A stretch of DNA of 45,813 nt from an uncultured bacterium (GTDB lineage Bacteria > Fidelibacterota > Marinisomatia > SCGC-AAA003-L08 > TS1B11): NCBI GenBank assembly GCA_964543925.1, contig CAZJBG010000003.1, positions 1-45,813 on the forward strand, given 5' to 3'. Shown here piece by piece: positions 1 through 45,813 of the stretch. A program made the translations under genes and the position numbers. The notes beneath the pieces were generated by a model. It saw nothing but the letters and a program-made list of their open reading frames with translations. It was not told the DNA's origin and ran no database searches. Each line of letters starts with the position of its first letter. Within the stretch, counting starts at the first letter, position 1.

Positions 1-68
1 TCGCCAACGAGGTGCCCAAGGCTAAACTGGCCAATCCCCTGTTCTACCTGAAGCTGCTGTTCAGCTGA
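1..68 (+). CDS. 3' end of an unidentified host CDS (N-terminus outside the window)
   Basis: Frame 3 is open from nt 3 to the TGA at 66-68 (...ANEVPKAKLANPLFYLKLLFS*). Its GC-rich codons match the bulk of the window. It is too short for a functional call. Confidence 0.35.
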   Translation, partial: ANEVPKAKLANPLFYLKLLFS

Positions 69-83
69 CCGCGCCTGGCCCGC

Positions 84-94
84 TTTGCGCCCAA
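84..94. repeat. Left copy of the 11-nt direct repeat TTTGCGCCCAA
   Basis: Exact match to 2430-2440. The surrounding sequence 81-97 (CGCTTTGCGCCCAAATA) also resembles 2401-2418 (CGCTCTTGATCCCAAATA). Confidence 0.5.
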
Positions 95-368
95 ATACTC
101 TTGTCGGCAAATACATTACCCTGATTTCCGCGCCATGGAAATTAGAATTTATGGACAGTCTGAAAGCCAAGGGTTTAAGCCATCAAGATTATCAGAAATG
201 GTTTAGGATGGAGCACATATTCTGACGAAATTGTACCGACGACTGTGCTCTGTGTACATTTATAATTGCTGGCAGTCATAGGAACTCATGGAACATCATA
301 CGGGATCGTATTGTTAGTGTAATCGGATTCATGATTGATATCAGTTTTAAATTGGAGTAAGCAACAGG

Positions 369-1139
369 GTGGGCGAACCAGTTAGTAGCAAATTAAATAC
401 GCCATCGATTCCCTGGCTTGCGGAATCACTACGTTATACCTCATTTATTCCAGGTAGGGTGGAAACAGATCTAAGATCATGGTGGGATTCGACAACTGGC
501 GTGGATCCAGATAAGATTCAGACCGAACCCAAATCGGATTCTCAGACTGTCGAGGGTACAGTAGAGGGAAAAAAAATAATCTTGCAATTTACTCAATCTC
601 GAGTGAATTGGATCTGGGCTCCCAGCGAGATAGAATTATTGGGCGAATTTCCGCTTAGACATATTGGTGAATTTAAAAACGTCCTGCCTGAGTATCTCGA
701 TCTGTTGGATCGCTGGTTTAGCATTAAGGATTTACCCGAATTCCACCGTATTGCCTTCGGTGCTGTATTGATTTACCCCGTAGCGTCGCTTGAGGAGGGA
801 TACACTAGGCTACAAGATCAAATACCGTCACTATCATTAGATCCTTCAGTCTCAACGGAAGTTGAGTATAGCATCAATCGGCCAATCACATTAACTGTAA
901 ACGATGATCCGTTTGAGATAAATCGGCTTACTAAATGGTCTATGAAGAATTACAAAGTAATCGCGATTGAGCCTCAAGGTACTCAACATGAAGCCCAACA
1001 ACACTTATGCCGCTTGGAATTAGACATCAATTCCACTCAAGACCGTGCTTCTCCTGTTCCGGAAAAGGAGATTCCTGCATTATTCCATGGACTCGTTGAT
1101 TTAGGTGTACAAATATCAGACGACGGGGAGTCTGTATGA
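369..1139 (+). CDS. Hypothetical protein (256 aa), first gene of the low-GC cassette
   Basis: GTG start at 369 is the first canonical start after the in-frame TAA at 348-350. GGAG lies at 354-357. The stop overlaps the next ATG (ATGA at 1136-1139). I recognise no motif. Confidence 0.7.
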   Translation: MGEPVSSKLNTPSIPWLAESLRYTSFIPGRVETDLRSWWDSTTGVDPDKIQTEPKSDSQTVEGTVEGKKIILQFTQSRVNWIWAPSEIELLGEFPLRHIGEFKNVLPEYLDLLDRWFSIKDLPEFHRIAFGAVLIYPVASLEEGYTRLQDQIPSLSLDPSVSTEVEYSINRPITLTVNDDPFEINRLTKWSMKNYKVIAIEPQGTQHEAQQHLCRLELDINSTQDRASPVPEKEIPALFHGLVDLGVQISDDGESV

Positions 1140-1801
1140 ATTATTCAATTTGGTCGAGTTCAGAATCTGTTGTACCAAAACAAATACCCGCACTCAATCC
1201 AATCAGTACAGATATAGATGCTGATTCCGCAGAAAACCGAAATGAACCATATTATGCTCTAAGTCCTTCAGACCAAGCAATTACAACTCTGGCAGCAAAT
1301 TCTTGGATGGGCCGGGCTGAACGGATAAATGAAATACTACTGCAGTCCCTCACCTCTTCGAGAATTCCCATCGATGACTATGTCGATTTAATTATTGAAC
1401 TGTTCGCTGAACTGAGTAATGAAGATTATGAGTATTATACTGACAATCCTGCATATTATCAGATAGTAATTGCGATTTCGGCTTTTCAAGATCAGGCATT
1501 GAACTTATTATCTAATGAAGTTTTCAAGGATTCGCGCGATGAGGATGGGGCAGCGATTTTAATAGATTTGCTTGGAAAACTCAGGGATAATAACACATTG
1601 GCATTGAGGAAGGATTTAATTCTAAGAGCACTTCGAGACGACTCCAATGTAATCAGGCATGCCTCGATATCAGCATTGGGACATCTTTGCGAGAAGGATT
1701 TGGCAGAGGATGTTGATCTCGCATTTGATCGAGAAGACTCGCCCCTACTTAGAAGCGGTTTAGAAAGGCTAAGGGCTAGGTTGATCAAGTTTGGAGCGTA
1801 G
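1136..1801 (+). CDS. HEAT-repeat protein (221 aa)
   Basis: ATGA overlap with the upstream gene and a GGGGAG Shine-Dalgarno just upstream. The C-terminal LRDDSNVIRHASISALGHLCEKDLAEDV..DREDSPLLRSGLERL fits the HEAT/PBS-lyase repeat pattern (D.d..VR..A..ALG.l). Confidence 0.75.
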   Translation: MNYSIWSSSESVVPKQIPALNPISTDIDADSAENRNEPYYALSPSDQAITTLAANSWMGRAERINEILLQSLTSSRIPIDDYVDLIIELFAELSNEDYEYYTDNPAYYQIVIAISAFQDQALNLLSNEVFKDSRDEDGAAILIDLLGKLRDNNTLALRKDLILRALRDDSNVIRHASISALGHLCEKDLAEDVDLAFDREDSPLLRSGLERLRARLIKFGA

Positions 1802-1804
1802 TAT

Positions 1805-2338
1805 TTGCGCATGGAATTTGTAAGAACGGTAGAATATATAAGGGCACCACGTTGGGAGAAGACGACTTACAATCGTGATAAGTATAGATGGTTACCGAAG
1901 GGTGACTATCCTCTTGATCTGATTGTTAAGGATTGCAGGAATATTGGGGACGAGAACGATCCTGTGATATCCATATTCAAATTAGAGGATCGTGCCTACT
2001 TGGATCGTATTCTTGCAGGATGGGCCGTCATCAGGTCTAAAAATCAGGGTGTTGGGTTTATTATCTTCGATGAAAACATTCCGGGGAGTCATAATATTAG
2101 AATCTCTGATGATCTTGGTACTACAGCAGACCCGGAAATTAATGAACTCCATCGCAATCTTAAGGAGCTCACTACTTCACGGACTGCGAATCTAGTTAAC
2201 GACGTTGTACTTACCGGAACGGTTGACTCACGCTCCGAAGAAGATCTTGTGGAGATAGTAATAGATGCACACGCCCATGGCTATCTTAGCCTAAGGAATC
2301 GCATACAGCCCTACTGGAAAACAATTTTAGGGCTCTGA
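1805..2338 (+). CDS. Hypothetical protein (177 aa; alternative ATG start at 1811)
   Basis: TTG at 1805 sits 8 nt after GGAG (1793-1796) and 3 nt after the upstream stop. It has the same low-GC composition. No recognisable motif. Confidence 0.7.
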   Translation: MRMEFVRTVEYIRAPRWEKTTYNRDKYRWLPKGDYPLDLIVKDCRNIGDENDPVISIFKLEDRAYLDRILAGWAVIRSKNQGVGFIIFDENIPGSHNIRISDDLGTTADPEINELHRNLKELTTSRTANLVNDVVLTGTVDSRSEEDLVEIVIDAHAHGYLSLRNRIQPYWKTILGL

Positions 2339-2429
2339 TTGTCGTTGAGAAGGTGGGGTCAATAAGAGGTACTGTGTCACGTAACCTCACTAGAACATCC
2401 CGCTCTTGATCCCAAATATATTCTCCGGA

Positions 2430-2440
2430 TTTGCGCCCAA
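2430..2440. repeat. Right copy of the 11-nt direct repeat TTTGCGCCCAA
   Basis: Exact match to 84-94. It lies where GC content climbs back toward host level, between the cassette stop (2338) and the convergent Wzi-like gene stop (2588). Confidence 0.5.
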
Positions 2441-2587
2441 TAACAATTATCAGCAATCCTGGTACTTCGAGAGTGGTCCTGATAGTTGGCCGGCTGGCAG
2501 CTGCCAATGCCCCAGTTATCTTTCGCCCCATACGTTATCTGCGCGTCCTGCGTCAGGGAGGTGTTATGTAAAGTGGGAGTTACCGAT

Positions 2588-3988
2588 CTATTGATCAAGC
2601 ATGCGGGTGATGGTATACCCGGGCAGGTCGAAATTGTAGTAGAAGCCCAGCTGGATGGAGGTTTTGGCCACGTCCTCCGTCGGTGCAGGCTTGGCCGGAT
2701 TAAAGCCGGCGTTGTCCCACCGGATGCGGCTGATGCCCGCCTCAAGCCACAGTTTCCGATAGACGTTCCGCACCATGGTGAGTTCCAGGCTGCCCACGGT
2801 TTCCGTCTCTCCCGAGAAGCGATCATAAGGCACCGTTGCGTATTGCTCTTCTAGCATCCCAGTCGTGAGCTCCCCGCGCTGGGCGTAGAGATAAGCCACC
2901 GACCAGCGGGAGTCTTGCCAGGGCAGCTGATAAGAGACCTGGAGGGATTGGGCATGGGGACCGATCCAATTTCCCAGGGGGTAGCCGTGGCTGGCGGCGT
3001 CGTTGACGGGGAACCGGTGCCGGTACACCCGGTGGTCGGTCCAGGTGGCTTCCACCAGCAGCCGATCCTGTTCCAGGATGATGGATCGTCCATCCAACCC
3101 GCCCTGCCAGGCAAACCAGTTCCGGTTGCCCGTCTTGAAGGTATCCTGGGGGCGCCATTCATCCATCAGGAAGACGCCGTATAGGCTCAGACCGGGCAGC
3201 AGGTCGACGGTGATGTCGGCGCTCATCTGCACGTTGTCGATGTCCCCGAGGTAATGCTGAACGTGCCAGTAGGGGATGAACGGCAGCAGGTAGGCCAGCT
3301 CCAGCCCCCGTGACCCGTAGATGACCAGTTCGGTGAATCCCACCGTCAGCCGGTCGACGGGGGCAATTTCCAGGCGGTGGGCGGCGACATGGCGGCTTAC
3401 CTGGATCCGTCCCTGACCTATCGGTCCGCTGTAGATGCTGGTGCGGGAGGAATCGGGCACCCTGCTCACCAGGTCGCCATGGCGGTAAATGACCCGTACC
3501 TTGGCATTCAGCTGCCAGTCAAACCCGAACTGGGGATAGGTGGGTGGCTTCTCCGACAGCGTGAGGGAATGGAGTCCCGGTCCCCACTGCTCGGCAAATT
3601 TCCCCACTACGGCCTGGAACGATCCCCCGTCGTAAGTCATCACCAGCTCGCCATAGTCCGTGTCGAACTCATCAGGTTCTCCCGAAGCGAACTCCTGCCA
3701 TGAAAAGCCCTGCTCCGGTGAGAACGGGTTTGGGAGGGTCGTCAGGCCAAAAAAGCGCATGTTGATAAAGTCGGCCGCCAGGGACCATTTCCCCTGATGG
3801 ACAACGCCTCGCGCACCCCAGCCTGCAAAGGAGATCGGTTCCTCGCCGGCTCGCCACAGTCCCCCGGTGGTACGGTGCATACCAAAGAAGATCGGTTCCA
3901 CAGTGACGGTCTGCGCCTGGAGCGTGGTCCCAACGGCGGCGGCAATCAGAACAATTTGGATCGGTTTCGAGAAGATTGGGGCTATCAT
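2588..3988 (-). CDS. Outer-membrane beta-barrel protein, capsule-assembly Wzi-like (466 aa)
   Basis: The internal ATG at 3986-3988 gives the signal peptide MIAPIFSKPIQIVLIAAAVGTTLQAQ. GKFAEQWGPGLHSLTLSEKPP resembles the WGPG..SL.LS core I associate with Wzi-family proteins. The sequence is rich in alternating aromatic beta-strand segments. The family call comes from memory of the motif only. Confidence 0.6.
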   Translation of the reverse strand: MIAPIFSKPIQIVLIAAAVGTTLQAQTVTVEPIFFGMHRTTGGLWRAGEEPISFAGWGARGVVHQGKWSLAADFINMRFFGLTTLPNPFSPEQGFSWQEFASGEPDEFDTDYGELVMTYDGGSFQAVVGKFAEQWGPGLHSLTLSEKPPTYPQFGFDWQLNAKVRVIYRHGDLVSRVPDSSRTSIYSGPIGQGRIQVSRHVAAHRLEIAPVDRLTVGFTELVIYGSRGLELAYLLPFIPYWHVQHYLGDIDNVQMSADITVDLLPGLSLYGVFLMDEWRPQDTFKTGNRNWFAWQGGLDGRSIILEQDRLLVEATWTDHRVYRHRFPVNDAASHGYPLGNWIGPHAQSLQVSYQLPWQDSRWSVAYLYAQRGELTTGMLEEQYATVPYDRFSGETETVGSLELTMVRNVYRKLWLEAGISRIRWDNAGFNPAKPAPTEDVAKTSIQLGFYYNFDLPGYTITRMLDQ

Positions 3989-4219
3989 GTGCTGGTCGCT
4001 GCCGTTTCGGTGAGTCGTTGGGTGTATAAAGCGCCGCAATTTAGACCGGGTAACCCGGCCAGGTGAACACATATTACAGCTTTGGCGTCGGATATAAGCC
4101 CTGCCTGCCCGTGGCCGCCGGCCGTAAATTGCACGGTCACTTGAGAATGCTATCATGGTTAATAAGTCACCGGTAAGTATGAGGTTGCTCCCGATGGAAT
4201 CCCTGGGGTCTATGATGAG

Positions 4220-5143
4220 GTGGACGATTTGCACATCCTGGTAACCGGAGGAGCCGGGTTTATCGGCTCCCATGTAGCGGAAAAATTTATTGCGCTGGGG
4301 CATGAGGTCGTCATCCTGGACAATCTCTCCACAGGCGCCAAGGACAATATCCCCCCCGGGGCGGTCTTTGTTGAAGGCGATATTACCGACAGCAGCACGG
4401 TGACCGAATTATTCAGCCGAAAGCGGTTCGATGTGGTTGTCCACCATGCGGCCCAGATGAATGTGCGCCATTCCGTCGAAAATCCGGCCTTCGATGCCCA
4501 GGTGAACATCTTGGGCACCCTCAATCTTCTCCAGGAGGCGGTGCATACGGGGGTGGCGAAGTTCATGTTCGCCTCCACGGGCGGCGCGGTCTATGGTGAG
4601 CAGGAGAATTTCCCCGCCGATGAGCAACATCCCACCGACCCGGTTTCTCCCTATGGCATCAGCAAGTTGGCCTGCGAAAAATATCTAGCCTATTACCAGG
4701 TTCAGTTTGGTTTGAAAACCGTCATCATGCGTTACGCCAATGTTTACGGTCCCCGGCAGAACCCCCATGGTGAGGCGGGGGTGGTGGCGATCTTTGCAGA
4801 AAGGCTGGTGAGGGGCGAACCGGTCACCATCAACGGCGATGGCTTGCAGACCCGGGATTATGTCTATGTGGGGGATGTGGTGGAGGCCAACGCCTTGGCC
4901 CTGGAGCATAACAGTCCCCTCACTTTCAACGTAGGGACCGGTATCGAAACCGATGTGGTCACCCTCTACCGGCATCTGGCCCAGGCCGCCGGTACTGATT
5001 TGCAGCCCAAACATGGCCCGGCCAAGCCGGGTGAGCAGCGGCGCAGCGTGATCTCGCCGGAGTGGGGCGGCAAAAATCTGGGTTGGGCGCCCAAGGTGGC
5101 CCTTAATGAGGGATTGGAACGGACCTTTCGGTCATTTGAGTAA
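4220..5143 (+). CDS. NAD-dependent nucleotide-sugar epimerase/dehydratase (UDP-glucose 4-epimerase-like, short-chain SDR)
   Basis: ILVTGGAGFIGSH Rossmann motif, YGISKLACE catalytic YxxxK, and a 307-aa length typical of GalE-type enzymes. GTG start at 4220 (TTG at 4229 is also possible). Confidence 0.9.
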   Translation: MDDLHILVTGGAGFIGSHVAEKFIALGHEVVILDNLSTGAKDNIPPGAVFVEGDITDSSTVTELFSRKRFDVVVHHAAQMNVRHSVENPAFDAQVNILGTLNLLQEAVHTGVAKFMFASTGGAVYGEQENFPADEQHPTDPVSPYGISKLACEKYLAYYQVQFGLKTVIMRYANVYGPRQNPHGEAGVVAIFAERLVRGEPVTINGDGLQTRDYVYVGDVVEANALALEHNSPLTFNVGTGIETDVVTLYRHLAQAAGTDLQPKHGPAKPGEQRRSVISPEWGGKNLGWAPKVALNEGLERTFRSFE

Positions 5144-5152
5144 CTTGCCCGG

Positions 5153-7753
5153 ATGAATAATGGCGTGCGAAAATTGATGACCATATCTGCCCATTGGAGG
5201 CCAGGCATCGTCCTTTTATTGGGGTTGGCTGCCCTCCCATTTAGCGTTCATGGGGGTGAATTGCTGACCCAGCCCTGGCGATTTGATGCCGGGCCGGCAG
5301 GATCGGTGCCCGAAACCCGGTTCCTAGTACTGACCCCTGAAACAGGCTACACGGCCGCGTCAGGATATGGCTGGCTGGCGGCCCCGGAGGCTGCCGTCCA
5401 CCACGACGCGCGCAGTCGGTCGAGGGATACGTTCACCATCGATGGCGTTACCGGGAAGCAATATGCCTTTAAGGCTGACCTCCCCGGAGGCAAGCGGGGG
5501 CTAACCCTTTGGATTGAGGCGGGTATGGAAGACTCCAGCACCCTAATTATTTCCACGAATGGAAAGAATATTGCACCCGCGTGGCAGGACTTTAACCCCC
5601 CGGCTGAAGGACGCACATCCCCACAGATTATTTATCGTGTCCACCATCAGATTGTCGATGTGGGCGAGTCGGGCCTGGAGCTGGCTTTCAAATCTGACGC
5701 GGATGAAATCACGCTGCTTGGATTAACCTTGCTCCCCATGGGTGCGCCTGAAAACGAGCTGGATCAGTCGATCTTCGAAGAGCTGCAGCGGCTCGGCACC
5801 TATGGCGGCCACCTGGCTCTTGAGAATATCTTGGCGGACGGTGGTGGTCCCGATGCATTGCGTGATCTTCAGATAAAACTTGAGAGGCGTTTGGCCGCGG
5901 ATGAGACCGATGGGTTTGCCGCTTATTGGCACGAGCAGTTATCGGTGTTGATTCAGGCCGAGGATATGCTGCGGTTGCTGGGGTGGGAGTGGGCCAATAC
6001 CGAATATGGCCTTGGGCTGTTTGACCGGTATTTTCAGATCGTCATGTATTTGGACGGCTTACTGGGTTACCCGGAGGCCGGCGATAGCCCCTTGTACGAG
6101 CGGGCCCTTTTTCAGCGTGCGCGAATGCTGTACTGGTTGAACCTCGAACGTGGCGGCGATCAGGAGGAGGCAGCAGCGTTGCGGGACGTTGGGGCCATCC
6201 ACAACCTGTATCCGAACGATGAACTGCTGCGCATGTATCACGGGGATGAAGTGGTTACCGCGGGTCCTTGTGAGGCATTGACGCCAAACCCGAACGCACC
6301 CGAATGGTCCCAGGTTCAGCAGCAGATCCTTTGCCGATTGAAGCAGGAGATCAATTGGTGGGTGGATGAACGCCAGGCAGAAAACGGTGAGTTCGGCGGC
6401 AAAATTGGTGACGATGTAGAGTTGTTGCGGGTCTGGCCGGCACTGGCTGCCAGCGGCCATAAAAATACTTTGACCGGCTGGTCGAAACTGGCCGATGCCG
6501 CCTGGAACAGCCGCAAGGTGCACGAGGGCTATTCGAAGCGGCCCCTCGATGTTGAGCATGCGTCCGAATACATCGCCGATACCGCGCCTGAGTTGGCGCT
6601 CTTCCTCGATGAGCAGGTATATGTGGATCGTCTCCGCTATTCTGTCGACTACTTCCTCGATTTCTGGACAGTCCGTACCGGCAACGATGAGCGTTATTTT
6701 AAGTCGGCCTGGTTCAGCTCCACAGAAATTGATGCCGAGCCGCCCCGTGACCGGGACCTGGAGATGAACACGCGGGCTACCAAGGCCGTGCGCTATTCCG
6801 CGTTTCTCACCGGCGATGAGCAGGTCATCAACGGGCTGGAAGAGTGGTCATTGGGCTGGTTACGCGTAGCCAGGAGCCGTGACAAAGGCAAGCCCAAGGG
6901 CATCATGCCCGCTTCAGTGCGGGCCAGCGATGGCGCCATCAATGGAGACGAGCCCACCTGGTATCAAGCCAACATGTTCTGGGACTATTTTGAATGGCAG
7001 CATAATGCCGGTACCATGTTGCTCGATCAACTTCTGTTCACCTCCATACTCACCGGGAATCAGGCCCTGCTCGAGCCCATTACCGAATCACTCAAATTGG
7101 TCAGTGAATTTGAAGCCAGGCACGGCCTGATGCAGGCCCATGAGTTTGCGCCCGGATCGACGGAATGGGCCGCCGCAATCCTGCGTGACGAGCTGAAATT
7201 TTGGGACGTGATCGAGCAGTGGCGGATGGTCACGAACGATGATACGTACGATGATTTGATCCTGTTGCGAGGCACGCCCTATAGCCGATTCAGGTTAACG
7301 GGCGATGAGCAGGCGCTCGTGGCCGGGATGACGTCGCTGCTTCGTACGACACGGACAAACAGACCCCTGAGAACGACAGAGGTGCTCCATACCGATCGGG
7401 TCTACCTGCCGGGGGCAGACCACGTGAAGGCCATGCTTACCGGATCGGGCATGTCCGAGGGATCATCACCCTATTACCTGGTGACCTGGGAGAACACAGG
7501 CGATGGGTTCACGGCCCTGGTCAGATCAGGGGACGCACAAACTCTGGAAGTGGACATTTTTGACCATGGGCGCAAAAGCAGCAAACTGTCGGCGCGGCTC
7601 TGGCGTTTATTACCGGGAAAGTATACCTTAACGGTTACACGCGACGGCAAGCGCCCCAAAACAAGGACCGTACGGGTGAAAGGGCGAGGCGATCGTGTGG
7701 CTATGACCATACCGGCAGGTGAACGGGTCCACATATCGCTGAAGGCTAAGTAG
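5153..7753 (+). CDS. Secreted 866-aa protein of unknown function (N-terminal beta-sandwich, central alpha-rich region, C-terminal beta-sandwich)
   Basis: Starts 10 nt after the epimerase stop. Signal peptide GIVLLLGLAALPFSVHG. The N-terminal WRFDAGPAGS..GYTAASGYGW..FKADLPGGKRGLTLWIEAG resembles the FDFG..GY..GYGF..lP.G.Y.V accessory domain seen ahead of pectin-active esterases. GEFGGKIGDDVELLRVW looks like an alpha/alpha-toroid repeat. I found no catalytic motif. Confidence 0.85.
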   Translation: MNNGVRKLMTISAHWRPGIVLLLGLAALPFSVHGGELLTQPWRFDAGPAGSVPETRFLVLTPETGYTAASGYGWLAAPEAAVHHDARSRSRDTFTIDGVTGKQYAFKADLPGGKRGLTLWIEAGMEDSSTLIISTNGKNIAPAWQDFNPPAEGRTSPQIIYRVHHQIVDVGESGLELAFKSDADEITLLGLTLLPMGAPENELDQSIFEELQRLGTYGGHLALENILADGGGPDALRDLQIKLERRLAADETDGFAAYWHEQLSVLIQAEDMLRLLGWEWANTEYGLGLFDRYFQIVMYLDGLLGYPEAGDSPLYERALFQRARMLYWLNLERGGDQEEAAALRDVGAIHNLYPNDELLRMYHGDEVVTAGPCEALTPNPNAPEWSQVQQQILCRLKQEINWWVDERQAENGEFGGKIGDDVELLRVWPALAASGHKNTLTGWSKLADAAWNSRKVHEGYSKRPLDVEHASEYIADTAPELALFLDEQVYVDRLRYSVDYFLDFWTVRTGNDERYFKSAWFSSTEIDAEPPRDRDLEMNTRATKAVRYSAFLTGDEQVINGLEEWSLGWLRVARSRDKGKPKGIMPASVRASDGAINGDEPTWYQANMFWDYFEWQHNAGTMLLDQLLFTSILTGNQALLEPITESLKLVSEFEARHGLMQAHEFAPGSTEWAAAILRDELKFWDVIEQWRMVTNDDTYDDLILLRGTPYSRFRLTGDEQALVAGMTSLLRTTRTNRPLRTTEVLHTDRVYLPGADHVKAMLTGSGMSEGSSPYYLVTWENTGDGFTALVRSGDAQTLEVDIFDHGRKSSKLSARLWRLLPGKYTLTVTRDGKRPKTRTVRVKGRGDRVAMTIPAGERVHISLKAK

Positions 7754-7818
7754 AACTTGATCCGAAGAGTGGATGGCAATCATGCCATCCCGAACGACCG
7801 CTTCAACACCACGCATCA

Positions 7819-9072
7819 ATGGGGAGACCAGGAGTGATATCCTTGCAGAAAGTGAAACTGTTTCTGGCTTCCATCGCACCCGGCATATTTTTGCTGGGGT
7901 ACAATATCGGGACCGGCAGCATCACCACCATGGCTGCCACGGGCGCCAAATACGGCATGTCCCTGGTATGGGCACTTCTGCTGTCGGCCATATTCACCTA
8001 TTACCTGGTTATCGCCTTCGGTCGCTACACGGCGGTTACCGGGGAGACCGCCATCGCCAGCTACAGGAAGCATTTTGGCAAGGGGCTGGCCCTCGTGGTG
8101 TTGATTTCCATTTGGGTGAGTGAATGGATTGCCTCGGCCGGCGTGATGGGTGTGGTGGCGGAGGCCATCAAGGAATGGTCCCGGCCCTTTACATCATCCG
8201 GCGAGGGGATTAGCACGGTCATCGTAGCAGGAGGACTGGGTGGCCTCCTGTATTACCTGTTCTGGAACGGGTCCCATCGATTTTTTGAGAAGATATTGGG
8301 CGTTTTCGTTGGGCTGATGGGACTCAGTTTCGTGCTTTCCATGCTCATGGTCATTCCCGAACCTGCCGAAATCCTGAAAGGGATGGTGCCCAAAATTCCC
8401 CAGGAAACCAACGCGGCCCTGCTCATCGCCGGCATGGTAGGGACCACCATGGGCGGCGTCCTTTATGTGGTGCGCTCGATCTTGGTGCAGGAACGGGGGT
8501 GGAAGATTCAAGACACACCCACCATGCGGCGCGATGCACTGGTTTCGGTCTCACTGATGTTTCTGCTGAGTGTCGCCGTTATGGCCACCGCCGCCGGAAC
8601 GATGTTTCCACGGGGACTGGAGGTCGGCAATGCCATCGATATGGTGCTGCTGCTTGAGCCCATTGCAGGGCGATTTGCCGTGTCTGTCTTTGTGGCCGGA
8701 ATCGTGGCTGCGGGCCTTTCGTCCCTGTTTCCCCACTACCTCCTGGCGGCATGGATTCTCGCAGATTACCGCAATGAGCCTCGAGATATGCGCTCCACAA
8801 CCACTCGGCTGCTGGCATTGACCGTCGTTCTGTTGGGACTGGTTGTGCCGATATTTGGAGGCCGGCCTGTCATGGTCATGGTCGTCTCTCAGGCGATGGC
8901 CGCGATTGCGACTCCGGTGACCATCATACTCATGTTATTGATTTTAAATAAGTCCGGAATTATGGGCGAGCATAGAGCCACCCCCGGCAGCAATATCATT
9001 CTTGGGGTCATCTTTATATTCTCAATTTTAGTGGCCGTCATTGGCATTGTAGGCATTAAGGGGATGTTTTAG
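7819..9072 (+). CDS. NRAMP-fold (APC superfamily) transporter with non-canonical substrate-site motifs
   Basis: APGIFLLGYNIGTGSITTMAATGAKYGMSLVWALLLS aligns to the MntH TM1 region (GY-x-DPGN...GA..G..LLW). GMVGTTMGGVLYVVRSILVQ aligns to the TM6 region (GA.vMPHnLfLHSalvq). The protein is 417 aa and very hydrophobic. Confidence 0.85.
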   Translation: MGRPGVISLQKVKLFLASIAPGIFLLGYNIGTGSITTMAATGAKYGMSLVWALLLSAIFTYYLVIAFGRYTAVTGETAIASYRKHFGKGLALVVLISIWVSEWIASAGVMGVVAEAIKEWSRPFTSSGEGISTVIVAGGLGGLLYYLFWNGSHRFFEKILGVFVGLMGLSFVLSMLMVIPEPAEILKGMVPKIPQETNAALLIAGMVGTTMGGVLYVVRSILVQERGWKIQDTPTMRRDALVSVSLMFLLSVAVMATAAGTMFPRGLEVGNAIDMVLLLEPIAGRFAVSVFVAGIVAAGLSSLFPHYLLAAWILADYRNEPRDMRSTTTRLLALTVVLLGLVVPIFGGRPVMVMVVSQAMAAIATPVTIILMLLILNKSGIMGEHRATPGSNIILGVIFIFSILVAVIGIVGIKGMF

Positions 9073-9084
9073 CCCGGTGAATGG

Positions 9085-9999
9085 ATGGATACCAGCATGA
9101 TCAATGACGCCATCGCGTGCGGCTATCTCTACATCATTTCAAAGTATGGCTATCCGCCGCCTGCCGAGCATACCCTCAAGCATCTCGCTGAATTCCGGGA
9201 GATGGGTTTCCGCAGCATTGAACTTGAAGGTATTCATGAGGCGCATTTGAAAGCCGTCTATGCCCAACGCGCTGAAATAAAATCCGCGCTGATCGAACAT
9301 GACCTTCAGGTGCCCTATTTCTGCGTGGTCCTGCCCGGATTATCATCCCCTGACGCCGCCGTGCGAGACGCGAATTTGGGCCTGTTTGAGCTGGGCTGCG
9401 AACTCGCGGCTGACCTGGACGCCAAGGGGGTGCTTGACAACGGGCCGTTGCCGCCCTATCAATTTCCCGACGGCCTGCCGATTGTGCGGCATTACGAGGA
9501 GGACGTCCTCAGGGCGGCCCGTCTGCCCAGCGATCTGGACTGGCCCCGATACTGGGACGCCCTGGTGGATACCTATTCGACAGCCTGCGACATTGCAGCC
9601 ACCCGAAACCTGACCTACCAAATCCATCCGTGCATGGGTGTGCTCACGTCCACGACCGATGGATTCCTGCAACTCTATGACGCGGTGAAACGGGACAATC
9701 TCAGGTTCAACTTTGACGTTGCAAATCTGTTTGTGATGAAGGAGAACCTGACTTTATCCCTGCGCCGACTGGCCGGCCTGATGGATTATATTCACCTCTC
9801 GGATAACAATGGACGGCGCGTGGAGCACCTGATGCCTGGCGATGGGGCCATCGAGTGGGATCCATTTTTTGAGACGTTGGCGGTGATCGGCTTTCAAGGA
9901 CATATTGGCCTGGATATTGGGGGTGCTGAGTCCGGTGTTGCCGACCTGCCCGCCGCCTATGCCAAAGCCGCCCAGTGGCTTGAGGGCCGCTGGAGATGA
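9085..9999 (+). CDS. Sugar-phosphate isomerase/epimerase, xylose-isomerase-like TIM barrel
   Basis: YIHLSDNNGRRVEHLMPGDGAIEWDPFFETL and GHIGLDIGG are typical of the AP_endonuc_2 / xylose-isomerase-like TIM family. The stop overlaps the next ATG (ATGA at 9996-9999). Confidence 0.85.
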   Translation: MDTSMINDAIACGYLYIISKYGYPPPAEHTLKHLAEFREMGFRSIELEGIHEAHLKAVYAQRAEIKSALIEHDLQVPYFCVVLPGLSSPDAAVRDANLGLFELGCELAADLDAKGVLDNGPLPPYQFPDGLPIVRHYEEDVLRAARLPSDLDWPRYWDALVDTYSTACDIAATRNLTYQIHPCMGVLTSTTDGFLQLYDAVKRDNLRFNFDVANLFVMKENLTLSLRRLAGLMDYIHLSDNNGRRVEHLMPGDGAIEWDPFFETLAVIGFQGHIGLDIGGAESGVADLPAAYAKAAQWLEGRWR

Positions 10000-12575
10000 T
10001 GCCCCGCCGTATCATGGTTGCCGCGCTGGTTTTCCTGGCGCCGCTGGAAAGCCATATCAGTGCCCAAACCGTGTTGCCGATTGTTCCCAAACCGCAGCAA
10101 GTGATACTCGGCAGAGGGATGTTTCGCCTCGCCGGCTCGCAGATCAACATTAGGCTATCGGCCGGCAATGCGGCTGATCACCGGACAGCCCGAAGCAGCT
10201 TGGACTCGGCCCTGGACGAACTGGGCCTGTGGACGGCCGATTGGACGGGGTCAGGGAACCCGCACATCTGGATCGGTATTCCTGCCGAGGATGCGGCCTT
10301 CGCCGATCATGCACGAAAAACCGGGATTTGGCCGGATGATCATTTAGGTGAGGAAGGCTACGCGCTCTCGGTCGGTCGAAAGCAGATAACGATTGCCGCC
10401 ACCACCCCGGCCGGTCTGTTCTACGGCGTCCAGTCACTCGTTCAGCTGCTCCGCGGCGCAGAATCGCAGGGACAGCTTCCGGTGGTGACGATCAAGGACT
10501 GGCCGGATTTTAAGTACCGGGCTCTGATGGACGATATCAGTCGCGGCCCGATTCCCACGATGGACTTTTTTAAGCAGCAAATCCGGCGTTCGGCCGAACT
10601 GAAAATGAATCTGCTGAGCCATTATGTTGAAAATGTTGTGGTCACCAAAGGCCACCCCGATCTGACACCCCCGGGCACCGGGCTTACCCTGGATCAATGG
10701 GCTGAATTGCGCGACTATGCCGCCGACTACCACATGGATTTGCTGGGGAATTTTCAATCTTTCGGCCATTTCGCCAGCATTCTCAAGCATCCTGCGTACA
10801 GCTCGTTGGGTGAAGGCGGGCGGATGATTTCCCCGGTGAATGAGGACAGCTATGTCTTTCTGGAAAGTATCTATGATGAATTCGTCCCGATATTTGACAC
10901 ACCGTGGTTCAATATCAACGCTGATGAGACCTGGGATCTCGGTGTTGGCGAATCAAAGGCCCTCGTCGATAGCATCGGTATAGCCGCCGTATTCGCCGGG
11001 CACATCAACCGGTTGGACGCCATGATGAAAAGTCACGGCAAGCGAACCATGCTGTGGGGGGATTTTATCCTGGCCCACTCCGAATCCATCGATATGCTGC
11101 CTAAAGACGCCATCCTGGCTACCTGGGAATATGACAATCTGAGCAGCTATGAACATCTGCTGCGGCCGTTAGCCGAATCGGGCCGGGAACTTTTCATCAG
11201 CCCCGGTGTGCTCAACTCAAACCGCATTATGCCCGACTACATCCAAACCCGTGGCAACATCAGTGGATTCATCAAGGAAGCCGCTCAATTTGGCGTGCAG
11301 GGGATCATCTTGACGGTATGGGATGATGGCGGCCAGGCCCTGTTCACGAAAGACTGGTACGGCGTGGCTTATTCGGCGGAGCTCAGCTGGAATGTTGCGG
11401 CCGGCAACCAGGCCGATTTTGATTCCCGCCTGGACCGAGCCATGTATGGTGACTTGGAGGGAACGCTAGCGAAAGCGATCAATTTGCTGAGCCGGCTCAC
11501 TGATCTGGGACCGACCCAGAGAATGAATGAGCAGGTTTTCATGAGCCATCTGGTGCCGTCCCGGGGAGCGACCGTTGGGCTGATCAATTTGGATGAGTGG
11601 GATCAAGTCCTTGAAATCACCACGGCGATTGATGACCTGATTGCCGGGGCAACTCCCCGAAGCAGGGCCGGCGACCTGGATTATGTCCAATTTACGGCAG
11701 ATCAATACCGCTATATGGCCGAGGCTCGCCACGATATATTGCAGGCGGCCGATCATTACCGCGTCGCCAGTGACGAGGGGGCAACAGATGGCGATGCCAG
11801 GCGGCAAAATATTGTGAAGGCGCTGGGCCTGATCGTGTCAGTGGGCAATCGGTTAGCTGATTTACGAGGGCGAAACACCCAGCTTTGGCTGAGGGAAAAT
11901 CGCGTCCATGCCCTCGATCTTGTCCAGGCATCCTATGATGGGCATCTGGCCGACCTTGAGGAAACGACTTTACTGCTGCAGTCTGCTCTGGCCGAGTTTG
12001 ATAAGGGATCACCACTGCTTCGGCCCGCTGCCGTGCGCCTGCAGGTCGAGCAAACCCGGAGCCGGTATTTCCAGGGTTGGCTCATGGCTGGACCGTTTGA
12101 GAATGACGATAACTCGGCGGCCAATCCCGACCACCTGGCCCAGATGGGCGGCATCGCCGATGCCCGGCCCACAGTTTATTCCGTGATCGATCTCCCCGAT
12201 GGAACCAAGCGGCCCTGGCAGAAAATTTATTCATTGGATTACGGGCACCTGGACCTGGCCAGGCAATATGGACCCACTCAGCAGGCTGTGGCCTATGCCT
12301 ACGCCCGCATTACCTCCCCTAAGGCGCAAACCATCCGGGCGACCTTGGGCAGTAATAGCGGCATTACGGCCTATCTCAATGGGCTGCCCGTTCACCGGAA
12401 TCAGGCGATGCGAAGCCTGACTCTGGATGAGGACGAGTTTGAGTTGCCGCTGGTTTCAGGCAACAATCATCTGATGCTGAAAATTGACCAGGGAACCGAC
12501 GGGTGGGGGTTCTCATTTCAACTGCCCGGTCTCGCCTTCAAGAACAACAAGTTCAGGTACTACCTGCAGGATTAA
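9996..12575 (+). CDS. Glycoside hydrolase family 20 (beta-N-acetylhexosaminidase-like) with a C-terminal beta-sandwich module
   Basis: Signal peptide. GH20b-like GYALSVGRKQITIAATTPAGLFYGVQSLVQLL. Catalytic-domain start VTIKDWPDFKYRALMDDISRG. A D-E pair in FNINADETWDLG. An extra ~170-aa C-terminal domain is encoded at 12063-12572. Confidence 0.85.
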   Translation: MMPRRIMVAALVFLAPLESHISAQTVLPIVPKPQQVILGRGMFRLAGSQINIRLSAGNAADHRTARSSLDSALDELGLWTADWTGSGNPHIWIGIPAEDAAFADHARKTGIWPDDHLGEEGYALSVGRKQITIAATTPAGLFYGVQSLVQLLRGAESQGQLPVVTIKDWPDFKYRALMDDISRGPIPTMDFFKQQIRRSAELKMNLLSHYVENVVVTKGHPDLTPPGTGLTLDQWAELRDYAADYHMDLLGNFQSFGHFASILKHPAYSSLGEGGRMISPVNEDSYVFLESIYDEFVPIFDTPWFNINADETWDLGVGESKALVDSIGIAAVFAGHINRLDAMMKSHGKRTMLWGDFILAHSESIDMLPKDAILATWEYDNLSSYEHLLRPLAESGRELFISPGVLNSNRIMPDYIQTRGNISGFIKEAAQFGVQGIILTVWDDGGQALFTKDWYGVAYSAELSWNVAAGNQADFDSRLDRAMYGDLEGTLAKAINLLSRLTDLGPTQRMNEQVFMSHLVPSRGATVGLINLDEWDQVLEITTAIDDLIAGATPRSRAGDLDYVQFTADQYRYMAEARHDILQAADHYRVASDEGATDGDARRQNIVKALGLIVSVGNRLADLRGRNTQLWLRENRVHALDLVQASYDGHLADLEETTLLLQSALAEFDKGSPLLRPAAVRLQVEQTRSRYFQGWLMAGPFENDDNSAANPDHLAQMGGIADARPTVYSVIDLPDGTKRPWQKIYSLDYGHLDLARQYGPTQQAVAYAYARITSPKAQTIRATLGSNSGITAYLNGLPVHRNQAMRSLTLDEDEFELPLVSGNNHLMLKIDQGTDGWGFSFQLPGLAFKNNKFRYYLQD

Positions 12576-12614
12576 TTCGGCCGCCCGACAGCTGCATGGC
12601 AGGCCGTCAAGTTA

Positions 12615-13472
12615 TCACCGTGTTGGCCGGGAGTCCCGTTCGCCGGTGAATGCCGCCGCTTCACTAAGCAGAGCAGCAGCATCTTGATCGAGGTGCAGGA
12701 CGGCATGCTCATGTTGCCTGATGATTGACGCCGGGCAGGCGACCTCAATGGAACCCTCGAGCGTTTTTTGGACGGCATTTTGCTTCGCAGGACCGGGGAC
12801 CACCAATGACAAATAGCGGGCACTCATCAAGACCGGGATGGTAAGGGTCATAGCCGTGCGAGGCACCTCATTGACCTGGGCGAAGGCCCCGTCATTCACC
12901 TGCTGCTGCCGGGACATATGATCCATCTCCACCTGTTTAACCGCCAATGGATCGTCAAAATCCGCTACCGGCGGGTCATTGAATGCCAGATGGCCATTTT
13001 CGCCGATGCCCATGCAAACCAGGTCGAGTGGGGCCGCCTGCAGCAGCTCGGCATAGCGCTGACATTCTGCGGCCACATCCTCAGCCAGAGGGTTGAGGCG
13101 GTGAAAATTTTTCAGCGGCACATGGGCGGCGAGTCTGTCGATCAAAAATTGCCCAAACGACTGGCGTGAAGCCGGGTCAATTCCGATATACTCATCCATA
13201 TGGTAGGCCTCTACGCGCTGCCAGGGGATACCGGGTTGCCTGACCAGGTGCTCAAGGAACTCATTTTGGGAAGGCGCGGAAGCGAATACAATCCGGACGA
13301 ACTCCTGGGCTTGAAGTTGGCTCATGATAATACCACCCACCCGCTCAGCTGCCCCGCGGCCCATCGCCTGGCGGTCCGCATAGATACGCACCTCGGCACG
13401 GTCTACCTGGAAAACCTGATGCTGGGCTGGGGGTATCAAACTCTGCCAAACAAGGGTGCTGATGAGCAGCAC
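12615..13472 (-). CDS. nagB: Glucosamine-6-phosphate deaminase / 6-phosphogluconolactonase family protein
   Basis: VRIVFASAPSQNEFL, HMDEYIGI and LVCMGIGENGHLAFNDPP are NagB/Pgl-family motifs. The GTG start at 13472 is uncertain; an in-frame TTG lies about 33 nt downstream. Confidence 0.75.
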   Translation of the reverse strand: MLLISTLVWQSLIPPAQHQVFQVDRAEVRIYADRQAMGRGAAERVGGIIMSQLQAQEFVRIVFASAPSQNEFLEHLVRQPGIPWQRVEAYHMDEYIGIDPASRQSFGQFLIDRLAAHVPLKNFHRLNPLAEDVAAECQRYAELLQAAPLDLVCMGIGENGHLAFNDPPVADFDDPLAVKQVEMDHMSRQQQVNDGAFAQVNEVPRTAMTLTIPVLMSARYLSLVVPGPAKQNAVQKTLEGSIEVACPASIIRQHEHAVLHLDQDAAALLSEAAAFTGERDSRPTR

Positions 13473-13514
13473 ATCGGCCGCGGCAGTGTGCTCATCAAGC
13501 GTGTCGCACCTGAA

Positions 13515-14822
13515 TCACCGGTACTGGACCTCAATGGGACTGTTGAGTTCAGCGATCACCCGATCCAGATAGATTTGGAAACCGTCCAGGGAAGTGATGC
13601 CGTTGGGCTCCTGGTCCCAGGCGGCCAGAAAATAGTAGTCGAGCTGTCCTGCTGCGGGTCGCAGAAGCACCAAGTGGCTGATCTCATCTTCGGCGAGGGA
13701 ATTCAAATCCGCCTGCCGATAGACAATCGCAATCCCCAGATTTTCGTCATTCATGGTCATTTTGCCATAGAGTCCCAAATAGTCCCATGCTCCACTTCCC
13801 CTGCTATGGGGAGAGACAACTCGGCCGGCCTCATGTTTGGCAAGGCCTGTCGCCAGAATCAGGTCACCATCCCCCGATATCCGGACCGAATGCTGGGTCA
13901 ACCGGCTGCCTGCAATGATGCTGAGCTCCGAGGTCAAATCGTAAACGCCGGCTCCAGCGCGCCAGTTATAATAACGGGTTCGTATGAGTGACTGCACCGG
14001 CCCGGTAGATATGATCTCACTGACCACGCTGTCAGTATTGGCGACCATCTCAACGGCGCCATTGTGCCAGAGACCTATAGACCCCACACCCATGGATTCG
14101 CCAACCTGGAAGATGTCCATGCCCCAAGGTGCCGACTCATGGTAGGAATCGAATCCATCCTGACCAACATCCTGCAACACCATATCCGTGGTCAATTTGC
14201 CAAAGATATCCGTGGCGTTACGCTGGTCGAGGTAGAACCGGTAGCCGACCTTGTCCGACTCCCAACCCGGACCCTCATAGCGCAGGAAGTTGTTATGGTC
14301 CCGGTGACCGGGGGGTAAGGTTGACCTTTTGACATTCTCAAATTTTCCGCCGGTATATACGCCATCCACAAGGGTGGCGCCTACTTTTTGCGATAGTTCG
14401 GCCTGAGTTCTTGGGGCATATTTGCGGTGGCGAGCACCCGAAGCGGCATAGCGAACCGTTATCGATTTTATTTCATGGGCCCCGAAGTGGGACACGAACA
14501 CCAGTTGATCAACCTGGCCGTCGTCATCGGCATCGACGCCCTGACTCGGCAGTTCCGTGGCCCCGTCCATGATCACGAACGCCTGTGGATTAAACTGGCT
14601 ATGGTGCTCCAATATGTCGATGACCCCGAGTCGAATGGCCGCATCTGATCTCGCGGCCGGACTTGGGTTGGTCAGAGTCACATTAAAGGACTCCGGGTAG
14701 ATCGTTTCGATGTCAGGGCCCGTGCAACCAGTCAGGATGATCATGCCGGCACAGAGCGCACTAAGACGAAATAGCATATTCATGGATGAAGGTCCTTTCC
14801 GATATCGCTGCTGAGTATTCAT
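13515..14822 (-). CDS. Lipoprotein, DUF4861-like (family commonly found next to kduD/kduI)
   Basis: Lipobox MIILTGC. LRYEGPGWESDKVGYRFYLDQRNATDIFGK matches my recollection of the DUF4861 core. ATGA overlap with the kduD stop. The true start may be the ATG at 14783. Confidence 0.7.
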   Translation of the reverse strand: MNTQQRYRKGPSSMNMLFRLSALCAGMIILTGCTGPDIETIYPESFNVTLTNPSPAARSDAAIRLGVIDILEHHSQFNPQAFVIMDGATELPSQGVDADDDGQVDQLVFVSHFGAHEIKSITVRYAASGARHRKYAPRTQAELSQKVGATLVDGVYTGGKFENVKRSTLPPGHRDHNNFLRYEGPGWESDKVGYRFYLDQRNATDIFGKLTTDMVLQDVGQDGFDSYHESAPWGMDIFQVGESMGVGSIGLWHNGAVEMVANTDSVVSEIISTGPVQSLIRTRYYNWRAGAGVYDLTSELSIIAGSRLTQHSVRISGDGDLILATGLAKHEAGRVVSPHSRGSGAWDYLGLYGKMTMNDENLGIAIVYRQADLNSLAEDEISHLVLLRPAAGQLDYYFLAAWDQEPNGITSLDGFQIYLDRVIAELNSPIEVQYR

Positions 14823-15598
14823 CGCGCCATCCAGCCGCCATCGACCAGCAGAACATGGCCGTTGACGTAGTCGGATGCTTTTGATGCCAGAAAGACGGCG
14901 GCACCCTTAAGGTCCTCCGGCTGGCCCCATTTTCCCGAGGGTATTCGTACGCTTATCGCTTCAAATCTGGCGCGGTCATCCCGTAGCGCCTGGGTGTTGT
15001 CGGTGGCGAAATAGCCGGGCGCAATGGCATTCACCTGCACGTTATGCTGCGCCCACTCATTGGCCAGGGCCTTGGTGAGCTGGGCCACCCCCCCTTTACT
15101 CGCCGCGTAAGATGGCACAGTGATACCCCCCGAAAAACTGAGCAGTGACGCGATATTGATAATCTTGCCCCGGCGCCTAGCGACCATTTCCTTGCCCACA
15201 TCCCGGCAAAGCTGAAAGACCGCTGTCAGGTTGGTTTGCATCACGACCGCCCAATCATCATCCGAGTGCTCGACAGCGGGAGTTCGACGGATTATTCCGG
15301 CATTGTTGATTAAAATATCGATGCTGCCCAACTGGTCCATCGTATTGGCAATCGCATTCTGAATGGCTTTCGGCTGGCTCACATCGCAGGCAACTTTCAG
15401 GAATTTACGCCCCTGTGCCAGGACAGCCTCAGCTGTTTCGCTGAGGTTATCCTCGCGGGTGGCAATTCCGGCGACATCGGCACCAGCCTCTGCCATGGCC
15501 GCAGCCATGGCTTGACCCAGACCGCGGCTCGCCCCTGTCACCAGCGCAACCTTGCCATCCAGGCGAAAGCGATCCAGGATTGATGGCCGGTCGTTCAT
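14819..15598 (-). CDS. kduD: 2-dehydro-3-deoxy-D-gluconate 5-dehydrogenase (SDR)
   Basis: FRLDGKVALVTGASRGLG, NNAGI, YAASKGGV and APGYFATDNT are the classic KduD-type SDR pattern. 4-nt overlaps on both sides. Confidence 0.9.
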   Translation of the reverse strand: MNDRPSILDRFRLDGKVALVTGASRGLGQAMAAAMAEAGADVAGIATREDNLSETAEAVLAQGRKFLKVACDVSQPKAIQNAIANTMDQLGSIDILINNAGIIRRTPAVEHSDDDWAVVMQTNLTAVFQLCRDVGKEMVARRRGKIINIASLLSFSGGITVPSYAASKGGVAQLTKALANEWAQHNVQVNAIAPGYFATDNTQALRDDRARFEAISVRIPSGKWGQPEDLKGAAVFLASKASDYVNGHVLLVDGGWMAR

Positions 15599-17373
15599 TT
15601 GGCGCCTGCTTCCGATTGGAGTTTGGCAATTTCGACAGCAGCCAGCATAACAGACCCCACACCGCGTGGATCGTGGAGGAACCTGTCACGATCATAGTAG
15701 AACTGAAGATTGTCGCCGACGCCGGTTCCACGAGTGATGTCGTGGACCAAACCGTCCCTATCGACTTTGCCTCGCAGGCCATCCCAACCACGGAGGGCCG
15801 CTTCGCGGTAGACTTCATCCAGCCATCCCAGGCGCACCCCGCGGGCCAACCCTAACACAAACATGCTGGTGCATGAAGTCTCTTCAAAGGAATCATGATA
15901 GTCCAGCACCTGGTGCCACATACCGCTGGTAGGATCTTGCTGGGCAACCAGTCCCTCCATGTGGCGCCGGAAGTAGGCGAGTATCTGCTGATAGTCCCGA
16001 TGGTCCTTCGGCAAGTACTCGAGGGCCTCCGACATGGCCCAGACAGACCAGCCGTTGGCGCGACCCCAGTAGGCGAGTGAGCGTTCCTGAGACTGACTGA
16101 ACCAGGTGTGCTTCAGCAGTCCCTTTTCCGCCACAAACAGCAGGTCGGTAAACTGAATGAGCTGGCGGGCGGCATCATCATAGTAGGCACGGTCCCCAGT
16201 CATCTGGCCCATGCGCAACAAAAAGGGTACGCTCATGAAAAGGTCGTCCGCCCAGACGGTATAGGGCTCGGGCTCGGGCCGGGCAAACGTTCCGTCGGCG
16301 AGTCGCAGCTGCTGATGAGATACATATTCGTCAATTTCTTCAATGAGCGGCCGGAACTGTTCACCCTCACCCCGGCGCAACAGTTCAAGGTAGGGCAGGG
16401 CGGGAGCGCCGGAATCATCGAGCATGGATCGGCGGAAAATCCGGTGATAGCTGCCGCGGTAGGCGTGACGGACCTCGTACTGCCACTTGAAATAATCGTA
16501 GTTGGCGATGGTGAAATCACAGTAGCGCTTTACAAAGTCGCCAATGCGCTCATCTCCCAGGTAATCGGCGACAGCCAGCATGCCCAGCATGGTCGCGCCG
16601 TGGGCGTAATGCCAATCATTTGTTGTCCGTCGCCGGTGTTCAACCTTGAGCTGCCACAAATCCTCCGTTGGCGGGGTAAGCCATGGATATCCAAAGTCCG
16701 CCGCTGTGCCGATTGCTCCCATGAGGTCTACCGCCGTTTGTGCCGGGATCGGACCTTGAACCAACCAGTGCGCGCCGCCTCGCTCGGGGGCAAATGATGC
16801 GAGTGAAAAAGTGACGCCCTCCTCAGGCTCACCGCGATTGTCGAGGGGCCGGAGGAAAAATATCCATGGATCGCTCTGAGTTGTGACCTCGACCACGACC
16901 CGATTGCTGCCCTTCCGGAGATCGACCGTAAAGCTATCCTGAAAGGAGAACATGCCGTAGCCTACCTCAGGGACGGCAGGCACTCGGGGCTGATCCCAGC
17001 TGTACGCCAAATCGTCATTGATCCAGATGTTGACCTGGTCGCTTGCGCTGACGCCAAAGGCGATGCTGGAATCGTATGCGCTCTCAATGGATGATACGGC
17101 GATGGCGGTCGCCGGTCCCGACGTACCGATGATGCGCCGGAAATCGACAAATTCCACACCTTGTACCGGTTCCTGCGGCACACGCTCGAATTCGAATGAA
17201 ACGCTATTGATGACCTGCCCGGCGACCGCCGTGGCGATCTCCGCTGGCGTTCGCGTATCGGGCTGCGGCGCGCAAGACCCGCCTAGGACCAGCAGACCCA
17301 GGGCGATAATCGATAGGGGATAGGGAAGACGGGGGCCGCGATTTATCAGCGTGCGAATAACCATGCTAAACAA
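15595..17373 (-). CDS. Unsaturated rhamnogalacturonyl/glucuronyl hydrolase (GH105/GH88, PF07470-type) with an N-terminal beta-sandwich module
   Basis: Lipobox LVLGGSC. The catalytic region has WHYAHGATMLGML, YWGRANGWSVWAMSEAL, GMWHQVLD and ETSCTSMF. The extra N-terminal domain spans roughly aa 55-177 (16843-17211). Confidence 0.9.
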   Translation of the reverse strand: MFSMVIRTLINRGPRLPYPLSIIALGLLVLGGSCAPQPDTRTPAEIATAVAGQVINSVSFEFERVPQEPVQGVEFVDFRRIIGTSGPATAIAVSSIESAYDSSIAFGVSASDQVNIWINDDLAYSWDQPRVPAVPEVGYGMFSFQDSFTVDLRKGSNRVVVEVTTQSDPWIFFLRPLDNRGEPEEGVTFSLASFAPERGGAHWLVQGPIPAQTAVDLMGAIGTAADFGYPWLTPPTEDLWQLKVEHRRRTTNDWHYAHGATMLGMLAVADYLGDERIGDFVKRYCDFTIANYDYFKWQYEVRHAYRGSYHRIFRRSMLDDSGAPALPYLELLRRGEGEQFRPLIEEIDEYVSHQQLRLADGTFARPEPEPYTVWADDLFMSVPFLLRMGQMTGDRAYYDDAARQLIQFTDLLFVAEKGLLKHTWFSQSQERSLAYWGRANGWSVWAMSEALEYLPKDHRDYQQILAYFRRHMEGLVAQQDPTSGMWHQVLDYHDSFEETSCTSMFVLGLARGVRLGWLDEVYREAALRGWDGLRGKVDRDGLVHDITRGTGVGDNLQFYYDRDRFLHDPRGVGSVMLAAVEIAKLQSEAGAK

Positions 17374-17445
17374 TCTCCATTACGGGTCCATCCCAAGTCG
17401 ATGGAACCATGAAATGAATTTAGTACCAAACGGTGCCAATGTCAT

Positions 17446-17667
17446 TCATCGGGCCCAATTCAGAGAGCTGCTCGTTTCAACTACCGGAAACACCCCAAGC
17501 AGTTTCCGCATCAAACCCCGGCGCCTCGACAGTGCGGTTCGTCGGCTGATGAATCGACGTTAGCGGTAGCGGCGCGGCCAGGCCCGTTCAATATCGTCAA
17601 AGCCGACGATGGCTACGTCCTCAGGCTCACGCCCTATATTGAGGCATGTTGGTTCTATCTGTCTGAT
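17446..17667 (-). pseudogene. Frameshifted relic of the C-terminal part of a LacI/GalR-family regulator
   Basis: Minus-strand translation gives CLNIGREPEDVAIVGFDDIERAW (17560-17646). After a frame change it gives GLAAPLPLTSIHQPT. After another it gives RGLMRKLLGVFPVVETSSSL. These match the conserved LacI-family order PeDvaivGFDDi / pLTTv.QP / G..a..lL......lvvReSt. No HTH or N-terminal sugar-binding half remains. Confidence 0.5.
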
Positions 17668-17738
17668 TTAAAATTTGTTGGGCCGTTACGGGACTATTGC
17701 TGTCAGTCTACCTGACGGTGAGCTTATCGTGGAGGGTA

Positions 17739-17770
17739 CCGCCCCACCTATGATTTCATAGGTGGGGCGG
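17739..17770 (-). terminator. Perfect 12-bp stem-loop downstream of the T9SS beta-helix gene
   Basis: CCGCCCCACCTA-TGATTTCA-TAGGTGGGGCGG, 27 nt past the stop at 17797. There is no clear U-tract on either strand, so it may be a terminator or an RNA-stability hairpin. Confidence 0.55.
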
Positions 17771-17796
17771 GGCTCCAATCGATTGAATCCAGTCCC

Positions 17797-19299
17797 TTAA
17801 CGCATGAGTAACATCTTGCGTGTCTGTTGGAATCCTTCAGATTCGAGGCGGTAGAAATAGACACCGCTACTAACTGAATTTCCCTCTGAGTCCAGGCCTC
17901 TCCATGTGGCTGTATGGGCGCCTGCGTGTTGGTTGCCATTCACCAGGCGGGCAACCTCCTGGCCCAGCAGGTTGTAGATGGCCAACTGGACATCAGCGGC
18001 ACGTGTTAGATCGTATCTAATGACCGTTGAAGGGTTAAAGGGATTAGGGAAGTTCTGTGCAAGACTGAACCTGTCAGGAACGCCTTTGAGAGCTTCCATA
18101 ATTTCCAGAGTATGCCCCGTCCAATTACGGTCACCCAGTACCCCGTTGTCAGTTGCACCCGTGAAGGAAACTTGGGATTTGTAACCTAAATCCAAGTCTG
18201 CCAGCGCGATAGTGTCCAGATCTGGAAAAGTCGCAGCTACGTCTGGAGTGTTCCACCAGGTTGCGATGTTTCCGACGGGCGACGGATGTCCGGCGATGAA
18301 AGCGATGCCATCGACTATGTTGGTAGCGTCAGTGCCATAGCCGGGACTGAACGGTTCCAGGGCCATCACGCTGTCGGGATATGCAGCGGCGATACCCGGA
18401 TCGTTATAGGTATTGTTGTTGGTGATGGTCACCGTCTGGGTGACGCCATCGGCCAACAGGGTTGAGTCCGAAAGCGTATCCACTACGACCTGATAGAACT
18501 CCAGGGTGTCCTGACCCAGGAAACCGACGTTGACGGCCAGATTGTTGGTGTATTCAAGCTCGATAATTTCACCGAACTCGGCCACACGCCGTCCGGTGTT
18601 GATAATCGTATTGTGATCGAACTTGGCGTACTTGATCCAGCCGCCGCCATCACGCAGAATGCGACTACCGAAATTGTACCACGTATTGTCCACAGACACC
18701 AGGGAATCAATATGATTCCCACGATCGTCAAAGCCACGACCATTGTTGTAATCAGTCAGGACATGGCTGATGATCGAATTGGTGATGAAAACACTGACGC
18801 CACTGACGTCAAAACGGAAGATAGTCTGGGCCGATCTATCCAGGTGGCAGTCATCAATACGAATATCAACATCGGCGGCACTGATTCTAAACATCCGGGT
18901 GGGCTTACCACCCAGCTCGTCTACGTTGGTAACGTACAAGCCCTTGAGGGTGACATCCCCTCTGACTCGGAATGCTCTTGCGCCGGCCCCGCCTGAGGGT
19001 ACGCCAGGGATCAGTTTGGGCCGCACGGTGTAGCCAGTTGCCGCTACGATGGTGATCGGGAATGAATATTCCAGGCTCCCGTCAAGCAGGTAGATGCCCC
19101 CGCTTTCCAATTCGTAGACCGTGTTGGTATCAACTTGCGCGCCGGCAGCGGTTGTATCGCCACTGATGGCCGTGTTAAGCGTGCCAAATCCTTGCGCAAC
19201 CTGGACGACTCTCTGGGCCGCAGCAGGTGTGGCGAGTCCGATGACCAGGGCCGCCATAGCCAGGATTGTGGCACCTATGTACCTGTTAGCATCTTTCAT
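17797..19299 (-). CDS. Secreted right-handed beta-helix (pectin-lyase-fold) protein with a T9SS C-terminal sorting domain
   Basis: Signal peptide ...ATPAAAQ. Repetitive beta-helix-like segments (VTLKGLYVTNV, IRIDDCHLD, VFITNSIIS, FDHNTIINT). The C-terminal LAQNFPNPFNPSTVIRYDL...VQLAIYNLLGQEV...GVYFYRLESEGFQQTRKMLLMR is Por_Secre_tail-like. Confidence 0.85.
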   Translation of the reverse strand: MKDANRYIGATILAMAALVIGLATPAAAQRVVQVAQGFGTLNTAISGDTTAAGAQVDTNTVYELESGGIYLLDGSLEYSFPITIVAATGYTVRPKLIPGVPSGGAGARAFRVRGDVTLKGLYVTNVDELGGKPTRMFRISAADVDIRIDDCHLDRSAQTIFRFDVSGVSVFITNSIISHVLTDYNNGRGFDDRGNHIDSLVSVDNTWYNFGSRILRDGGGWIKYAKFDHNTIINTGRRVAEFGEIIELEYTNNLAVNVGFLGQDTLEFYQVVVDTLSDSTLLADGVTQTVTITNNNTYNDPGIAAAYPDSVMALEPFSPGYGTDATNIVDGIAFIAGHPSPVGNIATWWNTPDVAATFPDLDTIALADLDLGYKSQVSFTGATDNGVLGDRNWTGHTLEIMEALKGVPDRFSLAQNFPNPFNPSTVIRYDLTRAADVQLAIYNLLGQEVARLVNGNQHAGAHTATWRGLDSEGNSVSSGVYFYRLESEGFQQTRKMLLMR

Positions 19300-19387
19300 T
19301 TGAGTATCCTCTTCTGTTTAGGGCTCGTTGACCATGAAACCATTAGTGAAAGTCGTTGGCGTGATTGCAAATTTCATCCATCGATAG

Positions 19388-22216
19388 CTAAAAATTAAAC
19401 CTGAATCCAAGGTCTGTCGACCATCCGAAAAACTCCTCGCGAGTGGGGAACGATTGCACGCTGAGAAAGGTGCTCTCTGATGTGTTTGAGATATTATTCA
19501 GGTTCAGGTAAATAGAGAATCCCTTCGAGATTCTCTGCTGCAGCGCAATATCCCAGCGGGTGAATGCGGCAGTAAAACCATCACCTTCGATGACCCTGCC
19601 GACCGTACCCAAAGAGCTCCCCTGGAACACTGCGGAAACTCTCCCGGTAAACCCGCCTAGGTCATAGCCCAACGTAAAGTTACCAATGTAGTTGACTTGG
19701 CCCGGCATGCGGCCTGTTCGAAAGGTGTCAATAACGGTGGGCGAAAATGGCGGATCGGGGCTCCGGGGGCCTATGAGGAACAAGGGGTAGAATGTTTCCG
19801 ACTCCATCTGGCTATAGTTGGCATACAGCACAATCCCACTGAGCAGGCCCGGCAGGAATTTGAAATTTGTCTGTACTTCAACTTCCCAACCCGTGACGGT
19901 TGATGCCCTATCGGTGTTGACCGGTTCGGTAAGGCTGAAGCCGTTGAATTCACCGCCCTGGACACGGCTGTTCCGAATGTAGTCAATATTTTCCAATTCC
20001 TTATAAAACATTCCCAGTGTGAACAGCCCGAGCCGATTGTAAAGGGACCAGAATATGTCGTAGTTCCAAACCTGGGTATGTTTCAGTTCCGGATTACCTT
20101 GCTCGATGGTTGATTCTCCCCGGGCAACCCGGCGCCAAGGCACCAGGTTAAAATAGTTGGGACGCGAGAGGGTTTTAGTGGCCGCCAGACGAAGATCTGT
20201 CCAGCTTGCCAGCCGATACCTAAGATGTACCATGGGCAGCAGGTCAATGAAATCCTGGCCCCCAGTTGTGTCCGTTAGCCCTGAGATAGAAGCTGCGCCC
20301 TCATCATCGATAAATGGGTTGCCGAATATCGAGCGATAATTATTAACAGTTCGCTCAAACCGTACACCCGGCATGAACATGAGCCGTTCCCCCAGTTTGA
20401 GTTCTACCATGGCATACTGGGCGTATATGGTTTCCCCGGCTTCATAATCGTCAATATCCACCGTTGGATCCAGGATATACAGGTCCTCCCCGGGGGCACG
20501 ATAAGTTTGCAGAAAATCATTTAGTTTGTCGCGGTCCAGGAGGGGGTCAATCAGATAACGGCCGTTGAGAAACTCGTCCCCCAAAACATCTTGATCGGTA
20601 AAGTTGGAAATCCTGACTTTTCTGTCACTGGTAAGAGACCACTGCCCCGTTGTATCTGCGGCTCCAAGATCATCAATACCAAAATGAGAGGTCCAATAAC
20701 GGGTATTGTCCCGCTCCCTGTCCTTGAAACGCTGCTTAAGGCCCAACTTGAGTTTACCCGCCAGGAAGCGGCCCAATTTGAACGGCACGGAGAAATCCAT
20801 CTGGGCCGTAACATCCCGGTCAATCACGAGGGAGGAGTCAAACAAGCTGTCCTTGAAAAACGTATTCTCAAGAACATTCTTGGCCCCCTGCGGAATCAAC
20901 TCCGGCCCTTGATTTTCAATAAGGTCGTTGTAGAAGGGGTCCAGCTCTCTGAACCGTGCGGTGTGGGAGAAAGGTATATCCTGTTGAGATGTGGATGAAG
21001 AGAGTCGCCAGCCCAGGTTAAGAGCCCCCAGTTGGTGCTTGCCACTCACATTATGGGTCAATAGATGGTTGGTGATATCCCTGTCGCGCAGATCATATTC
21101 CACATAAAATGACCCCAAGCGATACCGCTTGCGGCGCCTCAGGTCATTGCGATCTGTACGGCCCCAGAAGGTAGTATAAAGGAGGGCATGATCACCCCAG
21201 CTGTAGTCGAGGGCGATGGAGGCGCCGAAACGCTCACGGATTTCCAGTCGATCACCCAGGTTCAAATTATTCACCCGGATTTCGGTATCTTCCTCGGTTA
21301 CCAGGACAAGATAGCCTGCGTCGAGGAGGTCTGAACTGCGATTGGCGCGCTGCACTGAGCCAGTTGCCACAATTCCCAATCTATCTGAAAATAGGCGGTT
21401 ACTGGCGCTGAAACTGCCCTTGTACTGGCCGTATTCCTGTTCGTGAGAATTGTAGCCGGTCTGGAGGCGCGTCGTGGTTTTTAAGCCAGCGGGCGCCTTC
21501 CTGATAACAAAATTGACGGTGCCGCCCACGGCATCTGCATCCATATCGGGAGTCAGGGCCTTGAAAACCTCGATGCCCGCCAGAAGCTCGGGGGAGATCA
21601 TGCTCAGGTCCACGGACCGGTCTTCGGGATCGGTGGAGGGGATGCGCTCGCCATTGACCGTGATGGAATTGAACTTTGGCGACAGGCCCCGGATCACCAC
21701 CTTGGTTCCCTCCCCGGCGTCCCTTTCAATCGAAATGCCAGGCAGCCGCCCCAAAGATTCGGCGGCGTTTTGGTCGGGCAGCTCCTGAATTCTATCTGCT
21801 GATACGACATTGACGATCGTATTGGAGGCCAGCTGCTGATTGATGGCCTGGGCCTGCCCCGCTAACTGAGCCGTTACGACAACTTCCTGGCCTGCAACCA
21901 CTTCGAAGGCCAGCTCTACATTCTGTTGGATATCCCGGTCCTCAACAATAGTAATGGGGAGTGAAGTCGCTTTGTACCCTATGTAGGAGACGAGCATCGT
22001 ATAGTCACCCGCCGGTATCCCGGGAATGCGGTAGACCCCGTCCCTATCCGCAGCACTGCCAAAGGCGGTTCCACTCAAAACGATATTCGCTCCCGGCAAC
22101 GAATTTCCGTTGGTCGCATCGCGGATAGTGCCTGACAGATTGCCTGCTGCCACACTACTGACCGATGTCGCGATTAAAATCGCCCCAAATTTCAGAGCAG
22201 GTGCATGGAATGCCAT
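19388..22216 (-). CDS. TonB-dependent outer-membrane receptor with an N-terminal carboxypeptidase-regulatory-like domain
   Basis: Start moved to the ATG at 22214-22216 (MAFHAPALKFGAILIATSVSSVAA signal). GTIRDATNGNSLPGANIVLSG..DGVYRIPGIPAGDYTMLVSYIGY is the CarbopepD_reg domain. The plug has LPGISIERDAGEG..VVIRG. The protein ends FRFNF with a terminal aromatic residue. Confidence 0.9.
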   Translation of the reverse strand: MAFHAPALKFGAILIATSVSSVAAGNLSGTIRDATNGNSLPGANIVLSGTAFGSAADRDGVYRIPGIPAGDYTMLVSYIGYKATSLPITIVEDRDIQQNVELAFEVVAGQEVVVTAQLAGQAQAINQQLASNTIVNVVSADRIQELPDQNAAESLGRLPGISIERDAGEGTKVVIRGLSPKFNSITVNGERIPSTDPEDRSVDLSMISPELLAGIEVFKALTPDMDADAVGGTVNFVIRKAPAGLKTTTRLQTGYNSHEQEYGQYKGSFSASNRLFSDRLGIVATGSVQRANRSSDLLDAGYLVLVTEEDTEIRVNNLNLGDRLEIRERFGASIALDYSWGDHALLYTTFWGRTDRNDLRRRKRYRLGSFYVEYDLRDRDITNHLLTHNVSGKHQLGALNLGWRLSSSTSQQDIPFSHTARFRELDPFYNDLIENQGPELIPQGAKNVLENTFFKDSLFDSSLVIDRDVTAQMDFSVPFKLGRFLAGKLKLGLKQRFKDRERDNTRYWTSHFGIDDLGAADTTGQWSLTSDRKVRISNFTDQDVLGDEFLNGRYLIDPLLDRDKLNDFLQTYRAPGEDLYILDPTVDIDDYEAGETIYAQYAMVELKLGERLMFMPGVRFERTVNNYRSIFGNPFIDDEGAASISGLTDTTGGQDFIDLLPMVHLRYRLASWTDLRLAATKTLSRPNYFNLVPWRRVARGESTIEQGNPELKHTQVWNYDIFWSLYNRLGLFTLGMFYKELENIDYIRNSRVQGGEFNGFSLTEPVNTDRASTVTGWEVEVQTNFKFLPGLLSGIVLYANYSQMESETFYPLFLIGPRSPDPPFSPTVIDTFRTGRMPGQVNYIGNFTLGYDLGGFTGRVSAVFQGSSLGTVGRVIEGDGFTAAFTRWDIALQQRISKGFSIYLNLNNISNTSESTFLSVQSFPTREEFFGWSTDLGFRFNF

Positions 22217-22378
22217 CAATCTGCAGTTAACCTCCCCTTGCGAATTCGCCCGATCAAGTCTGAAGCAGGTGCTGACGGCCAAAAGGGGTCGACAAAAGCG
22301 ACCCCGACCCTAAAACTATGGTCTTTTTGAAGTTTGATGAACAAACCCCCTGACTGTTGTAACTGATCTGCGTTAATT

Positions 22379-22409
22379 TACGTGGTATATCAAGTATACG
22401 CATCACGTA
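22379..22409. promoter_or_regulatory. Nested inverted repeat in the divergent TonB-receptor / kduI control region (candidate operator)
   Basis: TACGTG-GTATA-TCAAG-TATAC-GCAT-CACGTA. The outer 6-bp arms are at 22379-22384 and 22404-22409. The inner 5-bp arms are at 22385-22389 and 22395-22399. It lies about 160 nt from each divergent start. Confidence 0.3.
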
Positions 22410-22566
22410 GCACAATTGCCAAGCCCTTTCAGGTCAATCGCTAACAGGATGGCGCAATGTCCGTCCGACAATTTGTATATGCTCTTTTACCGATTGCCGC
22501 CAGAGACAATTAAATTATATCGGTATCCAGGATAAACAAGTACCTGCTTAATAGAGGAAGATGATC

Positions 22567-23397
22567 ATGGAGATGCGCCAACTGCCCGATCAGTCCAGCT
22601 TTAAACGACTTGGCACAGAAGAGATAAGGGCGACATTTTTAGTGGATAATCTCTTCGTGCCGGGGGCAATCAATCTGAATCATTTCGACTACGAACGGGC
22701 CGTCCTGGGCTCGGCTGTGCCTACGGCTCATGCTCTGGTCCTTGAGGCGCCGGATATATTTCGCGCAGAATATTTTACGGAGCGCCGGGAGCTAGGTATC
22801 ATGAATCTTGGCGGCGCGGGCCAGGTCCTCGCCGATGGCGATCCGTTCGACATGGCCAAACGCGACTCGCTCTACATTGGCCGGGGTACCCAGCAGATCG
22901 AGTTCAGCAGTGAGGACAGCCAGAACCCGGCTCAGTACTATATCGTGAGCTACCCCGCGCATCAGCCGTATCCCAATCGCCAGATAAAAGCGACCGATAT
23001 CGAGCCTATGGAGATCGGCAGTAAACAAGATTCAAATGAGCGCTCAATTTATCAGGCCATTATTCCCGGGAAAATAGATAGCGGACAGTTGGTGATGGGA
23101 TTCACCGAGCTGTCGACGGGTAGCGTCTGGAATACGATGCCTGCCCATCGACATGTGCGCCGGATGGAAGTCTATCTCTACTACGATCTGCCTGGGGATG
23201 CCGTCGTGATGCACCTGATGGGTCAGCCGGATGAAACCAGGCACATCATGGTCCGTGAGAAGCAGGCGGTTATCTCACCCAGTTGGTCGCTCCATTCGGG
23301 TGTCGGGACCCATAACTACGGCTTTGTCTGGGCCATGGGTGGCGAAAATCAGGACTACACGGACATGGATGCAGTGGCCATGGCCGAATTGCGTTAA
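22567..23397 (+). CDS. kduI: 5-dehydro-4-deoxy-D-glucuronate isomerase
   Basis: MEMRQLPDQSSFKRLGTEEIRATFLVDNLF parallels the E. coli KduI N-terminus (MDVRQSIH...LRNEFLV). The length is close to 278 aa. GAGGAAG at 22554-22560 favours the ATG at 22567 over 22561. Confidence 0.9.
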   Translation: MEMRQLPDQSSFKRLGTEEIRATFLVDNLFVPGAINLNHFDYERAVLGSAVPTAHALVLEAPDIFRAEYFTERRELGIMNLGGAGQVLADGDPFDMAKRDSLYIGRGTQQIEFSSEDSQNPAQYYIVSYPAHQPYPNRQIKATDIEPMEIGSKQDSNERSIYQAIIPGKIDSGQLVMGFTELSTGSVWNTMPAHRHVRRMEVYLYYDLPGDAVVMHLMGQPDETRHIMVREKQAVISPSWSLHSGVGTHNYGFVWAMGGENQDYTDMDAVAMAELR

Positions 23398-23410
23398 GTG
23401 AGGTGCTAGA

Positions 23411-24544
23411 ATGACCCCTCGAGAGCGAGTATTAGCGGCCATGCACATGCAAAAGCCGGACCGTGTCCCCGTCATGTGCCAGCTTTCCATTGGCCATATG
23501 CTGCAGCAGCTCGATGTATCGGCAAGCGAGTTTTGGTTTGATGCCGCCACTTTCGCCGATGGGCTGGTTCAGCTGCGCAAGACCTACAATTTCGACGGCA
23601 TATTGGTCAGCCTCCACGGGCACGGGAAAAATTGGCGCGATGACCTGCGCGATTTCAGCCGGGATGGGGAGCGTGAAATCCTCACATTCGATGACCGGAA
23701 ATTGACTTTTGGCCGCGACGATTTGCCTGAGGTGGAGTATCTCGGGGATCAACCTCTGGTCATGTTGGAAGATATTGTGCCGGGTGACCTCCCGGATGTT
23801 ATTGATTATATCCCGGTTTCCTATGGCCTTCACTATCACCTTGATACCCAGAACAATTTCGAGATATTCAAGCTCTTGTCTGACAGAGTCGGAGATACCT
23901 ACTCAATCCACGGCGAGGTCACGTCCCCGTTTGATTATTTCCTCGACCTCCTTGGGTATGAAAACGGCCTCATCGCCCTCTATGATGATCCCGATAAGTG
24001 CAAAGCCATATTGCAGAGGTATACCGAGGGTATCGCCGCCCTTGCTGAGCAGATGTGCCGGGAAAATATCGATGCGATCAAAATGTCTTCGCCCTTTGCA
24101 GGGATGGGATTTATCTCACCTGATCATTACCAGGAATTCATTGTCCCTTATGAGAGTCAAATCTACCAAACCATCACAAATGCCGGAAAGCAGGTCTACA
24201 TCCACACCTGCGGTGCCATTAATGATCGCCTGGAGGCCATGCAAGGTTCAGGCGCCTCCGGCCTGGAGTGCCTCGATCCGGCTCCCCTTGGGAATGTCGA
24301 TCTTGGGGAGGCCATTGAGCGCATTGGCAAGCATATGTTTATCAAGGGCAATCTCGATTCCGTCAATATGTTGCTCCAGGGCAGCGATGAGGAGGTCCTG
24401 GCTACGGTGAAGGAAAGCATAGCCACGGGACAGACTGCAGCCGGTTATATTTTGAGCACGGCTTGCGCGGTGGCCCCTTATGTGAAAAAGGAGCGCCTGC
24501 AACTGCTCAGCACGCTGGCCAGGGAGCACGGCAACTACGCATGA
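23411..24544 (+). CDS. URO-D superfamily methyltransferase (MtaA/CmuA-like, corrinoid-dependent)
   Basis: MTPRERVLAAMHMQKPDRVPVM is a typical MtaA/URO-D N-terminus. IHTCG (HxC) plus the later STAC cysteine resemble the MtaA zinc ligands. It starts 13 nt after the kduI stop. Confidence 0.85.
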   Translation: MTPRERVLAAMHMQKPDRVPVMCQLSIGHMLQQLDVSASEFWFDAATFADGLVQLRKTYNFDGILVSLHGHGKNWRDDLRDFSRDGEREILTFDDRKLTFGRDDLPEVEYLGDQPLVMLEDIVPGDLPDVIDYIPVSYGLHYHLDTQNNFEIFKLLSDRVGDTYSIHGEVTSPFDYFLDLLGYENGLIALYDDPDKCKAILQRYTEGIAALAEQMCRENIDAIKMSSPFAGMGFISPDHYQEFIVPYESQIYQTITNAGKQVYIHTCGAINDRLEAMQGSGASGLECLDPAPLGNVDLGEAIERIGKHMFIKGNLDSVNMLLQGSDEEVLATVKESIATGQTAAGYILSTACAVAPYVKKERLQLLSTLAREHGNYA

Positions 24545-25431
24545 CACACGGCCTGTTTGAAGGTTTTTCACAGCGTAAAGTGTGGCTCTTTGACGGGGGC
24601 ATGGGCTCTCTGTTGCAAAAGCGTGGTTTACCGCCAGGTGGGTGCCCGGATGAGTATAACCTCATCGAGCCTGAGATCGTGCGGTCGATCCACCGGGCGT
24701 ATGTCGAGGCAGGCTCCGATATCATTCAGACCAACACCTTCGGGGCCAATCCGATTCGTCTTGAGATGTACGGACTGGCTCCCCGATCGAAAGAGATAAA
24801 TGCCCGGGCGGTAGTCCTTGCGAGGGGGGCGGCGAATGACAAAGCCAAGGTTATCGGTTCCATGGGGCCGCTAGGCGAGATGATTGAGCCGTTGGGCGAG
24901 GTGACCCGCGCCGCCGCATACGATGCCTTCCGCATCCAGGCAAGGGGACTTGTCGAGGCTGATGCCATCAATATTGAAACGGCCATGTCATTGGATGAAG
25001 TTGCCATTGCCCTCGAAGCCGTACGCTCGGTGACCAGCCTGCCCATCTGCGTATCCATGACATTTAACACGACACCCAAGGGGCAGTTCACCATGATGGG
25101 TGAATCGGCTACCGACTGTGTCCTGGCACTTGAAAAGCAGGATGTAAACGTCATCGGAGCCAACTGCGGTGATGGGGTGGAGCAGGTCATCGAGGTCCTT
25201 CGCGAGATGGCCCTGAGCACCGATCTGCCCTTACTTGCGAAGCCGAATGCGGGAATCCCCGCCATCACCGGGGGGGAGGAGGTCTACCCGGAAGACGCGA
25301 CCAGCTTCAGCAAGAAGATGAGCCGGGTTGTATCTGCAGGGGCAGCGATCATTGGAGGGTGCTGCGGCACGACCCCTGATCATATCCGCAATCTTAGGTT
25401 TCTGGCCGATGAAATCAATGCTGCTGCATAA
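24541..25431 (+). CDS. Stand-alone homocysteine S-methyltransferase domain protein (MetH N-terminal-module-like, PF02574-type)
   Basis: The ATG at 24541 overlaps the upstream stop (ATGA). LFDGGMGSLLQKRG, IIQTNTFGAN, GANCG and IIGGCCGTTPDHI follow the Hcy-binding module pattern, including the Cys...CysCys zinc site. The upstream extension to 24463 was rejected. Confidence 0.85.
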   Translation: MTHGLFEGFSQRKVWLFDGGMGSLLQKRGLPPGGCPDEYNLIEPEIVRSIHRAYVEAGSDIIQTNTFGANPIRLEMYGLAPRSKEINARAVVLARGAANDKAKVIGSMGPLGEMIEPLGEVTRAAAYDAFRIQARGLVEADAINIETAMSLDEVAIALEAVRSVTSLPICVSMTFNTTPKGQFTMMGESATDCVLALEKQDVNVIGANCGDGVEQVIEVLREMALSTDLPLLAKPNAGIPAITGGEEVYPEDATSFSKKMSRVVSAGAAIIGGCCGTTPDHIRNLRFLADEINAAA

Positions 25432-25446
25432 GACGCCGCGCAACCT

Positions 25447-26082
25447 ATGAAACAGACACTGGATGCCATCGCCGACCGGATCATTTCAGGCGACCATGTT
25501 GAAATACTGCCCCTGGTGGAAAAAGCATTGGCCGATGGGGCATCTGCCAGTACGGTTCTCAATGGTGGTCTGTTGAAAGGCATGGGGGTCGTTGGGGTGC
25601 GATTTCGCGACGGCGACATGTTTTTACCGGAGGTGCTCCAATCAGCCCGAGCCATGAAACTTTCCATGAAAATATTGGAGTCGCTGTTTTTGGCTGGAGA
25701 GCATGCCTTTAAGGGTAAGATGCTCATCGCCACGGTGAAGGGGGATATCCATGATATTGGCAAAAACCTGGTGTCGATCATGCTGCAGGGCAACGGATAT
25801 GAAGTGATCGACCTGGGCATCAATTGTACCACCGATAAATTTCTGCAGGCCCTCGCTGATGAAAAGCCGGATGTTTGCGGTCTGTCGGCCATGTTGACCA
25901 CCACCATGCTGGCCATGCAGAGCACCGTTGCCGCAGTCAAGCAGGTCTACCCAAAGCAGTTGGTTATTGTCGGCGGTGCCCCGGTTAACCGAAAATTTGC
26001 CCAGGAAATCGGCGCCGATGATTATGGACATGATGCCATGAGCGCCGTGGAAATATTGAATGCAATGCTAGATGGAGGCTAA
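25447..26082 (+). CDS. Corrinoid (cobalamin-binding) protein, MtaC/MtbC-like
   Basis: N-terminal helical cap domain, then ATVKGDIHDIGKNLV (the DxHxxG base-off/His-on motif), then SAMLTTTM and GGAP, typical of B12-binding Rossmann domains. 211 aa. Confidence 0.9.
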   Translation: MKQTLDAIADRIISGDHVEILPLVEKALADGASASTVLNGGLLKGMGVVGVRFRDGDMFLPEVLQSARAMKLSMKILESLFLAGEHAFKGKMLIATVKGDIHDIGKNLVSIMLQGNGYEVIDLGINCTTDKFLQALADEKPDVCGLSAMLTTTMLAMQSTVAAVKQVYPKQLVIVGGAPVNRKFAQEIGADDYGHDAMSAVEILNAMLDGG

Positions 26083-26173
26083 GGGCCGTAGCCTGTTCCG
26101 CCTGGTCGTAGGGAACGAGGTTGGCCCTTCACCACATCATTGATTGACCGTTTGGGAATGTGGATTAGAGCAG

Positions 26174-26259
26174 ATCGTCAAAGCAATGTGAGCTGCTTGG
26201 TCTAAAACTAAGAGACACATTGCACGCTTCCAATGTTTAGCTGATGCCTCCTTGAAAGC
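26174..26259 (+). repeat. Copy A of an ~86-nt intergenic repeat (contains an 8-bp inverted repeat GCAATGTG...CACATTGC)
   Basis: Hand alignment to 31059-31144. The first 18 nt (ATCGTCAAAGCAATGTGA) are identical. Overall identity is roughly three-quarters with two or three 1-nt gaps. It lies 189 nt upstream of the adaptor gene ATG, in the same orientation. Confidence 0.6.
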
Positions 26260-26447
26260 TGCCCTACTTCTTCAGAACCATCCTTCGCTGAACTCAGGAC
26301 AAGCCTTGATGACTTTTGTGAACGATGGAGTCATGAGACGCGCAATCTATTCTCCAGAGGGCGCCTTCCGTCATTCCCCCCGTAATCGCCGTTAAAATTT
26401 TTAATCGCGGACAACCTAATCTTATTTGTTTAAGTCTCACAGGTGCA

Positions 26448-27701
26448 ATGGACAGGATTATACCCAAAAAGCGCTGGACACCTAAGCGGATAGCCGCCCT
26501 TACGCTTGGGGGGATTTTCATTGCGACCACCAGTTATGCCCTCCTTCTGGGCGACAGTGGCAGTAAAGTCAGGGTCTCAAGCGAGCGTCTCACCCTCTCC
26601 ACCGTATGGGACGGAGAGTTCCAGGAGTTCATCCCGGTCAACGGCACTATCGTCCCCATTCGTACCCTCTATCTTGATGCTATAGAAGGGGGCCGGGTGG
26701 AAAAGCGATATCTCGAGGCGGGGAGCTACGTCCAGGAAGGAGACCCAATTCTCCAGCTGTCCAATACCAATTTGCTACTGGATATCATGTATCGCGAGGC
26801 GGAGCTGTTTCAACAAAGCAACAACCTACGCAATACCCAGCTGGCCATGGAACAGAACAGCCTGACTCTACAGTCGATCCTGCTTGAGCTCGATTACAAA
26901 CTTCTCACCGCCCGACGCAATTTCGAGCGCAGCAGGCAGCTCATGGAGAAAAATCTCATCGCATCCCTTGAATTTGAAGAGTCAGGCGACAGGTACAACT
27001 ACCTCACAAGCAGCCGGGCCCTTACCATGCAGAGCCACAAGCAGGATTCCATTTTCCGTACAACCCAGATCAAGCAGCTCCAGACCTCCCTGAAGCGGAT
27101 GGAGGACAATCTCAAGCTGGTGAAGCAGAACCAGGACAATCTACTCCTTCGCGCACCGGTCTCGGGTCACCTGACTTCCCTCAATGCGGAGATCGGGGAG
27201 TCGAAGGTTCGTGGAGAGCGGCTGGGGCAGATAGACATACTCGATGGGTTCAAGGCCCGTATCCTCATTGATGAGCACTATATCAACCGCGTCCGGATGG
27301 GACAGAATGCCACCGTTCCTTTGGGAGCGAAAAGCTATCAGATGACCGTGGTGAAAATCTTCCCGGAAGTGCTCAACGGCGAGTTCCAGATCGAGATGGT
27401 GTTTGATGACGACGTACCGCCCGACATTCGCCGCGGACAGGCCGTTCGCGCCAGGCTCGCTCTGGGTGGGCTTTCCAAGGCCCGCCTCATGGCTCGGGGC
27501 AGTTTTTTCAACAAAACCGGAGGCCAGTGGGTCTATGTCGTGGAAGAGGATAGCAAAACAGCCTCACGCCGGTCCATTCGACTGGGCAGGCAGAATCAGG
27601 ATGAGTACGAAATACTCAGCGGGCTGGAGGCGGGGGAGCGGGTCATCGTCTCGTCTTACGATGCCTTTGGAGAGTTTGACAAGGTCGTGTTGAGCGACTG
27701 A
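26448..27701 (+). CDS. HlyD/MacA-family periplasmic adaptor (membrane-fusion protein)
   Basis: N-terminal membrane anchor, a long coiled-coil-like central region (QQSNNLRNTQLAMEQNSLTLQSILLELDYKL...) and a C-terminal beta-barrel-like region. It is followed by a MacB-type ATPase and permease. Confidence 0.85.
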   Translation: MDRIIPKKRWTPKRIAALTLGGIFIATTSYALLLGDSGSKVRVSSERLTLSTVWDGEFQEFIPVNGTIVPIRTLYLDAIEGGRVEKRYLEAGSYVQEGDPILQLSNTNLLLDIMYREAELFQQSNNLRNTQLAMEQNSLTLQSILLELDYKLLTARRNFERSRQLMEKNLIASLEFEESGDRYNYLTSSRALTMQSHKQDSIFRTTQIKQLQTSLKRMEDNLKLVKQNQDNLLLRAPVSGHLTSLNAEIGESKVRGERLGQIDILDGFKARILIDEHYINRVRMGQNATVPLGAKSYQMTVVKIFPEVLNGEFQIEMVFDDDVPPDIRRGQAVRARLALGGLSKARLMARGSFFNKTGGQWVYVVEEDSKTASRRSIRLGRQNQDEYEILSGLEAGERVIVSSYDAFGEFDKVVLSD

Positions 27702-27762
27702 CTGTCAAAGACAAAATCCGTTACGGATTAACACTTCTCGGAATAATAAAAAGGAACTACCC

Positions 27763-28521
<759 letters not shown>

Positions 28522-28522
28522 G

Positions 28523-30964
28523 ATGACCACTACAGACGTTCAAATTGCCATTCGTTCCATCACGAAGAAGAAGCTGTTCTCAGCGATCAATATCGTTGGG
28601 CTGGCTGTGGGCCTAACAGCCTGCATGCTGATCATGATGTACGTATGGGACGAACTGAGCTACGACGAGTATCATCCCTACGCCGACCGTACGGCCCGTA
28701 TCGCCGTAGAAGGAGCACTCGGTGGGAACAAGTTCGAGATGGCTGTCTCACCCGCACCCATGGCTGCAGCCATGCTGGCTGACTACCCGGAGGTAGAGCA
28801 TGCAACCCGGGTCTCCAACAGTTTCGGAGTTCCCGTCATACGCTACGGCGATCTGGTTTTCAGCGAAGAACATTGGACGGCCATGGACTCAACGGCCTTC
28901 GATGTTTTTGCATTGGAACTGGTCCGCGGTGACAAAAAGACGGCCCTCAGCAAACCCAACCAGGTGATGATCACCGAGTCGACTGCCCGACGCTATTTCG
29001 GAAGCGAAGATCCCATGGGTAAAATCCTCAACTCGGACCGCCGCAGGGACTTTGAAGTCTCGGGAGTCATCAAGGACTTCCCCCACAATTCCCACATGCA
29101 CTTCGATTTCATCGCCTCAATGGCGAGCTATGAGCGCAGCCGGAACAACAGGTGGGTGAGCAATAATTTCTATACCTACGTCGTGTTGCGGGAAGGCTAT
29201 ACCTTCGAAGGGCTGGAAGCCAAGCTGCCGGAGACCGTCATTAAGTACGTCGGGCCGCAAGTTGAGCAGTTCCTGGGAGTCTCCTGGCAGAAACTGGTGG
29301 ATGACGGAACCGCGTACAAGTTTTTTCTGCAGCCCCTCACTGATATTCACCTGACCTCGCACCTCGATGCTGAGATAGAAGCCAACGGCAGCTATGCCTA
29401 TGTCTACACTTTTACCCTGATTGCCCTGTTCATCCTTATCCTGGCGGCCATCAACTACATGAACCTGGCCACTGCCCGCTCGGCGGACCGGGCCAAAGAG
29501 GTGGGTGTCCGCAAGACCCTCGGGTCCCGGAGAGGCCAGCTCGTTAAGCAGTTCCTCACCGAAAGCACTGTCTTTGCCCTGCTGGGATCGCTGGTGGCGG
29601 CCTTGATGATCGGCCTCAGCCTGCCCTGGTTCAACAACCTCCTGGGCCTGCAGCTGACATTCGATCCGATGATCGTGCCGCTGCTTCTAGGAATTTCGCT
29701 AGTTGTTGGCCTGCTGGCCGGGATCTATCCAGCCTTCTTCCTGTCGTCGTTCAACGCCGCCGATGTGCTACTGGGCAGCAAGTCGAACACCGGCACCGGT
29801 TCCAAGCTCCGTAGCGGACTGGTAATTTTCCAGTTCACCGTTTCCATTGTGCTGTTCAGTGGAGCCCTGCTGGTGTCCAAGCAGCTAAGCCACATGCAGA
29901 ACAAGCCGCTGGGCTTCGTGAAAGACAATATGCTGGTGATCGAGAAAACCGATGATATCGGTGCCCACATCCAAGCGTTCAAGCAGGCCCTGGCCGACAA
30001 TGCCAATATCCTGGCCGTGACCAATTCGACGGCAATTCCGGGCGGCGGGAACGGCATGAATAGCAGTGTCTTCGCCATCGCCAAGGAGGACGGTGAAGAC
30101 AATCAGCTGTTAAATATAATATTCACCGATTGGAACTTTGCCGATGTATACGATATACGGATGGTGGAGGGCCGCTTCTACGACACCCAATTTGCCACCG
30201 ACAGCCAGTCAGTTGTCATAAACGCTGCAGCGGCCCGGGCCTATGGCATTGACGACGACGCGGTGGGCAGGAACCTGATCATCATACAAGATCCCGAGCA
30301 GGGTAATTTGTACCTGCCGATCATTGGGGTCATCGATGATTTCCATTACGAGTCATTGCATAAGAAAGTCCGGCCCCTCGTCATCTTCCCAATGGGTACG
30401 CCAATCTGGGGTGGCCAGCTGCAGTTCGGTGCCTACGTAACGGCAAGGATCAGTCCTGCCAACCTGGCAGCCACCCTTGATTACCTGGAGCGGACCTGGA
30501 AAGGCTTTGCCGATGATCAGGTGCTTGAGTATGTTTTCCTGGATGACCACCTGGCAAGCCAGTACGCCAGTGATGTCCGGGTCAAATCGCTCATGTCGGT
30601 CTTCACCTTTCTGGCGCTCTTCATCGCCTCCCTGGGACTGCTGGGGCTGGCGGCTTTTTCCGCCGAGCAGCGGACCAAGGAGATCGGCATCCGCAAGGTG
30701 CTGGGCGCCTCTATGGCGCAGATATTCGTCATCCTCAGCCGGGACATCATGTCGCTGGTACTAGTGGCCGTGGGACTATCTGTGCCCATCGCTTACTTTA
30801 CCATGAACCGCTGGCTGCAGGATTTTGCCTACCGGGTGGCAATCTCACCGGAGGTCTTTCTGGTTGCCGGCCTGGGCGGGCTGATGATCGCGCTGATGAC
30901 CATCAGCTACCAGGTATTGCGGGCCTCGGTGTCCAACCCGATCAGCGCCCTGCGGTACGAATAG
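28523..30964 (+). CDS. ABC transporter permease, double FtsX/MacB-type (813 aa)
   Basis: The ATG sits 1 nt after the ATPase stop. There are two FtsX-like units, each a TM helix plus large periplasmic domain plus three TM helices (KEVGVRKTLGSRRGQL and KEIGIRKVLGASMAQI). Confidence 0.9.
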   Translation: MTTTDVQIAIRSITKKKLFSAINIVGLAVGLTACMLIMMYVWDELSYDEYHPYADRTARIAVEGALGGNKFEMAVSPAPMAAAMLADYPEVEHATRVSNSFGVPVIRYGDLVFSEEHWTAMDSTAFDVFALELVRGDKKTALSKPNQVMITESTARRYFGSEDPMGKILNSDRRRDFEVSGVIKDFPHNSHMHFDFIASMASYERSRNNRWVSNNFYTYVVLREGYTFEGLEAKLPETVIKYVGPQVEQFLGVSWQKLVDDGTAYKFFLQPLTDIHLTSHLDAEIEANGSYAYVYTFTLIALFILILAAINYMNLATARSADRAKEVGVRKTLGSRRGQLVKQFLTESTVFALLGSLVAALMIGLSLPWFNNLLGLQLTFDPMIVPLLLGISLVVGLLAGIYPAFFLSSFNAADVLLGSKSNTGTGSKLRSGLVIFQFTVSIVLFSGALLVSKQLSHMQNKPLGFVKDNMLVIEKTDDIGAHIQAFKQALADNANILAVTNSTAIPGGGNGMNSSVFAIAKEDGEDNQLLNIIFTDWNFADVYDIRMVEGRFYDTQFATDSQSVVINAAAARAYGIDDDAVGRNLIIIQDPEQGNLYLPIIGVIDDFHYESLHKKVRPLVIFPMGTPIWGGQLQFGAYVTARISPANLAATLDYLERTWKGFADDQVLEYVFLDDHLASQYASDVRVKSLMSVFTFLALFIASLGLLGLAAFSAEQRTKEIGIRKVLGASMAQIFVILSRDIMSLVLVAVGLSVPIAYFTMNRWLQDFAYRVAISPEVFLVAGLGGLMIALMTISYQVLRASVSNPISALRYE

Positions 30965-30990
30965 TTTTTTACACGACTCCCTGTAAAGTT

Positions 30991-31027
30991 GCCCCCGGGA
31001 TAGTCTGGTTCCCGGGGGCATTTTTGT
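30991..31027 (+). terminator. Rho-independent terminator of the ABC operon
   Basis: GCCCCCGGGA-TAGTCTGGT-TCCCGGGGGC (10-bp GC-rich stem) followed by ATTTTTGTT, 27 nt after the stop codon. Confidence 0.8.
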
Positions 31028-31058
31028 TGGGTCTTTGGGCGTGCGAAGGGATGTGCCT

Positions 31059-31144
31059 ATCGTCAAAGCAATGTGACCCACTAGGGTCAATAACTAAAAG
31101 ACACATTTCACGTTTACCGGTTTAGCAAACGCCTCACCTGAAGC
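31059..31144 (+). repeat. Copy B of the ~86-nt intergenic repeat
   Basis: See copy A. It starts about 30 nt after the terminator T-tract and lies 222 nt upstream of the Wza-like ATG, in the same orientation. The stem is reduced to AATGTG/CACATT. Confidence 0.6.
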
Positions 31145-31244
31145 GTCAATCGTTTAATCTTCCGGCCCGCCGCTTATGACTTCTCTAAAGCCAGCTATGA
31201 CTCATTTGCTAGCTGTCCAACTTAGCAAGACTGGCTCTTAGCAA
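31122..31244 (+). promoter_or_regulatory. Cluster of TTAGCAA heptamers upstream of the polysaccharide-export gene (candidate regulator binding sites)
   Basis: Direct copies at 31122-31128, 31222-31228 and 31238-31244; the last two start 16 nt apart. An inverted half-site TTGCTA lies at 31206-31211. Confidence 0.3.
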
Positions 31245-31365
31245 AATCATCCTAGTGGTCCACATGACTCTGACACCTCCCCTGGATTAACTGTTGACTC
31301 TGCAGTACCGTGTCCCCCAATATAGTGCCAGGCTCCGTCATCCCTAAAAAAACCAAAAAGCACGC

Positions 31366-33777
31366 ATGCATCATCAAATAATATCCATGGTGAGTACCTT
31401 CGCTTTACTCCTTGCGGCAAGCTTTCTGCCGGCTCAGGAGACTGTTCCGGAAGTGCCGCCGCAAATTATTGAGCAGCAACTCAAATCCCGGGGTATGACC
31501 GCCCAGGAAGCTGTCATGCAGGCTGCTCAGCTGGGCATCGATCTCTCAAATCCTCAGCAGGCCGCTGCCCGAGCTCGCCAATTGGGTTTGCCGGAAAGTC
31601 AGATCCAACAGCTGCTGGGACAGATTCAAGAAGGGGAAACCGAAGGAGAAACGGCTCCCCCGGAAGAGCTGCCAGTAGAGTCAGAAGAGGCAGTCGACCT
31701 CACGGAAGACGCGACGGCTAGAACCAGAGCAACCACTGGCCCCCGGATACCCTATTTCGGCTATAACCTGTTCACCGATATTCCAGACAGTTTTGAGCCC
31801 AGTGCCATAGGGCCGGTAAATGACGCGTACCGGATCGGTTTCGGTGATGAACTACGTTTAACGGTATGGGGCGCGGCAGAGTTTCAGTATGACCTCCGGG
31901 TGGATCGAGAGGGGCGGATCTACATCCCCAAAGTGGGGCAAACTACCGTGGCGGGCAAGCGCCTGGATAACCTCCGGAAGGAGCTGCGCCTTTGGCTCTC
32001 GCGCAGCATTGATGGCCTTACAACTGACCCCCCCACTGTATTTATGGACCTGACTCTCACCAGGATGAGACCCATCAAGATCTTCGTTTTGGGCGAGGTG
32101 CCCCAGCCAGGCGGATATATTGTGGCGAATTCCTCAACCATTTTCAATGCCCTGTACAGTATAGGGGGACCCCTTACCTCCGGTTCGCTAAGAGAAATCA
32201 GCCTCATCCGGGAAGGCAAGAAGGTTGCCACAATTGATCTGTACGACTATCTACTGCGCGGCTATTCCGATCAGGAGGTGCGCCTGGCAGAAAACGACCA
32301 TCTGTTTATACCCTTAAGGGGCAAGACAGTGACCCTGGCAGGCATGGTAAAACGCCCTGCCGCTTACGAGCTACAAACTAGCGAAACACTGAAGGATCTC
32401 CTGTCCTTCGCTGGAGGTTTGCTTCCCCAGGCGTACACCAAGCGGGCTCAGATCCAGCGCATCATCCCTTTCCCTGAGCGTGAGGATCCCTCCATCGCCA
32501 GGGAAGTCATCGACCTGGAATTTGAACCTCTATTGACCAAGGGGCAGACAGTCCAGCTGCATGACGGCGACGCGGTGCGTATCCTTTCCACCCTTGATCT
32601 GCAGCGCAACGCTGTCTTTATTTCCGGCGCCGTAAAACAACCGGGCCAGTACGAAATCACCGACGGCATGCACCTAAGAGACTTGCTCGAGGCGGCCGAC
32701 GGCCTCTTTTCGGCGGCTTTTATGGGTAAGGCAGACATTCTCCGTTTCCGACCTGATCTTTCCACAGAGTTGATTACGGTGGACCTGGCGGCGGCCATGG
32801 CCGATCGTCTCCCGGATAATATGTTGCTGCAGCCGGAAGACCGGATTCGCATCTACAGCAGTGATCTGCTGAGGGTAAATGAGTTCGTCTCCATTCAAGG
32901 CAAAGTGAAGCAGCCGGGGACATATCCGCTGCATATAGGGATGACGACCGCCGATCTTCTCTTCCTGGCAGGCGGTTTTTTGGAAGGCACCCATAAGGCC
33001 AAGGCGGAAGTCTCCCGGCAACCTGGAGAGGATGATTCGCGAGAGATAAAAGCTCTAATTGAGAACATCTCTCTGGTGACGCATGCTGACGACACCCTGG
33101 GTATGGATTTTCCACCCGATAGTCCAGCTCGCCAATACCTGTTGCGGCACCGGGACATCCTCACCGTATTCACCGATCCCCAATTCGCACCCCAGGAGCA
33201 GGTAAGGGTTGAAGGGGAGGTACAGTTTCCCGGCTTGTATAGCCTGCACTCCGAGAATGAGACCCTCACCTCCGTCATTGAACGCGCCGGCGGCATCCTC
33301 CCCACCGGTTATGCGGAAGGTGGGCTACTCACTCGCGGCGGGCGGCGGATAGTGACGGACATTGCTGAAGCGGTGGAAGGGAAATCCAAGGCCGATATTA
33401 TCATGTTGGGCGGTGACATCATCCACATCCCACCCCAGCCCAATATGGTGTTCGTGCAGGGGAATGTGGGCTTGCAGGGTCTCATCAAGTTCTGGCCCAG
33501 CCAAAGGGTGAGCTATTACCTGAAAAAGGCCGGGAATTTGAACCCTGACACCGAGGCTATCTACCTCACGCAAGCCAACGGGGCCATGCAGCGTCTGAAA
33601 CGCCGCCTTTTCCTTTTTCGAGAAAACCCGGTAGTAGAAGATGGGGCCACCATCCTGGTCAGCCGCAAGGAGGAAATCAAGCCCGAGGATCGCACCGACC
33701 TAAAAGAGATATTGGGCGAAAGCTTGGCCCTGCTCACCAGCGTCCTGACTGTGCTGATATTGACCCGTGCACTCTAG
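31366..33777 (+). CDS. Polysaccharide export protein (Wza-like Poly_export domain plus multiple SLBB domains, 803 aa)
   Basis: Signal peptide. YRIGFGDELRLTVWGAAEFQYDLRVDREGRIYIPKVGQTTVAGKRLDNL is the Poly_export motif. Repeated GAVKQPGQYEI / GKVKQPGTYPL / GEVQFPGLYSL units are SLBB-like. Confidence 0.85.
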   Translation: MHHQIISMVSTFALLLAASFLPAQETVPEVPPQIIEQQLKSRGMTAQEAVMQAAQLGIDLSNPQQAAARARQLGLPESQIQQLLGQIQEGETEGETAPPEELPVESEEAVDLTEDATARTRATTGPRIPYFGYNLFTDIPDSFEPSAIGPVNDAYRIGFGDELRLTVWGAAEFQYDLRVDREGRIYIPKVGQTTVAGKRLDNLRKELRLWLSRSIDGLTTDPPTVFMDLTLTRMRPIKIFVLGEVPQPGGYIVANSSTIFNALYSIGGPLTSGSLREISLIREGKKVATIDLYDYLLRGYSDQEVRLAENDHLFIPLRGKTVTLAGMVKRPAAYELQTSETLKDLLSFAGGLLPQAYTKRAQIQRIIPFPEREDPSIAREVIDLEFEPLLTKGQTVQLHDGDAVRILSTLDLQRNAVFISGAVKQPGQYEITDGMHLRDLLEAADGLFSAAFMGKADILRFRPDLSTELITVDLAAAMADRLPDNMLLQPEDRIRIYSSDLLRVNEFVSIQGKVKQPGTYPLHIGMTTADLLFLAGGFLEGTHKAKAEVSRQPGEDDSREIKALIENISLVTHADDTLGMDFPPDSPARQYLLRHRDILTVFTDPQFAPQEQVRVEGEVQFPGLYSLHSENETLTSVIERAGGILPTGYAEGGLLTRGGRRIVTDIAEAVEGKSKADIIMLGGDIIHIPPQPNMVFVQGNVGLQGLIKFWPSQRVSYYLKKAGNLNPDTEAIYLTQANGAMQRLKRRLFLFRENPVVEDGATILVSRKEEIKPEDRTDLKEILGESLALLTSVLTVLILTRAL

Positions 33778-34242
33778 GGCCCCCTTCGGTTGACCGAGAC
33801 CGGAAGCCGTCAAAGCCGGAATTGAAAGTCTTTTTCATATTCAATCGCAATGCTTAATATCAGCATCACCAGATTCAAGAGCGGACAAGATGATGGAATC
33901 GTGGGATTGATGTGCATTCGCTAAATATCCATGTGATGCCCATCACGGCCGTTGTCCCGGAATTGGGTTAGTATCGTCCCTTTAGGTTAGGCACCATCAA
34001 CGATCTCTGGCTGGGGTGGACAACATGCGATTACCTGACAATTGGCTGATTCCGGCGGCAATGTCCGCATATTGGACATTTGCTCCCTGCCCAATCTTCT
34101 CCCGATCCCAGCAATCCGTCGCTGTTTTGGACTGGGAGTCCAGGGGTATACCCTTTTACGAAATGGCCCCATTGACCGACCGATTACGCTCGGTGGATGA
34201 TAACCAGGTTATTCGCGTGTCCTTGCGAACGGGTAATAATCA

Positions 34243-35337
34243 ATGCTACTAGACGGTGTCATTGGAGGTTTGATAGCCCTCCTGCTTGCATGCCTGTTTA
34301 CGCCGCTGTTCTGCTTCATCGGGCTGAGGCTCAAAATGATGGATTACTCCGGTGGCCGCAAGTGGCATGGAACGCCAATTCCCAGCGTCGGAGGTCTAAT
34401 AATCATATTTTCGATTATCTTACCCCTGTTGTTATTTAGCGAACTCACACCGGCGATGATTGGACTCATTGTAGGGGGCGGGCTCATCATTGGCTTGGGT
34501 ATCATTGATGACATCAGAGGTGTACCCTATTACTTCAAGTTTGCAGTTCAGTTTCTCGCGGTGGTTCTGTTCCTCGTAATCTCAGGACAGCATGCCAAGC
34601 CGTTTACCATCGTAGGGTTCACGCTGGATTTGGGATATCTCTACTACCCGCTTGTCGTGATTTGGATGATGGGGATTATGAATGCCATAAACCTCATCGA
34701 CGGACTAGACTCCCTCGCTGGGGGCGTTAGTTTCATCATATTGGCAGTTTTTTCGATACTTCTTTATCTCGGCGGCCACACAGGGGGTTTTTTACTTTCG
34801 ACCATCGTGGCCGGTGCAACATTGGGTTTCCTGCGCAGTAATTTGCTCCCGGCCAGGGTCTTTCTGGGAGATTCAGGCTCCCTATTCCTTGGATTCATCG
34901 TGGGATCGTTAAGCGTTATTTACGGTTTTCAAAATGGGGATGCCTATTCGGTAACCCTGCCTGTACTGGTATTGTCCCTCCCTGTGCTTGATACCCTTTA
35001 CGTGATGGCATATCGGATCAGCCAGAACAAAAACCCATTCTTACCGGACCGGAACCACATCCACCATGTGCTGCTTCGCCGCGGTCTCCCGGAATTTCAT
35101 GTTGTCCTGATCATTTATATCATGACCTTATCATTTTGCATACTTGCCGGCCTGTCAACAGCCTTACCGAGTGGGCTCATTATCCTCCTGTTCCTTTCCC
35201 TAACCTTTGTAACGATCCTTTTACCCCGCCTCCAACCCCTATTGCGGCCCTTGGCGATTAGCCGCGCCTTTTCTCTGATTAATATCAGGATTGCCGCTTT
35301 CATCCTGAGGAGCTTGCGCTCCCCGTTGGGGCCGTAG
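34243..35337 (+). CDS. Polyprenyl-phosphate sugar-1-phosphate transferase, MraY/WecA family (GT4 transferase family)
   Basis: GGRKWHGTPIPSVGG, GIIDDIRG, NAINLIDGLDSLAGG and FLGDSGSLFLGF are hallmark WecA/MraY motifs. About 10 TM segments. Confidence 0.9.
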   Translation: MLLDGVIGGLIALLLACLFTPLFCFIGLRLKMMDYSGGRKWHGTPIPSVGGLIIIFSIILPLLLFSELTPAMIGLIVGGGLIIGLGIIDDIRGVPYYFKFAVQFLAVVLFLVISGQHAKPFTIVGFTLDLGYLYYPLVVIWMMGIMNAINLIDGLDSLAGGVSFIILAVFSILLYLGGHTGGFLLSTIVAGATLGFLRSNLLPARVFLGDSGSLFLGFIVGSLSVIYGFQNGDAYSVTLPVLVLSLPVLDTLYVMAYRISQNKNPFLPDRNHIHHVLLRRGLPEFHVVLIIYIMTLSFCILAGLSTALPSGLIILLFLSLTFVTILLPRLQPLLRPLAISRAFSLINIRIAAFILRSLRSPLGP

Positions 35338-35523
35338 CCAACGGGCGAGGCCCACGAATCTTAAACCAGGCCGATGGCGCATTTTTCGAGCAGTGGCCGC
35401 CAAGATGGTGAGGAGGCATCAATACTGCCTGAGTGCTGACCTCCGTCGCGCTATTGGGGGGAAGGGGCGATTGGCAAAAGTCATTGAAGGCCCGCAGGAC
35501 GCGTTCTACTCCCTGGGATAGTT

Positions 35524-36762
35524 TTAAGCGTCAGATTTTTTCGATCCATATCGGCTTAGCCACTTCACGGGTCGGCTCTGAAAGACGATTTGATGAATTT
35601 CAAGCCACTCTGCGCGGGATTCTTCATTGGCCATCTTCCTCTCAAAGACGATTTTGATAACGATAGCTACAATCGCGGCCAGGTTCCCTAAAATAAGGCT
35701 CAGTATCATGATCCTTCTACGATTCGGTGAGCTGGGCAGTACTGGCGGAAAGGGGGCTTGCAGGATGGTAATAACCGGCTGACTACGCTTGAGTTCAAGC
35801 TCAACTTGGGTCAATTGAGCCTGAAGCTCGCTGTAAAGCTCGGTTTTAAAAGTAACCTGCCTGCGCAATCGCTCACGCTCAATTTGCATTTTGGCCGTTT
35901 TTGGATCCCAGTTGCTGTCAATAAACTTGGCCAATATTTTCTCTGCTTGCTCTAATTCTTGTAGGGCTTCAATTAATCGATTGCGGAAATAGGTTAATTT
36001 ATCCTCTGAATTATCAGTATAAATTTCCTGTACGCGTATCTTCAGTTGGTTGATAAAGCTTTGGGTGATCTGGGCTGAGATCTGGGGATCCGTCGTTGAG
36101 AATGAGATACTCATGACTCCTGACATAAGGTCAACGTCTACTGATAAATTATCAGCAAGCAATCGCGCAATCTCATCTTTTTCTACAGCTGAGAGTATCC
36201 GTTCGTCGTTCTCGGTAACGGTAGCATTTCCTGGTGGCTTTTTAAACATTCCTACAACCGTCTTCGGCAACCCTATGGTGATGCTCTTGAGACCCAATAG
36301 AAAGCTTCTGAAGGGGCCGGGAGGACGATTATAGTATTCTATCACTTTCATGGTTATATCCAGGTCTTCGATAAAGGCGGGACTATTTGCGACGGCTAAT
36401 AGAACTTCACGGCTCCTTAAAATATCCGGATATGTTTCGGGTGTAACGCCCCCCGTTTTGTCTCCCAGGTTGACCCTTAGTCTACTGAAATTGCTACGAC
36501 TGCTTAAACCCGGGGAGGAAGAGCTCCCTGATTCCACTTCGCGCACCACAAGTGCGGTGGCGGTGTATAATGATGGGCTCAGCAAAGCCTTCAGTAACCC
36601 GAGAATCACAACAACTCCGATGGTTGCCAATACAACTTGGCGGTGATGCACCAGACCCAATACAATCGCAAAAAAGGATATCCCCCTGTCTATCTCTCGG
36701 GGGATGCCCATACTGTTATCATCCTCAATTTTTCGACCGGGTTCAGTCACGTTGGCGCTCAT
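35524..36762 (-). CDS. Chain-length-determinant (Wzz/GumC-like) protein without a kinase domain
   Basis: N-terminal TM followed by LLKALLSPSLYTATALVV (Wzz motif region), a long coiled-coil (QELEQAEKILAKF...QLTQVELELKR) and a C-terminal TM with a proline-rich lead-in. No Walker motifs. Confidence 0.8.
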   Translation of the reverse strand: MSANVTEPGRKIEDDNSMGIPREIDRGISFFAIVLGLVHHRQVVLATIGVVVILGLLKALLSPSLYTATALVVREVESGSSSSPGLSSRSNFSRLRVNLGDKTGGVTPETYPDILRSREVLLAVANSPAFIEDLDITMKVIEYYNRPPGPFRSFLLGLKSITIGLPKTVVGMFKKPPGNATVTENDERILSAVEKDEIARLLADNLSVDVDLMSGVMSISFSTTDPQISAQITQSFINQLKIRVQEIYTDNSEDKLTYFRNRLIEALQELEQAEKILAKFIDSNWDPKTAKMQIERERLRRQVTFKTELYSELQAQLTQVELELKRSQPVITILQAPFPPVLPSSPNRRRIMILSLILGNLAAIVAIVIKIVFERKMANEESRAEWLEIHQIVFQSRPVKWLSRYGSKKSDA

Positions 36763-36828
36763 AAAGTCTCTTCATGTTTATTGGACCATTCAGAATTGAT
36801 TAAAAAGGATCCAGGGGGGCACAGGGCC

Positions 36829-38052
36829 TCATGGCCGAAACTGTTGAATAATCTTCATCATGGCCCCGGCTAAGACGACCCGGTTATACTTTTCCCTTAT
36901 AGCTCTTCGGCCGTTGGCCCCCATTATTTTGCACTTGTTCCTATCTGCCTGCAATTTTTTGATGGCCGTACTTAAAGCATCGCTGTCCTCGGGGCTAATA
37001 CCGATCCCGCATTGATGCTCGTTAATGATGTCCAGACTTTCTCCTCTGGCACCCAAAACTACGGGCTTACCCAGGGCCATGGCCTCAAAAAGTTTGGATG
37101 GAATAACAGTCTCAAACAGGGGGCTGTCCCGTAGCAACACGAGGGCCATATCCAAGGCCCCCAGCAGTTCGATGGCATTTTTGTGGTATTGTCGCTCAAT
37201 AAATCTAACATTGGTTAAGCCTTCAGACTGAGAAGTCTTGATTAATTGCGCCCTTTTGGCGCCGTCGCCCATGAGCGCATATTGAATAGAGGGGTCGTCC
37301 ATCGTCAGCTGGGCAACATTCAAAATGGTTACGAGGCTATGAGCCAGGCCGAAAGTTCCTACGTAGCCAACCAGAAAAGCGTCATGGGGAATACCGTATT
37401 TGCTGCGGATTTCCTCCCCGTTCGGAGGCGATACCATGTTATCCGGATGGACCCCGTTGGTGATGATATGGATTTTCTCACCTCGAATCCCCATATCGAT
37501 GAGTATTCGCTTGAAGGAATGGGTAACCGAAATAATAATATCGGCCCGGTGGTAGATAAAGCGAGCGACCCCTTCCAGGGCCTTATAGAGCATGTTGTGC
37601 TGTATGACGCCAACAGCAGCGATCGATTCCGGCCATAAATCGCGCACCTCAAGCACGAAAGGGCGGCCCTTAAGCCTGGCCAATACCCACCCGGTGACAG
37701 ACGTCAGGAATTGAGGTGTTGTCGCAATGACCACATCAGGCTTTTTTACAAATAGGCCGGCGAAGGTGGCGGTCACCATGAAACTGGCAAAGTCGATCAT
37801 CCGCCTGATGGTACCGGCATTGGCCGTTATGTAGGTCCAGACCCTGATCACCTGAATGCCCTCAAGATCCTCCCGTTGTAAAAGCTTATTTCGATAGCCC
37901 TCGAAGACTTTGCCGGCTGGAAAGTTGGGGACGCCGGTAACGATGGTGACCGTATGGCCCAGTTTAACCCATTCTCGTGCATGCTCGAAAGTACGTATGG
38001 CGGCCGCGTTGGTTTCAGGCGGGAAATTGTCCGTAATGAATAACAGATGCAT
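36829..38052 (-). CDS. Glycosyltransferase family 4 (GT-B, WbuB-like)
   Basis: MHLLFITDNFPPETNAAAIRTFEHAREW is a typical WbuB-type N-terminus. The C-terminal PSKLFEAMALGKPVV has the E(x7)E-region pattern. Confidence 0.9.
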   Translation of the reverse strand: MHLLFITDNFPPETNAAAIRTFEHAREWVKLGHTVTIVTGVPNFPAGKVFEGYRNKLLQREDLEGIQVIRVWTYITANAGTIRRMIDFASFMVTATFAGLFVKKPDVVIATTPQFLTSVTGWVLARLKGRPFVLEVRDLWPESIAAVGVIQHNMLYKALEGVARFIYHRADIIISVTHSFKRILIDMGIRGEKIHIITNGVHPDNMVSPPNGEEIRSKYGIPHDAFLVGYVGTFGLAHSLVTILNVAQLTMDDPSIQYALMGDGAKRAQLIKTSQSEGLTNVRFIERQYHKNAIELLGALDMALVLLRDSPLFETVIPSKLFEAMALGKPVVLGARGESLDIINEHQCGIGISPEDSDALSTAIKKLQADRNKCKIMGANGRRAIREKYNRVVLAGAMMKIIQQFRP

Positions 38053-38053
38053 T

Positions 38054-39706
38054 CTAGCGCCACACGATTGAAAAAAGGGTACCCTCCGGATTCAGGGGGG
38101 CAACCATGACACTATTGCGTAATGATATCCCCAATGCCGGGTGATAGGTGGACGGCTCCAAACCACCCCGGGGACCAGAAGTGGACCATGTAACTCGGTG
38201 CTGATCCAGTTGCAGCGACAAGGATTTCACTTGTCCCGCCGGCGTTGTCGTTGAGGCGATGTCCGGATGCCAATGGAACCGGGCAACAGACTGGATAGTT
38301 TTCCCCTCGATTCGATCCTCGATTTCCAGACGGTTCGCCTGAAGGCGCCACGTGCGCCGGTGGATCACGCGCCCCGGCAAGCGTGCATACCCATCATGGG
38401 CACAGCTCACAGCCAGCCCCTGGCGGCCTTCATCGGCATAACGCAGGTTGGCGGGGCGGGCCCGCCGTGCCACCCGGAAACTGCTCCAGACCTCGGATGA
38501 ATCTGCCCCATCGACTTCGACGGTCGTGTGGGCTGCCGTCGACCGTTGCCGGAGCCTTTCAGGGCTGGGGCCATAACATCCGGTGCCTGAGTTCACCACT
38601 GCCCTTCGGCCGAATAGGGATAGTTCGAAGCTCAAGCTGTCCGCGTGGGCATGGCCGGTAAGATATGGGGGACCGATTTCTCCTACGTCGAGGATGGCCA
38701 CCGCCTCATTGCGGGCCAGCCGGATATAGCCGCTGGCAGGCAGGCAGGTGATACCTTCCTGGGGATCAGGCGCTTCGCTCAGCCCCAAGCGGCGGGCATA
38801 GGCTTCTAGCTCGGCCGGTGTGGCGGCAACCCCCAGGGCGGCATCGTTGAAGAAGGCAATCTCCCCATCCGGGTGGCACATGACTTTGAGCCAGTATCTC
38901 ATTTTCTGGATGGCCGCTGTCCACTCACCAGGCAAATTCTGATATTTTGGCGGAAGGGCCCCACTCCCGAAAGTATGCACCAGATTGTAAAGATCGAGGA
39001 GGTCTTCCAGGATAATACTATGGTACATGGGGCTAAGCTCAAAGTGGCCTCCATCGGACAGGATATGCTCGGGCATCTCTCTGGCGAGCAGCTGCAATCC
39101 CTTCTCGAGCCAGGCGGCGGCTTCCGATCCCCCGTAGAACAGACCGGCGAGCACCAGCGCCTTCGCATTGGCAAACAGATGGTTCCCAAGCAAATGATAT
39201 TCCAGTCGTTTGGAGAGGAAGCGGGCCTGCACCGCCAGACTGGTGACCATATCCGGTGTCGGTTTATGGCCAGCCAGGAGCCACTTGATCCAGTTGACGA
39301 TACGTACCGACAGGGGATATGACTCCCATCCGGTACCCTTGGCCGGTTGATTTTCCTCGATCCATCTCTGAATCAAGGCCCGATGCCACTGTTGGCGAGC
39401 ATCGGCACCATCGGCGCTTAAATCATCGAAATAATGAAGATAATAGAGCCACAACTTGTCCCTCGAAGGGTCATTCCACGACTGCCGCGAACTGATGTCG
39501 TGCTCCTCATTCAGTGCATTAAACCGGTTAGGCGAGACCAGGGCCGCTTGTTTCACCGCTGGCGGCACCAGGGGGCCATCGGTCCTGCGCAGAGGGGGTG
39601 GAGAGCGCGAGTTGGGCTTGGGATGATAGACCCGGTACCAGAGACGCCCATATATCTGGACAGGCCGCAGATAACGGACAGTGCGGAAAAACCGGAGGAA
39701 ATTCAA
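38054..39706 (-). CDS. Heparinase II/III-like family protein
   Basis: The alpha-toroid N-terminal half has NHLFANAKALVLAGLFY. The C-terminal half has GHAHADSLSFELSLFGRRAVVNSGT, the Hepar_II_III signature as I recall it. 4-nt overlap with the upstream gene and a 1-nt gap to the next. Confidence 0.85.
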   Translation of the reverse strand: MNFLRFFRTVRYLRPVQIYGRLWYRVYHPKPNSRSPPPLRRTDGPLVPPAVKQAALVSPNRFNALNEEHDISSRQSWNDPSRDKLWLYYLHYFDDLSADGADARQQWHRALIQRWIEENQPAKGTGWESYPLSVRIVNWIKWLLAGHKPTPDMVTSLAVQARFLSKRLEYHLLGNHLFANAKALVLAGLFYGGSEAAAWLEKGLQLLAREMPEHILSDGGHFELSPMYHSIILEDLLDLYNLVHTFGSGALPPKYQNLPGEWTAAIQKMRYWLKVMCHPDGEIAFFNDAALGVAATPAELEAYARRLGLSEAPDPQEGITCLPASGYIRLARNEAVAILDVGEIGPPYLTGHAHADSLSFELSLFGRRAVVNSGTGCYGPSPERLRQRSTAAHTTVEVDGADSSEVWSSFRVARRARPANLRYADEGRQGLAVSCAHDGYARLPGRVIHRRTWRLQANRLEIEDRIEGKTIQSVARFHWHPDIASTTTPAGQVKSLSLQLDQHRVTWSTSGPRGGLEPSTYHPALGISLRNSVMVAPLNPEGTLFSIVWR

Positions 39707-41847
39707 CGTTGGACCGCTTCGGCCAACTCGAACGTTACCCGGGTCACCTCAGCCAACTCCGCGAATTGGATGGGCGCCCCCTGGCTCTGGCGCAGAGCCT
39801 GGACAAAGGCAGCCACGCAGGAAGCATTTCCCTTATCCTGACGCCACAGTTTCATGGTCTTAAAGCCGGGCCAGCCGTAGCCCCGCAGGCGGCGGAAGTT
39901 GTTCAGCTGCAGGATGCGACCGGCACAAAAAACCTCCAGACGCTCTTTGGGAAAAGACCTGTGCCCGTTGGCCAGGTAGTGGACCGTACCAAAGGAACCA
40001 TCCGCAAATCCCAGGGTGAAGCTCACTTTGTCATCCCTTATCGCCACACCGGATGCGTCTCCCATCATGGTGGCCTGGACCGAAACGATCGGTTCGCCAA
40101 CCAGAAACCGCAGCAGATCGACGAAGTGGCACCCTTCCCCGATTATGCGTCCCCCGCCGACGGCCGGATCATGAGTCCAGTCGTCGGAAGGGATCTCGCC
40201 TGCGTTTACCGTCATCACTAAGGATTTGGGTGCACTAACACCACTGAGCAGCGCCTTCATCTTACGGAGGTGCGGAGCGAACCGGCGGTTGAAGCCAACC
40301 ATCAGCAAGGGGGCCTGCCCCCTGGATTGCATGCGGTCATAGGTGGATTCGATCTCACGGAGTTCGTCCCTGGTTATGGCAAGAGGCTTTTCCACAAAAA
40401 CGTGTTTTCCTGCCTGGAGGGCCTGGCAAACAAATCGGGCGTGGCTGTCATGGCGGGTAGCAATGACAACGGCATTGATATCGGGGTCGTCCAGCAGGCT
40501 TTCCGTGTCGGTAGTGGCGGCCTCAAACCCGAATTTGCGTCCTGCATACGCCCCGGAAGCGCCGCCGCTGGAAGCCACAGTCTTCAGTCGTACCCTGGCC
40601 TTTTTGAAGGCAGGGATCAGGGTCCGGGTAGCATAGTTACCAGCACCGATCATTCCCAGAACCGGTTTGGTGGGTGTGGCTGCCGCCGGCATCGCCTCTG
40701 GGATCAATTCGATGGTCCTGTCGAACGTTGCCTTGGCCGCTTCATCGTATGTCAGCAGGATACCCAATACCGGTTCGCTGCCGCCGATGAGGTCGTATGC
40801 TCTGGCAGCCTCTCCGAGGGGGAAGCGGTGGGAGATCAAGGACCCGGTTTCCAGGCGATTCCCGGCCAGCATATCCAGCACCGCTTCAAAATTGCGCTGC
40901 TCGGTCCAGCGCACGTAGCCGATGGGATAATCGTGGCCACCCTCCTCGTAGTCCGGATCGTATCGGCCCGGCCCATAGGAGCATGATACCTGGAACGAAA
41001 GTTCCTTTTCATAAAAGTCGGCCCGTTGGAGCTGCATGCCTGCCACCCCTACCAGGACAATGCGCCCCTTTTTGCGACACATCCGGGCGGCCTGGTGGAT
41101 GGGCTCATTACTATCGGTGGATGCCGCTATGATAACCCCATCCACACCACGGCCACGGGAGAATGCCTGGGCCGCGGCCAGGGGATCCTCTCCCCTGGAC
41201 AAGTCGACAGTGTCAGCGCCATATGCCTTGGCCAGCTCCACCCTGGCAGCATCAAAGTCCAACCCCAGCACCCGGTAGCCCTGGGCCCTGAGCAACTGAA
41301 CCGCCAGCAGTCCTACCAGACCCAACCCGGTGACCACAAATGCTTCACCGAGTGTGGGTTGAGCCAGCCGTATTCCTTGCAAGGCAACGGCAGCCAGCAC
41401 GGTGAAGGCCGCTTCATCATCGGACACGCCCTCCGGCACTTTGGCGCAGAGATTTGCCGGCACCAGTACCACCTCAGCGTGGTGACCATTAGATACTACA
41501 CGATCACCTACCTGGAAACCCTCCACGCCGACGCCTACTTCCAACACCTCACCTACGTTGCAGTAACCCAGCGGGAGGGGTTGGTCCAGCTTGCTCTTTA
41601 CGGCTTCCAGCGTGGGAAACAGGCCGTCGGTTTTGATCTTTTCCAGCACCTGATGGACCTTTTCCGGCTGCTGACGGGCCTTGCCTAACAGGTTGGCACG
41701 GCCAAACTCTACCAGCATACGCTCTGTGCCGAGAGAGATCAGGCTCCTACGGGTCCGAATGAGGATTTGACCCTTACCCACCTGGGGGCAGGGCAATTCG
41801 GCGATTTCTATTTCGCCGGTTCTGAGATGTTGAAACAGTTGTTTCAT
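39703..41847 (-). CDS. Bi-domain oxidoreductase: N-terminal MDR/alcohol-dehydrogenase-like domain plus C-terminal Gfo/Idh/MocA domain
   Basis: The N-terminal half has GYCNVGEVLEVG..GDRVV and VTGLGLVGLLAVQLL (Rossmann). The C-terminal half has GMIGAGNYA..., INAVVIATRHDSHA and VFVEKPLA (Gfo/Idh/MocA). Confidence 0.9.
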   Translation of the reverse strand: MKQLFQHLRTGEIEIAELPCPQVGKGQILIRTRRSLISLGTERMLVEFGRANLLGKARQQPEKVHQVLEKIKTDGLFPTLEAVKSKLDQPLPLGYCNVGEVLEVGVGVEGFQVGDRVVSNGHHAEVVLVPANLCAKVPEGVSDDEAAFTVLAAVALQGIRLAQPTLGEAFVVTGLGLVGLLAVQLLRAQGYRVLGLDFDAARVELAKAYGADTVDLSRGEDPLAAAQAFSRGRGVDGVIIAASTDSNEPIHQAARMCRKKGRIVLVGVAGMQLQRADFYEKELSFQVSCSYGPGRYDPDYEEGGHDYPIGYVRWTEQRNFEAVLDMLAGNRLETGSLISHRFPLGEAARAYDLIGGSEPVLGILLTYDEAAKATFDRTIELIPEAMPAAATPTKPVLGMIGAGNYATRTLIPAFKKARVRLKTVASSGGASGAYAGRKFGFEAATTDTESLLDDPDINAVVIATRHDSHARFVCQALQAGKHVFVEKPLAITRDELREIESTYDRMQSRGQAPLLMVGFNRRFAPHLRKMKALLSGVSAPKSLVMTVNAGEIPSDDWTHDPAVGGGRIIGEGCHFVDLLRFLVGEPIVSVQATMMGDASGVAIRDDKVSFTLGFADGSFGTVHYLANGHRSFPKERLEVFCAGRILQLNNFRRLRGYGWPGFKTMKLWRQDKGNASCVAAFVQALRQSQGAPIQFAELAEVTRVTFELAEAVQR

Positions 41848-42776
41848 TCCCCTGAATTCCTGTTTTCCGAGGCCGGTTGATGAATCTTTGCGGCAAGTTG
41901 TTTCTGCAAAGGGGAATTCAATACTCGCGGGTCAAAGTCTCCTGCCGGCACTTTCGGCACCTGCGGAATCACTCCGGTTAGACGCATTTCTTTCGCTTTC
42001 AGCTCCCGCATTCTGCGCACTTCAACACGCAGACGCGCCCACGTCAGGCCGATGCGCCCGTCGCGCCATGCGCCGCGGCCAAAGACTTCGTGCAACCATT
42101 GAATTTGGTAGCGGAAGGGTACCTTGAAAAACATCTTCTTGAAAAACATTCGCCGCTCAAGTGTTGAGCCGAAGAATCTAGGCGTCGCCGCCAGCGCCGA
42201 GCCTTTGACCATCATGATCGCCTCCATGGTCGAATAGCGATCTTGCTTGTCGTACCAATGCTTCATATCCGGACTGTCATAATGCTCGAGAATCCCTTTC
42301 AGATTTCCAACAGACCCATCTATCAGAGGATGTTCATTGACGATAACGTCTGAGAAACGGCACTTACCGGTCCTCCATAAACGCAGTACCGGGGCCACAA
42401 CGTGCAGAGGCTGCCCCATGAACCAGAGCCGACGGTCCACCCAATATCCGTGATGGTCCGGGTCTGCTGTCAGCAGGAGCCGTATCTCGTCCTTAAGTTC
42501 CGGCGACAGCCGCTCATCCGGATCAAGCTTGAAAGTCCATGGTGTGTTGAGCGGCAGATTTCTCAGCGCGAAATTCCACTGATCACCAAAATTGGTGAAC
42601 GGCCGTTGAACGATTCCTACCCCGTTTTCCACCGCGATATCCACGGTTCGGTCGGTGCTGCAACTGTCGACAATGAAGATATCCTCCGCCCAATCCCGGA
42701 CATTCTCAATCGCTCCCGGGAGGTGAAACTCCTCGTTCATTGTCAGCATGATGACTGTTATGGGCAGGGGTTTCAT
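41844..42776 (-). CDS. Glycosyltransferase family 2
   Basis: ITVIMLTMNEEFHLPGAIENV...IFIVDSCSTDRTVDIA is the GT-A N-terminal pattern, and DPDERL resembles a DxD region. Confidence 0.85.
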   Translation of the reverse strand: MKPLPITVIMLTMNEEFHLPGAIENVRDWAEDIFIVDSCSTDRTVDIAVENGVGIVQRPFTNFGDQWNFALRNLPLNTPWTFKLDPDERLSPELKDEIRLLLTADPDHHGYWVDRRLWFMGQPLHVVAPVLRLWRTGKCRFSDVIVNEHPLIDGSVGNLKGILEHYDSPDMKHWYDKQDRYSTMEAIMMVKGSALAATPRFFGSTLERRMFFKKMFFKVPFRYQIQWLHEVFGRGAWRDGRIGLTWARLRVEVRRMRELKAKEMRLTGVIPQVPKVPAGDFDPRVLNSPLQKQLAAKIHQPASENRNSGE

Positions 42777-42804
42777 TTTTTAATTTCATCGAACTGAATA
42801 CGGT

Positions 42805-43485
42805 TCAGTTTGATGTTGGCTTTTCGCACTCGATAACCAAGGTATCCGGAAATTCTCGCGAAGGTTTTTCTTCCTCTGTCCCCAATACGCGCGAGTCGAT
42901 CCAATCGGGATGTTTTGTTTCAAACTTCGGCCGGCACTGCGCGATATTGACAAACCCGGCATCTTTGGCCAGCTCCTGAAGGTAAGAAAAGGTTAAGATA
43001 CTGGTATGTTCGTTCCGGCAAAGTAGAAAATTGGCGAAGCGCCCGCCAATACTACGACGCTTGTCCGGCCAGTCGCCAAACCACTCATTATCACCTTCGA
43101 TAAACTTCTGGATGGCGCTGTCTCCGCTTGGGCCGGCGATGCGAATACGGCCGCCGGGTTTCAGACAACGATACATTTCCGCGAAATGAAATGGAAGCAG
43201 ACTGTCGGGGAGATGCTCGATCATGTTGCAGGAATAAAAAACATCGACCGATTGGTCGGGAAACGGCAACTTGTTGCGCAGATCGGCCCAAATATCACAT
43301 TTTGCTGTGAAGCAGTTGGCATCCACATTGATCCAGCCGTCGATGTATTTGTGCTGTCCGGGGCCAAGATGCGCCTTTACGAGATCCTTGCGCGGTGGGC
43401 GAAAAGCGCGATAGAAAGCGCCGTTCAAGCGCATGGGCACCCCCATCAGTACATAATATAAGGCCTTTGCCTGCCGTGAGAGCAT
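42805..43485 (-). CDS. Class I SAM-dependent methyltransferase (Methyltransf_11-like)
   Basis: HLGPGQHKYIDGWINVD (motif I variant common in LPS-cluster methyltransferases). VDVFYSCNMIEHLP and LKPGGRIRIAGP are the post-I and II/III motifs. Confidence 0.8.
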   Translation of the reverse strand: MLSRQAKALYYVLMGVPMRLNGAFYRAFRPPRKDLVKAHLGPGQHKYIDGWINVDANCFTAKCDIWADLRNKLPFPDQSVDVFYSCNMIEHLPDSLLPFHFAEMYRCLKPGGRIRIAGPSGDSAIQKFIEGDNEWFGDWPDKRRSIGGRFANFLLCRNEHTSILTFSYLQELAKDAGFVNIAQCRPKFETKHPDWIDSRVLGTEEEKPSREFPDTLVIECEKPTSN

Positions 43486-43487
43486 AA

Positions 43488-43676
43488 TCAGGACTGTTTC
43501 CCTATTCCGCCAGGATCACTCAAAGCAGGGCGTCCTTTGCGAAAGCACATGTTTGCGTACAGGTCATAATTCACCTTATTGGTAACGCGTAGCACCCCTT
43601 CCAGGACCGGGCAGTATATGACGCCGAAAGCCTCAAGCCGTTGGCTTATGAGAATCGTCATAGGTGATTTGTTCAT
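43488..43676 (-). CDS. Possible small protein (62 aa) wedged between two methyltransferase genes
   Basis: It exactly fills the gap between neighbours, 21 nt after the upstream stop and 2 nt before the next start. There is no recognisable motif and no clear RBS. It may be a relic. Confidence 0.3.
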   Translation of the reverse strand: MNKSPMTILISQRLEAFGVIYCPVLEGVLRVTNKVNYDLYANMCFRKGRPALSDPGGIGKQS

Positions 43677-43697
43677 TCTAAAGTTGATCGTCTCATT

Positions 43698-44327
43698 TTA
43701 TTCGTCCCTGCTCACCACCACAAACCAGGTACGATACAACCCCCAAATGCGCCCGATTCCTCCATAGGACAATGGGGTAAATCCCGTTCGCTTAAGGCAG
43801 CCAGCCAAGCTAGCCTTATCAAAGAAGCGTATATGGCTGCCAGACACATTGAAATGTCTGTGGAACTTAAAAAGAACGATAAAGAGGTTCTTAATGAACC
43901 CATGATAGGGCGTCGTGAGGATCAAGATTCCGCCCGGTTTCATCACCCGCCTGATTTCCTTTAAAAAATTGTCCACTTCCAAAATATGTTCAATGACCTC
44001 GGAACACCAAACGGCTCCAAAGGTTTGATCTTCTGCCGGAATGGAACCATCCGAGTTCAACATTCTGAAATCCCCACCGGGAAAACCACGTCGGGCCATG
44101 TCCACGGCCTTCTTTGATATATCCATGCCAGTCGCGTCGAAGCCCGCCTCGGCGGCCCAGGCGGTGAACTTCCCTCCCCCTCCGCAACCCAAATCCAAAA
44201 CCGTCTCGCCAGGCTCGCAGTACTTATTGAGCGTTTGCAGCAGACGGCGTTTCCGCTCCGGGGTCGTAACATCATGGTCAGACACATCACTGTCCCGGGT
44301 CCAGTATTTCTCGTAATATTCTTTCAT
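43698..44327 (-). CDS. Class I SAM-dependent methyltransferase
   Basis: VLDLGCGGG (motif I), GMDIS, FGAVWCSEVIEHI, MKPGGILILTTP. Confidence 0.9.
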   Translation of the reverse strand: MKEYYEKYWTRDSDVSDHDVTTPERKRRLLQTLNKYCEPGETVLDLGCGGGGKFTAWAAEAGFDATGMDISKKAVDMARRGFPGGDFRMLNSDGSIPAEDQTFGAVWCSEVIEHILEVDNFLKEIRRVMKPGGILILTTPYHGFIKNLFIVLFKFHRHFNVSGSHIRFFDKASLAGCLKRTGFTPLSYGGIGRIWGLYRTWFVVVSRDE

Positions 44328-44355
44328 CGAATGTTATGGCTCCCCTTCCGCAAAA

Positions 44356-45285
44356 TTACACATTTTTGCCGCTTTGCAATGTGGAGACAAGAAAGCCGCC
44401 CATATGACATCTGTTCGTCAAGAAACGGGATATGGCGTCGGGCACTGCTCCCATAAGTGCCGTCTTGAATTTGCTTCCGGGGATGGGAAACAGGTCGGGC
44501 TTTTGCCCGTAGATCGACGTGGTATCAACCTTAAAAAATGGAGACGCCTGTTTGCGCCAGTCGGCAGGCGAGTAGTACCGCGAAAACGCGCCGTCGGTGA
44601 TTTCCTGTACGGTCTGGTGAAGGGATCCGGTTCTAAACAGGCCTCCACGAAGAAGCCCGTGAAAAACCGTTCCGACAAAGTAATAGTTCCACCAGCCGCG
44701 ATGGTAAACCATGACTGTGGCGCGGCCGCCTGGTCGCAGCACTCGGGCCATTTCCTCGAGAATTCGTTCGGTATTGGCTGAGTGATCGATGACTCCCCAT
44801 GTCCAGATGTAGTCGAAGGAGTTATCGTCAAATGCCATATTTTCGGCGTCCATCTCCATGATTGCCGCCTCATTCAGCCCGAAGCATTTCATTCTTTCGC
44901 GGGTGCTTTTCACCGCGTAGCTGGTTATATCGATCCCCGTGTAGGATTTTGCGTGTTGTGCGAGCAACTGGGCATGGCTGCCGTTGCCGACTCCGATTTC
45001 GAGCACGTCATGCTTGGCCAGGGATTCAAAATCGATAAGGGGATCAAAGGGAATCTTTTTCCATGGCATGAAACCACGGACGACCGAAAAGAACCGCCGA
45101 TCTATCTCCTGAAAAAACTCCGTGCTGAATTCTTCGAAACCAACTGATTCCTTCCAGTCGTAGCGCATTGGGTGCTCATTCCACCAAGCGCGGTTTTGCT
45201 CTTGCCACTGTCGGTGACGGGTCTCGTCTTGTGGCAATTCTGTAGGGCTGTCAAATCCGCGAATTTCTTCCTTTACCCTTTTCAT
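44356..45285 (-). CDS. Class I SAM-dependent methyltransferase with an N-terminal extension
   Basis: VLEIGVGNGSHA (motif I), GIDIT, FDYIWTWGVIDH, LRPGGRATVMV. ATGA overlap with the upstream GT stop. Confidence 0.85.
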   Translation of the reverse strand: MKRVKEEIRGFDSPTELPQDETRHRQWQEQNRAWWNEHPMRYDWKESVGFEEFSTEFFQEIDRRFFSVVRGFMPWKKIPFDPLIDFESLAKHDVLEIGVGNGSHAQLLAQHAKSYTGIDITSYAVKSTRERMKCFGLNEAAIMEMDAENMAFDDNSFDYIWTWGVIDHSANTERILEEMARVLRPGGRATVMVYHRGWWNYYFVGTVFHGLLRGGLFRTGSLHQTVQEITDGAFSRYYSPADWRKQASPFFKVDTTSIYGQKPDLFPIPGSKFKTALMGAVPDAISRFLTNRCHMGGFLVSTLQSGKNV

Positions 45286-45812
45286 GTTATGATCTCATCG
45301 TGGCGATGTAATGCCGCAGCCATCTCAAACACGAGAGCCATTTCCCCCGCGATACTTTCATATGCAAACCGCTCCTTACGTTCGGTTCCTGCGGACCGGA
45401 GCCGCTCTAAGGTGGCTTTCTCGCGCAATACAGACAACACCGTGTCCGCTAGGTCAGCGGAGTCCCTGGGGTCAAAATAGATTGCCGCCTCGCCGCACAC
45501 TTCGTGAGCATAGGAGAGATTTGCCGCCGCCACGGGACATCCGGCCGCCATTGATTCCGCCAGGCCCAGACCAAACGACTCAGCCAACGAAGGATAAACG
45601 GTCAGATCGCTTTCTCGCAATGCATACGCGACCTCGTCCGGATTCAGGATACCAAGCCATATCAACCGCTGAGAGACGCCAAGCTGTTCGGCTTCTCTTT
45701 GGATATCGACAACGAAAGAAGTGTATCTTCGGTGGTCTGGCCGCTGCTTGTCAAGAGTCAGTAAGAGGCTCGCTGAAGGTATCGCCTTGGGAATGCCTGG
45801 CATGGCCTGCAT
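45282..45812 (-). CDS. Glycosyltransferase, GT-B (group 1) C-terminal part; N-terminus outside the window
   Basis: YPSLAESFGLGLAESMAAGCPVAAANLSYAHEVCGEAAIYFDP is the GT1/GT4 C-terminal nucleotide-sugar-binding motif. The ORF runs off the window edge. Confidence 0.85.
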   Translation of the reverse strand: MQAMPGIPKAIPSASLLLTLDKQRPDHRRYTSFVVDIQREAEQLGVSQRLIWLGILNPDEVAYALRESDLTVYPSLAESFGLGLAESMAAGCPVAAANLSYAHEVCGEAAIYFDPRDSADLADTVLSVLREKATLERLRSAGTERKERFAYESIAGEMALVFEMAAALHRHDEIIT

Positions 45813-45813
45813 C

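Follow-up and report, generated by a model that had tools for sequence, protein, structure and literature searches.

A conserved trio of URO-D-family, homocysteine methyltransferase and corrinoid protein genes proposed to deliver methyl groups to methionine in an uncultured bacterium

Three adjacent genes in the 45.8-kb window, the whole stretch of contig analyzed here, probably encode a modular corrinoid-dependent methyltransferase system in which a methyl group would pass from a donor to a corrinoid protein and from there to homocysteine, ending in methionine. The genes encode a URO-D-superfamily, MtaA-like enzyme, a stand-alone homocysteine S-methyltransferase (HcyMT) and a corrinoid protein (Corr). 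Judged by gene neighborhoods elsewhere, the trio is a conserved module, and HcyMT and the corrinoid protein together are a generic "methyl sink into methionine". We found no description in the literature of a URO-D-family enzyme on the donor side of such an HcyMT/corrinoid sink; the parts are known, and the combination is new.

Locus organization

According to the ORF listing, the trio follows kduI (5-dehydro-4-deoxy-D-glucuronate isomerase; 22561..23397), which opens the putative operon, head to tail on the plus strand, in the order kduI, URO-D (23411..24544), HcyMT (24541..25431) and corrinoid protein (25447..26082), with a 13-nt spacer, a 4-nt overlap and a 15-nt spacer in series. The kduI stop codon TAA occupies 23395-23397 and the URO-D ATG lies at 23411, and the spacer between them, GTGAGGTGCTAGA, holds a GAGGTG ribosome-binding-like motif. 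The URO-D stop overlaps the HcyMT start as ATGA (24541-24544), and after the 15-nt spacer the corrinoid gene starts with the ATG at 25447. These junctions are those described by the sequence-only reading, which also saw no hairpin or promoter-like gap between kduI and the trio; indeed, no terminator-like site was detected at any of the three junctions, and the only two terminator consensus matches (23780 and 24740) both lie within coding sequence and do not exceed shuffle expectation. A GC-rich hairpin without a U tract (26077..26133, plus strand) straddles the corrinoid stop (26080-26082), is followed by a 365-nt gap and is a possible operon end; its minimum free energy of -28 kcal/mol (z -1.74) is weakly significant, with 9 of 200 shuffles folding equally well.

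Upstream, a divergent intergenic region of 278 nt (22283..22560) separates kduI from a TonB-dependent receptor gene and presumably holds promoters. It contained a single sigma-70-like match, on the minus strand, and no TAnnTTTG motif. No riboswitch was found in this region, and the lack of a SAM or cobalamin riboswitch tying the locus to methionine regulation counts against the methionine reading.

Predicted components of the trio

The putative zinc methyltransferase of the URO-D superfamily (377 aa; PF01208 at 1.8e-38) had MtaA 4AY7 as its best PDB match both by sequence and by fold (AF2 model, pLDDT 93). Its IHTCG motif (aa 264-268, with His265 and Cys267; 24200..24214, plus strand) aligns with LHICG of MtaA, and its STAC motif (aa 349-352, with Cys352; 24455..24466, plus strand) with the Cys of APGCGIAP, matching the HxC...C region of 4AY7, whose residues we take to be the zinc ligands of MtaA. 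Both motifs were invariant in 32 orthologues, and His265, Cys267 and Cys352 are putative zinc ligands, as the earlier reading had supposed. Counting against the proposed system, the N-terminal ~150 residues are divergent and the protein scored below the curated cut-off for MtaA/CmuA (TIGR01463; 119 bits, cut-off 235). It also scored below that for HemE (39.5 bits, cut-off 303).

HcyMT (296 aa, plus strand; PF02574 at 1e-69) resembles MetH module 1 or MtgE. Its best PDB match was the Hcy module of Thermotoga maritima MetH (1Q7M; 8e-47), while the MmuM-type 5DML matched at only 3.7e-14; scores were 163 bits against the MetH Hcy module and 56 bits against the SAM/SMM-dependent type. The GANCG motif (aa 206-210, Cys209; 25156..25170) aligns with GINCS of the T. 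maritima enzyme, and GGCCGT (aa 272-277, Cys274 and Cys275; 25354..25371) with an identical motif, so that the cysteines line up with the NC and GGCCGT motifs of 1Q7M, presumably its zinc cysteines. We propose that HcyMT is a methyl-corrinoid:homocysteine methyltransferase.

The corrinoid protein, a cobalamin-binding carrier (211 aa; PF02607 and PF02310, forming cap and Rossmann domains), best matched the Moorella corrinoid protein 1Y80 (1e-49), followed by MetH B12 domains, and did not reach the cut-off of any named NCBIfam corrinoid protein. Its GDIHDIGKN motif (aa 99-107; 25741..25767, plus strand) aligns with GDLHDIGKN of 1Y80 and represents the DxHxxG motif of base-off/His-on cobalamin binding. 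The trio retains all its metal and cobalamin motifs intact, and the domain assignments first made by eye were borne out by the Pfam searches.

Neither tblastn of the whole 45.8-kb window nor Pfam scans of its ORFs of at least 150 aa revealed pterin-binding, MttB, MetH-reactivation or CobW homologues, in agreement with the earlier statement that the window holds no pterin module, no MtaB/MttB-type enzyme and no activase.

Conservation of the trio and its partners

The trio recurred in two gene orders at at least seven other loci, where its genes also overlap or nearly abut. The grouping is therefore more than chance, and it fits the three-component corrinoid shuttle originally suggested. The order URO-D-HcyMT-Corr was found in L093 (64%, 57% and 64% identity) and probably in L175, where the ATGA overlap is followed by MSSTWFDG. 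The order URO-D-Corr-HcyMT was found in L045, L053, L054, L082 and L083, and in L071 with a disrupted corrinoid gene.

The URO-D family is widespread in FCB-group bacteria and is more commonly found with a corrinoid protein, a MetH-type reactivation domain and CobW than in the trio. Of 56 well-flanked loci, 26 had a corrinoid protein, 21 a MetH-type reactivation domain and 16 CobW no more than 5 kb from the URO-D orthologue, and 21 had none of the query genes nearby. Given that the orthologue stands alone in many genomes, the role of URO-D need not always involve HcyMT. Stand-alone relatives of HcyMT almost always adjoin a corrinoid protein gene. In the 80 metagenome loci surveyed this was the case at least 54 times; 36 of the loci had an MttB-family methyltransferase and 44 had a reactivation protein. 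None of these 80 closest relatives had a URO-D neighbor in the metagenome scan, and the pairing of URO-D with HcyMT is hence a minority architecture.

Proposed methyl flow and donor

We infer the following direction of methyl flow and roles of the two methyltransferases. The URO-D enzyme would draw the methyl group from the donor and load it onto the corrinoid protein, standing in place of the pterin module of MetH or of the MttB-family enzyme of related clusters, and the corrinoid protein would cycle between Co(I) and methyl-Co(III). HcyMT, equivalent to MetH module 1 or MtgE, would activate homocysteine at its Cys3 zinc site and take the methyl group from methyl-Co(III), yielding methionine. 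With two thiol-type zinc enzymes in one system, the assignment of donor side versus acceptor side is ambiguous. Oxidized Co(II) would presumably be reactivated by an unlinked factor. The window has no activase, and the best candidate for the role is a SAM-dependent activation protein of the stand-alone MetH type; 21 of the 56 well-flanked loci have such a reactivation domain within 5 kb of the orthologue. Co-transcribed with kduI next to a polyuronate uptake locus, the system would probably be expressed during growth on that glycan.

Within the UroD superfamily, a His-Cys-Cys site is characteristic of S/Se-methyltransferases, not O-demethylases (PMC10418091). Given that this site is invariant in the URO-D orthologues, a methylated thiol or thioether, with MtsA-like chemistry, is the most likely donor class. 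Among the candidates listed previously, the methylthio option is therefore favored, while methanol, a methyl ester or an O-methyl sugar is less likely.

Glycan-utilization surroundings and the kduI link

The foremost alternative, preferred in the earlier reading, is one that we regard as unlikely although it deserves more weight than the others: the URO-D enzyme would remove the methyl group from a product of the neighboring polyuronate pathway, and this group would be saved as methionine. Its substrate would be a methyl-esterified or O-methylated unsaturated uronate, another O-methyl sugar, or released methanol, and the demethylated uronate would feed KduI and KduD. The location of kduI, 13 nt upstream of URO-D with no terminator, speaks for this reading. 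The gene matches PF04962 at 5.7e-25 and scores 393 bits against NCBIfam equivalog NF002091, above the cut-off of 250, and the closest relative, L175 (75% identity), shares the adjacency. This is, however, the only other instance: kduI was absent from all 160 surveyed loci, with 0 of 80 in species-representative genome loci of the URO-D orthologue and 0 of 80 in metagenome loci of HcyMT relatives. Moreover, the L175 copy looks truncated, lacking the first ~65 codons, and frameshifted, and an AmiA-like gene holds the kduI position in L093, the next-closest trio. The link between the trio and kduI is thus weak, and kduI probably represents a passenger specific to this lineage that plays no part in the methyl-transfer system; the earlier argument that its tight packing points to a glycan-derived donor is likewise weak.

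A looser association with genes for glycan uptake does recur. Divergent from the operon, the TonB-dependent receptor (19388..22282, minus strand; Pfam Plug, TonB_dep_Rec and CarboxypepD_reg) has an orthologue (47-52% identity by tblastn) flanking the URO-D gene in Melioribacteraceae loci. It is always paired with a T9SS-secreted right-handed beta-helix protein of polysaccharide-lyase-like fold (17797..19299, minus strand; Por_Secre_tail and FlgD_ig; AF2 pLDDT 84), whose best fold match was the PL6 alginate lyase 7DMK (E 2e-5) and whose family adjoins the receptor in L074, L076 and L079. The Melioribacteraceae loci and the window may have a common ancestry, so that they are not independent evidence. 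Other recurring neighbors of the URO-D orthologue are GH28/GntP, GH78, GH3, sulfatase and GFO/xylose-isomerase-type genes: L083 has GH28 and GntP upstream and L074 has GH2 there, and the immediate neighbors across 53 loci included GH78 (3), GH3 (2), sulfatase (2), DUF2264 (4) and SSF (4). In Prolixibacteraceae, the orthologue occurs with GFO/IDH, a xylose-isomerase-like TIM protein, RhaT and rhaM, and in Mariniphaga its partner is a second URO-D, in which Asp-x-Asp...His fills the aligned metal positions; this carboxylate type is the one ascribed to O-demethylases (PMC10418091). The neighborhood survey thus upheld the recurrence of the trio and a looser glycan association, while adjacency to kduI was not general.

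Against a glycan-derived donor stand the S/Se-type His-Cys-Cys site and the fact that about half of the URO-D orthologues lie in housekeeping contexts with corrinoid, reactivation and CobW genes. The type of glycan is a further objection. Uronate and amino-sugar catabolic genes assigned by Pfam (12615..17373, minus strand) comprise a GH88/105-type hydrolase (15595-17373), kduD (14819-15598; equivalog TIGR01832, 358 bits, cut-off 339), a DUF4861/BT3233 family gene (13515-14822) and a NagB-like gene (12615-13472). With its GH88, NagB-like, GH20-like and PL6-like genes, the locus looks glycosaminoglycan- or alginate-like, not pectin-like, and it contains no pectin methylesterase or pectin-specific gene.

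Relation to known corrinoid systems

Against a short MetH, HcyMT and Corr show 44% and 39% identity and together leave exactly its pterin module uncovered. It is conceivable, if somewhat less so than a glycan-derived donor, that they form an ordinary B12-dependent methionine synthase core with the pterin module encoded elsewhere, like roseobacter MtgC/D/E, and that URO-D is an accessory enzyme that branches off the corrinoid protein they share, serving as additional donor entry or as exit to another thiol. The same stand-alone Hcy module and corrinoid protein appear in work on the Mtg system (MtgBCDE) and split MetH, and in Ruegeria and Phaeobacter distinct proteins carry the Hcy, corrinoid and pterin modules, with one corrinoid protein serving several methyltransferases (PMC12478193). 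HcyMT-Corr pairs without a linked donor methyltransferase in L095-L099, and one unlinked genome in which URO-D lies ~117 kb from an HcyMT-Corr pair on the same contig, are also consistent with such an arrangement. On the other hand, URO-D is translationally coupled to HcyMT, and maintenance of the trio in two orders argues for a dedicated partnership; the 45.8-kb window is also free of pterin-binding genes. This scheme overlaps with the preferred donor-to-methionine system more than it excludes it, and the short-MetH alignment and the co-occurrence at ~117 kb speak for that system as well. HcyMT relatives usually occur with a non-pterin, MttB-family donor methyltransferase and a MetH-type reactivation protein, a cluster logic already proposed by Williams et al. 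2022 (PMC9324843); the trio has URO-D where these clusters have the MttB-family enzyme. The comparative data thus fit the earlier view that the trio is not simply a split MetH.

Finally, two independent adjacent functions, with URO-D and Corr acting as an MtsA/MtsB-like methylthiol:thiol transferase independent of HcyMT, and HcyMT as an MmuM/YagD-type enzyme directly using S-methylmethionine or SAM, are very improbable. Many clusters do consist of URO-D, Corr and reactivation genes with or without CobW and have no second methyltransferase (among them L034, L037-L039, L042 and L069), suggesting that URO-D might perform both half-reactions, as MtsA does, and stand-alone PF02574 proteins include cobalamin-independent enzymes (NCBIfam matches to BHMT and YitJ type); nevertheless, a corrinoid protein adjoins HcyMT relatives in most loci, HcyMT resembles the Hcy module of MetH far more than it does MmuM-type enzymes, and gene overlap and conserved co-occurrence bind it to the URO-D and corrinoid genes.

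Operon structure and protein identities

The four co-directional genes proposed from sequence inspection were recovered as ORFs with matching Pfam domains; their junctions are as described, and their motifs align with those of solved structures. kduI (22561–23397, + strand; PF04962) is followed by the URO-D-family gene (23411–24544, +; PF01208), the gene for a 296-aa stand-alone homocysteine S-methyltransferase, HcyMT (24541–25431, +; PF02574), and that for a 211-aa corrinoid protein (25447–26082, +; PF02607 and PF02310). The TAA stop of kduI and the ATG of the URO-D gene are separated by a 13-nt spacer with a GAGGTG motif, the URO-D stop and HcyMT start overlap in ATGA, and a 15-nt spacer precedes the corrinoid gene, which is followed by a weakly significant GC-rich hairpin and then a 365-nt gap. 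Scans for terminators and sigma-70 consensus sites across 22200–26500 gave none above shuffle expectation and none at gene junctions, in agreement with the earlier observation that no hairpin lies between kduI and the trio, and the Bacteroidetes −7 motif TAnnTTTG was absent from the operon upstream region and under-represented across the window; both scans are silent on transcript boundaries. A search for SAM and cobalamin riboswitches (Rfam, gathering thresholds) in the window and 12 related loci, aimed at tying the system to methionine or B12 regulation, returned tRNAs only.

HMM searches across the window ORFs confirmed PF01208, PF02574 and PF02607 plus PF02310 as present and PF00809 as absent. 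Likewise, Pfam searches of ORFs and tblastn found no homologues of pterin-binding, MttB, MetH-reactivation or CobW proteins in the 45.8 kb, and the sequence-only reading was thus correct that the window holds neither a pterin nor an MttB-type module.

HcyMT scored 236 bits against PF02574, and its GANCG and GGCCGT motifs align with their counterparts in the Hcy module of Thermotoga maritima MetH (1Q7M), which places three zinc cysteines by alignment. The corrinoid protein (71.8 bits to PF02607, 97.6 bits to PF02310) has the cap, the Rossmann domain and the DxHxxG motif, with GDIHDIGKN aligning to that of its best PDB match, Moorella 1Y80; its scores do not reach the cut-offs set for the MtgC, MtbC and MtaC equivalogs. 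Aligned to a short MetH, HcyMT shows 44% and the corrinoid protein 39% identity, with exactly the pterin module left out. PF00809, fused or adjacent in full-length and short MetH, was detected in no ORF and gave no tblastn match in the window.

The URO-D-family protein is the least ordinary part of the system. It scored 132.9 bits against PF01208 (cut-off 23.9), its fold matches MtaA and HemE structures, and among solved structures both sequence and fold comparisons place it nearest to Methanosarcina mazei MtaA. Scores against the MtaA/CmuA models, which align to residues ∼150–370 only, were below both cut-offs (TIGR01463, 119.3/235.4 bits; PRK06252, 111.5/244 bits), and the HemE equivalog TIGR01464 gave 39.5 bits against a cut-off of 302.95. 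Across 32 orthologues, H265, C267, C287, C352 and an HGH motif do not vary, and H265, C267 and C352 align as an HxC...C ligand set with LHICG and APGCG of MtaA (4AY7); we take the aligned positions in the MtaA and T. maritima MetH structures to be zinc-binding. The clade is tight (50–75% identity) and occurs in Ignavibacteria, Melioribacteraceae, Kryptoniota, KSB1, Fidelibacterota/Marinimicrobia, many Bacteroidales and Chitinophagaceae. Within the URO-D superfamily, His-Cys-Cys sites mark S- or Se-methyltransferases, whereas carboxylates replace the cysteines in O-demethylases (Kountz and Balskus, preprint, PMC10418091).

Gene neighbourhoods of the URO-D and HcyMT clades

Species-representative genomes yielded 80 loci with URO-D orthologues. 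Proteins of the window and of two annotated loci served as queries to screen them, and neighbours within 5 kb of the URO-D gene were counted at 56 loci, those flanked on each side by 3 kb or more. A corrinoid protein was encoded nearby in 26/56 loci, a stand-alone MetH-type reactivation domain (PF02965) in 21, a CobW-family GTPase in 16, a second URO-D paralogue in 14, HcyMT in six and kduI in none. The order URO-D, corrinoid protein, HcyMT was found in Ignavibacteria, Kryptoniota and Chitinophagaceae (loci L045, L053, L054, L082 and L083), and again at L071 with a disrupted corrinoid gene. A metagenomic locus with 64% URO-D identity (L093) carries an AmiA-like gene followed by URO-D, HcyMT and corrinoid protein, the trio order of the window. 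Other close metagenomic URO-D relatives were solitary, beside a TonB receptor, a GH3 gene or an aldehyde dehydrogenase gene, and some orthologues were stand-alone genes.

In Bacteroidales, the architecture comprised a corrinoid protein, a 467-aa URO-D protein with a C-terminal thioredoxin-like domain, CobW, the reactivation domain and the URO-D orthologue, with shorter versions lacking the second URO-D gene. This cluster (L003, 6432–11146; also L020–L031, L041 and others) contains neither PF02574 nor a pterin gene; the aligned metal positions of the 467-aa protein read Phe-x-Cys...Cys, and the fused thioredoxin-like domain and CobW have NCBIfam matches to selenoprotein-linked families. This looks like a corrinoid methyltransferase system that has not been described.

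On the HcyMT side, the 80 closest relatives on metagenome contigs (38–50% identity) almost always had an adjacent corrinoid protein. The dominant arrangement was an MttB-superfamily methyltransferase, a PF02965 activation protein, the corrinoid protein and HcyMT, with MttB in 36 and the activation protein in 44 of the 80 loci; about ten of the relatives were short MetH proteins that include a pterin domain. The four-gene cluster (many of L100–L174), which makes up 36–44 of these 80 loci, occurs very frequently in metagenomes from sediment and groundwater. None of these 80 loci had a URO-D neighbour, and the five closest relatives were HcyMT-corrinoid protein pairs without a linked donor enzyme; one pair shared its contig with a URO-D orthologue 117 kb away.

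Two further genes recurred near these clades. An AmiA-like gene (PF07313) lies upstream of URO-D in L004, L089, L093 and L178 and beside HcyMT-corrinoid protein pairs in L095–L097 and L099, a recurrence within a Fidelibacterota/Ignavibacteria-like group. A PhyH-family Fe(II)/2-oxoglutarate dioxygenase gene adjoins URO-D divergently in L045 (9011–9838, −), L083 (9038–9880, −) and four more loci, and ranks among the commonest immediate neighbours of URO-D (6/102). That this dioxygenase provides an oxygen-dependent alternative acting on the URO-D substrate is pure speculation.

The kduI adjacency

The kduI product is a genuine family member by score (393.4 bits to equivalog NF002091, cut-off 250). 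The locus of the closest URO-D relative (75% identity; P0002, a 2.1-kb contig from another sample, also surveyed as L175) repeats the arrangement, with kduI, a 13-nt spacer, URO-D and an ATGA overlap leading into an ORF that begins MSSTWFDG and resembles the HcyMT N-terminus. However, kduI similarity there (1–960) spans residues 66–278 only, the first ∼65 codons are missing, a frameshift lies in a TA run near nt 440, and nucleotide homology to the window starts within kduI, at window position 22765; this copy is either a decaying gene or pseudogene, or an assembly artefact. kduI was absent from the other 160 loci (80 on each side of the survey). Given the damaged copy in L175 and this absence, we regard the adjacency as lineage-specific. 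The sequence-only reading had linked a corrinoid-dependent demethylation to the KduI/KduD pathway, a claim that finds little support here; the adjacency on which it built is real, but it is not evidence for KduI chemistry coupled to methyl transfer.

Comparison with known corrinoid systems

Relative to MetH, the Hcy and cobalamin modules are homologous, stand in MetH order and keep the zinc and DxHxxG motifs. Unlike in MetH, they are split over genes, the pterin and activation modules are not in the window, and a URO-D gene is translationally coupled upstream. With MtaA, MtbA and MtsA of methanogens (4AY7), the window URO-D protein shares superfamily, fold (TM 0.74/0.82) and HxC...C positions; MtsA demethylates methyl sulfides and methylates a thiol via a corrinoid protein. 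In contrast to those enzymes, the URO-D protein is only ∼19% identical and below curated family cut-offs, has a divergent N-terminal third with extra invariant His and Cys residues, and belongs to an FCB-group host (as judged from T9SS domains and the taxa of homologues), where it has a MetH-type Hcy-module partner and no coenzyme M context.

Acetogen aryl O-demethylases (MtvABC, OdmABCD) likewise have three components, among them a small corrinoid protein and a methyltransferase I of the URO-D family, and Moorella 1Y80 is the best PDB match of the window corrinoid protein. In those systems, methyltransferase II is pterin-binding and methylates tetrahydrofolate, and an ATP-dependent, RACE-type activase is used. 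At the zinc site of methyltransferase I, they have carboxylates where the window protein has Cys-Cys (PMC10418091). In the type 1 mlp clusters of non-methanogens, MtaA-like His-Cys-Cys enzymes cluster with a corrinoid protein without a tetrahydrofolate methyltransferase, and S/Se-methyl metabolism and methionine salvage were proposed for them (PMC10418091). Those clusters, mostly from Firmicutes and obligate anaerobes, carry two or three Mlps and a Ram/RACE activase, and a PF02574 partner is not described there, whereas in the window a single URO-D gene is accompanied by an Hcy module, and Pfam shows no Ram/RACE-like ORF.

A close parallel on the methionine-forming side is the cluster of MttB homologue, HcyMT, corrinoid protein and activation protein proposed as a methionine synthase with an unknown donor (Williams et al., 2022; PMC9324843). 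Both systems pair a stand-alone PF02574 protein with a cap-and-Rossmann corrinoid protein as the same sink, and in both a non-pterin donor methyltransferase would replace MetH module 2. They differ in that this enzyme belongs to the MttB superfamily there and to the URO-D/MtaA superfamily here, and in that the window lacks the PF06253 methyltransferase and PF02965 activation protein, both of which are found near HcyMT relatives elsewhere. In roseobacters, separate Hcy (MtgE) and corrinoid (MtgC) modules serve interchangeable methyltransferases, with genetic support, and the corrinoid protein that they share connects methionine synthesis with the demethylation of catabolic substrates (Mausz et al., 2025; PMC12478193). 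The window resembles MtgBCDE in having the Hcy module and corrinoid protein as separate proteins. However, the pterin-binding MtgD, MttB-family MtgB and RamA plus DUF1638 reactivation of roseobacters have no counterparts in the window, where homologues of MtgD and MtgB were searched for across 45.8 kb, and no URO-D-family member takes part in the roseobacter system. The split methionine synthase of roseobacters was reportedly also described by Price et al. in 2018. We found no description in the open-access literature of a system joining a URO-D-family enzyme with PF02574 and a corrinoid protein, of this URO-D clade, or of a corrinoid-dependent sugar demethylase.

Proposed methyl transfer and candidate donors

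The trio is most economically read as a modular corrinoid system. In it, HcyMT and the corrinoid protein would form the methionine-producing sink, the URO-D protein would act as donor-side methyltransferase in place of an MttB homologue or pterin module, and the corrinoid would probably be reactivated by a MetH-type activation protein encoded at another locus; proteins of this kind usually accompany the URO-D clade and the HcyMT clade alike. The enzyme system is real, conserved and uncharacterised, and no categorical surprise: its design principle is already known, and the URO-D protein as putative donor-side family in an Hcy-module and corrinoid protein core is the new part.

Given the His-Cys-Cys site and by analogy with MtsA, a methylated sulfur (or selenium) compound would be the leading donor class. 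Methanol, methyl esters and O-methyl sugars are still candidates because two-cysteine zinc sites also activate methanol, as in MtaB. As an alternative, the URO-D orthologue could be the thiol-methylating partner of an O-demethylase: at a Mariniphaga locus it is paired with a URO-D paralogue whose metal positions align as Asp-x-Asp...His. Because of this alternative, the roles of the two zinc enzymes in the window are those we infer. Two other identities were rejected. A true decarboxylase acting on a uronate product is contradicted by the invariant HxC...C, the low HemE score and the corrinoid protein within 5 kb in 26/56 well-flanked loci, and a core-MetE/Mes-type, folate-independent methionine synthase by the distance of MetE structures (TM about 0.5) relative to MtaA and by the Pfam match to PF01208.

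Corrinoid systems that divert catabolic methyl groups to methionine have been recognised only recently; examples are the glycine betaine system of marine roseobacters and MttB-type clusters from uncultured phyla. The window locus joins this known core to another donor-side family, a distinct MtaA-like URO-D clade that is widespread in Ignavibacteria, Bacteroidales, Fidelibacterota and related groups and has no characterised member. Its substrate would be a new methyl source for bacterial one-carbon and methionine metabolism and would add to B12 demand in sediments and guts. A methyl sulfide donor would be relevant to the turnover of methanethiol and DMS and to how methionine is salvaged outside methanogens, and a glycan-derived one to how anaerobes strip methyl groups from sugars.

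Glycan context of the locus

Divergent from the operon lie genes for a TonB-dependent receptor, a T9SS-secreted protein, a GH88/105-type hydrolase, KduD (above its equivalog cut-off), a DUF4861/BT3233-family protein and a NagB-like protein, with GH20-like and xylose-isomerase-like genes further along. The T9SS protein (17797–19299, −; 500 aa) matches C-terminal tail domains only, its first ∼410 residues having no domain assignment; its AlphaFold model (pLDDT 84) is a right-handed beta-helix with a PL6 alginate lyase as best solved match. Given this gene set and the PL6-like model, the neighbourhood is a plausible polyuronate uptake and catabolism locus, and it is to this locus that kduI functionally belongs. 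The beta-helix T9SS family is large (2719 matches at E ≤ 1e-5; Ignavibacteria, Balneolaceae, Rhodothermales), and its member directly adjoins the TonB receptor in the window, L074, L076 and L079. Its placement is like that of a SusD substitute or a surface lyase.

Elsewhere, Melioribacteraceae loci carry counterparts of the window TonB receptor (47–52% identity), each followed by the same beta-helix T9SS protein as in the window, beside a URO-D operon that starts with a GATase1-like gene and an SSF symporter where the window has kduI. A GntR/LacI-type regulator is present in these loci, one of which adds GH28 and a GntP permease and another GH2. In Prolixibacteraceae, GFO/IDH and xylose-isomerase-like TIM genes accompany the URO-D orthologue. 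Pfam typing of immediate neighbours at the 53 URO-D loci without a reactivation cluster gave aldehyde dehydrogenase (7), PhyH (6), xylose-isomerase-like TIM (5), GFO/IDH (5), DUF2264 (4), SSF (4), AmiA-like (4), GH78 (3), GH3 (2) and sulfatase (2). A looser link of URO-D to glycan genes thus recurs and is suggestive, but it is offset by many housekeeping contexts, and since related genomes share synteny it does not count as independent evidence.

In the boldest reading, the URO-D protein would be the first corrinoid-dependent, oxygen-independent demethylase of a carbohydrate-derived methyl group, co-expressed with a polyuronate locus and passing the methyl to methionine, a reading that we consider unlikely. 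Its candidate donors would be a uronate or other sugar carrying a methyl ester or O-methyl group, or methanol released from such a compound. Were it true, FCB-group glycan degraders would own an anaerobic counterpart to P450 sugar demethylases, and the URO-D clade at large, together with the MetH-type reactivation protein and CobW that go with it, would form an undescribed family of catabolic methyltransferase systems.

At the Mariniphaga sediminis locus (L002, 4147–12638), the URO-D orthologue sits in a rhamnose-type cluster (rhaM, RhaT, two GFO/IDH genes, xylose-isomerase-like TIM) and adjoins the 414-aa paralogue with Asp-x-Asp...His at its aligned metal positions; no corrinoid protein is encoded within 10 kb. 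In the window, an 866-aa ORF (5153–7753, +) between sugar epimerase/dehydratase and Nramp transporter genes had no Pfam or NCBIfam match. GC content is mostly ∼55%, falling to 42–44% at 1–2000 and 47–50% at 34001–37000. The 34–37 kb stretch, with a strong negative AT skew (−0.23 at 34–35 kb), lies within an exopolysaccharide cluster (GT4, Wzz) that, like a MacAB-type exporter, is located downstream of the trio. This cluster also encodes a heparinase II/III-like protein and a 714-aa fusion of zinc-type alcohol dehydrogenase and GFO/IDH/MocA (38054–41847, −), followed by several SAM-dependent methyltransferase genes (42805–45285), given which the host may itself make a methylated polysaccharide.
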